Below are positions 1-49,904 of a stretch of 49,904 nt of DNA, in pieces. The stretch spans positions 1 to 49,904 of the forward strand of contig JBGPIA010000026.1 in the NCBI GenBank assembly GCA_041484665.1, given 5' to 3'. Positions within the stretch are counted from its first letter, which is position 1. Each line of letters opens with the position of its first letter. A model generated the notes under the pieces. It saw only the letters and a program-made list of their open reading frames with translations. It searched no databases and had not been told where the DNA came from. This DNA is from Candidatus Krumholzibacteriia bacterium. Lineage in GTDB: Bacteria; Krumholzibacteriota; Krumholzibacteriia; JAJRXK01. The translations under genes and the position numbers were made by a program.

Positions 1-45
1 AGCCGTGACAACGGCGCGTGACGACATCGGAGGAAAGCGCGGCTG

Positions 46-360
46 ATGCGCCAGATCGTCATCGGCAAGGCCAGCGACGTTCCTGAGGGGGAGGCGCGCG
101 TGTTCGAGGCAGAGGGCGTCCGCCTGGCCGTCAGTCGGGTGCACGGCAGCTACTACGCCATCGATGACCTGTGTACGCACGATGATGGGCCACTGGGAGA
201 AGGCTGCCTCATCGGCCACGAGATCGAGTGCCCGCGCCACGGCGCCCGCTTCGACGTGCGCACGGGCGAGGTCCGCCGCATGCCGGCGGCCTATCCAGTG
301 AACGCCTACAAGACCTGGGTCCGCGACGGGCAGATCGTCGTGGAGATCGACCAGGACTAG
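46..360 (+). CDS. Rieske-type [2Fe-2S] ferredoxin (SUF-associated)
   Basis: CTH...CPRH Rieske ligands; GGAGG RBS; directly upstream of sufS. Confidence 0.92.
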   Translation: MRQIVIGKASDVPEGEARVFEAEGVRLAVSRVHGSYYAIDDLCTHDDGPLGEGCLIGHEIECPRHGARFDVRTGEVRRMPAAYPVNAYKTWVRDGQIVVEIDQD

Positions 361-377
361 CAGTGGGGGAGGACGAC

Positions 378-1841
378 GTGGAGCGAGCCATGCCGACGCC
401 AGGCCAGCCCAGGACGCAGGGCAAGGCGTCAGCGCCAGCGCCGGGCAATGGGGCAGCTGGGCCAGCCGGCGCGATGCCGACCCCGGCTGCAGCCGGGCCG
501 ACCCTCGCGCAGCCAAGCGCGCCCGCGAGCGCGCCCGCGAGCGCGGCGGCCGCGTCCGCGGTCCCGCATGTGGTCGTCCCCGCGGTCGTTCCCGCAGTCA
601 CGCCGCCGCTGGACATCGAGCGCTTGCGCGCCGACTTCCCGATCCTGTCGCGGCGCATCCACGGCCGCCGACTCGTCTATCTCGATAGCGCAGCGACCAG
701 CCAGAAGCCCCGCTCGGTGATCGACGCCGAGGTGCGCTTCTACGAGAACAGCAACGCCAACGTCCATCGCGCCATCCACACCCTCGGCGAAGAGGCTACG
801 GCCGCCTACGAGGCCGTGCGCGAGAAGGTGGGCCGGCTGCTGGGCGGCGTGTCACCGCGCGGAGTCGTGTTCACCCGCAACGCCAGCGAGTCGCTCAATC
901 TCATGGCCTACGCCTGGGCGCGGCCGCGTCTGCGCGCCGGCGACGAGATCCTGCTCACTGAGATGGAGCACCACAGCAACCTCGTACCGTGGTTCTTGGT
1001 CGCGCGTGCCACCGGCGCCACGCTGCGCCACATCCCCATCACCGATGACGGTTGCCTGGACCTATCGGCCGTCGAACGGCTGCTCTCGACGCGCACGCGG
1101 GTCCTGGCCTTCGTGCACAAGAGCAACGTGCTGGGCACGGTCAACCCGGTGGCCGAGCTGGCGCGGCGCGCTCACGCGGCCGGAGCGTTGGTGATCGTCG
1201 ACGGAGCGCAAGCGGTCGGGCACATCCCCGTCGACCTCAACGTGCTGGGCGTGGATGCCTACGCGTTCAGCTCCCACAAGATGCTGGGGCCTACGGGGGT
1301 GGGCGTGCTGTGGGCGCGGCCCGAGCTGCTGGAGTCCATGGAGCCATTCCTGGGCGGCGGCGAAATGATCCGCGAGGTCTACCTCGATCACGCCACCTGG
1401 AACGACGTGCCGTGGAAGTTCGAGGCGGGGACTCCCAACATTGCAGGCGTGGTGGGCTTGGGTGCGGCGATCGAGTATCTGGAGGCGCTGGGCATCGAGC
1501 GGGCGCTTGCCCACGAGGTGGAGGTCACACGCTATGCCCTAGAGCGTCTGACCGAGCTGGGCTTCCTCAAGCTGTACGGCCCGCGGGCGGCGAGCGACCG
1601 GCCCGGGGTGGTGGCCTTCTCCGATCCGAAGGTCCACCCGCACGACCTCAGTACCGTGCTCGACTCCCACGGGGTCGCCATCCGCGCCGGGCACCACTGC
1701 GCGCAACCGCTCATGCGGCGGCTGGGCGTCGTCGCTGCAGCGCGGGCGAGCCTCCATTGCTACAATGACAAGGACGACGTGGACGCCCTGGTGGACGCAC
1801 TCATCAAGACCCGCGAGTACTTCGGCCATGTCATTCGTTGA
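378..1841 (+). CDS. sufS: SufS-type cysteine desulfurase with Ala/Pro-rich N-terminal extension
   Basis: YLDSAATSQKP, SSHKMLGPTG (PLP Lys), RAGHHCAQP (catalytic Cys); start GTG 378 after GGAGG, or ATG 390. Confidence 0.95.
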   Translation: MERAMPTPGQPRTQGKASAPAPGNGAAGPAGAMPTPAAAGPTLAQPSAPASAPASAAAASAVPHVVVPAVVPAVTPPLDIERLRADFPILSRRIHGRRLVYLDSAATSQKPRSVIDAEVRFYENSNANVHRAIHTLGEEATAAYEAVREKVGRLLGGVSPRGVVFTRNASESLNLMAYAWARPRLRAGDEILLTEMEHHSNLVPWFLVARATGATLRHIPITDDGCLDLSAVERLLSTRTRVLAFVHKSNVLGTVNPVAELARRAHAAGALVIVDGAQAVGHIPVDLNVLGVDAYAFSSHKMLGPTGVGVLWARPELLESMEPFLGGGEMIREVYLDHATWNDVPWKFEAGTPNIAGVVGLGAAIEYLEALGIERALAHEVEVTRYALERLTELGFLKLYGPRAASDRPGVVAFSDPKVHPHDLSTVLDSHGVAIRAGHHCAQPLMRRLGVVAAARASLHCYNDKDDVDALVDALIKTREYFGHVIR

Positions 1842-2409
1842 GCTGGACGACCTCTACCGCGACGTCGTTCTGGACCACTACAAGAACCCGCGCGGGCGCT
1901 GCCCGCTCGACCGCAAGGATGTCGAGAACGAGGGTTTCAACCCCGTCTGCGGCGACGAAGTACGCGTCGCCCTGCGCGTGGACAGCGACGTCATCACCGG
2001 CGCCGAGGTCAATGGGCGGGGCTGCTCGATCAGCGTCGCGTCGGGCTCGATGCTGGCGGAGCTGCTGATCGGCCGACGCGTCGGCGAAGTGCGAGCGCTG
2101 GCCGAAGCCTTCCGGCGCCAGATGCACGGCGAGAAGGTGCCCTCCGACATGGATCTGGGGGACCTGGAGGCGCTGCAGGGCGTACGCAAGTTCCCCGTGC
2201 GGGTGAAATGCGCACTGCTGCCCTGGACCACGCTGGGCGACGCGCTGGCGGCGTACGCCGCGGGCGCGCGGGCGGCAGCGCCGTCCACCACCGAGGAGTC
2301 GCGGCTCGGCGAGCGGCCCAACCTGACGCCGACCCAGCCATCCAGCGACCTTTCGCACCTGCTGCGGCCGGCCCACCCTGTAGGCCCGAAGCAAGGGGGA
2401 GCGCAATGA
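1828..2409 (+). CDS. sufU: SUF system NifU/IscU-family sulfur-transfer protein
   Basis: LYRDVVLDHYKNPR, NPVCGD, GCSIS, RVKCALLPW; overlaps sufS end. Confidence 0.93.
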   Translation: MSFVELDDLYRDVVLDHYKNPRGRCPLDRKDVENEGFNPVCGDEVRVALRVDSDVITGAEVNGRGCSISVASGSMLAELLIGRRVGEVRALAEAFRRQMHGEKVPSDMDLGDLEALQGVRKFPVRVKCALLPWTTLGDALAAYAAGARAAAPSTTEESRLGERPNLTPTQPSSDLSHLLRPAHPVGPKQGGAQ

Positions 2410-2927
2410 GCACCGATAAAGCCGCCCCGAAGGATCGCGCGGCGCCAGCTGGCTTCCCGGCAAAGCCGGATGTTACGGCGCCGGTGGGCTTCCCCGCGAA
2501 GCCGGATGCCACGGTGCCGACGGGCCCGGCCGCCAAGGCGCCAGCGGGTGCGGCTGCGGGCTCTGGTGCTCCAGCGCCAGCGGGATCAGCTGCCGGCTCA
2601 GATGCTGCACCGCCGACCATCACCTTCGAGCAGGTTTGCGAGACCATCCGCCCGCTGAAGGACCCCGAGATCGGTATCTCCATCGTCGAGCTTGGGCTGC
2701 TGTACGGCCACGAGTATGATCCGCAGACGCGCCGCCTGAAGGTCAAGATGACCCTCACCAGCCAGATGTGCCCCGCCGGGCCGGAGCTCGTGGGTGGGGT
2801 GAAGTTCATGGCGGGGCGCATGGAGAACGTGGACGATGTCGAGGTGGAGCTGGTCTGGAACCCGCCCTGGGACCCGAAGACGCACTGCAGCGAGGACGCG
2901 AAGGCGATCCTCGGAATCTGGGAGTGA
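2406..2927 (+). CDS. sufT: DUF59/SufT Fe-S assembly factor with low-complexity N-terminus
   Basis: DPEIGISIVELGLLY, MTLTSQMCP, VWNPPW; GGAG RBS; start overlaps sufU stop. Confidence 0.85.
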   Translation: MSTDKAAPKDRAAPAGFPAKPDVTAPVGFPAKPDATVPTGPAAKAPAGAAAGSGAPAPAGSAAGSDAAPPTITFEQVCETIRPLKDPEIGISIVELGLLYGHEYDPQTRRLKVKMTLTSQMCPAGPELVGGVKFMAGRMENVDDVEVELVWNPPWDPKTHCSEDAKAILGIWE

Positions 2928-3059
2928 TTCCGCCGCCGCAGGCATGCCCCGCACGCGCCGCCCCTGCTGCCGCGGTGTCGACTACTTCCCTTCCCTGGCG
3001 TCCGCAGCACCCTTGACGATCCAGCGCCGGCCGCGCGGGCCGCGGCGTCCGCGTCGCCG

Positions 3060-5402
3060 ATGAGCCGACGTTCCTCTCTGCGGCTGCTGGCGCTGCTGCT
3101 GCTGCTCGCCGTCGCGTCTGGCGCGAGGGCGCAATCTGCCGCGCTCGGCGCGCCTCCCGCGGCGCTGGGCGCCTCCGCCGCGACTGCTGCCTCCATCGCG
3201 CTGGCCACCTCCGTCGCGCCTGATACTGCCACCACACCGGGCGAGCCGGCAGCGCCGACTGCGCCGGACGAACCCCCGCACCCGCTGCTCGGGCTGGTGC
3301 TGAGCGGTGGTGTGGCGCGCGGTTTCGCCCACATCGGCGTGCTGCAGGCGTTGGAGGAGGCCGGCATCGCGCCGGACCTCGTCATCGGTTGCAGCATGGG
3401 CTCCATCGTGGGCGGCTTCTACGCCTGCGGGCAGACTCCCGCCGAGATGAAGGAGCTGGTCACCAGTATCAATTGGGAGCACTTCTTCTCCACCGACTGG
3501 GTCCACAGCCGCGCGTATGTGAGCCGCCAGATCACCGACCGGCCCGGGCTTCTCACCGTGCGCTGGGCCGGGGACCAGGGCCTGCAGATCACGACCAGCC
3601 TGGCCGGCACGTTCGGCCAGCAGGAGGCCTACCTGCGCCACACGCTGGCGGCGCAGCTGCTCTCGCAGGGCAACTTCGACTCGCTGGCGGTGCGCTTCCG
3701 CGCGGCGGCGGCCGATCTGCAGAGCGGCCGCCTCGAGCTGCTGGATCGCGGCGGAATCGGCCAGGCCATGGCGGCCACCGCAGCCATCCCCCTGCTGTTC
3801 GAGCCGGTCGTCGTGGACAGCCTCGTTCTGGTCGATGGCTCCATCATCGACAATTTCCCCGTGTTCGCCGCCCGGGATCTCCACGCACAGTTCGTGGTGG
3901 GGGTGGACACCGGCGCGCCGCTGCGGGAGAAGCCCGCGCTGCACAGCCCGGTGAGCGAGCTGCTCCGCGCCTACGAAGTCATGGTCAGCCAGACGCGGCG
4001 CAAGAGCATCGACCGGGCCGACTTCGTCATCACCCCGCCGCTGGGCCACATCGCGGCGGGGTCCTTCGATCTGGCCGACTCCACCATCGCCATCGGCTAT
4101 CGCGCCGGGAAGGAGGCGGTCCCGCAGCTGCTGGAGAAGCTCGACGCCGCCGGCATCCCGCGGGCGCAGCTACGCGCGAACCTGCAGGCCCACCGTGCCT
4201 GGCGCGAGCGCGCGCAGCGGGCGCTCCTGGGCGTGCGCGTGGGCAAAATCCGCGTGATGGGGCTGCAGCGCTACAAGGGGCGCGTCGTACGCCAGGAGCT
4301 GCTCATGCGCGAGGGCGACTCCTGGGATCCGGACCAGGCGGTGGCCAGCCTGGCGAATTTGTACGGAACCGGGCGATTCCGCTCCGTGTGGTTCGACCTG
4401 CGGCCGTGGGATCCCGGGCGTGTCGAGCTGGACGTGCGCGTCAACGAGGCGCTGCCGCTGGAGACCTCGCTCGGGCTGCGCGTCGACACCGAGCGCGGCT
4501 GGCAGGGGCTGCTGCGCGTGCGGCACGCCAACGTCGCCGGGGGCTCGCTGGGCAGCGGCGCCACGGCCATCCTCGAGACGCGGGTCGGCGAGGAGCGGCA
4601 GGCCGGGGACCTCATCCTGCAGACGCCCTATCTGCTGACCCACGGCTGGACGCAGCGCACCCGCATCTACGCCGTGGCCGACGAGCTCCCGCGGTTCTCG
4701 GGCGAGCAGCAGATCGGGCGGCTGCACCTGCTGCGCGCCGGCATCGACCTCTTCCACGTGGGCCGCATGGTGGGCCGGCACGGCCTGCTCGAGCTGGGCC
4801 TGATGCGCGAGTGGACGCAGAACGAGGAGTACTTGCTCGTGGGCGTCCCGCGCTCACGAGAGGACTACACCGCGCTCGCCGCGCACGGCTGGTTCCGCAA
4901 CACCGACCGGCCCGACCGACCGTCACGCGGCGCCGAGGCTACGGCCCGGCTGGAGGTGGCCCGGGAGGTCCTCGGCGGCGACCGCGCGTACGTGCAGGCG
5001 GAGGGGCGCCTCGACGGCTACGTGCCCAATCCGTTGGGTGGGGTATTGGGTGCGCGCCTGCATGGCGGTTGGACCGATGTGGCCCTGCCCGCCGCGCGGC
5101 AGTTCCGTCTGGGCGGCGGGGGCAGCCTGGCGGGATTGCACCAGGAGGAGCTCTTGGGCGACCGCATGGCCAGCGTGGGGCTATTGCAGCGCATCAAGGT
5201 GCTCGGGCCGATGGAGGTGCAGCTCGCGTGGGATTTCGGCGCCGTGTGGAGCGCAACCCAGGACCCGCGGCTGCACGATCTGCGCGCCGGTGTGGCCGCG
5301 CAGGCGCGCTTTGTGCTCCCGATGGGGCCGCTGCTGGTGGAATATGGCCGTACCGCGGACGACCGCGATCACTGGATGGTCGCGCTGGGGTATCTGTTCT
5401 AG
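3060..5402 (+). CDS. Patatin-like phospholipase with POTRA and C-terminal beta-barrel (PlpD/type Vd-like)
   Basis: Signal peptide, SGGVARGFAHIG, GCSMG, DGS, POTRA-like segment, C-terminal LGYLF. Confidence 0.88.
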   Translation: MSRRSSLRLLALLLLLAVASGARAQSAALGAPPAALGASAATAASIALATSVAPDTATTPGEPAAPTAPDEPPHPLLGLVLSGGVARGFAHIGVLQALEEAGIAPDLVIGCSMGSIVGGFYACGQTPAEMKELVTSINWEHFFSTDWVHSRAYVSRQITDRPGLLTVRWAGDQGLQITTSLAGTFGQQEAYLRHTLAAQLLSQGNFDSLAVRFRAAAADLQSGRLELLDRGGIGQAMAATAAIPLLFEPVVVDSLVLVDGSIIDNFPVFAARDLHAQFVVGVDTGAPLREKPALHSPVSELLRAYEVMVSQTRRKSIDRADFVITPPLGHIAAGSFDLADSTIAIGYRAGKEAVPQLLEKLDAAGIPRAQLRANLQAHRAWRERAQRALLGVRVGKIRVMGLQRYKGRVVRQELLMREGDSWDPDQAVASLANLYGTGRFRSVWFDLRPWDPGRVELDVRVNEALPLETSLGLRVDTERGWQGLLRVRHANVAGGSLGSGATAILETRVGEERQAGDLILQTPYLLTHGWTQRTRIYAVADELPRFSGEQQIGRLHLLRAGIDLFHVGRMVGRHGLLELGLMREWTQNEEYLLVGVPRSREDYTALAAHGWFRNTDRPDRPSRGAEATARLEVAREVLGGDRAYVQAEGRLDGYVPNPLGGVLGARLHGGWTDVALPAARQFRLGGGGSLAGLHQEELLGDRMASVGLLQRIKVLGPMEVQLAWDFGAVWSATQDPRLHDLRAGVAAQARFVLPMGPLLVEYGRTADDRDHWMVALGYLF

Positions 5403-5433
5403 GCGGCGGGGCGCCGCGGCTCCTGTTGTCCGT

Positions 5434-5590
5434 GCGTCGCTTGCTGCACGCGGGCGCCGCTTTCGCATGCGGGGATCGCTCGCTGTCGCGCAGGGGCGTC
5501 GCTTGCTGCACGCGGGCGCCGCTTTCGCATGCGGGGATCGCTCGCTGTCGCGCAGGGGCGTCGCTCGCTGCACGCGGGCGCCGCTCTCGC
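5434..5590. repeat. 62-bp tandem repeat, about 2.5 copies, between convergent genes
   Basis: Unit gcgtcgcttgctgcacgcgggcgccgctttcgcatgcggggatcgctcgctgtcgcgcaggg starts at 5434, 5496 and 5558. Confidence 0.9.
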
Positions 5591-5599
5591 GAGCGGGCG

Positions 5600-7180
5600 T
5601 CAGGTGCGCCGCAGCAGGAGCAGCGTCACGTCGTCGGGTGCCCCGGCCACGCCCACGAACGCTTCCACCTCGAGGCGCGCCCGGTCGACGATTGCGGGGA
5701 GCGGCGCGCCGCGCATTTCCACCAGCGTGCGCTCCAGCGGCTCGATCCCCAGGAACTGCTCGCCGTCGGGCGTGGCCTCGCTGACGCCGTCGCTGAACAC
5801 GGCCAGCAGATCGCCCGGCGCCAGCTCCACCTGCGCCGCGGACGCGCGCAGGGTCTCCAGCAGCGCGATGGGTTGGCCGGTGCTCTCGAGTATCTCCACC
5901 GTTCCCGACGCGCGCACGAGCCGGGGGGGCTCGTGGCCCGCATTGACGTAGACCAGGCGACCGGACTGCGGCTCGAGCTCGCCGAAGAACAAGGTCAGGT
6001 ACTGCTCGGTCGGAAGGCTCTTGAAGAGCTGCCGGTGCAGCATCTGGATGAGCTGCTCGGGAGGGCCCTCGATCTCCGCCAGCATGCGCAGCAGCACCAG
6101 CGCCGCGCTCATGGCGAGCGCGGCCGGCATCCCTTTGCCCGCGATGTCACCGACGGTCAACAGCACGGTGCCCGACGGGCGCTCGATGCACTCGTAGAGG
6201 TCGCCGCCGACGCTGCGGCACATGACCTGATGGGCGGCGATCTCGTAGCCGTCGGGGACACTCAGGTGCTGCGGCAGCAGCCCTTTCTGGATGCGCGCGG
6301 CGGTCTGCATCTCGCTCTCCAGGGAGAGGTTGCGCAGCTTCACGGCCACCGCGTTCGCGGCCGCGGTGAGCACTTGGAGGTCATCCTGCGTGTAGCGCAC
6401 CGTGAGGTCGGCGGTGTCCACGTAGAGGATGCCGCGCACGCGCTGGTTGTCGAACAAGGGCGCGGCCATCGCCGACCGCAGCTGCAGCGCGGCGATGCTC
6501 ATGTGGCCGGCGGTGCGCGGGTCGGCGAAGGCGTCCTCGACCAGGACCGACTGCCGCTCGCGCAGCACCAGGTCCATGAGGGTGTGGCTCAGGCGCAGGC
6601 GATCCTCCTGATCGGGGACCCGCAGCCAGCGGGCGTGGGGTTCCAGACCGGAGCCGATGCCTTCCTCCTCCAGGAGGACCACCCGATCGGCTCTCACCCA
6701 GCGGCTCACGAACTCGCAGGCGGCCTGTCCGACGGCGTCGGGATCGGTGCCGGATGCGACCAGCTCGAAGAGCGAGCCGAGCATCTCGACGATGCGCGCC
6801 CGCGCGCCTTCGGTGTAGCCATCCTGCATACGATAGGACTCGCGCGACGAGACTTGTTCGTCGCCAGAGAACTCGGCCGAGATCCCGGTCGTGGGTATGG
6901 CGCGCCAGGCCGGCACGCCGGCAAACTTCAGCGTCGCCGACTCGGGCACGAGCACCTCGGTGGCGCCCACCGGTTTGCCGTCGACCTCGGTACCGTGGGT
7001 GCTCCCCAGGTCGCGCACGTAGAGCTGGTCGTCTTCCACCCGCAGGATGGCATGCTTACGGCTCATGACCGAGACGGGCACGCGCACTGCGCACTCGTCG
7101 GAACGGCCGAGCACATGCTCACCGTCGTCGAGCTCGATGGGGTGCAGCTCGCCGTCCCAGTACAATTGGAGGGTCAGCAT
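5600..7180 (-). CDS. FHA-GAF-PP2C (SpoIIE/RsbU-like) phosphatase
   Basis: FHA motifs GRS, SRKHA, DLGSTHGT; GAF; VGGDLY, GDIAGKG, FSDGVSEA, DDVTLL; AAGGAG RBS. Confidence 0.92.
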   Translation of the reverse strand: MLTLQLYWDGELHPIELDDGEHVLGRSDECAVRVPVSVMSRKHAILRVEDDQLYVRDLGSTHGTEVDGKPVGATEVLVPESATLKFAGVPAWRAIPTTGISAEFSGDEQVSSRESYRMQDGYTEGARARIVEMLGSLFELVASGTDPDAVGQAACEFVSRWVRADRVVLLEEEGIGSGLEPHARWLRVPDQEDRLRLSHTLMDLVLRERQSVLVEDAFADPRTAGHMSIAALQLRSAMAAPLFDNQRVRGILYVDTADLTVRYTQDDLQVLTAAANAVAVKLRNLSLESEMQTAARIQKGLLPQHLSVPDGYEIAAHQVMCRSVGGDLYECIERPSGTVLLTVGDIAGKGMPAALAMSAALVLLRMLAEIEGPPEQLIQMLHRQLFKSLPTEQYLTLFFGELEPQSGRLVYVNAGHEPPRLVRASGTVEILESTGQPIALLETLRASAAQVELAPGDLLAVFSDGVSEATPDGEQFLGIEPLERTLVEMRGAPLPAIVDRARLEVEAFVGVAGAPDDVTLLLLRRT

Positions 7181-7445
7181 CGAGGGGGCTCCTTCGAGGG
7201 CTTGCCCGGCCGTTGACCTCCGGGCGAGCTGTGCCACGAGGGAGTCTAGCAGCAGGGACCAGGCTGCGCACGGGAGTCCTCCGTGCGTGGAGGCAGTCCG
7301 GGCGTGCTGCCGGCGAGCGGGCGTAGGCGGGCGATCACAGGTGGGCGACCGAAGGGCTTGCCGCGGCGGCAATCTGCCCCATACTCTTGCGACGATCCGC
7401 TTCAGACGACCCGCCGCGCCGTTCCCCAGCGCGCGAGGATACTCC

Positions 7446-8942
7446 GTGAGCGACGAGCGCACACCGGCCACCGCGCCAGCGGAACGAGGTCAGGCCAGCA
7501 CCGCAGGTGAGGCGGCGGCGCCAGCGCGCCAGTTGTCGGTCTTCTCCATCGCGCCCAACCTCGTCAACATCATCACGCTGCCACCGGTGCTCCACAGCGG
7601 GATCCTCCTGGAGGTCGAGGACGCGACCTTCAACCACGACAGCGCCGTCATGCTGCCCGAGGACCCGACGCCGGACCCGCTCGACCAGGGCGACGCCACA
7701 CCCGCGCAGCGGCGGATCGGCGGGCTGGACGTGCTGCGCGAGTGCCTGATCTTCGCCCAGGACAACCCGGGCAAGAAGCTGTTGGTGGCGGGGCACAGCG
7801 ACACCACGGGCCTGGACTCCTACAACCTGAAGCTGTCGCGCCAGCGCGCCGCCAGCGTGCTGCACGCGCTGCTCGGCGAGAAAGACCCCTGGGTGAAGAT
7901 CGCGCACGAGCATCACCAGGTACGCGATCTCCAGCAGATCCTCAATTGGGTGTTCTGGCTGTACGGCTGGCCGTGCTTCGTCGCGCAGCTCTCGCCCGCG
8001 ATGAATGCGGCCACCAAGCACGCCATCGAGGCGTTGCAGGAGAACTACAACCGGGTCTTCGCTGCGAACCTCGCCGTCGACGGCAAGGACAGCAAGGAGA
8101 CCTGGGGAGTGATCTTCGACCTGTACATGGACCGACTGGCCGGCCTGCTGCAAACCGATGCCAGCGGCCTGGCGCAGTATCGCTCTGGCCTGCAGTGGGT
8201 CGATCCTGGCCGCAAATTCGTCGGCTGCGGGGAGAACTGGCCCATCGACAACCCGGCCTTCGGCAACCCGCCGCCCCCGCCTGGCGCGCGCCGTCGCGTG
8301 GACAACTACCGCAGCGCGGCCAATCGCCGCGTGGAGATCCTCTTCTTCGACGACGGCGAAGCGCCGCCGCTGGACTGCCACCCGTCCGAGACCAGTTGTC
8401 TCGCGAGCCGCTGCCATCTCTACGACGGGCGCCGCTACGACCTGCAGCACCTGCCGGTGCACATCGGCCACGTCACGCTGCGCCTGGGCACCTTGCAGCT
8501 GCAGGCGAGCTCGGGCGGAACCTGGCCTCCGCTGCACGCGGACTTCCAGCGCGTCGCTGCCGCGGGTCTCTCGTACCGCCTCACGGGCGCCGCCGGGGAG
8601 CGCACCGGGACCACCAGTGCCGGCGGCGTGCTCTCCTTCTGGCTCGCTGAAGAGGAGCAGGAGCTGGAGCTCGCGCTGGAGGATCCCGCCATCGGGCGGA
8701 AGTGGAAGCTGCGTCTGCGGGTCGGGCAGCTCAACGCTCCCGCGACCCAGCCCGGGCGCCGCCAGCGGTTGCGCCACCTGGGCTACGGTCCCGCCGTGCT
8801 TGCGGCGTGGAACGAAGTGCACCAGACGGGAGCGGAGCGGCTCTTCCGCAAGGACGTGGGGCTGCAGTCCGCCGATCCCGAGCCCCTGCTCGCGTTGGCG
8901 CTGGGTCGCGAGCACGGCGATCCCGCCGACACGCCCACCTAG
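7446..8942 (+). CDS. OmpA-like domain protein with large internal insertion and putative peptidoglycan-binding segments
   Basis: VAGHSDTTG..YNLKLSRQRA then NRRVEI about 160 aa later; C-terminal QRLRHLGY; GTG start inferred. Confidence 0.7.
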   Translation: MSDERTPATAPAERGQASTAGEAAAPARQLSVFSIAPNLVNIITLPPVLHSGILLEVEDATFNHDSAVMLPEDPTPDPLDQGDATPAQRRIGGLDVLRECLIFAQDNPGKKLLVAGHSDTTGLDSYNLKLSRQRAASVLHALLGEKDPWVKIAHEHHQVRDLQQILNWVFWLYGWPCFVAQLSPAMNAATKHAIEALQENYNRVFAANLAVDGKDSKETWGVIFDLYMDRLAGLLQTDASGLAQYRSGLQWVDPGRKFVGCGENWPIDNPAFGNPPPPPGARRRVDNYRSAANRRVEILFFDDGEAPPLDCHPSETSCLASRCHLYDGRRYDLQHLPVHIGHVTLRLGTLQLQASSGGTWPPLHADFQRVAAAGLSYRLTGAAGERTGTTSAGGVLSFWLAEEEQELELALEDPAIGRKWKLRLRVGQLNAPATQPGRRQRLRHLGYGPAVLAAWNEVHQTGAERLFRKDVGLQSADPEPLLALALGREHGDPADTPT

Positions 8943-8989
8943 CGCGGCGCTTCGGTCCGCGCCGCATCGTTCGCAGCGCGTTGCACCGC

Positions 8990-9124
8990 GCGTCGGGCCG
9001 CGTCGTGCGCCGTGCGTCGGGCCGCATCGTGCGCCGTGTGTCGGGTCACGTCGTGCGCCGTGCGTCGGGCCGCATCGTGCGCCGCGCCTCCGGCCGCACC
9101 GTGCGCTGCGCGTCGGGCCGCGTC
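8990..9124. repeat. 24-bp degenerate tandem repeat, about 5.5 copies
   Basis: gcgtcgggccgc(g/a)tcgtgcgccgt units between convergent genes. Confidence 0.85.
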
Positions 9125-10939
9125 TCAGGCGGGGGGCGGCAACCCCGGCTGCGGCTCGATCTTCAGGTGCACGTGCAGCGCGTAGTCGGACAGCTGCGTC
9201 TCGAACGTCTCGGCCAGCGCGGAGTTCTCGTTGAGCGCGTTGGCCCGCAGCACCAGATCACCTTCGAATGCCTGGGGCAGCGGGTTCAGATTCGGCAGCG
9301 GACCTCCTGACGCGGCCAGCGACGTGGAATGGATGTGCCCGTCGGGGTGGGGCTTGGAGAGCCACTCGAGCCGGCCCAGTGGCCAATTCTGGAAATTGAG
9401 CGTTTCCCACATCCTCGCCAGGACTGAGGTGATGATGTCCTCCGACAGCGCGGGATTCTCGATCTCCTGCCAGGTGATGCGGCGCCCGTTGCTCCAAGCA
9501 GCCGTGCGGGCCTGCAGCGTCTGCCGGTAGAAGACGTCGCCGACCGGGTCCTCCTCGTTGCCGTGGCTGGAGATGTGAAGCGTGTCGGTGTCGGCCAGGA
9601 ACAGCTCCACGGTCCAGCCGATGGGGATGGCTACGCCCGGCTCGATGTCCTCCACCGGCAAGCGCGTCCACCAGCGTCCGTTCACGCCTACGCGCAGCAG
9701 CCATTCCTCGGTCGGACCCTCCATTTCTGGGATATCCAGGGGTCCCGTGCGCAGGGGGTGCGTGCGGAGCGCGTCGACGTGGGAGAAGTGGAGGGTGACC
9801 TTGCGCACTCGACGCGCTTGCGCCAGATCCGGGTCTGGCCAGCCCAGCGAGATCATCACCCCGTAGTTCTCGACCTGCGGCGGCAGGAGAGTGAGCGGGA
9901 TCGTCACGCGCGCTTGGCGCGGGATTGCCGCATCGGGCGGCCAGGGCTCGATGCGCGGCTGCGCGTGCGCCAGGGCCAGCAGGTTCTGCTCGTTGCCAGG
10001 GTCGTGCCCGAAGAAGCGCCAGTGGACCAGGAACGGAGAACGCAAGCCGATGCTGTACACGTTGCTTCCGGATGCCGCGCCCATATCCAGGGGATAGACC
10101 GGCGGCTCCAGCCCATCGGGAGGATCGGGCAGGTCGACGAGGAACGTGTAGTCGCGGTCGTTGATGCGCGGCCAATCCACATACCCGCCTCGCCGGCAGG
10201 TGAAGAAGGTGAACTGTGTCGCGGGAACGAAGAGAGCATTCTCGCGGAACTTGAAGCCCTCCGTGCGCAACGTCGCCATGGCCTTGACCGGGTGCAACTC
10301 GGTGCGATGGCGCCTCTGGGTCTCGGGTGGGTTGGGGTTGTTGGGATCCAGGCTGGCCGAATGGCCGCAATCGTAGATCCAGCGCCCCGTAAGCCAGACC
10401 TTCTGCCCGCGTTGGGGCCAGCCCCAATCGGCGGCGCTGCGGGGATCGGCCCCGTGGTCGTAGTACCCCCCGGGGACGGGCGCTCCGCGGAGCCCCTGCG
10501 CGAAGTTGCCCGTGTCCCACTCGCACTCCAGCGTCTCGGAGGGGCCCAGGTTGTGTCCGGCTTCGTCGAACTGTGCGTTGCCGCGACCCCGCAGGTAGAC
10601 GTACGGCGGCTCGGGGATAACGTGGAAATTCCAGTCGTACCAGACGTGCCAGTTCAACAGCGGCGCGTCGGTCCAGGTCGTAAAGCTGTTCTCCAGCAAG
10701 CCCTCGAGCTCGTGCTCCGCATTTGCGGCCACGGGATCGCCGCGCTTCACCACGACCCACGATGGCGTCAGCACGCGCATCTCCGTGTCGAACGGGCCGC
10801 TGACGCTGCTTGCGAGCCGGCAGCCGGGTAGGTAGCCGGGCTGGCCGAACGTGCCGCGCTCCCATCCGTTTCCGTCGGCCGGCGTCGTGGGCAGGCCGCT
10901 GGGAGCTGGAAACCGTTGGAAGCTCTTGAGTGCCGTCAT
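9125..10939 (-). CDS. Hypothetical 604-aa Trp/Pro-rich protein
   Basis: Long ORF with protein-like composition; GGAG RBS; motifs GRWIYDCGH and TELHP. Confidence 0.8.
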   Translation of the reverse strand: MTALKSFQRFPAPSGLPTTPADGNGWERGTFGQPGYLPGCRLASSVSGPFDTEMRVLTPSWVVVKRGDPVAANAEHELEGLLENSFTTWTDAPLLNWHVWYDWNFHVIPEPPYVYLRGRGNAQFDEAGHNLGPSETLECEWDTGNFAQGLRGAPVPGGYYDHGADPRSAADWGWPQRGQKVWLTGRWIYDCGHSASLDPNNPNPPETQRRHRTELHPVKAMATLRTEGFKFRENALFVPATQFTFFTCRRGGYVDWPRINDRDYTFLVDLPDPPDGLEPPVYPLDMGAASGSNVYSIGLRSPFLVHWRFFGHDPGNEQNLLALAHAQPRIEPWPPDAAIPRQARVTIPLTLLPPQVENYGVMISLGWPDPDLAQARRVRKVTLHFSHVDALRTHPLRTGPLDIPEMEGPTEEWLLRVGVNGRWWTRLPVEDIEPGVAIPIGWTVELFLADTDTLHISSHGNEEDPVGDVFYRQTLQARTAAWSNGRRITWQEIENPALSEDIITSVLARMWETLNFQNWPLGRLEWLSKPHPDGHIHSTSLAASGGPLPNLNPLPQAFEGDLVLRANALNENSALAETFETQLSDYALHVHLKIEPQPGLPPPA

Positions 10940-11540
10940 GCTCCATCCCTCCGCTGCGCGCCGGATACGCGTGGCTCATCGTCGGCCATCCTACCCCGGA
11001 CGCGCCTCTCCGCTCCACCCGTTCTCGAGCCTCGCAGTGTCCGACTCCGCGCTGTCGGTCCCGGCCGGGCCCGCGGCCGCACTTTCGATGCCGGGTGGGT
11101 TCGCGCTAGCCCTGTCGGTTCCGGCTGGCCCGCGGCCGCAGTGTCAGTCCCGGCCGGGTCCGCGCCAGCACTGCCGCTCGACCCATTCCGGGGCCGGGGC
11201 GATACTGGAAGCCTGGCAAGCGGTCGACACCAACCTCGGCCCGCGCAGTGCGTCGGCGGCCGCTATGTCAGAGCGCGTACCCGGGGGGAGGATGACCAGG
11301 CGCTGGAGCGCGATGCACGATCGCGCGTCGCAGTGCGCCGAAAGAGTCTGGGACGCGCGGTGCGGGACGATCACGGGACGCAGCGCTTGGGACGATCGCG
11401 CCACGGGTTTGTCGCGAGCGCGTACGACCAGGACGGATCGCCCGAGCAGCTTCGCGCATCCCGGAATGCGGGACAGACGAACCGAGGGGCCGTTGCTCCT
11501 ACGAGCAGCCTGATGAGCGGGGCAACGGGGAGGGGAGTCC

Positions 11541-11834
11541 ATGGAGATCTTCGTTGATTTCGGCCTCTTCGAATTCCTCGCCGCGCTGGGCCTGGCCGCG
11601 GCGGCTCGCGCCGCGTACAGGCGCCGCTGGCTGGGCATCCTTCTGCTGGCGCTGAGCGTGCTCGCGCCCGCACTGTTGCTTGCCGTCAGCCGCGGTGAGT
11701 TAGCGCGTTGGCTCGCGGCCGCCTGCCTGGCCACGGCGCTTGTCAACGCGGGCCTCATCGGCACTTTGATGCGGCGGCATGACTTCGGGCAGCTACTCGC
11801 CCGCCAGCAGCGTGGCCTTGGGGAGCAGCCGTGA
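11541..11834 (+). CDS. Small membrane protein (about 3 TM)
   Basis: GGAG RBS, three hydrophobic segments. Confidence 0.7.
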   Translation: MEIFVDFGLFEFLAALGLAAAARAAYRRRWLGILLLALSVLAPALLLAVSRGELARWLAAACLATALVNAGLIGTLMRRHDFGQLLARQQRGLGEQP

Positions 11835-12321
11835 CCGGATCCGGTCGCGTGATCGTTGATTCGCCTCAGCAGCCGCGCCGGCCGCCCATGCGGGCCGTCG
11901 CTCCCAAGCTGCAACAACCCGGGCACGCAGTCCGCTGGCCGTCTGGGAAACGTCGTAAGCACCCCCAGGCCAGTTGGTGCGGCTGATCTGCTGGTCGAGG
12001 CGGGGGCAGCTGGCGGGTGGAGAATGGCACGGGACCCGTGGTTTGCTGTGGGTGTGCAGCCCTGCAGCCGTCCCGGGGACTCCTGTGCGCATCCCGATCC
12101 GTCTCCTCATCCGTGTCCTGCGTCCGAAAGCTCGTCGGCGTCGACCACGCGCCCAGCCACGCACACGACCACGCAGCCCTCCGACCTCTGGCTGGAACCC
12201 TGGTTCGCGCCGTGCGACTAATATGTAGGAAGGCCCCGCTCCGATGGCCGAGGCTCGTCTGCGGCTACCGCCGTCGGATACGCCCGCGCGACCTCTCTCT
12301 CTTGCGCAGGAGTCCTTTGCC

Positions 12322-13748
12322 ATGCGCCCCTCGATTTGCTTCCTGCCGCGTCGCGTCGTGCGCCCACGACGGGGCGCCGCCGCTTGCGCAAGCCTCGCCC
12401 GTTGGGCGGGTGTCGCGGCAACCGCACTGCTGCCGCTCCTGGCCAGCACCGCCCACGCCGGCGCTGAGCCGGTCGTTCATTTCGCGCCGTTCTACGAGTA
12501 TGTCCAGGAGGCAACGCCTTCGATTGCAGTGCCGGTCGCGATCTCCTCAGCCGCCACCGGCTCCGTGGGAGTGGCCTACACGACGGCCGACGGTTCCGCC
12601 CACGCCGGGAGCGACTATGTCGCCAAGAGCGGCTTTCTGTCCTGGTCCGCTGGCGACGCTTCGACGAAGAACATCTTTCTCAACATCATCAACGATGATG
12701 TGCCCGAGACCTACGAGCAATTCGATCTCATTCTTACCTCCGGGGATGGCGTCACCGTTGGCAAGCCTGACACGGCAACGGTGTACATCTTCGACGACGA
12801 CACCATCATCGTCCCCACGGTCTCCTTCGTCGTGCCGCCTGGACTGCCGACCAACACCTTCGGATATCACCTCTTGTACGGCGATGCGACCGTCGGGCTC
12901 GATCTGCCGGTCCGCGTGTTCAACGTGACGTCATGGCCGTTCACGGTGCCCTACACGATTGCGGGCGATCCGCAGACTCATGAGATGGTATTCCAGCAGG
13001 ACGAGTTCGAGAAGCCGATCCCCGTACCCGGAATCGAGGTCCCCGCGGGCCAGGTTGCGACGGCGCGTCTGGTATCTCTGGGGCAGCGAGCCAAGCGGGG
13101 CGGCAGTTCCTTCTCGGATATCGTCGCCTTGCTCGCAGATCCCCGTACCGGCACTCAGAGCTCGCTTGAGTGTCTGTGGGGCTTCATATGTTTGATGTTG
13201 GTGGATGTGGACTACAACTACTGTGGATTTGGCGGAAACACGAGCTCTCCCGGAGCCGGCGGGGCCGGAGGCACGACAGGGGTCGCAGCATCTGATCGAG
13301 CGGGCTCCACCGATCCGACGACCACGCTTCAGCGATACCGTGACGAGATCCTGGCGCCCACGCCGGTCGGGCAGTACTACATCCGCCTCTACAAACAGCT
13401 CAGTCTGGATGCAGAGGCGGCCGCGGTTCGGCAGCCGACATTCGTCTTCGAGACCATCTCCGCCCCGCAGGAATGGGTCGCCGGCCTCGGTGCGTTGGTC
13501 GATGGAGCCGGCGATGGCCTCGTCATCTCGCAGCAGATGGTGGACGATCTATACTCGGTCGTCACGACGCTCGGAGGCAATGGACCCCAGCGTTCGCTGA
13601 CGCCCTGAACAGCGAATGGGTGCGCTTGCGGGTGTCGATCCTGCCGGGTCACACCATGAACGAATTCCAGGTACAGATCGAAACGCTGGGGGGCCGCGTG
13701 CCCGCTGCGGAACCCTCCTGGGGGTCGCTGAAGTCGAGTTTCAAGTAG
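12322..13748 (+). pseudogene. Secreted Calx-beta domain protein with CFI-box-like segment and SWGxLK tail; apparent 1-nt frameshift near 13585
   Basis: Signal peptide; Calx-beta VAYTTADGSAHAGSDY...IINDDVPETYEQF; LQRYRDEIL..T.VG.YY..LY; frame stops at 13608 while another frame continues PAFADALN...PSWGSLKSSFK to 13748. Confidence 0.7.
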
Positions 13749-14022
13749 ACCAGTTAAGCGCCCAATAAGCGCCCAGCTCGGCGCTGGCGCGCTCGCGCGA
13801 GGCCGCTGGGTTTCTGCGGACCTCGGTCAAACCACCGGGCGTCGATGGGTTCGCCGCTGCCACTGGACGTGGTGCGCCGCAGGGCGCAGACCGGGATGGG
13901 GCGGAAGCCGCTCGACCCACGCAGGGCTTGCAGGGAGCTCCAGCTCGACCCTTTGGAGCCGCGCCGTGGCAACGCACGCACGACACGAGCCGGACGATCA
14001 AGCACCGCTCCAGCACCGCGGC

Positions 14023-14186
14023 GATACCCCGTCGGGACCGCGTCGGGAGCGCGTAGAGCTGCGCCGACACCGCGTCGCAACCGCGTCGGCACCGCGCTAG
14101 AACCGCGTCGGCACCGCGCAGAACCGCGTCGATACCGCCCGGAAGCGCGCCGAAACCGTACTGAAACCGTACCGAAACCGCGTCCA
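14023..14186. repeat. Degenerate 10-11-bp tandem repeat (accgcgtcggc-like)
   Basis: accgcgtcggc, accgcgctaga, accgtactgaa, accgtaccgaa units upstream of the export operon. Confidence 0.7.
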
Positions 14187-14363
14187 CCCGCAGCCCCGAG
14201 CTCGTGGGTCCCCGTGGTCCCCCCCGTGGGTCCCCTTCCCCAGAGCCGGGAAGTTCGCTAGAATCATTGAATTGAGCAACCGGCAGAAACTCGTGAGCAC
14301 CCGGCTGAGACTCATGAGCCGCCGGCTGGAGCCCGGCGAACTCGCCTCACCGGGAGGTCCCCC

Positions 14364-15281
14364 ATGTCCGCGCTCGTGGCGACCCTGATTGCGGCCGCCC
14401 TCTGCTCTGCTACCGGTGTGTTCGCCGCAGCCGACGCCGCGAAGCCCGGGCCCGCCGACCTTTCGCGACCTCCGTCGACCGACCTTTCGCGACCTCCGTC
14501 GACCGACCCTTCGCGACCTCCGTCCGCCGACCTTTCCCCGCACGCAGTCGCCAGCCTCGCCGCCCAGGCGTTCAACGGCTTGCTTCTGCCCGCCTCCACA
14601 GCACTCATCAAGACGAAATATGACGAGCAGGTGGCTGAGGTGGCAGTCGAGGTTGGCTCGCGCGTATCGGCGGGGCAGACGCTGCTGCGTCTGGTGGACG
14701 ACGAGCAACGGGTGACCCGCGACCGCGCGGCCGCGCTGACCGACCGTGCCCGGGCCGAGCTCAAGCGGCTCGACGCGTTGCGCAAGAGCGAAGGGACCAG
14801 CGACCAGCTGCTCGAGCAGGCGCAGACCGCCCTGCGCGTCGCCGAAGCCGACCTGCAACTTGCCGAGATCCGCTTCAAAGAGCGCACCATCAAGGCGCCC
14901 TTCACGGGCATCGTTGCCGAGCGCTATGTAGACCCGGGTGCTTCGGTGCAGGAGGGCGATCCGTTGGTCCGCGTGACGGCGGTCACACCGCTGCGCCTGG
15001 AGGCGCTGCTGCCCGAAGAGATGCTCTCGCGCATGCGCGGCCACGCCCGCGTCGAGGTCTCCCTCACCGCGCCCGACACCGTGCTCGTCCTTCCCGTCCG
15101 CCTCGGCACGGTGCTCGTCGACCCGGCCAGCGGAACGTTCCCGCTGCACATCACCATCGACAACACCCAGGGCCGCCTGACCCCCGGTGCGAGCTGCACG
15201 CTGCGCATCCTGCCGGCGCAGGCCGGCGTGCCCGGGGGCTCGACCGCACCGCCGGCGACGACCGCCGATCGGTCCCCATGA
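14364..15281 (+). CDS. RND/HlyD-type membrane fusion (periplasmic adaptor) protein
   Basis: Signal peptide, lipoyl halves VEVGSRVSAGQTL and IKAPFTGIV, coiled hairpin, LTPGA; GGAGG RBS. Confidence 0.9.
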   Translation: MSALVATLIAAALCSATGVFAAADAAKPGPADLSRPPSTDLSRPPSTDPSRPPSADLSPHAVASLAAQAFNGLLLPASTALIKTKYDEQVAEVAVEVGSRVSAGQTLLRLVDDEQRVTRDRAAALTDRARAELKRLDALRKSEGTSDQLLEQAQTALRVAEADLQLAEIRFKERTIKAPFTGIVAERYVDPGASVQEGDPLVRVTAVTPLRLEALLPEEMLSRMRGHARVEVSLTAPDTVLVLPVRLGTVLVDPASGTFPLHITIDNTQGRLTPGASCTLRILPAQAGVPGGSTAPPATTADRSP

Positions 15282-17347
15282 CCTCGCGCCCCCCTCTCAA
15301 GCTGCGCGACGATCTGGTCGTACGCCGCCGCGTGTTCGGCGGCGAGGTGCGGTACGTGGTGAAGGACCCGCTGAGGCTGGACTACTTCACCATCGATCAG
15401 GTGAGCTATACGCTGCTCTCCTGCTGCGATGGCAAGCGCGACCTGGCGCAGCTCACGGAGCTGGCCCAGGGATTCTTCCCGGACATGGGCCTCGACCCGC
15501 TCAGCCTGCTGGGCTTCTTCGAGAACTACCGCAAGTTCCATTTCTTCGAGGACGCCTGGGAGCGCAACACGATGCTCATCGAGCGGCGGCGCACCGACCG
15601 CTCGCGCGCCCTCAAGAAGGCCTTCGCCAACCCCCTGGAGATCCACCTGCCCGCCTGGAATCCGGACCGCTTCTTCGACCGCATCGTCAAGCCGCTGCGC
15701 TTTCTGTGGACCCGTCCAGCGATGCTGGCCTACACGCTGATCTTTGTGCTGGCGATGTACGTATCGCTGACGCACCGCCGGGAGTTCGCGCTGCCCGTGG
15801 GTCAGCTGTACGTGATCCAGGGCAAGGCGTTGGTGGGGCTGGCCGCGCTGTGGTTCATCCTGCTGTTCTCCGTCGTGCTGCACGAGTGCGGCCACGGGCT
15901 CACCTGCAAGCACTACGGCGGCGCGGTGAACCGCATGGGTTTTTTGTTCCTGTACTTCAACCCGTGCATGTTCTGCGACGTGACGGAGGCCTATTTCTTC
16001 GACAACAAGAATCACAAGCACTTCGTCACGCTCGCGGGGGGCATCGTCGACCTGATGACCGCCTCGCTGGCGACGTTCATCTGGTTCTTCACGTCACCGG
16101 ATCTTTTCCTCAATCAGGTCGCCCACCGCGTGGCGCTGTTCAACGGCGTCACCGGGATCATGGTGAACTTCAACCCGCTGATGAAGTACGACGGCTACTA
16201 CCTGTTGAGCGACCACGTCGAGATGCCCAATCTGCGCGGTGACGCCTTCCGCTTCGTGGGCAATCGCATCCGCGTGCTGCTGCGCTTGCCCCACGAGCAG
16301 GAGCTCTACACCCGCCGCGAGCGCAAGGTGTACTGGACCTACGGCCTGCTGGCGCTGGGGTACTCGGTGTTCGTGCTGACGTTCATCTACCTGTTCGTGA
16401 GCCGCTGGGTGGTGGGGCACTACCGCGCGCTGGGCTGGGTCCTGGCCGCAGCGCTGCTGGTGTTGATGGGCAAACGCTACTTCCTGGGTGCCGGCCGCTT
16501 CGCACGCTTCTTCGCCCTGGACAAGGCCGGGCACTTCCGCCGCTTCCGCTGGGGGTACGTCGGCGGTGGTCTCGCGCTGCTCGCGGCACTCATGCTGGTA
16601 CCCATTCCGCGGCACGTGCGCGGCGAGCTCGTGTTGCGTCCGGGTCGAGAGGAAGTGTTGCGTGCGCAGGAGAGCGGCACGATCGACGCGGTGCTGGCCG
16701 ACGAGGGACAGTGGGTGGAGGCCGGCACCGCGGTCATGACGCTGCGCGACGAGACGGTGGCGCTGGAGCGCGCGGCGGCCAAAGCGGCGGGAGCCGGCTC
16801 GCGGCAGCTGCAGGCGGCCGCTCTGGCGTCGGTGGACGCCCCGCGCGCCGCGGCCTTCGGCGCGCAGGCCGCCGGAAGCGCCGCTCTCGAGCGCTACAGT
16901 GCCTCGCGCGAGCAGCGCCTGCGGGCTGTCGCCCCGGCGGGGGGCACGGTCCTCACGCCGCGCCTGCGCGAGCGAGTCGGCGCGAAGGTCGCCGCGGGGG
17001 ATACGCTGTGTGAGCTGGGCGACCTGCGCAGCTTGCGCGCCGAGGTCCTGCTGGACGAGCGGCTGATGGGGATCCTCGACGCTTCGGGTCAGGTCGAGGT
17101 ACGCACCTACGCGCTGCCCGGCCGCGTCGCCCGCGGCCACGTCGAGAAGGTTGCCCCGGCGTCCGACGACAGCCGTGCCGGAGAGGCGCGTCGCCTCTAC
17201 CGTGTGCTGGTGAGTCTGGACAACCCCGACGGCCTGCTGCGGCCCGGCATGACCGGCCGCGCACGCTTCGACGCAGGCGCCACCAGTGCGCTGGGCCATC
17301 TCGTCGGCAGTGCCGCCCGGGTGCTGCGCATCGATTTCTGGATCTGA
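15278..17347 (+). CDS. PqqD/RRE-like N-domain, M50 site-2 zinc metalloprotease and HlyD-type MFP fusion
   Basis: N-terminal YVVKDP..DYF...LL.CCDGKR; HECGH; NFNPLMKYDGY; several TMs; LRPGMTGRA; ATGA coupling to previous gene. Confidence 0.88.
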   Translation: MTSRPPLKLRDDLVVRRRVFGGEVRYVVKDPLRLDYFTIDQVSYTLLSCCDGKRDLAQLTELAQGFFPDMGLDPLSLLGFFENYRKFHFFEDAWERNTMLIERRRTDRSRALKKAFANPLEIHLPAWNPDRFFDRIVKPLRFLWTRPAMLAYTLIFVLAMYVSLTHRREFALPVGQLYVIQGKALVGLAALWFILLFSVVLHECGHGLTCKHYGGAVNRMGFLFLYFNPCMFCDVTEAYFFDNKNHKHFVTLAGGIVDLMTASLATFIWFFTSPDLFLNQVAHRVALFNGVTGIMVNFNPLMKYDGYYLLSDHVEMPNLRGDAFRFVGNRIRVLLRLPHEQELYTRRERKVYWTYGLLALGYSVFVLTFIYLFVSRWVVGHYRALGWVLAAALLVLMGKRYFLGAGRFARFFALDKAGHFRRFRWGYVGGGLALLAALMLVPIPRHVRGELVLRPGREEVLRAQESGTIDAVLADEGQWVEAGTAVMTLRDETVALERAAAKAAGAGSRQLQAAALASVDAPRAAAFGAQAAGSAALERYSASREQRLRAVAPAGGTVLTPRLRERVGAKVAAGDTLCELGDLRSLRAEVLLDERLMGILDASGQVEVRTYALPGRVARGHVEKVAPASDDSRAGEARRLYRVLVSLDNPDGLLRPGMTGRARFDAGATSALGHLVGSAARVLRIDFWI

Positions 17348-17361
17348 TCGCGTTCCCAAGG

Positions 17362-19722
17362 ATGACGTCCATGCGCGAGAACCGCCAGCCCCTCGGCGAC
17401 ACGAGCAACGCGCCGGCCTCTGCCGGGCAGCGCCAATCCCACTTGCGTGATCAGCAGCTCGCCGACCTGTACACCGAACTGGCGCGCAGCGCCACACGGC
17501 TGATGGTGGTCCACGAGGCGGGGCGCATCCTCAGCTCGACCCACGATGCCGAGCAGCTCGCGCAGGGGCTCTTATCGGTCATCGCCGAGGCGGTCTTCGC
17601 CGGCTCCGGCTGCGTGGCGCGCCTGCGCCAGGACCAGCTGGACATCCTCGCCACCGTGGGGCTGGAAGAGCCGGAGGTCGATGCGCTGGCGACCAGCCCG
17701 CGCGAAGCCTCGATCCTGTTCACGGTTGCCGACGAGCGATGCGTGATGGGACGCGATGAGCTCCTCGCGCGCTTCGGCGGTGTGCGTTCGCCAGCGCGAG
17801 GGAACGGTAGGCGGGCCGTGGATCGAAAGGCCGGCGCCGGCTCCGATGGAGGCGCGGAATTGGAAGGGAATCCCTCCACCGCCGCCTCTGCCGGCATTGC
17901 TGGGGCGACGATCGATGACCCGGGGCTCGCCGTCCTCCAGGAAGAAGCGCCCCCCGAGCCCGGCGAGCAGGAGTGGAATCCTCCGGATGAGGAACCGTGG
18001 GCGCCTCCCGACGAGGAGCCAGTGCCAGGCGAACCAGAACCGGACGAACCCGGTTTCCGCGAGGCCAGGCCCGACGCGCTGCTCGAGCCCGGCGCGCTCG
18101 AGCCCGGCCTGCTCGAGCCCGGGGCGTTTCAGCCCGCCGCGCTCGAGGGGGGCGAAACTGGCGCCGCGGCCATCGATGCGAGCTTCGAGCTGTACATCCC
18201 GCTGGAGATCGAGGATCGGGTGCTGGGGGTCGTCGCGTTGGGCCGCCGCGTCGACGGAGCCGCCTTCGGCGCCGAAGATCGCCAGCTCGCCGGCTCGCTG
18301 GCAGCGCACCTCGCGGTCGCGCTCGAGAGCGCGGCCCTGTTTGCGGACAAGGAGCGGCGCATCGAGCAGCTCAACGTGCTGCTGCAGCTCAGCAAGGAGA
18401 TCACCAGCACCCTCGACCTGGAGCGCGTGCTGGCCACCATCGCGCAGATGATGGGCATGGTGGTTCCCAACCGGCGCGCCGTCGTTGCGCTGGTGAGCGG
18501 CGGCAGCGGCGGTGTCGCCATCCGTGCCTCCTCCGAGCAGGGTTTCGACGCCCGCGCGGCCAAGGCCGATCCGCTCCTGCCCTGCCTGGTGTGGGCCCAC
18601 GGGGCACGCCAGGGTGTCAACGTCAGCCGCGCGCAGCTCGCCGCCGACCCGCAGGCATCCGGTCGTGATGTGCTGCTGCCGTATCTGGAGCGCGATGGCG
18701 GGCCGCGCGGCCTGTCGATCCAAGCGTTGGAGGACGATCAGGGGGTGCTCGGCCTGCTGGTGATCGAGAGCGATGCCGACCAGCCGCCGGTGGATGACGA
18801 GCAGGACGAGCTCGTTACGATCCTCGCCAATCAGACGACGGTCGCCCTGCGCAACGCCGAGCTCTACCAGCGCATGCCGATGATCGGGGTGCTCCAGCCG
18901 CTGTTCCAGAAGCGGGCTGGTGCCGGAAGCCGCCGCCAGCTGCTGCGCCGCCTGGGCGTGGCCGCCGCCATCGCGGCCCTGGGCCTGCTGGTGCCGCTGC
19001 CGGCTTGGGTGTCAGGCGACGCCTTCCTGCGCCCCGGCACGCCCGTCGCGCTGCGCGCGGAAACTGCGGGCATCGTCGAGCGGGTGCTGGTGAACGAGGG
19101 CGATCGCGTGAAGGCGGGGACGCTGGTGGCGACTCTGCGCGACGACGAGATCACCTCGCAGCTGGAGCAGGCGCGCGCCTCGATCCAGCGCGTGCGCGCC
19201 GAGGGCGCCCGAGCCCGCAGCGCCGCCGACCTGGCGACCTACCGCGCGCGCGAGGCCGAGCTGCTGCAGCTGCAGGAGCGGGAGCGCTACCTTAGCGCCG
19301 AGCTCGGCCGTGTCCGCGTCGTGGCGCCCATCGATGGCGTGGTGCTCACGCCGCGCGTGGAGCTGCGCCGGGGCGAGCAGCTCGGGCGCGGGGAGGTCTT
19401 TGCCGAGCTGGCCGACCTCTCGACCATGGAAGTCGACGTCACCGTGCCCGAGACGGACATCCGGGGCGTGGCAGAGGGGGCATCCGCTCGCCTGAAGGTG
19501 CACGCCTACCCGGGGCGGACGTTCCGCGGGAAGGTGCTGCGCATCGCCCCGCGCGCCGATGCCGCCGCCGACTTCCGCGTCACGCTGCTCGTGGACAACG
19601 CCGACGGAGCGCTGCGACCGGGAATGACCGGCCGCGCCCACGTGCGGATCGGCCCGCGGCCGATCCTGCAGTCCTTCCTGCGGCCGGCGCTGCGGGCTGT
19701 GCGGATGAAGCTGTGGATCTAG
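17362..19722 (+). CDS. Two-GAF-domain membrane fusion protein (GAF-GAF-TM-HlyD)
   Basis: GAF motifs VLGVVALG and LANQTTVALRNAELY; TM; VNEGDRVKAG, VVAPIDGVV, LRPGMTGRA. Confidence 0.88.
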   Translation: MTSMRENRQPLGDTSNAPASAGQRQSHLRDQQLADLYTELARSATRLMVVHEAGRILSSTHDAEQLAQGLLSVIAEAVFAGSGCVARLRQDQLDILATVGLEEPEVDALATSPREASILFTVADERCVMGRDELLARFGGVRSPARGNGRRAVDRKAGAGSDGGAELEGNPSTAASAGIAGATIDDPGLAVLQEEAPPEPGEQEWNPPDEEPWAPPDEEPVPGEPEPDEPGFREARPDALLEPGALEPGLLEPGAFQPAALEGGETGAAAIDASFELYIPLEIEDRVLGVVALGRRVDGAAFGAEDRQLAGSLAAHLAVALESAALFADKERRIEQLNVLLQLSKEITSTLDLERVLATIAQMMGMVVPNRRAVVALVSGGSGGVAIRASSEQGFDARAAKADPLLPCLVWAHGARQGVNVSRAQLAADPQASGRDVLLPYLERDGGPRGLSIQALEDDQGVLGLLVIESDADQPPVDDEQDELVTILANQTTVALRNAELYQRMPMIGVLQPLFQKRAGAGSRRQLLRRLGVAAAIAALGLLVPLPAWVSGDAFLRPGTPVALRAETAGIVERVLVNEGDRVKAGTLVATLRDDEITSQLEQARASIQRVRAEGARARSAADLATYRAREAELLQLQERERYLSAELGRVRVVAPIDGVVLTPRVELRRGEQLGRGEVFAELADLSTMEVDVTVPETDIRGVAEGASARLKVHAYPGRTFRGKVLRIAPRADAAADFRVTLLVDNADGALRPGMTGRAHVRIGPRPILQSFLRPALRAVRMKLWI

Positions 19723-19820
19723 TGGCGCCGGGGACGGCTCAGACGAGGATGAGGCCGGGGATCTAGCGGCGCTACCCGCGGTTCGGATCGATCGCAGGGG
19801 CCAAGCCTGGCACCGGGCGC

Positions 19821-20180
19821 TCAGCGCCCCAGCCGCTGGGCCAGCCGCGCACGCGCTTCCGGCGCGTCGGCGCACACGTTCAGGATCGCCTCCAGCTGGA
19901 CCACCTGCACCACGCGCAGCACCACATCGGGCACCGCGAACACGGCCAGCGAGCCGCCCAGCTGCTGGCAGCGCGTGAGCAGCCGGATGAGGATGCCGAT
20001 GCCGGCGCTGCTCATGGATTTGATGCCGCTCATGTCCAGCAGCAGCGAGGGTGACTGCTCAGCAATCCGCGATTCCAGGCTCTCCCACAACTGGGTCGAG
20101 CCGAGAGCGTCCAACCGGCCGATCGCCGTGGCCAGGAGCGCGCCCGCCATCTCGGGGTCGGGTCCGCAGGTGACACGCAT
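19821..20180 (-). CDS. STAS domain protein (anti-sigma factor antagonist)
   Basis: GRLDA, LLLDMSGIKSMSSAGIGIL; GGAGG RBS. Confidence 0.88.
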   Translation of the reverse strand: MRVTCGPDPEMAGALLATAIGRLDALGSTQLWESLESRIAEQSPSLLLDMSGIKSMSSAGIGILIRLLTRCQQLGGSLAVFAVPDVVLRVVQVVQLEAILNVCADAPEARARLAQRLGR

Positions 20181-20207
20181 CGAGACACCTCCACCGGGCT
20201 GTGCAGA

Positions 20208-20358
20208 TGTGGAAATGCTCAGGCGCAGGACCGGCGCCTTCCGCACATTCTGAGGAATTCTACAGTCGCGGGCCGACCCGCGCTGCGTCGACACTGTATC
20301 AACTGCTTGGCGGACAATGGAATAGAGATCTTGAAGTGCCGCCGGAACGCGGCTTGCC
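20208..20358 (+). promoter_or_regulatory. Sigma54 promoter: two UAS-like boxes, IHF site, -24/-12 element
   Basis: TGTGGAAATGCTCA 20208 and TGAGGAATTCTACA 20251; TATCAACTGCTTG 20297-20309 matches WATCAANNNNTTR; CCGGAACGCGGCTTGC with GG 20344-45 and GC 20356-57. Confidence 0.75.
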
Positions 20359-20452
20359 TTACTCACCGGCGAAGGAGTCGATCCCGGCAGTGCCCTCCGA
20401 GCGGGCATGCCCCCGGTCTCAGCAAAGCCCAACTCGAGGAGACAGGAACCCC

Positions 20453-21061
20453 ATGACCAACCGTACCATCACCCGCCCCACGTCGAATCCGGCTACGGTG
20501 ACGACGACCGACACCACCACCGAGAGCCGCGGGGAGTTCGGCCCCGGCTACGACGTGTCCAGGCTGACCCCCGCGCAGGTCGCGTCGCTTTCTCCCAGGC
20601 AGGTCCTTCAGCTATCGCCCCGGCAGATCGCCGCTTTCTCGCCCCGGCAGATTGCGTCGCTCTCTCCCCGGCAGATCGCCTCGCTTGCCCCGAAGCAGGT
20701 CCTGTCGCTGGCGCCCAAGCAGATCGCGTCGCTCGCGCCGAAGCAGATCGCCAGCCTGAGCCCCAAGCAGATCGCGTCACTCGCGCCGAAGCAGATCGCG
20801 TCGTTGGCGCCCAAGCAGATCGCCTCGCTTGCCCCGAAGCAGGTCCTGTCGCTGGCGCCAAGGCAGGTGGCCTCGTTCGCTCCGAAGCAGATCCTGGCGT
20901 TCAGCCCCAAGCAGATCGCGTCGCTGGCGCCCAAGCAGGTGGCCTCGCTGGCCCCCAAGCAGATCGCGTCGTTGGCACCGAGGCAGATCGCAGCGCTCAG
21001 TCCCAAGCAGATCGCCCAGCTGTCGCCGGCCGCGGTCGCCAAGTTGCCCACCAGCATGTGA
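20453..21061 (+). CDS. 202-aa protein: 37-aa Thr-rich leader plus 20 tandem octapeptides (L/F)(A/S)P(K/R)Q(I/V)xx
   Basis: Purine-rich RBS (GAGGAG/AGGA); repeats 20564-21043 with synonymous codon variation; own promoter and downstream hairpin. Confidence 0.88.
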   Translation: MTNRTITRPTSNPATVTTTDTTTESRGEFGPGYDVSRLTPAQVASLSPRQVLQLSPRQIAAFSPRQIASLSPRQIASLAPKQVLSLAPKQIASLAPKQIASLSPKQIASLAPKQIASLAPKQIASLAPKQVLSLAPRQVASFAPKQILAFSPKQIASLAPKQVASLAPKQIASLAPRQIAALSPKQIAQLSPAAVAKLPTSM

Positions 21062-21113
21062 CGGCTTGTCTCGCTGCTTGTCGGCAATCCCGGCCACGAT
21101 GGCCTGAGGCAGT

Positions 21114-21139
21114 GCGGGGGGCCCCGATGGGCCCCCCGC
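21114..21139 (+). terminator. Strong hairpin after the repeat-protein gene
   Basis: gcggggggccc-cgat-gggccccccgc, perfect 11-bp stem, weak U tail. Confidence 0.6.
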
Positions 21140-21339
21140 CGCTTGTCTGGTACCCGCTCCACCTCTGCGGGAGCGGGACGCGCCGTGGGATCATCCGTGG
21201 GACCATCCGTGGGGCACGCCACGGGACACGCTGTGGGGTGCGCTCATGGGGTGCGCTCATGGGGTGCGCTCGTGGGAGCGCGCTCGTGGGAGCGCGGTAG
21301 GGCGGGCGGGTGGGGCGGGCTGACGGCGCTCGGCCGACC

Positions 21340-23376
21340 CTACGTCCACCGCCCCGACTCGAACTCCTGGGCCAGGCGCTCCAGATGGCGTGCGTAGCAG
21401 GCGGGGATCTTGCTGAAGCGCGCGCGCAAGGAAGCCGACCGTCGCTGCGGTGACCGGCCGCCATGGCGCAGCGTCGCCAGCGCGTCGCCCAGCAGGCGGT
21501 CGATCTTCCCCTCCACACGACGCGTCGCGCCCGTGCCGCCGGCCAGAGCGCGCGCGGCGGTGCCCACGTCCCAGCGCGCCTCCGCAAGCGCCCTGAGGCA
21601 CTCGCCCTGCAGGTAGTAGGTGAGTCCGCTGCGCGAGACGACCGGGACGCCGCGGCGTCGGGCGGTGAAACGCTTGCGCTCAGCGAGCGCACGCTCCGCC
21701 AGGGCGATGTTGAAGTGGTGGCGGCGCAGCTCCTGCAGGACCCACGGCCCGACCTCGTCCCTGCGGCGGGGTCCCTCGTGGCGGGCTCCAGCCACTCGAT
21801 CGTCGCCGTGGTTCGCTCGATCCTCGCTGTCGGTCCCGCGGTGCTTACCGTCGGCGGTTTGGCGCTCTCCATCGTTCCCGCGGCCCTCACCGTCGGCTGT
21901 TCGGGGCTCACCATCGTTCCCGCGGCCGTCGCCTTCGCCGTCCTCGTCGAGCACGGGGGGTTGGGCCACGCGGAAGCGCGAGAACACCGCGATCACGTGG
22001 TGGTCCTCGATCTCGTCGGCGCCGCGTGCCTGGATCAGCAGCCCGCGTACGAGATTCTGCAGCTCGCGCACGTTGCCCGGGAACGAATAGACGCAGATGC
22101 GGCGCAGTGCGGCCACGCTCACCTTTGGGCGCTGCCGCGACGCCTCGGCGGCGTGCTGATCGAGGATCGCCTCGATCAGCAACGGAATGTCCTCGCGGCG
22201 TTCACGCAGCGGTGGGATGCGGATGGGGAAGACGTTGAGTCGGTAGAACAGGTCCTCGCGGAAGCGGCCGGCCTCGACCTCCTGCAACAGGTCGCGGTTG
22301 CTGGCGGCGATCAGGCGGCTCGCGCAGTCCACCGGCTTCTCGCCGCCGACCGGCGTGAACACTCCCTCCTGCAGCACGCGCAGCAGCTTGACCTGTGACT
22401 GGGGCGGCAGCTCGCCGACCTCGTCGAGGAAGACCGTCCCGCCTCGCGCGCGCTCGAACACCCCGTGATGGCCGCGCACCGCACCGGTGAAGGCGCCTTC
22501 CACGTGCCCGAACAGCTCGCTCTCCAGAAGAGGCTCGGGGATCGCGCCGCAGTTGACCGCCTCGAAGGGCGCGCCCGCCGCGGTGGCGACCTCGTGGATG
22601 ATGGAGGCGAGCAATTCCTTGCCAGTGCCCGACTCGCCCTCCAGCAACACCGGATAGTGCGTGGTCGCTACGCCCACCAGGTCGCTGAGGATGGTGGAGA
22701 TCACGGAACTGCGTCCCACGAAGCGCCGTAGTGGCGCATGGATCTCCTGCGGGTCGATGCTGTCGCGCATCGGCATCAATGCCACGGGGGCGCCGCGCGC
22801 GGGACGCGCGGCGGTCTCGCCGTTCGACGCATCGAGGGAGTGGCTGAGGATCGTGAAGAGGCCTGCCAGCGTCGTGAGCAGCCCCTGCTCGTCGGGGCCG
22901 TAGGGATACGCGCTGACGCGCTCACCCAGCAGCAGCAAGCCTGTCGGCCCTTCACGTCCGTCCAGCACGACGAGCGCGCGCGGGTCGAGCGCTGGCAGAA
23001 TCATCGCGATCCGCCGGCGCCAGGCGGCGGCGTCCGTGGCGGAAAGCAGGCGCACGGCCGCGCCCTCGCGCAGGTCCGCGCGCGCGGGCGCCTCGAGCAC
23101 CACCTCGCGCTGCTGGACGGGATCCTTCCAGGCGCCGAAGGCCTCTACCAGCAGCGCGCGGTCGCGGCCGCTGAGCTCCAGCACCGCGCCGCTGCCAGCC
23201 TCCGTGCTGCCCATGGCCGAGAGCAGGAGCTGGCGCAGCAAGCGATGCGGAGCATCGCCCGGACGGAAGCGGCAGCCAACCTCGACGATGGCGGCGATGG
23301 ACCGCAGGCGCCGGCGGAACACGTCCTGCGCCAAAGGCGCACGGTCGGGCCGGGTGGGGCGTCGCTGCGGAATCAT
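21340..23376 (-). CDS. Sigma54-dependent enhancer-binding protein (GAF-like, AAA+, extended HTH region)
   Basis: GESGTGKE, ESELFGH, GAFTGA, FLDEVGE, FREDLFYRL, FPGNVREL. Confidence 0.95.
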   Translation of the reverse strand: MIPQRRPTRPDRAPLAQDVFRRRLRSIAAIVEVGCRFRPGDAPHRLLRQLLLSAMGSTEAGSGAVLELSGRDRALLVEAFGAWKDPVQQREVVLEAPARADLREGAAVRLLSATDAAAWRRRIAMILPALDPRALVVLDGREGPTGLLLLGERVSAYPYGPDEQGLLTTLAGLFTILSHSLDASNGETAARPARGAPVALMPMRDSIDPQEIHAPLRRFVGRSSVISTILSDLVGVATTHYPVLLEGESGTGKELLASIIHEVATAAGAPFEAVNCGAIPEPLLESELFGHVEGAFTGAVRGHHGVFERARGGTVFLDEVGELPPQSQVKLLRVLQEGVFTPVGGEKPVDCASRLIAASNRDLLQEVEAGRFREDLFYRLNVFPIRIPPLRERREDIPLLIEAILDQHAAEASRQRPKVSVAALRRICVYSFPGNVRELQNLVRGLLIQARGADEIEDHHVIAVFSRFRVAQPPVLDEDGEGDGRGNDGEPRTADGEGRGNDGERQTADGKHRGTDSEDRANHGDDRVAGARHEGPRRRDEVGPWVLQELRRHHFNIALAERALAERKRFTARRRGVPVVSRSGLTYYLQGECLRALAEARWDVGTAARALAGGTGATRRVEGKIDRLLGDALATLRHGGRSPQRRSASLRARFSKIPACYARHLERLAQEFESGRWT

Positions 23377-23648
23377 GGAGGTCCTTGTGGAGCGTCAGGA
23401 CCAGGGCGCCGCGGCCACAGGGCCAGGCCATCGGCGGGAGCCATCCTCCAGTTTACCGGATTCGCCGAGCACGGGTCAACGCGGGCTGCAGCGCGCCGCA
23501 CGATGCTCACCGGGCCGCACGATGCTTAGCGGGCCGCACGATGCTCATCGGGCCACATGGTGATCAGGGGGCGGTGTGGGGGTCGGTGGGCGGCGTGGCG
23601 GCCAACGGGGCCCGCGCGCGGCATCCGCGGCCGCTGCTGTCGTGCGCG

Positions 23649-25529
23649 TCAGTAGCCGATCGCGCAGCCGTCCTTGCGTGACTCGGACGCCCCGGCGTAG
23701 ACACCCGTGAGCGGATCGCGCCAAATCGCCTGGTACCCACCGAACGGCCCGATCGCAGCCACGATGCGATGGCCGCGCTCGGCGAGCTCGCGCTGCACAT
23801 CGGCCGGGACGCCGGACTCGAGGTTGAGCACGCCGCCGTCGCGCATCACCGTGCCCGTCGGCTCGCTGCTGCCGTCGTGGTGGAAGCGCGGAGCGTCGCC
23901 GGCCTCCTGCAGGTTCATGTGCAAGTCGATCAGGTTCACCAGGACCTGCACGTGCCCCTGCGGCTGCATGCCGCCGCCCATCACGCCAAAAGCGAGCAGC
24001 GGCTTGTCGTCCTTGGTGACGAACGCCGGGATGATCGTGTGGAAGGGCCGCTTGCCCGGCTCCAGCCGGTTGGGGTGCCCAGCCGCGAGGGCGAACAGGG
24101 CACCACGGTTCTGCAGCCCGAAGCCCAGCTCCGGGATGACGTAGCCGCTGCCGAAGCCGGAGTAATTGCTCTGGATCAGCGAGACCATCATTCCGCTGCT
24201 ATCTGCGGCGCACAGGTAGGTGGTGTCGGACTCGTCGAGACGCGCGAGTTGGTGCGCGTCCCGCAGCGGGTCAGGCCGGGCTGGCACCGGCTGCCGGGGC
24301 GCCGGCCGGGGTGCCGGCCGGGGTGCCGGCAGGGCCGCCACCGGCTGCCGGGGCGCCACTTGCGACGACGGCAGAGCCGATGTCTGCGGCCGGCCGGCTT
24401 CCACCGTCTTTGCGGCGCGCGCCATGTCGATCAGGCGGACGCGCTGGCGCGCGTACTCCTTGGAGAGCAGGTCTTGCACGGGGATGTGCGCCGTCGCTGG
24501 ATCGGCGTAATAGCGCGCGCGGTCCTCGTAGGCCAGCTTCTTGGCTTCGATCAAGACGTGCCAGAAGTCCGCGGATTGCCGCCCCATCTTCGCCAGGTCG
24601 AAGCCCTCCAACATGTTGAGGATCTGCAGCGCCGCCAGCCCCTGACCGTTGGGTGGGAGCTCCCACACGGTGTAGTCGCGGTAGCTGGTCGAGATGGGAT
24701 CGTCCCAGGTGGATTTGTGCTCGTGGAAGTCGCGCAGTGTGAAGAAGCCGCCGTTGGTGTCGCTGTAGCGCACGATGGCCTGCGCGATGGGGCCGTCGTA
24801 GTAAGCGTCACGCCCGCCCCGTGCAAGGGTGCGCAGCGTCTGCGCCAGCGACGGATTGCGGAAGATCTCCCCTTCGCGCGGCGCGCGTCCTTGCGGCAGG
24901 AATACAGCGGCGAACCCCGGCTTGTCCTTGAAGGCGCGCCCGCCACGATCCCAGTAGTACGCGATGACCTGGGTGAGAGGGAATCCCTCCTCGGCGGCGC
25001 GGATCGCCGGCGCGAGCACGCGCTCCATGGATAGCTTCCCGAAGCGCTCGTGCAGGGCGAACCACCCATCGGCGCAGCCGGGCACCGTCCATGCGAACGG
25101 CGAGTAGAGCGGGATCGTCCCGTCGGGCAGTGGCTTCACCTGCTCGGCGGTGAGCTTGAACGGTGCGCGACCGCTGCCGTTGAGGCCGTTGAGGCGTCCA
25201 CTGCGCGGGTCCCAGACGATGGCGAACAGGTCGCCGCCCAGACCGCATGAGATCGGCTCGGTGACGGCGAGCATCGCATTCATGGCGATCGCCGCGTCCG
25301 CTGCGCTGCCGCCCGCGCGTAGGACCTGCAGACCGGCCTCAGCGGCCAATGGCTGCGCGCAGGCCACCATGCCGTGGCGCGCGTAGACCACCGAGCGCGT
25401 CGCATCGTTGCGGCCGGTGATGCGGTCGCCGGCGAGGGCATCACCGGGACAGCCCAGCAGTCCAGCCAGCGCGAGCGCACTAAGGAGAGCGGCGCAACCC
25501 CGGGGAGATCGCCGCGGGCAGGAGGTCAT
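23649..25529 (-). CDS. ggt: Gamma-glutamyltransferase
   Basis: Signal peptide, CGLGGDLF, SDTTYL (nucleophile Thr), LIQSNY, PGKRPFHTIIP, GVMGGGMQPQGH. Confidence 0.93.
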   Translation of the reverse strand: MTSCPRRSPRGCAALLSALALAGLLGCPGDALAGDRITGRNDATRSVVYARHGMVACAQPLAAEAGLQVLRAGGSAADAAIAMNAMLAVTEPISCGLGGDLFAIVWDPRSGRLNGLNGSGRAPFKLTAEQVKPLPDGTIPLYSPFAWTVPGCADGWFALHERFGKLSMERVLAPAIRAAEEGFPLTQVIAYYWDRGGRAFKDKPGFAAVFLPQGRAPREGEIFRNPSLAQTLRTLARGGRDAYYDGPIAQAIVRYSDTNGGFFTLRDFHEHKSTWDDPISTSYRDYTVWELPPNGQGLAALQILNMLEGFDLAKMGRQSADFWHVLIEAKKLAYEDRARYYADPATAHIPVQDLLSKEYARQRVRLIDMARAAKTVEAGRPQTSALPSSQVAPRQPVAALPAPRPAPRPAPRQPVPARPDPLRDAHQLARLDESDTTYLCAADSSGMMVSLIQSNYSGFGSGYVIPELGFGLQNRGALFALAAGHPNRLEPGKRPFHTIIPAFVTKDDKPLLAFGVMGGGMQPQGHVQVLVNLIDLHMNLQEAGDAPRFHHDGSSEPTGTVMRDGGVLNLESGVPADVQRELAERGHRIVAAIGPFGGYQAIWRDPLTGVYAGASESRKDGCAIGY

Positions 25530-25828
25530 GACGCCGGGATCGTATCGGTCCGCAGCTGGCCAATCAAGGACGTCCGTGGCCGAAGCGACCCCGGCCAGCC
25601 CGCGCCGGGCTCTCACCACGGGGGCGCGCGGTGGGCCCACGCCTCGGGCGCGGGCCAGGTGGAGCAGGGGTGCAAGGCGGGTCCGCGCGGCGGGTGCAGT
25701 GCACGTGGTACGGGGGCGCGCGGCGGGTCCGCCGACGCCGTCGGTGCCCGGCCCGTTCCTTGCGCTGCAGGGCAGGGGTTGTCTATGGTGTCGACGGCGG
25801 CGGCGAGTCACCCCTCAAGGAGGCGTCC

Positions 25829-26431
25829 ATGCGTCGACCGGTCAGGCCTGCGGCCACAGCGATCCTGGCGCTGGCCGCGCTGATGATCTCCACGGGGGCC
25901 ATGGTGCCCCGGCCGGCTGCCGCGCAGGGCGAGGCGCCCTCCGGGGGACCGCCCCCGCCGTCGGAGGTCCTGGCGCAAGCCAGCCAGCAGCCGAAGGAGC
26001 CGCTCGTGCAGAGGACGCACGAGGAGATCAGCCAGCTCTACCTGAAGCAGCAGTCCAAGTTCATGAGCCCTTACTGTCCTGGACTGGTGCTGCGCGACTG
26101 CACGTCGTCGGGCGCGGCCGCGCTGCGTGAGCAGTTCCGCGCGTGGCTCACCGAGGGCCACAGCGAGGCATGGATCGCCACCACGATGATCGCCACCTAC
26201 GGCGAGACGATCCTCGCCGCGCCGCCGTTCCGCGGCGCTGCGATCGTCGTGTGGCTCGCGCCGGGGATCGCGCTGCTCATTGGCGCGGTGCTGCTCGTGC
26301 GTTTCCTGCAGGGCCAGTGGAAGCGCCAGCGTGAGCTGGATGCCGCCAACGTTTCGGCGCCCCGACGTCCCGCGCTGGACCCGGAGCTCGAGCGCCGGCT
26401 CGAGCAGGAAGTCCAGGCGCGGCTGCGCTAG
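25829..26431 (+). CDS. ccmH: Cytochrome c biogenesis CcmH/NrfF-like protein
   Basis: Signal peptide, MSPYCPG..LRDC, YGETILAAPP, WLAP TM; AAGGAGG RBS. Confidence 0.75.
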   Translation: MRRPVRPAATAILALAALMISTGAMVPRPAAAQGEAPSGGPPPPSEVLAQASQQPKEPLVQRTHEEISQLYLKQQSKFMSPYCPGLVLRDCTSSGAAALREQFRAWLTEGHSEAWIATTMIATYGETILAAPPFRGAAIVVWLAPGIALLIGAVLLVRFLQGQWKRQRELDAANVSAPRRPALDPELERRLEQEVQARLR

Positions 26432-26433
26432 CG

Positions 26434-26844
26434 ATGGACTCCGCGGACCCGCTCGACCCGGTCGACTCCGTCAATCGGATCTTCCTTGTTGCCGCCTGCA
26501 TCCTTGGCTTCCTCGGCGTGACGGCCGCTGCGTTTGGCGCTCACGCGCTGGCGCAGCGCGTGACGGCGCAGCGACTAGCCGCCTTCGAGACCGGCTCGCG
26601 CATCCAGCTGTTCCACGCCCTGGCGCTGCTGGCGGCCACGGCCATCCGCGCGCGCTGGCCAGGGCGTGCGGCCACCGCAGCTTGCTGGCTGTTCGTGGCG
26701 GGGATCGTGCTCTTCGCCGGCAGCCTCTACCTGCTCGTGCTGCTCGATCTCCCGGCCCTGGGCGCAATCACGCCCGCCGGGGGCGCTTGCTTGCTGGGGG
26801 GCTGGCTGGCGCTGGCGATCGCCGTCGGGCGCGCTCCGCGCTGA
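26434..26844 (+). CDS. DUF423 membrane protein
   Basis: AAFGAHAL, QLFHALALL, LFAGSLY, GAITPAGG. Confidence 0.9.
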   Translation: MDSADPLDPVDSVNRIFLVAACILGFLGVTAAAFGAHALAQRVTAQRLAAFETGSRIQLFHALALLAATAIRARWPGRAATAACWLFVAGIVLFAGSLYLLVLLDLPALGAITPAGGACLLGGWLALAIAVGRAPR

Positions 26845-27559
26845 CCGGTCCCGGCCCGCCGGCTCCTTCCTGCGCGTCGACCAGAGCGCGCGCCTGCGCG
26901 AAGACCGCGTTCCACATCGCCCGCGTCAGCTTGCCGGTATTGGTGTTCTGGCGGCTGGGATGGTAGCTCTGGAGCACCGGCGGCAACCCCGGCAGGCGGA
27001 CGAGCTGCCCGTGGGCGAAGGCGGGACGGGGACGCGGGACCGTGCCGCCCAACTGAGCAGCGGCCCGCAGCCACGCTTCCCACGCAATCCGCCCCAGCAC
27101 GACCACGAGCTGCGGGCGCAGCAGCTCGATCTCGCGCACCAGGAAGGGGCGGCAACGGTCCAGCTCCACGGGCGCGGGCTTGTTGCCGGGTGGCGCGCAC
27201 CGCGCCGCAGCGCTGATGACGCAGTCGCGAAGCTGCAGGCCGTCGTCTCGCGCGGCCGACCCGGGCTGCGTGGCGAAGCCGAAACGATGGAGCGCCGCGT
27301 AGAGCCAACTCCCGGAGCTGTCGCCGGTAAACATGCGCCCCGTGCGATTGGCGCCGTGGGCGGCGGGAGCGAGCCCGATAACCAGCAGGCGCGCGGGCGG
27401 ACGCCCGAAGGCGGGGACCGGCTTGCCCCAGTAGGTCCAGTCCCGGTAGAGCGGACGGCGCTCCCGCGCAACGCGCGCGCAATAACCGCGCAGCCTTGGG
27501 CAGCGGTCGCACGCGATGACCTCGCGCTGGATCTGCTCGAACGCGTCGGTGCGCCGCAT
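26768..27559 (-). CDS. Uracil-DNA glycosylase, family 5 (UdgB-like, Fe-S)
   Basis: CDRCPRL, GLAPAAHGANRTGRMFTGD, RCAPPGNKP, YHPSRQNT. Confidence 0.92.
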   Translation of the reverse strand: MRRTDAFEQIQREVIACDRCPRLRGYCARVARERRPLYRDWTYWGKPVPAFGRPPARLLVIGLAPAAHGANRTGRMFTGDSSGSWLYAALHRFGFATQPGSAARDDGLQLRDCVISAAARCAPPGNKPAPVELDRCRPFLVREIELLRPQLVVVLGRIAWEAWLRAAAQLGGTVPRPRPAFAHGQLVRLPGLPPVLQSYHPSRQNTNTGKLTRAMWNAVFAQARALVDAQEGAGGPGPVSAERARRRSPAPASPPASKRPRRA

Positions 27560-27757
27560 GCGGCAAAACTACCACAGCATGCGGCACGGGCAGGCTGCTT
27601 TCGGGGGCCCACAGCGCGAGCAAGCGCCTGTCCGGACGCTGCGTGGCGATGGTACACTCAGCTGGTGACCGCGGCGTGCCCGAAGCCTGCCCGTCCGCGG
27701 CCTTTCCTGCGCCCGTTCGCCCCAGCCTTGACCCAGAAACCACGCCGAGGGAACGCG

Positions 27758-30700
27758 GTGCGCCTGCCGGACCCGCGAATTTCCAGCCACCCGGACGCCG
27801 ATCCGCACGGGTTACCCGGCGCGCTGCGGCACGCGGCGCACGCGTTGGGCACACTCCTGCTCGCTGCTGGATGCCTCGCCGCCTCGACGGCTGTGGCTCC
27901 GGCGCTGGCGCAGATGGCCATGGATCCTGGCCTGGCCCGCTCGCTCGCGGCCAAGGGAGCGTTGCAGGGCGTGCAGCGCCAGCTGCTGGCGGCGCGCGAT
28001 CGCGGCTTCTTCGACACCAGCCCGGCACCACCGCCTCTGCTTGCCGCGCTGCCGGGGGCGACGCTTCGCAAGCAGTCGACGTGGCGAGCGCTGGTGCTGC
28101 TGGTGGACTTCTTCGACGCGCCGGCCACGGGCCGCTTCAGTCAAAGCGACTACAACCGCCTGCTCTTCAGCACCGGGATCGTGTCCACCGGGAGCCTGAC
28201 CGAGTTCTACCTCGAGAACAGCTACGGCAGGCTACAGATCATCGGGGACGTGGTGGGATGGCTGCGGATGCCGCACCCGCGGAGCTGGTACTGCAATACC
28301 GACGGCCTGCCGGGCACGGCCGACGACTACGGTCTCGGACCCCTTCCACACAACGCGCAAGCTCTCGCCATCGATGCAATCGCCGCGGCCGATGCGTCCG
28401 TGGATTTCCAGAACTACCGCAATGGACGCTCGCGGGTGGACGGCGTGTTCGTCGTGCACGCCGGCGCGGGCGCCGAGCAGAGCGGCAGCCCCAACGATCT
28501 GTGGAGCCATCAGTATTCGGCCAACACCACGACGGCCGACGGTGTGGAGGTCGGCTCGTACACCATGGAGCCCGAGTACCGCGCGGGGCAGGCGCTCACC
28601 GACATCGGCGTCTTCTGCCACGAGTTCGGCCACGCGCTCGGGGGGATGCCCGACCTGTACGACCTGGACGGTTCCAGCGGCGGCATCGGTAACTGGTCCC
28701 TCATGTCCACGGGCGTCTGGAACGACGGTGGCCACACGCCGGCGCACTTCGACGCCTGGTGCAAGATCAAGCTTGGATTCCTCGCGCCGGTGGCTCTGCA
28801 GGGCGAGGTGTTCGCGCTGCAGATCGCGCCCATCGAGCTGCAGGACGTGGCGTACAAGATCCAGCGCCCGGCGCACGCGTCCAAGGAGTACCTGCTGATC
28901 GAGAACCGGCGACGGCTCGGATTCGACGCCGCTCTTCCGGGAGAGGGACTGCTGGTCTGGCACATCGACGAGGCCGTCACGAACAATCGCAACGAAGCCT
29001 GCGGGCCCGCGCCGTTCCATCCGCTGGTGCGCCTGATCGAGGCCGATGGCCTCTGCCAGCTGGAGGCGGGAGGCCGCGGCGATCTCGGCGATCCCTTCCC
29101 AGGCAGCTTCCACGTGCAGCGCGTCGATGACAGCACGACCCCCGGCCTGCACGCCTACAGCGGCCAGGCCACGGACCTCCTCCTGAACCAGATCACCGAG
29201 CTGGGCAACTCGACGCGGCTCGACGTGCTGTTCTCCAGCGTCCTCATCAACCGCGTGCCGCTGGATTTCCAAAGCGTCGCCGCCGCGCTGGCGGCCGCAG
29301 GGCCCGGGGACGAGGTGCGCATCCGCGCCGCAGAGCTCCAGACCGGCAATTTCATCGTACCGGCGGGCGTGACCCTCAGCGGTGGGTGGGATGCCGCCTA
29401 CCAGACCCAGGATCCGCTGAGCCCCAGCGTGCTGGTGGCCGGGGCCAGCGCGCCAGTGCTGCAGGTGAGCGGGGGTGCATCCACCACGGGGACGGGGCCC
29501 GTGGGGATCGACGACCTGATCGTGCGTGGCGGGTGGGGGTTGGAGCAGTACCTGCCCGAGCACCGTTATCTGGGCGGTGGGCTGCTGGTGCTCGGCGGGC
29601 AGGCGCGCGTCACGCGCTGCCGCTTCGAGAACAACGTGGCAGGCCCCAACGGGCTGCTCCCCGCGCGGGGCGGCGCCATCGCCGGCAGCGGGTCGGACCT
29701 GGCGGTGGAGGACTGCAGCTTCCAGGGCAGCCTTGCCAAGGAGGGCTGCGACCTCTTTGCCGAGGGCGCAAGCGTGCAGATCCGCCGCTGCACGTTCGCC
29801 GGGGCCACGGCGTACGTGCCCGTGACGGTGGAGACGCAGCGCGGCGGGGCCGTGCTCATGATCGGTGGCTCGCTGCTGGAGTTGGAGGACTGCATGTTGA
29901 CGGGGTATCGAGGCGTTGGCACCGGCGGCGCAATTTACGCTGGAGGCGTCGGCAGCCTGATCCTGCGCCGGTGCTCGGTCACCCAGTGCAACGCGCAGCA
30001 GGGCGGCGGCCTCTATGCCGCGGCGGCGAGCGTCGAGCTGCGCGACTGCGCTCTGGTCTCCAACGTGGCGGTGGGCGGCGGTAGCGGCGGTGGCGGTGGT
30101 GGTGGCGCCTATGTCTCGGGCGGGCAGCTCACCTGGATCGGTGGGAAGCTGCAGGACAACCACGCCGACTTCGCGGCCGGCGGGCGGATCGAGAACTCCG
30201 CACCGGGCTCTCGCCTCGAGGGGGTGCTGCTACGCGGAAACGTCGCGGCCGTATTCGCGGGTGGGCTCGCGCTCACCAACGGAACGGCCGCCGTGGAGCA
30301 CTGCGTATTCCACTCCAACCAGGGCCAGTACGCCGGAGGCGGCGTGTACGTCTTCGCCCCATCGCCCGTCACGGCGAGCACGGTGCGCGACTGCGTCTTC
30401 CTGCAGAACGCGCCCACGGCGGTCACCAAGGGCGGTGATGCGCCGCTGCTGCTGCTGTACAACCTGTACTGGGCCACGCAGGGCCCGCAGTCCGTGATGG
30501 GCACATCCGCAGGAGCCTTCGACCGTGAGCTGTCGCCGGGATTCGCCGACGCCACCGTGGGCGATTACCACCTTGTCTGGGGAAGCCCCGCGATCGACGC
30601 CGGCGATCCGGCCGCAGCGGCGGACTTCGACGGCAGCCTTGCGGATCTGGGGATCTACGGCGGATCCTACGACCCGGGGGACCGACCAGCGGTACCGCGG

Positions 30701-31285
30701 ACCACGCTGGCTGTGCCGGACTTCAGTGGGGTCCTGGTCCAGTGGAGCCCGTCCACCGTGGGTACACCGCAGGCCCAGGCCCGCGTCTACGGCCAGCCGA
30801 ACGCCCAGCATCTGCCGATCCCGGGCGAGCTGGTCGGCACCGTGACCGGCGCTGCGACGAGCTGGACGCACGTCTCGCCCCCACCGGCGCTGCGCTATCG
30901 GGTGCAGATCGTCGACGCGCAGGGCCGGGCAGGCGGCTTCGGCCCCGTGGCCACCGTCACCGCGACCGGCGCGCCGCCCGCGGTACGCGAGCCGGTTGTG
31001 GGCCAGCCGGCGCCAAACCCGTTCAATCCCGCCGCCGAAGTACGCCTGGAGCTGCCGCAGTCGCGCTGGGTCCGCGCGGAGATCTTCGATCCCGCCGGTC
31101 GCCGCGTGCGCTTGCTCGCCGACGCGCGAATGCCCGAGGGCACGGCGATCCTGCGCTGGGATGGGCGCAACGCGCAGGGCAGGGCCGTGGCCTCGGGGAG
31201 CTATCTGCTGCGCGTCGCACTCGCCGACGCCGGTGCGGGCGCACCGCAGACCACCGTCGTGCGACACCTGCTGCTGGTGCGCTGA
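27758..31285 (+). CDS. M6 (immune inhibitor A-like) metalloprotease with beta-helix repeats and C-terminal FlgD-Ig-like domain
   Basis: LVLLVDF, VHAGAGAE, IWSH-like LWSH, HEFGHALG.PDLYD, WSLMS.G, GLLVWHID; GGAI/GGGL repeats; PNPFNP...WDGRNAQGRAVASGSY; start approximate. Confidence 0.88.
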   Translation: MRLPDPRISSHPDADPHGLPGALRHAAHALGTLLLAAGCLAASTAVAPALAQMAMDPGLARSLAAKGALQGVQRQLLAARDRGFFDTSPAPPPLLAALPGATLRKQSTWRALVLLVDFFDAPATGRFSQSDYNRLLFSTGIVSTGSLTEFYLENSYGRLQIIGDVVGWLRMPHPRSWYCNTDGLPGTADDYGLGPLPHNAQALAIDAIAAADASVDFQNYRNGRSRVDGVFVVHAGAGAEQSGSPNDLWSHQYSANTTTADGVEVGSYTMEPEYRAGQALTDIGVFCHEFGHALGGMPDLYDLDGSSGGIGNWSLMSTGVWNDGGHTPAHFDAWCKIKLGFLAPVALQGEVFALQIAPIELQDVAYKIQRPAHASKEYLLIENRRRLGFDAALPGEGLLVWHIDEAVTNNRNEACGPAPFHPLVRLIEADGLCQLEAGGRGDLGDPFPGSFHVQRVDDSTTPGLHAYSGQATDLLLNQITELGNSTRLDVLFSSVLINRVPLDFQSVAAALAAAGPGDEVRIRAAELQTGNFIVPAGVTLSGGWDAAYQTQDPLSPSVLVAGASAPVLQVSGGASTTGTGPVGIDDLIVRGGWGLEQYLPEHRYLGGGLLVLGGQARVTRCRFENNVAGPNGLLPARGGAIAGSGSDLAVEDCSFQGSLAKEGCDLFAEGASVQIRRCTFAGATAYVPVTVETQRGGAVLMIGGSLLELEDCMLTGYRGVGTGGAIYAGGVGSLILRRCSVTQCNAQQGGGLYAAAASVELRDCALVSNVAVGGGSGGGGGGGAYVSGGQLTWIGGKLQDNHADFAAGGRIENSAPGSRLEGVLLRGNVAAVFAGGLALTNGTAAVEHCVFHSNQGQYAGGGVYVFAPSPVTASTVRDCVFLQNAPTAVTKGGDAPLLLLYNLYWATQGPQSVMGTSAGAFDRELSPGFADATVGDYHLVWGSPAIDAGDPAAAADFDGSLADLGIYGGSYDPGDRPAVPRTTLAVPDFSGVLVQWSPSTVGTPQAQARVYGQPNAQHLPIPGELVGTVTGAATSWTHVSPPPALRYRVQIVDAQGRAGGFGPVATVTATGAPPAVREPVVGQPAPNPFNPAAEVRLELPQSRWVRAEIFDPAGRRVRLLADARMPEGTAILRWDGRNAQGRAVASGSYLLRVALADAGAGAPQTTVVRHLLLVR

Positions 31286-31716
31286 CTAGCCCGATCGGGC
31301 CGCGCGCGCGATCGCTTGCCACGCTCGCCCATTCCACCGCTGCCGACACCCCATCGCCTCGGGCTTTCGACCCCGTGGTGGGCCGGGTCGCCCAGACCTT
31401 CCCACGCGTCGCCGCGAACAGACGGGCCCCTGCTTGACTCAACGGCCTGGCGATCCCCTGGAACTGCCTTGCGGTCTGCGTTGTGGCGGATCGGGCTGGC
31501 CCCGACGGACGGCGCGAACGAGCGCGGCTTGAAGGCCATAACATATTCAATCCACGGCGTTTACTCGCCAGGAGACACACGCGCCGGCACCCAGCCGTCC
31601 GCGGCCCACGCCTTGCAATGCAGCACGCGGGGCGGCGCCACCGTCGACGATCAGCAACGTGAGGATGAGCACCAGGGGGTGCCGCCCCGTTCTCTTCCTT
31701 CCTCCGGAGCTTCCTG

Positions 31717-33789
31717 ATGCCCAAGCTCGATCGCTTCCTGTCGGCGTTGTCCGAGTACAAAGCCGAGGCGCTGGTCCTCGAGCAGGACAGCCCGCCTGCC
31801 TTCCGTTTCCTCTCGGGAACCAAGCCCGTCAGCAAGACCGTGTTGGGCGCCGAGCAGCTGCTGATGCTTATCGCGGAGCTTGCCTCCCCCAAGGTGCTCG
31901 AGGCTTTCCGGCAGGATGGAGCGACGTCGTTCACCTATCAACTCGGGTCCACGAGCTATACCGGGATGCTGGAGGAGGACGCCGGCCGCGTCGTGGCCAC
32001 GCTTTGGGAGACGACCAAGGATGTCGCCGCCGCGGGCTCCGCCATGACCGCGACGCGCGGTGTGCACCCCGTGCTCGAGCCCGACGAGAGTGCGCTGACA
32101 CCGACGGCGCCAACGCGCGCCGGAACGCCATCGCGGCCAGCCGGGCCCGCCGCTGGCGGGAGGACTGCCGCGCCGCGCGAGCAGGGCAGGGCAGGTGGCG
32201 CAGCTGCCGGCGGTGCAACCGCAGCGGCCACGGCGTCGCCGCGCTCCGCAGCGGCACCCAAGGGGCACGCGCCCACGCCTGCCGGCGCGGGCGGCGCCGA
32301 CGCCGGCAAGGCTGCAACATCGCTGCGCACCGGGGAGCGGCAGACACCCCGCGCAGCGGACAGAGCAACCGACAAGGCTGCCGACCGATCCGCCGGCAAG
32401 GCCGACCGGGTCTTCGAGAAAGCCTCCGACAAGACTGCGGACAAGGCAGCCGACAAGGCCGGCGACCGGGCCTCTGACAAGGCCGGCAACAAGGCCGCCG
32501 ACCGAGCGTTCGACAAGGCCTCCGACCGGACCGCCGACAGGAAAGCGGACAACGCAGCGGCTCGGAGCGCCGAGCGACCGGCCGAGCCTGCCGCGGGCCA
32601 GCGCTTGGCAGGCGCGATGCGGGCCGCCAGCGAGCCTGACGCTGCGCTCACCTTCCAGCTCAACGCCGAGGAGCACTCCATCCCTGACGATATGCCCTCG
32701 CACTCCCGCGAGGAGATGGACCGGCTCCTGCGCAGCACCGTGGAACGGCACGCCAGCGACCTGCACCTTTCCTGCGGCAATTCGCCCATCTACCGCATCG
32801 ACGGCCTGATGAGCCCCGAGCCCACGGCGACGCCCCTGGCGCCGGAAGGGCTGTTCAAGATGCTGTTCAGCATCACACCACGCCGCAACCGCGATCAGTT
32901 CCTGCTGACGCGCGACACCGACTTCGCCTATGCGATCGAGGGCCTGAGCCGCTTCCGCGTGAACCTGTTCCACGACCGCCATGGCCCCGGGGCAGTGTTC
33001 CGGGCCATCCCCAACGAAATTGCTTCGGCCGACCAGCTGGGTCTGCCCACCGTGGTGCGCGATCTGGCGCGGCTGCACAAGGGGCTGGTCCTCGTGACCG
33101 GGCCCACGGGCAGCGGCAAGTCGACCACGCTCGCCGCGATGCTCGACGTGGTGAACCAGACCCGCGAGGACCACGTCATCACCATCGAGGATCCCATCGA
33201 GTTCGTGCACCCCAACAAGAAGTGCCTCATCAACCAGCGTGAGGTGGGGATCCACACGGGCAGCTTCAAGGCCGCCCTGCGCGCTGCGTTGCGCGAGGAT
33301 CCCGACGTGGTGCTCGTGGGAGAGATGCGCGACCTGGAGACCGTCTCCATCGCCATCGAGACGGCGGTCACCGGGCATCTGGTGTTCGGCACGCTGCACA
33401 CCACGACAGCGGCCACCACCGTCGACCGCCTGATCGACCAGTTCCCCCACGAGCAGCAGGACCAGGTGCGCGTGATGCTGGCCGACAGCCTGCGCGCCGT
33501 CATCAGCCAGACGCTCGTGCGCAAGAAGCACGGCGGTCGGGTCGCCGCCATGGAGGTCCTGCTCTGCACTCCGGCCGTGAGCAACCTCATCCGGGAGGCA
33601 AAGACCTTTCAGCTCGAGGGCACGATGCAGACGGCCAAGAACATCGGGATGCAGACGCTCAACGACCATCTGCTGGAGCTGGTCAAGGGCGGCCAGGTCG
33701 ACCCCATGGAGGCCTATCTCCACTCCGTGGACAAGGTGAACTGCCGCGACCTCTTCGCCCGCAACGGGATCCAGATCGGCAAGAGCTAA
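31717..33789 (+). CDS. pilT: PilT-family type IV pilus retraction ATPase with extra N-terminal domain and DKAA-repeat linker
   Basis: ASDLHL, GPTGSGKSTT, TIEDPIE, REDPDV..VGEMRD, GHLVFGTLH, AVSNLIRE. Confidence 0.9.
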   Translation: MPKLDRFLSALSEYKAEALVLEQDSPPAFRFLSGTKPVSKTVLGAEQLLMLIAELASPKVLEAFRQDGATSFTYQLGSTSYTGMLEEDAGRVVATLWETTKDVAAAGSAMTATRGVHPVLEPDESALTPTAPTRAGTPSRPAGPAAGGRTAAPREQGRAGGAAAGGATAAATASPRSAAAPKGHAPTPAGAGGADAGKAATSLRTGERQTPRAADRATDKAADRSAGKADRVFEKASDKTADKAADKAGDRASDKAGNKAADRAFDKASDRTADRKADNAAARSAERPAEPAAGQRLAGAMRAASEPDAALTFQLNAEEHSIPDDMPSHSREEMDRLLRSTVERHASDLHLSCGNSPIYRIDGLMSPEPTATPLAPEGLFKMLFSITPRRNRDQFLLTRDTDFAYAIEGLSRFRVNLFHDRHGPGAVFRAIPNEIASADQLGLPTVVRDLARLHKGLVLVTGPTGSGKSTTLAAMLDVVNQTREDHVITIEDPIEFVHPNKKCLINQREVGIHTGSFKAALRAALREDPDVVLVGEMRDLETVSIAIETAVTGHLVFGTLHTTTAATTVDRLIDQFPHEQQDQVRVMLADSLRAVISQTLVRKKHGGRVAAMEVLLCTPAVSNLIREAKTFQLEGTMQTAKNIGMQTLNDHLLELVKGGQVDPMEAYLHSVDKVNCRDLFARNGIQIGKS

Positions 33790-33954
33790 CGGCTGTCACC
33801 GCCCGTCCCGCCGGTCGCACCGATCCCTCCGGTCGCGCCGAACGCGCCGAACGCGCCGACCGCGCTGAGCACACTGCCCCTGCCGGTCCTGCTCCTCCCA
33901 CCGCACCTACTGAGCCCGCGCGCTCAAGCCGCGCCCTGCGGCGCCGCGACAACA

Positions 33955-34387
33955 TCGGTGTGCCGACGTTCGCATCCAGGTATGGCAGCGATCCCGGCTA
34001 CTGCCCACAGTCCTGCCGTGGAAGATGCATGCCCGCGATGCCGACGTTCGCATCCGGCTCGCGCCGTCACTGGGAAGGGACCATCCGTCTGCGCTCCACG
34101 GACGTTCGCCGGAGGCCCCGGATCGGTGGCCGGCCGGCCTGCACCCCCGGCCCGCAACCACTACGCAGTCCTCGGCGTCTGGCTTCCGCGACCGGGCCTG
34201 TGATTCGCCCTGGGCGGACTGCGGCCGCATCACGGCCGTTCGCAGTCGACGCTGGCCCGCCGGTGGCTGCCCTGCTTGCGACTCGTCATCTCGCAGTGCC
34301 GACGTTCGCACGTGCGCCTCTCTCGCCACGCTGTTCCCACCCGTTCTGCGGTCCGTCCGAGCGTCTGCGCTCGCAAGAACGGAGCTG
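33955..34387 (-). ncRNA. Candidate sRNA with repeated GCGAACGUC(GGCA) motifs
   Basis: Downstream of the sigma54 element; five motif copies, several in hairpin loops; no convincing ORF; ends are estimates. Confidence 0.35.
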
Positions 34388-34397
34388 CGCGCCCTTT

Positions 34398-34413
34398 TGC
34401 ATTGCACGTGCCA
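34398..34413 (-). promoter_or_regulatory. Sigma54 -24/-12 element pointing into the gene-free region 33.9-34.4 kb
   Basis: Minus strand TGGCACGTGCAATGCA versus consensus TGGCACG-N4-TTGCW. Confidence 0.65.
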
Positions 34414-34721
34414 CCGAGCTCCGCGGGGAATGGCCCGAACAACTCCTTGCCCAACAAGGGGTTGCACGGCATGAGTTATCCACAACGGTGGCCGCGCGTT
34501 GACGCAGCTGCACGGCCAACGTGACACTTTTCAGTCGATGCGCGCGGCCGTACGCCTAACCGTCAGCTTCACCGCAAGTTCGAGTGCCGTCTTGCCGGCT
34601 GGGCGCTGCACGGCCGGCAGGACACCGGGACGGTCGCGCTCGACACCACCGCCCTCCACTGGCGCGCGACGCGCTCCTGGATCAGATTCAGCGCGGTGAC
34701 CGACAGGGAAGGACCTGCGTC

Positions 34722-35492
34722 GTGCGTACCGCACTGGTAACGGGGGCCAACCGGGGAATCGGGCTGGAGGTCTGCCGGCAGCTCGCGCAGCTGGGGCTGC
34801 GCGTGGTGCTGACTGCCCGCGAGGCAGGGGTTGCCGCTGCCGCGGTCCACAGCCTGCTCGAGGAGGGACTGGCCGAGCAGCCGCCCATCGGCGGGCGTCG
34901 CGCCGGGCTCGACGTGCTGCCGGCCGCCCTGGACGTGGCGCGTGAGGACGCCGCGGGCGCATGCGCCGACGCGCTCGCGCACCTGGGCATCCACATCGAC
35001 GTGCTCGTCAACAATGCAGGCATCTACCCGTCCGGCGGAGTACTGGACACGTCGCCGCGGACCCTGCGCGCCACGATCGACACCAACTTCCTGGGCGCGC
35101 TCTGGACGTGTCAGGCCTTTGTCCCCGGGATGCTCCGCGCTGGCTACGGGCGCGTGGTCAACGTGTCATCGGGCTACGGTTCCTTCGCCGAAGGGCTGGA
35201 GGGCCCGGCCGCTTACAGCCTGTCGAAAGCCGCGCTGAACGCGCTCACGGTCAAGCTCGCCGCCGAGCTCGCCGCTGAAGTCGCCGCCGGGATCGCGGCC
35301 GAGGTCGCGCTGACCGGCGCCGACATCAAGGTCAACGCCGCCTGTCCGGGTTGGGTGCGTACGGAGATGGGCGGTCCCGATGCCGAGCGCAGCGTGGCAG
35401 AGGGGGCGGACACCATCGTATGGCTTGCCACGCTGCAGCTCGACGGCCCCAGCGGCGGCTTCTTTCGCGACCGCGCGCGCATTCCCTGGTAA
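34722..35492 (+). CDS. Short-chain dehydrogenase/reductase (carbonyl reductase-like)
   Basis: TGANRGIG, NNAG, NVSS, YSLSK, CPGWVRTEMGG. Confidence 0.93.
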   Translation: MRTALVTGANRGIGLEVCRQLAQLGLRVVLTAREAGVAAAAVHSLLEEGLAEQPPIGGRRAGLDVLPAALDVAREDAAGACADALAHLGIHIDVLVNNAGIYPSGGVLDTSPRTLRATIDTNFLGALWTCQAFVPGMLRAGYGRVVNVSSGYGSFAEGLEGPAAYSLSKAALNALTVKLAAELAAEVAAGIAAEVALTGADIKVNAACPGWVRTEMGGPDAERSVAEGADTIVWLATLQLDGPSGGFFRDRARIPW

Positions 35493-35662
35493 AGCCCGCG
35501 CCGGGACTCCGAAAGCACGTGAGTGCAGAGCCTGCGCCGTCCAGCTTCCGTTTCGGCCGCCGGCTCCGCCGATCTGTCGCGGCTGTACTCGGCTCGGCCC
35601 AGCTGTCCTGCGCACGGGCGGCGCTGCCCGCGCCTGCATGAAGCTGCTATAGTCACGCCGCG

Positions 35663-37435
35663 ATGGCCGAGTCACGTGTCGACAAGAAGACCGTCGTCTC
35701 CACGCTGCAGGAGATCGCCGTGCTGCTGGAGCTGGCGGGCGCCAATCCATTCAAGGCGCGCGCCTTCGATACGGGGGCTCGCGCCGTACAGTCCTACGGC
35801 GGCGATCTCATGGATGGGCTGCGCAGCGGTGAGTTGGCGCAGATCAAGGGCATCGGAAAGAGCCTGCTGGCCGAGGTCGAGGCCCTGCTCAGCACCGGCA
35901 CGAGCCCGGCACGCGAGGAGCTCCGCGCGCAGGTGCCGGCCGGCCTGCTGGAGCTGATCCAGGTTTCCGGGCTGGGGCCCAAGCGCGCACGGCAGCTGCA
36001 CGAGCGGTTGGGCATCGCATCCATTGGCGAGCTGGAGTACGCCTGCAACGAGAACCGCATCGCGCAATTGCCCGGGTACGGCGTTAAGACCCAGGAGAAC
36101 TTCCTCAAAGGCATCGCGACGTTGCGCCGTTTCGCGGGCCGTCACCTGCTGTCCTCTGCCTGGCAGATCGCCGACGCCTTGACCGCACGTGTCGCTGCCC
36201 TGCCCGGTGTCTCGCGCTGCGAGCTGGCCGGCTCGATTCGCCGCCGCCGGGAGACGATCCGCGATATCGATATCCTGGTCTCGACCGCCGATCCGCAGCG
36301 CGTGTCCGACGCGTTCGTCGCGTTCGAGGAGGTCGAGCGCGTGCTGGGCCACGGACCCACGAAATCCAGCGTGCTCACCCGGGACGGCATCCAGGTCGAC
36401 CTGCGCGTGGTCGAGGAGGCGCAATTCCCATTCGCGCTGCACTACTTCACCGGCAGCAAGGAGCACAACACCGCCATGCGCGCCCGCGCCCGCGCGCGCG
36501 GATTGAAGCTCAACGAGTACGGGCTTTTCCCGGCGGACGGTCCAGAGGGCGCCGCGGGCGCCGCAAGCCCTGGCAGCGTCCGCTGCGCCAGCGAAGCCGA
36601 GCTGTTCGCGGCGCTGGAGCTGGCCGAGATCGCCCCCGAGCTGCGCGAGGACATGGGCGAGATCGAGGCGGCGCAGCAGGGCCAGCTGCCGAGCCTGCTG
36701 CAGCAGGGCGATCTGCGCGGCGCGCTGCACAACCACAGCGCGTGGAGCGACGGGGCCGACAGCATCGAGGCGATGGCGTTGGCGGCGCGCGCGCTGGGCT
36801 GGGAGTACTTCGGCCTCTCCGACCACAGTCAGAGCGCGTTCTACGCCCATGGGCTCAAGCCCGATGACGTGGAGCGCCAGCACGAGGAGATCGATGCGCT
36901 CAACGCGCGCCTGCCAGGGATCACGATCCTCAAGGGCATCGAGAGCGACATCCTGCCCGACGGCCGGCTGGACTACGACGACGAGACCCTGGCGCGGTTC
37001 GACTTCGTGGTGGCCAGCGTGCACGGGCAGTTCGGGCTGAGCGAGTCCGAGCAGACCAAGCGCTGCGTCCGTGCGGTGCAGAACCCGTTCACCACGGTGC
37101 TCGGACACCCCACGGGTCGTCTGCTGCTCGCCCGCGAGGGCTTCGCCATCAATCTGCGCGCGGTGCTGGAGGCTGCCGCCGACTCGGGTTGCGCGGTCGA
37201 GCTCAACGCCAACCCCCACCGCCTCGACCTCGACTGGCGCGAGCTGAAAGCCGCCCGCGAGCTGGGCGCGCTCATCAGCATCGGGCCCGACGCCCACCGC
37301 CAGGACGGCCTGGCCGATCTGCGCTACGGCGTCGCGATCGCACGCAAGGGCTGGCTCACGGCCCGCGACGTCCTCAACACCCGCCCGCTCGCGCAGCTGC
37401 GCGGACATCTGGCGGCTCGTCGCGCGGCGGCGTGA
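35663..37435 (+). CDS. polX: DNA polymerase/3'-5' exonuclease PolX with PHP domain
   Basis: NPFKARAF, HhH motifs, AGSIRR, DIDIL, YFTGSKEHN, PHP HNHS/DHS/DAH. Confidence 0.94.
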   Translation: MAESRVDKKTVVSTLQEIAVLLELAGANPFKARAFDTGARAVQSYGGDLMDGLRSGELAQIKGIGKSLLAEVEALLSTGTSPAREELRAQVPAGLLELIQVSGLGPKRARQLHERLGIASIGELEYACNENRIAQLPGYGVKTQENFLKGIATLRRFAGRHLLSSAWQIADALTARVAALPGVSRCELAGSIRRRRETIRDIDILVSTADPQRVSDAFVAFEEVERVLGHGPTKSSVLTRDGIQVDLRVVEEAQFPFALHYFTGSKEHNTAMRARARARGLKLNEYGLFPADGPEGAAGAASPGSVRCASEAELFAALELAEIAPELREDMGEIEAAQQGQLPSLLQQGDLRGALHNHSAWSDGADSIEAMALAARALGWEYFGLSDHSQSAFYAHGLKPDDVERQHEEIDALNARLPGITILKGIESDILPDGRLDYDDETLARFDFVVASVHGQFGLSESEQTKRCVRAVQNPFTTVLGHPTGRLLLAREGFAINLRAVLEAAADSGCAVELNANPHRLDLDWRELKAARELGALISIGPDAHRQDGLADLRYGVAIARKGWLTARDVLNTRPLAQLRGHLAARRAAA

Positions 37436-37459
37436 TCCACCGGGGCAGGCCGCGACACC

Positions 37460-38422
37460 ATGGGACGCAACGGCGACGACATCACCCTGGAGGATCCGCA
37501 ACGGCTGGCCGACGACCTCGCCGCCGGAGCAAAGCTGTTGCTCGTCGACACACGCCCACCGCAGGCGTTCGCCCGAGCGCACCTGCCAGGCAGCGTGTTC
37601 TTGCCCTCGACCGAGTTGGCGGACCGTTATGGCGAGCTCGAGCGGGTGGCAGAGCGGGTCGTGGTGGTCGCGCCCGACGACGGCCCCCCGCCACAGCGCC
37701 TGCTGCGCGAGGCGGGTTTCGCAGAGGCCTCGACGCTCGTGGGCCTCTCGCGCTGGACGGGACCCGTCGAGCAGGGCGAGCCGGCCGCGCGGCACGCGGC
37801 GCTGGCGCCTGACCCCTCAGACGACACTTGGGGCGTGGGAGCCCCGGCGCGCGTCGTGGTCGACGGCGCCGACCGCATCCGCTCCTGGGGCTCGGTGCTC
37901 GATGTCGCGTGCGGAACGGGCCGCAACGCACTGTTCCTCGCGGCGCAGGGCCTGGAGGTCATCGCCGTGGACCGCGACGTCATGCGCATGGAGCACGGGC
38001 GCCGCGAGGCTCGGGCTGCGGGGCTGCGCGTGCGGTGGGTCGAGGGTGATCTGGAGGCTCAGACGACCGCCGCCGGCGGCTCGCCCGCAGTTTTGGCGCA
38101 CGTCGCGGTCGCCGGCACCGTTCCACCGTGGAGCCCACGGCCCGAGAGCGTGGATGCCGTCGTGGTTTGCCGTTACCTGTGGCGGCCGCTGCTACCGTTG
38201 CTGGCCGCGGCCGTACGCCCGGGCGGGCTGGCAATGGTGCAGACATTCACGAGCGACCAACCGCGCTTCGGCCATCCGCACCATCCCGACCACTTGCTGC
38301 AGCCAGGGGAGATCCTGCGCGCGTTTCCGCGCTGGGCGGTACTCAGCTACCGCGAAGGGCCAGTCTTTGCCCGAGAGGCGCGGGCCGCGCTGATCGCCCG
38401 CAAGCCGATGCGTCCGCTCTGA
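37460..38422 (+). CDS. Rhodanese-like domain fused to TehB-like class I SAM methyltransferase
   Basis: VDTRP..F...HLPGS; VLDVACGTGRNALFLA; CRYLWRP. Confidence 0.82.
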   Translation: MGRNGDDITLEDPQRLADDLAAGAKLLLVDTRPPQAFARAHLPGSVFLPSTELADRYGELERVAERVVVVAPDDGPPPQRLLREAGFAEASTLVGLSRWTGPVEQGEPAARHAALAPDPSDDTWGVGAPARVVVDGADRIRSWGSVLDVACGTGRNALFLAAQGLEVIAVDRDVMRMEHGRREARAAGLRVRWVEGDLEAQTTAAGGSPAVLAHVAVAGTVPPWSPRPESVDAVVVCRYLWRPLLPLLAAAVRPGGLAMVQTFTSDQPRFGHPHHPDHLLQPGEILRAFPRWAVLSYREGPVFAREARAALIARKPMRPL

Positions 38423-38500
38423 GCGCAGCGCAGACGTCCCCACGGTACGCCGCTCGGCGCGCCGCCTGATGCCGGCTCAGGATGCTCGGCCGTCGGCGTC

Positions 38501-39289
38501 CTACTGTTGGAAGCGGAAGATCATCCGCCGGTTGCCGACCACCACCGCGGCCGTCAACGGGTAGGTGACCGTCACGTTCCCGGATGACCAGTAGCCCCAG
38601 TAGGGCAGGCTCGCGCCGGGCTCCACGGGCAAGACGTCCGGCAGGTTCGCGCCCTCGACTGCGCGCGTCGTCTGCGTCAGGCGCATCTCGGGTGCCGGCG
38701 TATCGGGCATCGGGCCGGGCGTCGTGACGCCACCGCCCACGCCCGAATTCAGATCGCCGACCCCGGGCTTGATCTGGCTCTGCCCGAGAGCCGTCCCCAC
38801 TCCTGGACTGGTGTCGCGCGCCGCGGCCAGCGCCAGCTCGTCCGTCGTCGGCTGCGTGTCACGCGTTCTCCGCGTGGCCCGCAGCCCGTGGTTCTGTGCG
38901 CCTTTCCAGTCCTCCACCGACCGGAGCAGTTTCCCGGTGTTGTCGATGAGTTGGAGGTTGGCGCGCCCGATCTCGACTTGGGTCTCGCCTCGGTTGTGCA
39001 CGATGAGATCGAGCGTATAGTAGTTGCCGGTGCGAAACAGGCTTGCCACCACGGTGACGGCCTTGTCCCGCGCCACGACGGCGCCGGGCATCTTCTGCGC
39101 GGCGCTGGGATCACTGCGATCGGCGAGCTGATCGATGCGCGCCGAGTACTCGGTGCTGATGCCGTTGAGGTAGGCCGGTTGTTCGGGAGTCTGCGCGGCG
39201 GTCGGGCTCTTCGCGGTGGTTGTCGCGCAGCCAGCGATTACCGGAACCAGAAGCAGCATCCAGGCGGCGGTGGGGTGTCGCCGTGCCAT
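38501..39289 (-). CDS. Hypothetical lipoprotein (paralog A)
   Basis: Lipobox IAGC; GGAGG RBS; similar to the neighbouring gene. Confidence 0.82.
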   Translation of the reverse strand: MARRHPTAAWMLLLVPVIAGCATTTAKSPTAAQTPEQPAYLNGISTEYSARIDQLADRSDPSAAQKMPGAVVARDKAVTVVASLFRTGNYYTLDLIVHNRGETQVEIGRANLQLIDNTGKLLRSVEDWKGAQNHGLRATRRTRDTQPTTDELALAAARDTSPGVGTALGQSQIKPGVGDLNSGVGGGVTTPGPMPDTPAPEMRLTQTTRAVEGANLPDVLPVEPGASLPYWGYWSSGNVTVTYPLTAAVVVGNRRMIFRFQQ

Positions 39290-39526
39290 GGCTGACCTCC
39301 TGTCCGTAGGGGCCGCCAGACGCCCAGGAACCGGTCCGCCGGGCGTTTGGCGGTTCTCCTGTCAACGCACTTCAAGCTTAGGCGCTTGGCGAACGTCTGG
39401 CAAATGCCAAGGATCTACGGCCCGCGCCGCCCAAGAGTTGCGCGCCGGCTCGGACCGGCTCGAACTGGGGTGCCGCGCGAAAGTGCCTGGGCGCGGCGCG
39501 GTTGCCCGCGCCCACGCCCAGCAGGC

Positions 39527-40291
39527 TCAACGGTCGAACAGGAAGACGATGTGGCGATTGTCCAGCATCATGAAGGCGGTCAGGGGGTAGGCCACTTCGT
39601 CGGCGCGCCAGTACGCCCAGTAACTGCGGCCGGAATTGCCGTCGACGTGGATCGTGGCGGGAGCGTTGGGGACGCGGACCTCGCTGCTGAGGTTGCTGAT
39701 GGGGTCGGTTCCCATGCCCGAGGCCCGCGGCGCGCCCGTGCCCGGGCGGTCCGCCGGGGACTTGGTCCCGGCGGCGCTGGAGAGGTTGTACGCGGAGGCG
39801 GAGCCGCCCGCAACCTCATTGCCACCCAACGACCCGCTCGCCGCGAAGAGGGGCTCCTTGCGCGCCTTCATCTTGGTGCGCAGGCCCACTTCACTGGCGC
39901 CATTCCAGTCGCTCACGGGCGTCAGCCAGCGCCCGTTGTGGTCGACCACGGTGAAGTCACCGTGATGCACGACCATCGGCCGGTCGGTGTGATTGAGGAC
40001 GATCAGATCGAGCGTGTAGAACTCACCACACCGGAACATCGCCGCCGCCACATGGATCGTGGCGTCGCCGGCAATCAGGCCTTCGCGCATGGAGGAGTCC
40101 TCGCCGAGCAGGTCGCTGCCGCGGACCTGGTCGATCCGGATCGATGACTCACCGGAGACGCCTCGCAGGTACGAGGGGCTACGGCGAGCGGTATCGCTGT
40201 CCGTGCGAAGGCCCGGACCGCTCGAAGCGCACGCGGCCAGTGAGAGCGCGAGCACAAGCATGAGCGCAAGCGTGCAAGTGCGCCGTGACAA
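39527..40291 (-). CDS. Hypothetical lipoprotein (paralog B)
   Basis: TTG start after AGGAGG; lipobox LAAC; shares YTLDLIV.N, DW.GA..GLR, YW.YW, YPLTA with paralog A. Confidence 0.8.
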   Translation of the reverse strand: MSRRTCTLALMLVLALSLAACASSGPGLRTDSDTARRSPSYLRGVSGESSIRIDQVRGSDLLGEDSSMREGLIAGDATIHVAAAMFRCGEFYTLDLIVLNHTDRPMVVHHGDFTVVDHNGRWLTPVSDWNGASEVGLRTKMKARKEPLFAASGSLGGNEVAGGSASAYNLSSAAGTKSPADRPGTGAPRASGMGTDPISNLSSEVRVPNAPATIHVDGNSGRSYWAYWRADEVAYPLTAFMMLDNRHIVFLFDR

Positions 40292-40700
40292 GGCTGTCCT
40301 CCTGGGCTGGGCTGCAATGGGATGAGCCGGGAATGCCGCCGCTGCGCGAAGCCGTGACGTCGTTTCTCTCCCGCACAGCGCCGGGACGGTAGCCAGCAAG
40401 ATCCCTGCCCCCGGCGGGGGGGAGTGCGCTCCACGGCCGCACGGCGCCCGCTTGTCCCTTGCGGCCCCGCGTTGGATCGCGCGCTTGCGCCGGCGCAGAT
40501 CAGGTTTGCAGTGTCGGTGGCGCGCCCGCTCCGCGAAGAACGCGTCGCGCATGGGCAATCTGCCCTGCGGTCCGGATGGCTTCCGAACGTTTCGGATCGG
40601 CCCCTGCGGAGTCCCGTTGCTCCCGCAGGTACCCGCGGACTACGGCGCGCCTCGCGTCGCGCACCGCGTGGCACGCGGCGAGTCGCCGATGCCGGCGCTA

Positions 40701-41402
40701 CTACGGTATCTGCGCCATGTCGCTCTGGGGCGGCACGGGGTCGGACGGGCCGATGATCTGCGTGATGCGCGGCTCGCCGTCCCACACCAGCACGTTGAAC
40801 CGCAGCAGCGTCCGGCCTCGCGCATCGGGCAGGTCCACCTGCCAGCGGTCAGCGCCGCGCGGATAGACCCGCAGCGGCGAACGTCGCGCACCGCCGTGCT
40901 CCGCTGCGGGCGCGGCAGGCCGCGCAGTGTGCGTCCGGGCCTGCGGCGCGGTGTGCTCGGCTGCGGGCTCGACGGCGGTGCGCGCCAACGCCGGAAGCGC
41001 AGCCGCCGCCTCGAACTCGGCACGTAGCCAACTCTCCGTCTCGATGAGGATGATGCCGTTGCGCGAGGGATTGTGACCGGCGGGCGCGTGCAAGCGCCGG
41101 TCGGGCACCTCCGTCTGGGCCAGCGCGACGGAGCGGTAGGCCTCCCAGTCGCCGTCGCGCAGCGCTTCCATCGCCCGGGCGACGACGCGCGCCGCGCGCG
41201 GATCCGCGACCCCCGCGGGCGTGTTATCGAAGATGATGTTGCGCTGCGCTCTGCCGCCCCACAGGCGAGAGCTTCGCCCGCCGTGGCCGGCTTTGCTGGC
41301 CTGCCCACGGCGCTCGCCAGCGCCGTGATTGGGGCCGGACAGCAGCTGGCCGACCATGAAGGCGATGGCGAACACCGTAACGATCAGCAGAGGCTTGCGC
41401 AT
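40701..41402 (-). CDS. Hypothetical protein with N-terminal membrane anchor
   Basis: MRKPLLIVTVFAIAFMVG hydrophobic N-terminus; plausible RBS. Confidence 0.6.
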   Translation of the reverse strand: MRKPLLIVTVFAIAFMVGQLLSGPNHGAGERRGQASKAGHGGRSSRLWGGRAQRNIIFDNTPAGVADPRAARVVARAMEALRDGDWEAYRSVALAQTEVPDRRLHAPAGHNPSRNGIILIETESWLRAEFEAAAALPALARTAVEPAAEHTAPQARTHTARPAAPAAEHGGARRSPLRVYPRGADRWQVDLPDARGRTLLRFNVLVWDGEPRITQIIGPSDPVPPQSDMAQIP

Positions 41403-41579
41403 GGCTTTCCCTGGGACGGGCGGGACAGGCCGCGGGCGTCGCCGCACAGCGGGCGGTTTTACCGCGGCGATGCAAGACAGGTGCCGCTCCTGCCCACAAG
41501 CCGCCGTGTGCTAGGCTGCCGAGCGTTGCCGATGGTTCCCGGCTGTCTGTCGCCAAGCACCGCAAGGGAGGATCCCATC

Positions 41580-44453
41580 GTGCTGTCCGCGATACGGTAT
41601 CGCCACGGCCGCAGCGTCCGCGTCGTCCCCAGTCTGATCCTGCCGTTCTCTACGTTGGTGCTCGCCGCGCTCGCGCTGCCCGCGGCACCCGGCGCGCCCG
41701 GGACAGGCCAAGCGAGCGCGGCGCTCGTAGCCGCCGCAGCGACCGCGACCGCAGCCGCCGCAGCGACCGCGACCGCAGCCGCCGCGGCGACGGCGACAGC
41801 AGCGCCACCGGAGAGCAGCGCGGGCCGCCTGCAGCCCGATCCCGTGCGGCTCGATCCGCCCAGCAAGAGCTACGACCTGCTGCATACGACCCTCGATTTG
41901 GAGCTGGACCTGCAGCGCGGTCGGGTCGAGGGGACGGCGCGCCACCGGATTCGAATGCTGCGCGATGGTGTGGAGAGCGTGAGCCTGCACGCCAGCGACC
42001 TGCAGATCTACAAGACCACCGTGGGTGGCGCCGAGGTGCCCTTCGAGCGGCATTCCGACGAGCTGTCGATTCGCTTGCAGGGCCTGGCGCAGCACACGGG
42101 GGACGATTCGGAGCTGGCCGTCGCGTATGGCGCATCGCCCGTAACCGGATTGCACTTCCGGCGTCCGAGCCTCTCACCCGGGTTCCGCTACGAGGAGGCT
42201 TGGTCCCAGGGGGAGGACGAGGAGAACCGGTGCTGGTTTCCCGGCTGGGACTATCCCAACGACTTGGCGAGCTACACGGGCATCTTCACTGTGGCCGCGG
42301 GGATCAAGGTGCTCAGCAACGGGCTGCTCGCCGAGCGCACCGAGTCTGGCGGGAAGGTGCGCTACCGTTACGAGCAGAAGGAGCCCCAGGCCAATTACCT
42401 GGTGATGGTCGCGGCCGCTGCGTACGAGGTGTACACGGAGGTGCTCGACGGTAAGCCCGATGCGGCCGGTGCAGTGACGCTGGAGTGCTGGGTTCCGCCC
42501 GGAACGGGCGAGCAGTTGGCGCGGGCCAGCTTCGCCATCACCGCGCCCGCGCTGCGCTTCTTCGGCCAATACACGCAGGTGCCGTACCCGTGGGGCAAGT
42601 ACGCGCAGGTCGTGGTGCAGGATTTCATCTATGGGGGCATGGAGAACGCCAGCGCCACGGTGCTGCATGCGCGTTCGCTGGTGCCGCAGGCGGAGCGCGC
42701 CGCGCGCGATGCCGACGACCTGCTGGCGCACGAAGCCGCCCACCAGTGGTTCGGCGACCTGATGACCTGCTACGGCTGGAAGCACATGTGGCTCAACGAG
42801 GGGTTCGCCACGTACTTCAACGCGCTGTTCAGCGAGCAGCAGTATGGGCCCGAGCGCATGGTCTACGAGCTCGACGAGACCCACTCCTCGGTGCTGCGGG
42901 CTGACGCCCAGACGCTGCGCCCGCTGGTCTCGCAGTTCTACAACCGCATCGACGACCAGCAGAGCGCCAACGTCTACAGCAAGGGGGCCAGCGTCCTGCA
43001 CATGTTGCACGGGCTGCTGGGCGACGACCCCTTCCGGCGCGGCATCGTCCGCTACTGCGCGACCCACGCCCATACGCTGGTGACTACCGAGGATTTCCAG
43101 CGGGCGATGACCGAGGCCACCGGCGAGACGCTGGACTGGTTCTTCGAGCAGTGGGTCTACCTGCCCGGCCATCCGCACTTCGCGGTGGATTACGCCTGGG
43201 ACGACGCCAGCCGTACCGCATCGCTGCGCGTGCGACAGACCCAGGGGCGCGGCCAGCGGGTGCCGTTGTTCCGCGTTCCCGTAGAGGTGGAGTTCGGCTG
43301 GAATGGCGGCGGCGAGACGCGCCGCTTCTGGGTGGAGGACGAGCAGAGCACACTCACGGCGAGCCTCCCGCAGCGCCCGTCGATGGTGATCTTCGATCCG
43401 GCGGGATGGCTGCTCAAGGAGCTGGAGTTTCCGCGCAGCCAGGAGCAGCTGCTCTTCCAGCTCGCCCACGCCACGCGGTTCTGGAGCCGGGTCGAGGCCA
43501 TCCGCGCGCTCGGCGAGCTGCGCGTCCGCGACGAGGATGCCGTGGCGGCGATTGCCGGAATCCTCGCTTCGGCCTCCAGGCCGGGCAGTGGGCAGGAGCG
43601 ACTGCGCGCCGACGCGGCGGCGGCCTTGGGCAAGATCGGCGGTACGGAGGCGCGCGACGCCCTGCTGGCGCAGCTCCCGGCCACTGCGGGCACTGCCGGA
43701 GCGGCGAGCGCAACTGGTGCAGCGGGCGGCGCGGGCTCGGCTGGCGCAGCTGGGGGGGCCTCCGGCGGCACGGCCGGCGGTGCCGTTGCTGCCGACTCCG
43801 CCGACGCTCCGCGCGTGCGCGTCGCCTGTGCCAGCGCGTTGCAGCAGTTCCCGGCCGACGGTGTCGTCGTGCGCGCCCTCGCTGAGACCCTTCAGCGCGA
43901 TGCCAGCCGCCACGTCCGCGCGGAAGCCCTGCGGGCGCTGGTGAAGCTGAAGGCCGACGGCGCGCGCAAGCTCTGCCTGGAGGCTCTCGCGCAACCCAGC
44001 GATCGCGAGGTGATGCGTGCCACCGCCGTCGATGGTCTCGCCGAGCTGAAGGCGCAGGACACCTTGCCCGAAGTGTTGCGCTGGATGCGTCCGGGCGCCG
44101 ACCGTGACCTGCGGCTGCGTGCGATGACCGCCGCCGCGACCCTGGTGCAGGATGGCCCCGACAAGGGCGGGCGTGACCGTGTCGCGGCCGAGCTCGAAAA
44201 GCTGTTGGACGATCCACTCGCGCGCATCCGCACTGCCGCCGCCCGCACGCTGGGGGATGTCGGCGCTCGCCGCTCGCTCGAGCCGCTGCGGCACCTGGCT
44301 GCCGATGACCGCATCGCCTCCGTGCGCAAGGCCGCAGAGGCGGCGGTCAAGCAGATGGAGTCCCCTCCCGCCAAAGCCGGGCAGCTCGATACGCTGCGGC
44401 GAGAGCTCAAGGACTTGCAGCAGCAGGTCGACGGGCTGAAGAAGGGCAGCTAG
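41580..44453 (+). CDS. M1 family aminopeptidase with C-terminal HEAT repeats
   Basis: GGMEN, HEAAH-X18-E (WLNEGFA), YSKG; HEAT repeats; GGAGG RBS before GTG. Confidence 0.93.
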   Translation: MLSAIRYRHGRSVRVVPSLILPFSTLVLAALALPAAPGAPGTGQASAALVAAAATATAAAAATATAAAAATATAAPPESSAGRLQPDPVRLDPPSKSYDLLHTTLDLELDLQRGRVEGTARHRIRMLRDGVESVSLHASDLQIYKTTVGGAEVPFERHSDELSIRLQGLAQHTGDDSELAVAYGASPVTGLHFRRPSLSPGFRYEEAWSQGEDEENRCWFPGWDYPNDLASYTGIFTVAAGIKVLSNGLLAERTESGGKVRYRYEQKEPQANYLVMVAAAAYEVYTEVLDGKPDAAGAVTLECWVPPGTGEQLARASFAITAPALRFFGQYTQVPYPWGKYAQVVVQDFIYGGMENASATVLHARSLVPQAERAARDADDLLAHEAAHQWFGDLMTCYGWKHMWLNEGFATYFNALFSEQQYGPERMVYELDETHSSVLRADAQTLRPLVSQFYNRIDDQQSANVYSKGASVLHMLHGLLGDDPFRRGIVRYCATHAHTLVTTEDFQRAMTEATGETLDWFFEQWVYLPGHPHFAVDYAWDDASRTASLRVRQTQGRGQRVPLFRVPVEVEFGWNGGGETRRFWVEDEQSTLTASLPQRPSMVIFDPAGWLLKELEFPRSQEQLLFQLAHATRFWSRVEAIRALGELRVRDEDAVAAIAGILASASRPGSGQERLRADAAAALGKIGGTEARDALLAQLPATAGTAGAASATGAAGGAGSAGAAGGASGGTAGGAVAADSADAPRVRVACASALQQFPADGVVVRALAETLQRDASRHVRAEALRALVKLKADGARKLCLEALAQPSDREVMRATAVDGLAELKAQDTLPEVLRWMRPGADRDLRLRAMTAAATLVQDGPDKGGRDRVAAELEKLLDDPLARIRTAAARTLGDVGARRSLEPLRHLAADDRIASVRKAAEAAVKQMESPPAKAGQLDTLRRELKDLQQQVDGLKKGS

Positions 44454-44712
44454 CGCGCTGGGGGATTCGCGATCGCGAGACAACCGGCCGCGCTGTGCGT
44501 GGGAGCGGCCGCCGCCTCGCGCTCTCCGGCAGGCGCCGCGATGTGCACCCGGGTGCACATTCTGTCGCAAGTAATTAAATTACAATGAGTTGAGGAGTCT
44601 ATTTCCACGCCTGACGCACGACCGGACGACGACGCGCGGCAGGGAACCGGCACGCGGCCAGCTACCAGCGTTCGGCCGAGGCCTGCACTCGGCCGGCCAA
44701 CAGCGCCCCCAA

Positions 44713-45288
44713 CTACGCCACGCCGACTTGCCCGAACAGATCGTCTCCGCGCTCCAGGCGCAGGAGGATCGCCTTGCGCCACAAGCCGCCGCCATACCCA
44801 ACCAACTTGCCCGACGTGCCGATCACGCGGTGGCATGGGATCAGCATCCCGATTGGGTTGCGGTGGCTCGCCATCCCGACGGCGCGGGGAGCGCCTGGCG
44901 AGCCAATGGCACGCGCGATCTCGCCATAACTGCGCGTCTCGCCGTAGGGGATCATGCGCAATGCGGCCCATACCTGGCGGTCGAAGGGGGTGCCACCCGG
45001 ATCCAGCGCGCCGCGATAGTCGATCCCCTCGGGACGGCGGCCGGCGAAGTAGCGCTCGAGCCATTCGCGGGCCGGGCTAAGCACGGCGGGAGCGCGGTCC
45101 AGGCGCGCGTCGCGCAGGCGATGCGGCACGCCCGTGCGCCAGTCCGCGCTTTCCTCCAGGAACGAGATCCCCGCCAGCCCCCGTGCGGTGGCCACGAGCA
45201 GCAGCTCGCCGACCGGCGAGGTATACCGGTCGTGGTAGGCCAGGATCGTGGGGACCTCGGGATGGACCCGGGACGTGCGTGCACCCAT
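44713..45288 (-). CDS. ogt: Methylated-DNA-protein-cysteine methyltransferase
   Basis: SPVGEL, GTPF..QVW, IPYGETRSYG, PCHRVI, GYGGG. Confidence 0.93.
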   Translation of the reverse strand: MGARTSRVHPEVPTILAYHDRYTSPVGELLLVATARGLAGISFLEESADWRTGVPHRLRDARLDRAPAVLSPAREWLERYFAGRRPEGIDYRGALDPGGTPFDRQVWAALRMIPYGETRSYGEIARAIGSPGAPRAVGMASHRNPIGMLIPCHRVIGTSGKLVGYGGGLWRKAILLRLERGDDLFGQVGVA

Positions 45289-45503
45289 GGCAGAAAGGCC
45301 CGGTATCGCCGGGCCCCCCCAAGGATGCCGCCTGCGTGTGCGTCCCACAAGCAGGGATTGGATCCAGGCCGGCCCCCCGATCGGGCAACCGGCGAGGGAG
45401 GCCGGCCTGGGTTGGAGCGCCCGCGAGGCCCGTGCGCTCCGGGGGCTGGCGATCGCCGATCGGCGACGCGGCCACCGCAGATCAGCGGCGCTCCCACTCC
45501 AGA

Positions 45504-45746
45504 TCAGCGACGCGGCCACCACAGGATGAGGATCGATGCCGCCGCGAGGCAGACGTATCCCATCCACAGCAGCCTCACCCCGCGCGGCTGCAGCACGTCA
45601 CCTGCGCGCCACAGCGGGCGCCACTGTCGCGGGCTCCACGACAGCACGGGCACGCCTGCCTTGCGGTAGGCCAGCGCCCCGAACCACGCCACGCCGGCGA
45701 TCAGCGCCAGCCCGCCGCCGGCAATCATCCGCACCGCCTCGCGCAT
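45504..45746 (-). CDS. Small two-TM membrane protein
   Basis: Two hydrophobic segments; starts 7 nt after the upstream stop, GAGGGG RBS. Confidence 0.6.
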   Translation of the reverse strand: MREAVRMIAGGGLALIAGVAWFGALAYRKAGVPVLSWSPRQWRPLWRAGDVLQPRGVRLLWMGYVCLAAASILILWWPRR

Positions 45747-45753
45747 AGCAGCG

Positions 45754-46704
45754 TCACCCCCTCTCGCCGACGATCCACTCCAGCAGCGAGGCCACCACGC
45801 AGGCGGCGTTGGCGCCGAAACAGGCGTGACAGATGGGATTGGCCCAAGCGCCTACCAAGCACTTGATCTGGGCGCAAGCGCTCATCACCAGGCAGAAGCG
45901 CTGCACCCTGGGGTCGCACGTGCCGCACTCCAGTCCGGCGAGCGCGCCGCCGATTTCGGAGGGCGTGCGGCCGGCGAGCTTCCCCCCCGCGCGCGCCAGC
46001 CAGGTTGCGAAGTCCGGCTCTGCCAGCAATTGCATCAGGCGGTCGCCGTCGCGGTTGTTGTCGAGGGTGGTCCCGCCCGGGTAGACCTCGCGGAAGCGGC
46101 GCGACAGCGCCTGGGTCTCCTCATCCGGCAGCTTGGCGGGGCTGGTGCGCAGCTCGAAGCGGGCCGTGCGGTCCTTCCACGTGACGCGCTCCACGCGCAC
46201 GCCGTCGGCGGGCCGCTCCTGAAGGTCCAGATGCAGCGCGTCGACCTCGGTGCGCTCGGTCACGCGCACGTGATGCGGGTCGTCGCGATTCCAGCAGGCC
46301 TCGACGGCGAAGCCCAGCGCCCGGCCCTGGTGGATGCTGAAGCGCGCGCCGCGCCAGGCCGGATCGTCCGCGAGCACGCCCAGGCGCACGACACGCTCGA
46401 CTTGGCCGCCGGGCTCGTCGAAGCGCAGGCGGAGTGCCAGCTCGCGGGCCACACGGTCGAGACGCGCGTCGAGCACGTCGGCGGGCGTCTCGCCGACGAT
46501 GAAGGATGCCAGCGGCGCGGCTTCGCTGGCGTCGGGGGCATCGAAGGGTGGCTCGGGCGGCGGCGTCGGAAGGGAGATGGTCTCGCCCGGCCCGTCGCCC
46601 TCGCTGCCGCGCCGGTCGCAGCCGGCGCCCGCCGCGAGGACGGCCGCCAGCACCAGGGAGCAGACCAGAATCAACAGGACTCGTTGACGGCTGGACCCAC
46701 GCAT
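45754..46704 (-). CDS. Putative lipoprotein with Cys-rich hydrophobic C-terminal domain
   Basis: Hydrophobic signal ending GAGC; 8 Cys in the last about 60 aa. Confidence 0.7.
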   Translation of the reverse strand: MRGSSRQRVLLILVCSLVLAAVLAAGAGCDRRGSEGDGPGETISLPTPPPEPPFDAPDASEAAPLASFIVGETPADVLDARLDRVARELALRLRFDEPGGQVERVVRLGVLADDPAWRGARFSIHQGRALGFAVEACWNRDDPHHVRVTERTEVDALHLDLQERPADGVRVERVTWKDRTARFELRTSPAKLPDEETQALSRRFREVYPGGTTLDNNRDGDRLMQLLAEPDFATWLARAGGKLAGRTPSEIGGALAGLECGTCDPRVQRFCLVMSACAQIKCLVGAWANPICHACFGANAACVVASLLEWIVGERG

Positions 46705-46991
46705 GGGTACCCATCGCTTTCCGGAGGCTACGATGGGGAGGTCGTGCACGTCGTGGAAGCGCCCGGCGTGCCAGCCCTGCCGCCGGGCGCAGGTCGCGAT
46801 CCCGCTCGCACTTGCAGGCGCGCGCCTGTCCGATCTTGCGCGAACGCGTCAACGACTGTCGTCGATGGTTGTCCTGCGCACGGAGCGAGCGTTGGCGCTC
46901 CGGAAGAAGCATCGGCGGCCGGTGCGGCACGACGGCCCGCCGCGAGACCGCGGCCCAACGCCAGACGACAGCCCGAGTCGGCGACAGAGTC

Positions 46992-48440
46992 CTAGTCCCG
47001 CCAGTACGAGCGGGTGAAGAGGATCAGGATCGTGAGGATCTCGAGGCGGCCCATCAGCATGCAGAGATCCAGCGTCCACTTGGCGATCGCGGAGAGGTGC
47101 GCGTAGTCGGACATGGGTCCGACCGTGCCGAGCCCCGGCCCGCAGCCCGCCAGGCAACTGGCCACCGCGCTGATCGAGCTGAGCAGGTCCACACCGGTCG
47201 CGGCCACTGCGAGCGTGCCCAGGCAGAACACGCCGATGTACAGGGTGACGAAGGCCTGGATGGCCGAGAGCGTTTCCCTGCGCACGGCGCTGCGATCGTG
47301 GTGGACCTGCACGACCGCCTGGGGGTGCAGCACGCTGCGCAGGCCGCCCCACGCCGACTTGACCGAGAGCATCACGCGGAAGGTCTTCATGCCGCCGCCC
47401 GCGGAGCCGGCGCATGCTCCCGGGAGCATCAGGCACAGCAGGATCGCCTGCCCCACGGCCGGCCACAGCACGAAATCCGCGTTGGCGAACCCGGTGCACG
47501 ACATGACCGACGCGGCGTTGAACGCCGCATGGCGCACCGCCAGCGCCAGCGGCTCCCGCAGCGATCCCAGCGCGAGCGCCAGCGTGATCGCCACGACCGC
47601 CACCCCGAAGGTCCCCATGTAGAAGGTGAACTCGTTGTCGCGGGGGTAAGCGCGCAGATTGCGGCGGATGGCCGCCAGATGCAGCGCGAAATTGGTGCCG
47701 GCCACCAGCATGAAGAACGTGATGACGAGATCGATGTAGGCGGAGTGATACCAGGCGATGCTCGTGTTCTTCACCGAGAAGCCGCCCGCGGAGATGGTGG
47801 CGAATGCGTGGCACAGGGCATCGAACGGGGGCATTCCGCCCAGAACCAGCAGGATCACCTCCGCCAGCGTGATCCCCGCGTAGAGCTTGCCGAACAGGCG
47901 TGCGGTCTCGGACAGCCGCGGCGTGAGCTGATCCCTCGCCGAGGTGGATCGCTCCGCGATCAAGAGCTGCATTCCCCCCACGCCCAAAAACGGCAGGACC
48001 GCCAGCGCCAGCACAATGATCCCCAGGCCCCCGATCCAGTGGGTCATCGCCCGCCAGAACAGGATGCCGTGCGGCAGGATCTCCACGTCGGGCACGATCG
48101 ACGCACCGGTGCCGGTGAACCCGGACACTGCCTCGAAATAGGCGTCGGTGAACGAGGGGATGGCCCCCGACAGCAGGTAGGGCAGGCAGCCGAACAGCGG
48201 CACCACGACCCAGGCCAAAGTGGCGATGGCGAATGCCTCGCGCGCGCCGATCGCGCGCACGCGAGCGCGGCAGCTCCACCACGCGATCAACCCGATGGGA
48301 GCCGTGATCGCCGCGGAGCCCAGGATCGCGCGCAGCCCGTCATCATGATAGAGGAGCGGGAACGGCGCGGCCGTCAGCATGAGCACGCCGATCGCGGCCG
48401 TGAACAGCCCCAGCGCTCCGATGACCGGCCGGGCTTGCAT
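46992..48440 (-). CDS. trkH: Trk potassium uptake membrane protein
   Basis: FEAVSGFTGTGA, WIGGLGII, ISAGGFS, GSAGGGMK, MLMGRLE. Confidence 0.95.
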   Translation of the reverse strand: MQARPVIGALGLFTAAIGVLMLTAAPFPLLYHDDGLRAILGSAAITAPIGLIAWWSCRARVRAIGAREAFAIATLAWVVVPLFGCLPYLLSGAIPSFTDAYFEAVSGFTGTGASIVPDVEILPHGILFWRAMTHWIGGLGIIVLALAVLPFLGVGGMQLLIAERSTSARDQLTPRLSETARLFGKLYAGITLAEVILLVLGGMPPFDALCHAFATISAGGFSVKNTSIAWYHSAYIDLVITFFMLVAGTNFALHLAAIRRNLRAYPRDNEFTFYMGTFGVAVVAITLALALGSLREPLALAVRHAAFNAASVMSCTGFANADFVLWPAVGQAILLCLMLPGACAGSAGGGMKTFRVMLSVKSAWGGLRSVLHPQAVVQVHHDRSAVRRETLSAIQAFVTLYIGVFCLGTLAVAATGVDLLSSISAVASCLAGCGPGLGTVGPMSDYAHLSAIAKWTLDLCMLMGRLEILTILILFTRSYWRD

Positions 48441-48914
48441 GGCGTTACGTCAGCCTCCCGGGCCGCGCGGGGTGGAGCGGGCCGTCATCGGCGCGACGGT
48501 AGAGCCTGGTGGCAGGGGAAGCAAGGGCCGGCCGGGGCGCGGGCGGGCGGGTGGGTGGGTGGGTTGGCGGGTGGGCGGACGCGCGGGTGGGTGCGCGGCT
48601 GGGTTGGTGCGCGGGGGTTGGGCACGTGCGCGACGCCGGCCGGGGCCGCGCGCGCGGCGCGCCTACGACGTGCGCATGACGCGCGCTGGCCGTGCGCCGG
48701 CCGGCCGCTTGCCGCACGCTCCTGCGCTTCTTTCCATAATCCTATGCTCGTAAGCTGTGGCGGCCGGGCGCGCGAGCGGGCGGCTGGCTTGCCGCGCGGG
48801 CACGGTTGCGCTGGGGCGCTGTGGCTCCGTTACGCAGACGCGGAGGGGCGCCGGGGCGCCGGGCAGGCCTGGGCACGTGACCACTAGGACGACCGCTGGG
48901 CAAGGGAGGGACCG

Positions 48915-49265
48915 GTGGGCCGGCTGGACGACTTCCGGGCGTATCGCGAGCGGATGAACGCCCGCATCCATGAGAAAGGGACGATCGTCACCAAGCGCTT
49001 CTTCAACCTCGACGGCAAGTGCTACGAGGCGGGGGCGCTCGACGGCAAGACGAAGGAAATGCTCGGACTTGCGGCGTCGATGGTGCTGCGCTGCGATGAC
49101 TGCATCAGCTACCACATCGTCCGCTGCGCAGAGGAAGGGGTGATCCGGCCCGAGCTGATGGAGGTGTTCGACGTCGCGCTCATCGTGGGGGGCCCGATCG
49201 TGATCCCGCACCTGCGCAGGGCACACGAGTTGCTGGACGAGGTGATGCCGGCGAACGGGCAGTGA
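48915..49265 (+). CDS. Carboxymuconolactone decarboxylase/AhpD-family protein
   Basis: GALDGKTKEMLGLAAS..LRCDDCISYH; GGAGG RBS. Confidence 0.9.
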   Translation: MGRLDDFRAYRERMNARIHEKGTIVTKRFFNLDGKCYEAGALDGKTKEMLGLAASMVLRCDDCISYHIVRCAEEGVIRPELMEVFDVALIVGGPIVIPHLRRAHELLDEVMPANGQ

Positions 49266-49290
49266 GTCGATCGCACTTGGGGCGGTCACC

Positions 49291-49319
49291 TTGACAGCAC
49301 CCCGGCAGGCACCTATAGT
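49291..49319 (+). promoter_or_regulatory. Sigma70 promoter for tRNA-Asn
   Basis: TTGACA-17 nt-TATAGT. Confidence 0.8.
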
Positions 49320-49443
49320 TTTTGCCCTGCGCGTGGACCCGGGGTCCTGGCGCGCAAGGCGAGAAATTTCAAGGGGTTGAGGCGGCCCTGGCGCCCACGC
49401 CCCGAGCGCCTCCGGCACCACCGGAGAGCGCCGCTGCCATTGC

Positions 49444-49518
49444 TCCTCGGTAGCTCAATGGTAGAGCATTCGGCTGTTAACCGAAGGGTTGCAGGTTCGA
49501 GTCCTGCCCGGGGAGCCA
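49444..49518 (+). tRNA. tRNA-Asn(GTT)
   Basis: Cloverleaf: TCCTCGG/CCGGGGA acceptor stem, GTT anticodon, GGTTCGAGTCC T-arm, encoded CCA. Confidence 0.97.
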
Positions 49519-49558
49519 ACTACTCCGGCCTCGAAACGCGAGGCCCGGCTGCTTGACA

Positions 49559-49595
49559 CAACCCCGCTCTCGGATGAGGGCGGGGTTGCTTTCTT
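49559..49595 (+). terminator. Intrinsic terminator after tRNA
   Basis: caaccccgctct...agggcggggttg stem followed by ctttctt. Confidence 0.7.
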
Positions 49596-49904
49596 CCGCT
49601 GAATTCGCAGGGGTTTGCGAGGGCGCCCGCCGCGCGGATTCTCTGTTCCGAGAAGCGTCCTGCCCGGGGTCCAAGTGGAGGACGCGGAATCGGGGTGAGC
49701 GGTCTCGAAGTCTCCGTTCGCAGCACCCAGCGACAAATGCTTAACGCACGTCGTCGATTTTGGCGGCACCAGGCGGCTCACCGGGAGGCCGCCTGTCAGA
49801 TCGGAAGCGTCAGGCCGGCTAAGAGCGCCCAACCGGAGACGTCGAACGTCCCCGTTCGATCCGGGCTTCCCTGGATGGTGAGCCGGTAGTCACCGGCCAC
49901 CCAT

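Follow-up and report, generated by a model that had tools for sequence, protein, structure and literature searches.

A candidate SecA-less module of HlyD-type adaptors and an M50 protease coupled to a small cationic repeat protein in a Candidatus Krumholzibacteriia bacterium

The window analysed here, a stretch of 49,904 nucleotides that is one whole contig of a Candidatus Krumholzibacteriia bacterium (genome G000), carries three genes for HlyD-type adaptors, one of them fused to an M50 protease, beside a gene for a small cationic repeat protein. The arrangement of module and small protein is real and conserved and not an artefact, and the locus most likely represents a branch of the GAF-HlyD, M50-HlyD and HlyD module that lacks SecA and has a small cargo. 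The small protein is likely to be the substrate of this module. All six genes proposed in an earlier interpretation made without database searches (the sequence-only reading) were confirmed at their coordinates, and the features of the locus are as follows.

14364..15281, + strand: stand-alone periplasmic adaptor (MFP), 305 aa (TIGR01730, 125.4 bits, cut-off 94.9; PF13437, PF16576)
15278..17347, + strand: RRE-M50-MFP fusion, 689 aa, about six transmembrane segments (profiles, alignment, AF2 model, hydropathy)
15284..15556, + strand: predicted RRE (PqqD-like) domain, residues 3-93 of the fusion (AF2 model; VIA-align fold matches)
15881..15895, + strand: HExxH zinc motif, HECGH, residues 202-206 (motif; homologue alignment)
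16166..16195, + strand: NxxPxxxxDG third-ligand motif, NFNPLMKYDG, residues 297-306 (motif; homologue alignment)
17362..19722, + strand: GAF-GAF-TM-MFP fusion, 786 aa (PF13492/PF13185/PF01590 and HlyD domains; transmembrane segment at residues 527-545)
19821..20180, - strand: 119-aa STAS protein (anti-anti-sigma-like), transcribed away from the repeat gene (PF01740, 48.2 bits)
20208..20221, no strand: candidate activator-binding palindrome, distal copy (PWM score 13.7)
20251..20264, no strand: candidate activator-binding palindrome with the consensus TGYGGA-N2-TCCRCA; the -24 box follows 91 nt downstream (motif search)
20342..20358, + strand: sigma54 -24/-12 promoter box (GG-N10-GC pattern)
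20453..21061, + strand: repeat gene (candidate cargo), 202 aa (PF20080; octads; codon test; AF2 model)
21106..21150, no strand: GC-rich hairpin in the gap where the repeat and activator genes converge (-34.8 kcal/mol)
21340..23376, - strand: sigma54 enhancer-binding protein, 678 aa (PF00158, 210.5 bits; motifs)

Pfam and NCBIfam matches agreed with the gene content first proposed, namely three adaptor genes (MFP, RRE-M50-MFP and GAF-GAF-MFP), a STAS protein, a repeat protein and a sigma54 activator. HlyD domains were detected by Pfam in all three adaptor-carrying genes, and the barrel, lipoyl and hairpin parts are retained in all three MFPs; by hydropathy, the stand-alone MFP has a hydrophobic, signal-like N-terminus at residues 3-21. 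Among the called and scanned genes of the contig, no ABC exporter, RND pump, TolC or tailoring enzyme lay near the module, in keeping with the absence of an ABC ATPase, RND pump and TolC from the locus and of adjacent tailoring enzymes reported previously, and no radical SAM gene was found among the window genes scanned. The hairpin at 21106..21150 has no U-tract and is absent from the intrinsic-terminator scan.

The M50 homologue was found in 38 of the 206 genomes of the Eisenbacteria phylum, to which genome G210 belongs; all listed places outside tier 1 in this phylum were fetched, the second copy in G405 lying inside another fetched region. The three-adaptor modules and the window formed one clade (27 of 56 rows, SH-aLRT 98) in a quick tree of M50 sequences, which is the basis for no claim on donors or the order of events. 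Each of the 24 three-adaptor modules with enough sequence has a small basic gene and a sigma54 box as neighbours, ten further loci (L003, L006, L017, L018, L055, L068, L108, L110, L111 and L114) having been left out because they are short or run into a contig end. The strict rule combining box and small gene fired at 18 of 2,940 gene ends in G000; since the rule was shaped on these kin loci, the two figures are a contrast and not a p-value. The link of the module to a small protein is not due to chance. Homologous modules clearly do sit beside such proteins, and the coupling of the module to a small sigma54-driven protein and an activator, which the sequence-only reading had put forward, is borne out by these neighbourhoods.

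Closer relatives preserve more of the block. The genome scan identified six loci at 59-67% identity, two of them from Candidatus Eisenbacteria and one from Acidobacteriota. STAS, octapeptide protein and activator occurred together in all four close loci with enough flank, and STAS was at the matching position in L001, L002, L004, L005 and L019. The trio lies on the opposite side of the module in L002, other genes or IS elements are inserted within the block in L001 and L004, and in a fifth genome (G212) the repeat gene and the activator are on another short contig. L001 alone has genes for a methyltransferase and a sulfotransferase in the interval from cargo to activator, and these were not counted as tailoring enzymes. 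G000 was the only member of the close clade among the 201 genomes of its class and the only carrier of PF20080 among the 208 genomes of its phylum, indicating a patchy distribution.

The regulatory elements are conserved along with the small gene. The activator has a GAF-like N-terminus (a GAF_3 match was found in the L074 orthologue), an AAA+ domain with intact Walker A, GAFTGA and Walker B motifs, and a long family-specific C-terminal domain; together with the PF00158 match and the single rpoN gene of G000, these features confirm it as a sigma54 enhancer-binding protein. The GG-N10-GC box was at the matching place in all 24 related loci. A palindrome in the 24 upstream regions reached a summed score of 399, compared with 227-250 in eight shuffles, though palindrome and detection rule were derived from the same loci that they score and the kin loci are not independent. 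It lies 75-146 nt upstream of the sigma54 box, with clusters near 90, 112 and 132-146, and the copy at 20251..20264 ranked top of the 1,258 sigma54-like boxes in G000 under a PWM that itself included this site. In 15 of the 24 loci the activator gene is an immediate neighbour; for six others it lies at another place in the genome, and for three it is cut off by contig ends. The joint conservation of promoter, palindrome and activator suggests that this activator drives the small gene. As a separate observation, an activator orthologue was located elsewhere in four of five genomes, the weight of which is reduced by paralogues without a module.

The activator family is, to judge by its distribution, not exclusive to the module and has other targets. 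In the Eisenbacteria phylum, 41 of the 206 genomes have its C-terminal domain, among them every one of the 28 that carry this M50 clade; a second activator paralogue is present in G000. Among the 13 activator-bearing genomes outside the 28, G412 has module and peptide, an out-of-sample case, and 12 have no module beside the activator, as do six genomes of the class of G000. This occurrence without a module, together with the cationic, Lys-rich character of the small proteins and their SPK-like motifs, which may resemble histone-tail motifs, would fit a cytoplasmic nucleic-acid binder that belongs to the activator regulon and is unrelated to the module. However, no K-rich peptide gene was found in the activator gaps of 10 of the 12 module-less genomes or of the six genomes of the class of G000, and an M50 profile search of five genomes recovered no full-length fusion. 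Because the peptide gene is missing where the module is missing beside the activator, cargo and module appear to come and go together; moreover, peptide and module stay together in six loci despite an activator located elsewhere. The nucleic-acid-binder explanation is thus highly improbable.

The small proteins themselves differ widely. Some have repeat bodies, which are two types of octamer, heptamers or a hexamer; others are peptides of 41-51 aa in which a Lys-rich head precedes a short, variable tail and which are sometimes present in two copies with a promoter each. The solenoid-type cargos are 200-250 aa long with varying repeat number, every cargo is cationic (+6 to +29), and cargo type tracks the M50 subclades in the quick tree. 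Comparison of the leaders revealed differences between subclades and no clear common motif or cleavage site beyond the basic charge. Because the slot held by the octapeptide protein in the window holds other repeats or 41-51-aa peptides in relatives, the machine appears to read the head and to carry a variable body.

In the window, the repeat protein has 20 octapeptides starting at about residue 37, a net charge of +19 and no transmembrane segment, and it matches PF20080 ALTTAQ with 85.7 bits (cut-off 26.4); the 20 octads and the separate sigma54 box agree with the original description. Over 19 units, its own frame showed 372 synonymous and 458 non-synonymous codon differences, and the other two frames showed 198/614 and 13/706, respectively; its own frame is thus the selected one. 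In the AF2 model, a disordered leader (about residues 1-30) is followed by a continuous alpha-solenoid with one short helix per octad and a pLDDT above 90 for 155 residues. This model bears on the suggestion, also made at first, that the protein is released as multiple peptides. Twenty near-identical octads and the short-peptide cargos of relatives are what a repeat region cut into many short peptides might look like, but the region is predicted to fold as a single solenoid, PF20080 also occurs in long proteins, and the neighbourhood of the module has no conserved second peptidase or tailoring enzyme. Release as multiple peptides is therefore unsupported, and we consider it very unlikely. A fold search with the cargo gave a best Z of 7.2 (7qlr, rmsd 3.8 over 182 residues), in the range common to helical arrangements, and yielded no functional lead, and a word-index search with the repeat protein returned two weak matches. 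The ten listed Atlas neighbours of the repeat protein all carry PF20080 (scores 0.86-0.88) and are leads only.

For the M50 fusion, AF2 (mean pLDDT 86.4) placed three strands followed by three helices at the start, which is the winged fold of about 85 residues expected of an RRE. In VIA-align, this predicted domain matched the RREs of TigE (8vpo; Z 9.8, rmsd 2.2 over 82 residues), a lasso-peptide B1 protein (6jx3; Z 9.6, rmsd 2.7 over 84 residues) and a second one, TbiB1 (5v1u; Z 9.5, rmsd 2.7 over 82 residues), so that the RRE-like domain postulated in 15278..17347 has gained structural backing, and the PqqD HMM weakly matched 4 of 50 homologues. The membrane core resembled RseP (7w6z; Z 10.2, rmsd 3.1 over 133 residues) and SpoIVFB (8vjl; Z 10.0, rmsd 5.0 over 169 residues) and holds both HExxH and NxxPxxxxDG, as in M50 site-2 proteases. 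In an alignment of 50 of the 120 listed homologue matches, H202, E203, H206, N299, P300, D305 and G306 were invariant in all 50, and both motifs can be regarded as intact, as had been noted. The Pfam M50 match was 23.7 bits, below the cut-off of 27.2, and the best NCBIfam match was the daptide protease NF041824 (176 bits over residues 95-400). Searches with the full-length fusion (Foldseek; PDB sequence) were dominated by MFPs and set aside. A complex prediction with M50 residues 1-440 and cargo residues 1-60 scored 0.05 (mark 0.32) and speaks neither for nor against binding.

The fates proposed for the cargo differ in likelihood: it is likely to be cleaved, and its crossing of the outer membrane is somewhat favoured. 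G000 has 20 OEP matches representing 10 TolC-family genes, all on other contigs, and no TolC was found among the labelled genes of the 24 loci. More distant modules were surveyed in 11 of 34 plasmid matches, and in nine of these 11 regions three adaptor genes adjoin the gene of a large protein of repeat or surface type, which is giant in eight of them; the translated starts of two giant proteins both show a basic stretch and an LEPR-like motif. TolC was found in six of the nine plasmid modules and short SecA in four, TolC was unlisted in the fetched stretch of the other three, and no ABC exporter was annotated in the stretches of any of the nine, in PLSDB tables that are incomplete. The lack of TolC in the locus and its absence from the listed genes of three plasmid modules would suit processing without outer-membrane export, in which the cut cargo is periplasmic or envelope-held and the MFPs serve as a scaffold. 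The barrel, lipoyl and hairpin parts kept in all three MFPs, the TolC-family genes of G000 and the TolC of most plasmid modules argue against it, however, and we regard this possibility as improbable.

One full-length SecA each was found in G000 (93.65% complete), G211, G413 and G281, and G210 has one SecA and a 48-residue match at a contig edge. The initial description of the module as ATPase-less thus holds for this branch, given the single SecA of G000, but not for the whole family, given the short SecA of the plasmid modules. The main difficulty of an export reading is energy: the cargo is cationic, and there is no ABC transporter, RND pump or second SecA. A cationic cargo would have to be exported against the membrane potential. 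The solenoid could conceivably ratchet its own export by folding outside the cell, a conjecture that is inapplicable to the 40-aa peptides.

The M50 homologue was also found in 24 of the 119 genomes of the class of G208, where 20 loci were fetched of 24 further places. A GAF-MFP gene was present in 17 of these 20 loci, and 14 of the 17 have a basic-headed small gene, which adds to the out-of-sample cases. No adjacent small gene was found in the other three (L156, L158 and L161), and a promoter-pattern search for a remote cargo in G479, G475, G476 and G257 returned six sites, none an obvious cargo. The small genes of this class mostly adjoin a response-regulator activator, and the dedicated regulators are a kinase and this activator. 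For solo M50-MFP genes, a short peptide whose head is of the LExR type is encoded next door in 11 of 16 cases in the Eisenbacteria phylum and in three of three in the class of G208.

The main rival to export is a signalling or checkpoint circuit, in which the small protein would act like a pheromone or as an anti-activator, and the GAF domains, with STAS or a two-component pair, would report to the activator that it has been processed at the complex of M50 protease and MFPs. Dedicated regulators accompany every version of the module, either a GAF activator and STAS or, in the class of G208, the kinase and response-regulator activator, and many cargos are only 41-51 aa long, with variable tails and sometimes duplicated with their own promoter. 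The profile of the activator N-terminus also matches the GAF-MFP (E 5e-7), but at rank 5 of 8 in G000; the similarity between GAF domains is not specific, and no specific GAF-GAF link from activator to GAF-MFP was established. In addition, a solenoid of 200-250 aa with varying repeat number is unlikely as a pheromone, and the distant modules adjoin giant proteins and TolC. A signalling loop is thus rather unlikely, though less so than the other alternatives to export.

The sequence-only reading had treated the system as undescribed. Its core is described by Kamneva, Poudel and Ward (2015; PMC4452313), whose main text presents GAF-HlyD, Peptidase_M50-HlyD and stand-alone HlyD with a secondary SecA_DEAD and no ABC transporter, reports OEP as only sometimes present, proposes M50 as an inner-membrane pore and leaves substrate and energy source open. 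The window shares the three HlyD proteins without an ABC transporter but lacks the secondary short SecA_DEAD, in both locus and genome, and is thus a variant and not a plain member of that module. As regards the optional OEP/TolC, the window contig has none, against the 10 genes elsewhere in G000. The window differs further in its small candidate cargo with its own sigma54 promoter, activator and STAS; the main text of PMC4452313 contains no mention of PqqD, RRE, leader or sigma54, and its sections 16-17 name no cargo. Literature searches turned up no account of a branch without SecA, of the RRE in it, of an exchangeable small cargo or of sigma54 control with a conserved upstream palindrome, a weak indication of novelty, and the M50 phylogeny of PMC4452313 (S8 Fig) may include SecA-less members. 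Passages of 10.64898/2026.03.19.712371, PMC8277102 and PMC4446572 hold no description of the SecA-less branch, and no experimental study of the module family was found in the literature.

Two groups of characterised systems resemble parts of the locus. The daptide protease (NF041824) and the epipeptide protease EpeP/YydH (NF058609) have an RRE plus M50 core in common with the window, and PMC10885120 ascribes to EpeP a presumed role in both cleavage and export of its epipeptide, a precedent for the export reading. However, the window scores 176 against a cut-off of 300 for the former and has no daptide tailoring enzymes nearby, and it scores 42.7 against 225 for the latter and has no radical SAM epimerase; its M50 protein differs from these RiPP proteases in being fused to an MFP, without tailoring enzymes, in a diderm tripartite setting. 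Type I secretion by PCAT, MFP and TolC, as outlined in part of PMC8277102, combines a leader-cutting inner-membrane component with an MFP conduit for Sec-independent cargo. The leader-cutting part, the MFP conduit and the Sec-independent cargo can be likened to their putative counterparts in the window, whereas the dedicated ABC transporter cannot, as the window has neither an ABC nor a C39 domain and has three different MFPs, two of them fused to protease or GAF domains. The window protein also stands out within PF20080 as a stand-alone protein of 202 aa with a short basic leader, in a family that also occurs in long proteins.

Considering these results, we propose the following scenario for the locus. 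A signal would be read by the GAF-type activator, and sigma54 RNA polymerase would then transcribe the small gene. The cytoplasmic RRE of the M50 fusion, predicted from its fold, may bind the basic leader of the cargo, as RiPP precedent suggests, and the M50 zinc site, with its catalytic residues in place, may cut this leader. The three different MFPs would assemble in the periplasm into a conduit leading to a TolC whose gene lies elsewhere, and the cationic alpha-solenoid of about 160 aa would leave as one folded unit. Recognition and cutting of the leader by the protease followed by export of the rest through such a TolC is, taken as a whole, probable. Outside the cell, the product may serve as a matrix or adhesive cationic polymer, an antimicrobial or a signal.

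A more far-reaching and tentative possibility, to which we give well under an even chance, is a general ATPase-free route, in which the RRE-gated M50 protein is itself the translocator, the three different MFPs join into a mixed conduit that leads to TolC, and whatever body follows a recognised head is cut and exported. Such bodies could be a short peptide, a 160-aa solenoid, or a giant adhesin with an added SecA motor. If this is true, the window locus is a minimal, expressible model of the route; the SecA-bearing versions found here adjoin proteins of thousands of residues, which are hard to work with. The replacement of a type I ABC pump by an intramembrane protease would be directly testable here, because the candidate cargos are only 40-250 aa long, are swapped in nature and have their own promoter. 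The module family is large: among clusters at 50% identity, the RRE-M50 query matched 1,659 with E <= 1e-30 and 6,224 with E <= 1e-10.

In six loci from genomes that carry the sigma54 activator and lack the export module, the palindrome proposed as the activator-binding site and a sigma54 box lie upstream of a conserved structured stretch, at the following positions.

L168:10400-10510, minus strand, conserved, behind palindrome and sigma54 box
L170:9590-9700, plus strand, likewise
L171:5030-5145, minus strand, likewise
L177:9245-9360, plus strand, likewise
L178:8825-8935, plus strand, likewise
L175:8570-8675, plus strand, likewise

The stretch is predicted to fold into an inner hairpin and a long stem, with two-sided changes at 8 of 24 pairs, and the short K-rich peptide gene was absent from it in all six loci. 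Rfam gave no matches across nine scanned loci, five of these six among them. The stretch is a candidate for a new sigma54-dependent small RNA.

In the class of the genome studied here (G000), an activator homologue adjoins a different, second conserved non-coding stretch, which ends in a terminator-like hairpin and was without an Rfam match in L181, L182 and L185.

L181:9474-9865, sigma54-like box upstream
L182:9384-9884, sigma54-like box upstream
L183:10063-10517, conserved, beside activator homologue
L185:10062-10466, conserved, beside activator homologue

G000 itself encodes a second, full-length activator paralogue on contig C1 (316867-318846, plus strand; 35.5% over 639 aa). No module lies near it, and the 680-nt gap downstream contains a sigma54-like box.

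The M50-MFP protease-adaptor fusion also occurs without the other two adaptors, and in L084, L086, L119, L122 and L123 this solo gene is flanked by two or three short peptides, conserved across genomes, that combine an LExR head with a tail rich in Gly, Asn and Pro; no tailoring enzyme was noticed around it in these five loci. At L127:3-9673 and L083:840-10606, M50-MFP is enclosed by gene clusters labelled radical-SAM-like from N-terminal sequence only, and L127 encodes a precursor-like peptide of 45 aa whose leader is acidic and whose tail is rich in Trp, Cys and Met. Both may be regarded as candidate RiPP clusters.

Among orthologues of the octapeptide-repeat protein, the candidate cargo, the one at L002:7099-7707 has nine Cys residues, one in many octads, and all others differ. 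The GAF-MFP protein (window 17362-19722) has a low-complexity, Pro-rich and acidic insertion within the first GAF region (residues about 130-270), which is absent or shorter in orthologues. Methyltransferase and sulfotransferase genes lie between cargo and activator at L001:12088-13840, seen in L001 only.

Several modules with STAS also have an FHA-GAF-SpoIIE phosphatase gene close by, a possible partner-switching input.

Window 5600-7180, minus strand
L001:3744-5417
L142:4015-5793

Elsewhere in the window, a 604-aa ORF (9125-10939, minus strand) had no match in a Pfam scan. The Calx-beta gene (12244-13608, plus strand; paralogue on contig C12 of G000) and the M6 peptidase/beta-helix/FlgD-Ig gene (27914-31285, plus strand) were not seen adjoining the module in relatives. 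Intergenic or linker regions hold several degenerate tandem repeats (5434-5601, 8982-9121, 14015-14181, 14455-14536, 32369-32539 and 41729-41803).

Follow-up and report, generated by a model that had tools for sequence, protein, structure and literature searches.

A polycationic ALTTAQ-type repeat protein is the probable cargo of a neighbouring membrane protease and adaptor cassette

Introduction

Type I secretion brings together HlyB, HlyD and TolC, with an ABC ATPase and a C39-domain leader peptidase. A module of GAF-HlyD, M50-HlyD and HlyD proteins with no ABC component was described by Kamneva, Poudel and Ward (2015; PMC4452313), who proposed a function in secretion with the M50 protein as membrane pore and gave its role as unknown. 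That locus also carries a secondary SecA_DEAD gene. In the available passages of the paper there is no mention of a cargo or an RRE, nor of a STAS gene or control by sigma-54; its supplements may name cargo. A different use of a membrane protease is found in peptide maturation, where MpaP/DapP is the RRE-dependent intramembrane leader peptidase of daptides, as stated in the accessible part of the report (PMC10036551). Giant LEPRxLL proteins have been treated together with TolC and HlyD, and the M50 protein goes unmentioned in the portion of that preprint at hand (bioRxiv 10.64898/2026.03.19.712371). Our literature searches, which covered sources outside the subscription journals, found no published account joining RRE, M50 and HlyD.

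Here we analyse a 49,904-nucleotide stretch of a Candidatus Krumholzibacteriia genome (the window) that encodes a small octapeptide-repeat protein, REP, beside a cassette of this kind. The cassette resembles the module of Kamneva et al. in its three HlyD-domain proteins, of which one also contains M50 and another GAF, and in lacking an ABC transporter; the window cassette differs from the published passages in having no SecA_DEAD gene, and is in this respect a SecA-less variant. It is a variant of a module known only from genomics. With type I secretion it shares adaptor (membrane fusion) proteins and a putative cargo without a Sec signal, and TolC adjoins distant cassettes; however, the locus has no ABC ATPase or TolC, has three adaptors, and carries a membrane zinc protease and not a C39 domain. 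With MpaP/DapP, as far as described in the accessible text, and with the epipeptide protease YydH/LiaK, considered by its NCBIfam model only, it shares an N-terminal RRE fused to a site-2 protease of the leader-removing kind. In contrast to these, the window protease scores below the family cut-offs, is fused to an adaptor domain and has no tailoring enzymes with it, and its putative cargo would be a folded 165-aa solenoid and not a short modified peptide.

Results

An RRE-protease and three adaptor domains precede the repeat gene

Three co-oriented genes on the forward strand make up the cassette. The first (14364..15281) matches the HlyD/RND type of periplasmic adaptor; it stands alone, and its N-terminus has a hydrophobic, signal-like stretch. 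The second (15278..17347), about 3 kb upstream of REP, joins a PqqD-like RRE, a site-2 (M50) protease, transmembrane helices and an adaptor domain, as judged from the motifs HECGH and NFNPLMKYDG, domain matches and fold. The third (17362..19722) is assigned by domain match to a GAF-GAF protein with one transmembrane helix and an adaptor domain. The first 95 residues of the M50 protein were modelled as a beta3-alpha3 domain (pLDDT 91) whose top fold matches are TbiB1, PqqD and TfuB1, at TM 0.5-0.65 and probability 1.0 with a best E of only 0.002. A profile search with this region ranked PqqD, TfuB1 and TbiB1 first, weakly, and Pfam PqqD matched 20 of 36 RRE-M50 homologues. The window protein is an RRE fused to a site-2 protease with both HExxH and NxxPxxxxDG, and these zinc-protease motifs are intact in it and in 43 of 43 homologous rows. 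Its nearest NCBIfam models are the daptide and YydH/LiaK maturation proteases, and both scores lie below the cut-offs (NF041824, 176 bits against 300; NF058609, 43 bits against 225). A predicted complex between the RRE alignment and the N-terminus of REP, modelled without controls, had a score of 0.23, with the mark at 0.32.

The first GAF domain of the GAF-adaptor carries an acidic, Pro/Glu-rich insert with short internal repeats (window 17900-18150, +) that reaches a net charge of -15 in 40 aa, a value attained by 3 of 915 filtered long ORFs of the genome. The corresponding stretch measures -14 to -20 per 40 aa in all six ALTTAQ-clade loci and -12 to -29 in seven loci of the clade with MAAKK-type peptides (described below) in which the gene is present. 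Two other clades, likewise with basic peptides, show ordinary values (-8 to -12).

No ABC ATPase turned up when the window was crudely scanned for motifs. SecA_DEAD has a single match in the genome (93.65% complete), on another contig, and about ten TolC-type genes (20 domain matches) are encoded, none of them on the REP contig. No tailoring enzyme occurs among the genes common to the window and the two loci with a whole cassette, L012 and L013, and a radical-SAM motif scan was negative in 20 of 20 loci.

Several other features were seen in the window. A Calx-beta protein with a weak CFI-box-CTERM match lies just upstream of the adaptor genes (12244-13608, +) and did not turn up in the other loci checked. 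Two long unannotated ORFs, the first OmpA/peptidoglycan-binding-like by eye, occupy 7047-10939 (+). An M6 peptidase, beta-helix and FlgD-Ig protein (26666-31285, +) probably starts well downstream of its listed ORF start, and a PilT-like ATPase (31717-33789, +) has a long A-D-K-A-type 4-residue repeat linker (Tandem Repeats Finder arrays at 32369-32539).

REP is a leader followed by 20 octapeptide repeats

REP (20453..21061, +) is a 202-aa protein, recognised by its translation, its match to the ALTTAQ family PF20080, its AlphaFold model and homologues adjoining the same cassette. A 37-aa leader (20453..20563, +), of low pLDDT and with a maximum Kyte-Doolittle 12-mer of -0.33, is followed by 20 octapeptides of consensus L-A/S-P-K/R-Q-I/V-A-S (20564..21043, +) and, after repeat 20, by the 5-aa tail LPTSM. 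The start is backed by GAGGAG at 20436-20441, and homologues align from Met1. A Kyte-Doolittle scan of REP found no Sec-type hydrophobic stretch. Position 1 is L or F and position 6 is I or V in 20 of 20 repeats each; Pro3 is present in 20 of 20, Gln5 in 19 and K/R4 in 18, the two exceptions at position 4 being the first and last repeats, as in caps. The repeat region has no D or E and the pI of REP is 11.9. An earlier note on this DNA had counted 20 exact 8-mers with the same Pro3, Gln5 and K/R4 pattern and no acidic residues, and every one of these counts is confirmed on the translation.

The same note took codon variation between the copies as a sign of selection on the protein. Among same-residue codon pairs in the repeats 59% are identical (n=985), against 53% expected for independent draws from the codon usage of seven long ORFs in the window, and 19 of the 20 DNA units are distinct. 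Codon identity is near the independent-draw level, so synonymous sites are close to randomised while the protein pattern is kept. By the evidence of its sequence the repeat pattern is held at the protein level, and REP is a real, selected gene. The selection argument of the note holds, with one qualification: Tandem Repeats Finder detects the array in the DNA (period 24, 71% matches), which makes it a degenerate tandem repeat at that level as well. The genome has no second array of this type.

The leader is weakly conserved overall. R8-P9 is invariant in 5 of 5 aligned leaders and xxR/H-SFKRP is found in four homologues; the window leader reads TITRP and departs from the SFKRP consensus. One metagenome locus (L024) has a Lys-rich leader of another class on the same ALTTAQ tail.

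The repeats belong to a known family and are predicted to form a solenoid

REP matches Pfam PF20080 (ALTTAQ) over 7 stretches at 85.7 bits, against a cut-off of 26.4, and its homologues score 35.8-118.7 bits, with four homologues above the curated cut-off. On this profile evidence the REP repeat is a member of the known ALTTAQ family and is not new. The nearest ESM Atlas clusters all carry PF20080, at scores of 0.86-0.88 that fall below 0.9 and are a lead only. Protein database searches gave 2 matches with REP and 29 with the REP alignment among 8,000 candidates scored. All but one were generic ALTTAQ proteins, whole or fragmentary, with 24-50% identity; the exception was a short non-ALTTAQ match at 60%. 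None had an informative name. We found no solved ALTTAQ family structure in structure searches and no paper using the word ALTTAQ in a literature search. Weak HMM matches to CSTF_C, holin, DNA polymerase psi and phage chaperones were rejected as low-complexity artefacts; no stretch passed.

AlphaFold placed 20 helices of 5-6 residues at 8-residue spacing, with pLDDT 93-97 over residues 41-190, a confidence that the input, a single and very regular sequence, can inflate. We consider it very likely from this model that the repeats fold as a short-helix alpha-solenoid. The end repeats deviate in the complete REP homologues as they do in the window, and they may act like solenoid caps. The best Foldseek match of the model is mesothelin (PDB 8cx3, 7u9j; E 4e-5, TM 0.38-0.43). 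Both are solenoids of short helices; however, the TM is low, identity is 14-19%, and the VIA Z of 5.3 is below that of a phage receptor-binding protein (Z 7.2). The likeness is one of shared architecture and is not evidence of function. A wide structure search with the REP model gave no match at Z of at least 8, and a viral fold search nothing at TM > 0.35. The suggestion in the note of a narrow cationic solenoid gains backing from the PF20080 match, from the one short helix predicted per 8-mer and from mesothelin as best Foldseek match.

The comparison within the family shows a difference in charge. Five cassette-linked ALTTAQ tails carry +11.5 to +12.2 per 100 aa, whereas six giant ALTTAQ proteins, taken from metagenome loci, carry -2.4 to -6.3. 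The giants, hypothetical or annotated as 'heme utilization', share with REP the 8-residue register, Leu1, Gln5 and a hydrophobic residue at position 6. They are, however, acidic and have lengths of at least 1,600-3,200 aa, against 115-252 aa in the cassette-linked form. Pro3 occurs in 0-24% of the units of the giants and in 100% of the pattern-matched units of the cassette-linked form, and K/R4 in 2-9% and 82-100%, respectively. The flanking DNA of the six giant loci, which is limited in extent, showed no cassette gene. What is unusual in REP is the stand-alone cationic form together with its gene setting.

A conserved sigma-54 box precedes REP

The sequence CCGGAACGCGGCTTGCC (20342..20358, +), 111 bp before the ATG, matches 10 of 14 positions of the sigma-54 (-24/-12) consensus, scored on the pattern GG-N10-GC. 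Of the loci where a homology search revealed REP, six include upstream DNA, and all 6 have a box of 10-12/14 at 88-122 bp before REP. The background in the genome is 0.058 per 100 bp at 10/14 or better and 0.0011 at 12/14 or better. A candidate upstream activator site, TTCTGAGGAATTCTAC (20248..20263, +), was picked out by similar words in related loci: some 90 bp ahead of the box, the window, L012, L024 and L029 share a TTCTGnGGAAWT-type word, and inspection by eye shows one in L013 too. It has 1 match in the genome, with a pattern that was fitted to these same loci. The genome encodes rpoN. Sigma-70 promoter and terminator scans were blank. We consider it highly likely, from these sequence features, that REP is transcribed by sigma-54.

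REP is flanked by two regulatory genes, each assigned by domain match. A STAS (anti-sigma-antagonist-type) gene (19821..20180, -), starting from the ATG at 20180, is divergent from REP and holds the same place in L012, L013, L029 and L066. A sigma-54-dependent AAA+ activator (21340..23376, -) is convergent on REP and adjoins it in L012, L013, L018 and L066; its extra N-terminal domain is GAF-like by eye and has no Pfam match. Between the convergent genes, 3' of the REP stop, lies a G+C-rich hairpin (21114..21139, +; folding z -2.7). It has no long U tract and received no call in the terminator scan. A hairpin after the stop was present in 4 of 4 loci folded, with z of -1.6 to -5.2 in the three homologues. 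The earlier note had been made without the known repeat family, the promoter and the cassette.

REP and the cassette occur together in other lineages

Six loci besides the window pair a cationic ALTTAQ protein with the three-adaptor cassette. A search of the genome collection with the M50 protein gave 3 loci. Two, L012 and L013, labelled Eisenbacteria, have the whole cassette and REP proteins of 206 and 252 aa, and the genome of the third has REP and the activator on another short contig. Among 13 metagenome loci REP is linked to adaptor genes in 2 (L024 and L029), and the other 11 hold other ALTTAQ-like proteins. The Eisenbacteria-labelled phylum has the RRE-M50 gene in 38 of 206 genomes and PF20080 in 4 of 206, and these 4 are exactly the 4 whose M50 protein is 63-67% identical to that of the window. 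Two transposase-like ORFs lie between the GAF-adaptor and STAS genes in one locus (L012:14383-17018). At L012:7650-8108 and L013:8990-9451 a universal-stress-type gene, together with a metal ABC uptake operon, comes before the cassette; the window has neither in this place.

Within the window's phylum the REP query had a match in one of the 207 other genomes (L015), and this match was rejected as a homologue: its repeat is a different, charge-neutral LSPETIGR, seen as a period-8 protein fragment at a contig end of this same-class genome (L015:1522-1836, -). That genome gave adaptor-domain matches only to the GAF-adaptor query. PF20080 was not found in 60 class relatives, and the M50 gene has only 2 distant copies in 60 relatives of the window, with no REP in the fetched DNA. 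One class relative has an RRE-M50-adaptor gene followed by radical-SAM-like and TPR-like ORFs, by eye (L008:5840-15606, -), a candidate RiPP cluster. No genome is common to the two phylum sets, so the cassette in the window may have been acquired sideways.

The RRE-M50 part is widespread, with 6,218 clusters at E<1e-10. Distant plasmid cassettes in Variovorax and Thalassospira, two of the three regions opened from 13 matches, adjoin TolC and giant repeat proteins; the third, from a Rhizobium plasmid, was uninformative on these neighbours.

The putative cargo slot holds basic products with unrelated tails

We fetched 40 regions around RRE-M50 matches and scanned 39, leaving out the 2.3-kb G360 (L052). 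The three-adaptor layout is found in 24 regions. A small basic gene lies behind a sigma-54 box in 19 of these, and in the remaining 5 the contig ends before the slot. One slot of the 19 (L066) holds an ALTTAQ protein with an SFKRP leader and Cys every 16 residues. In that gene (L066:2121-2729, +) every second repeat has Cys for Gln5 (PKCL/PKCF), a Cys ladder on the predicted solenoid and a possible disulfide or metal array. The other 18 slots, all Eisenbacteria, were located through the sigma-54 box scan, so their boxes are not independent evidence. They hold an unrelated repeat tail (ANLPKVAD, ATSRGTV-type, ERTLRP or TTARGV behind an MSKKLTPK-type leader) or no array (42-51-aa MAAKK-type peptides). 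Slot peptides are without a tandem array in nine loci, and L077 has a duplicated 7-mer only. All 24 tabulated slot products are net positive, at +0.04 to +0.36 per residue; the L068 tail is nearly neutral.

Four leader classes map to four protease clades in a quick tree of 30 proteases (SH-aLRT 99-100), a correspondence that is expected from shared descent alone. What is new is that one clade fills the slot with a uniformly cationic ALTTAQ protein, predicted to fold as a solenoid, and its sister clades with unrelated basic tails.

Tandem 42-51-aa basic paralogues with near-identical leaders and different tails occur in L075 (9747 and 10456, -), each with its own sigma-54 box, and in L081, where the two starts are separated by about 640 bp. 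In L085, L090, L092, L093 and L096 a second RRE-M50-adaptor subtype, which lacks the stand-alone adaptor, adjoins Gly/Ser/Lys-rich repeat ORFs. Two second-subtype loci have an LE.RIAP motif, which resembles the daptide leader ELExMEAP and LEPRxLL.

Discussion

REP is probably the cargo of the neighbouring membrane protease-export machine, with a tail swapped freely between bacterial lineages. We propose that the adjacent activator and sigma-54 would transcribe REP as its own short message, the promoter being conserved and its activity deduced. The repeats are predicted to form a narrow, capped, stiff polycationic alpha-solenoid rod of variable length with one Lys or Arg per 8 residues. The cytoplasmic RRE would bind the unstructured leader and the site-2 protease would remove it, as MpaP does for daptides; leader recognition and cleavage in this way are rather likely. 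The three adaptor domains and a TolC encoded elsewhere would then carry the rod across the envelope, and for passage through adaptors and a borrowed TolC we see the case as evenly balanced. In this same step, the weakest of the scheme, the GAF-adaptor may use its acidic loop to retain the basic cargo. Once outside, the rod would most likely be a surface or matrix protein that coats or cross-links polyanions (LPS, exopolysaccharide, extracellular DNA), though a polyanion-binding rod of this kind is put forward only tentatively. The tail would be a lineage-variable payload in which positive charge and leader class are conserved and the fold is not. Taken as a whole, recognition by the leader, clipping and export as a polycationic rod might or might not hold, with about equal chance.

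The main difficulty of the export reading is energy. The cassette has no ATPase and a +19 cargo would move outward against the membrane potential, so no energy source is evident. An ATPase-free route can be imagined in which the RRE-guided site-2 protease serves as both leader peptidase and inner-membrane gate. What it would export, under sigma-54 control, are interchangeable polycationic repeat polymers (here an ALTTAQ solenoid) that act as recognition tags or surface fibres specific to each lineage, with the acidic GAF loop as a histone-chaperone-like cargo holder. We regard this scheme as speculative and doubtful.

The absence of an ATPase from the cassette and of a signal peptide from REP would also fit a cytoplasmic binder of nucleic acid or polyphosphate, acting in nucleoid condensation within a sigma-54 programme, with the membrane protease only degrading or sensing REP. 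All 24 tabulated slot products are basic, as such a role would want, and the short MAAKK products (42-51 aa) resemble histone-H1-like tails. However, three adaptor-domain proteins travel with REP, distant cassettes flank TolC and giant surface proteins, the L068 tail is nearly neutral and L066 has Cys every 16 residues. SPKK minor-groove motifs are S/T-P-K/R-K/R turns in a disordered chain. The SPKK-type reading offered in the earlier note is weak on this comparison, as position 5 is Gln in 19 of 20 units and S/A-P-K-Q starts a helix in the model and not an SPKK turn. REP may still bind polyanions, DNA among them, in a more general way. We consider an intracellular binder unlikely.

The conserved leaders with hypervariable tails, including the tandem paralogues of L075 and L081 that differ in their tails, might instead point to a lineage-specific cationic signal or membrane-active agent, formed by the clipped product or the leader itself, with feedback through the GAF, STAS and activator proteins. 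Sensor-type domains are present in the cassette, the nearest NCBIfam protease models are the daptide and YydH/LiaK maturation proteases, and daptides are cationic and membrane-active according to the accessible text (PMC10036551). Against this, a capped solenoid of 165-220 aa with a variable repeat number would be a costly signal, and no immunity-type gene is conserved in the loci read. Such an agent seems distinctly improbable.

Cleavage at the invariant Pro into linear or cyclic 8-mers, a multicore precursor as the note had also proposed, would suit the exact period, the nearby RRE-protease gene and the 6-, 7- and 8-mer tandem tails of other loci. Yet the units have no spacers, the end repeats are cap-like in every complete homologue, and the predicted fold is confident and continuous. 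Furthermore, no second protease, cyclase or radical-SAM gene is common to the window, L012 and L013, none was found by motif scan in 20 loci, and nine loci have no tandem array (L077 only the duplicated 7-mer). The precursor idea keeps some ground in the RRE-fused protease upstream and the slot of leader plus variable tail; as a source of 8-mer cores, given the lack of spacers, the cap-like ends and the lack of a tailoring enzyme, it is very unlikely. That REP is co-regulated with the cassette and is not its substrate might be suggested by the STAS gene, which in most RP-clade loci lies divergently between REP and the adaptors, and by the rearranged order in L066. This is scarcely credible when all 19 loci with enough DNA have an occupied slot, mostly directly behind the GAF-adaptor gene, and no other candidate cargo is conserved.

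For REP as the probable cargo, the wider interest lies in the M50/GAF/HlyD module, which is widespread and whose role was given as unknown in the passages of Kamneva et al. (2015; PMC4452313). A small, easily expressed and probably well-folded putative cargo with its own promoter opens leader binding, cleavage and ABC-less export to test, and the natural swaps of leader and tail are built-in controls. Within the ALTTAQ family REP is a minimal member free of Cys, well suited to structural work and perhaps usable as a scaffold for cationic nanorods.
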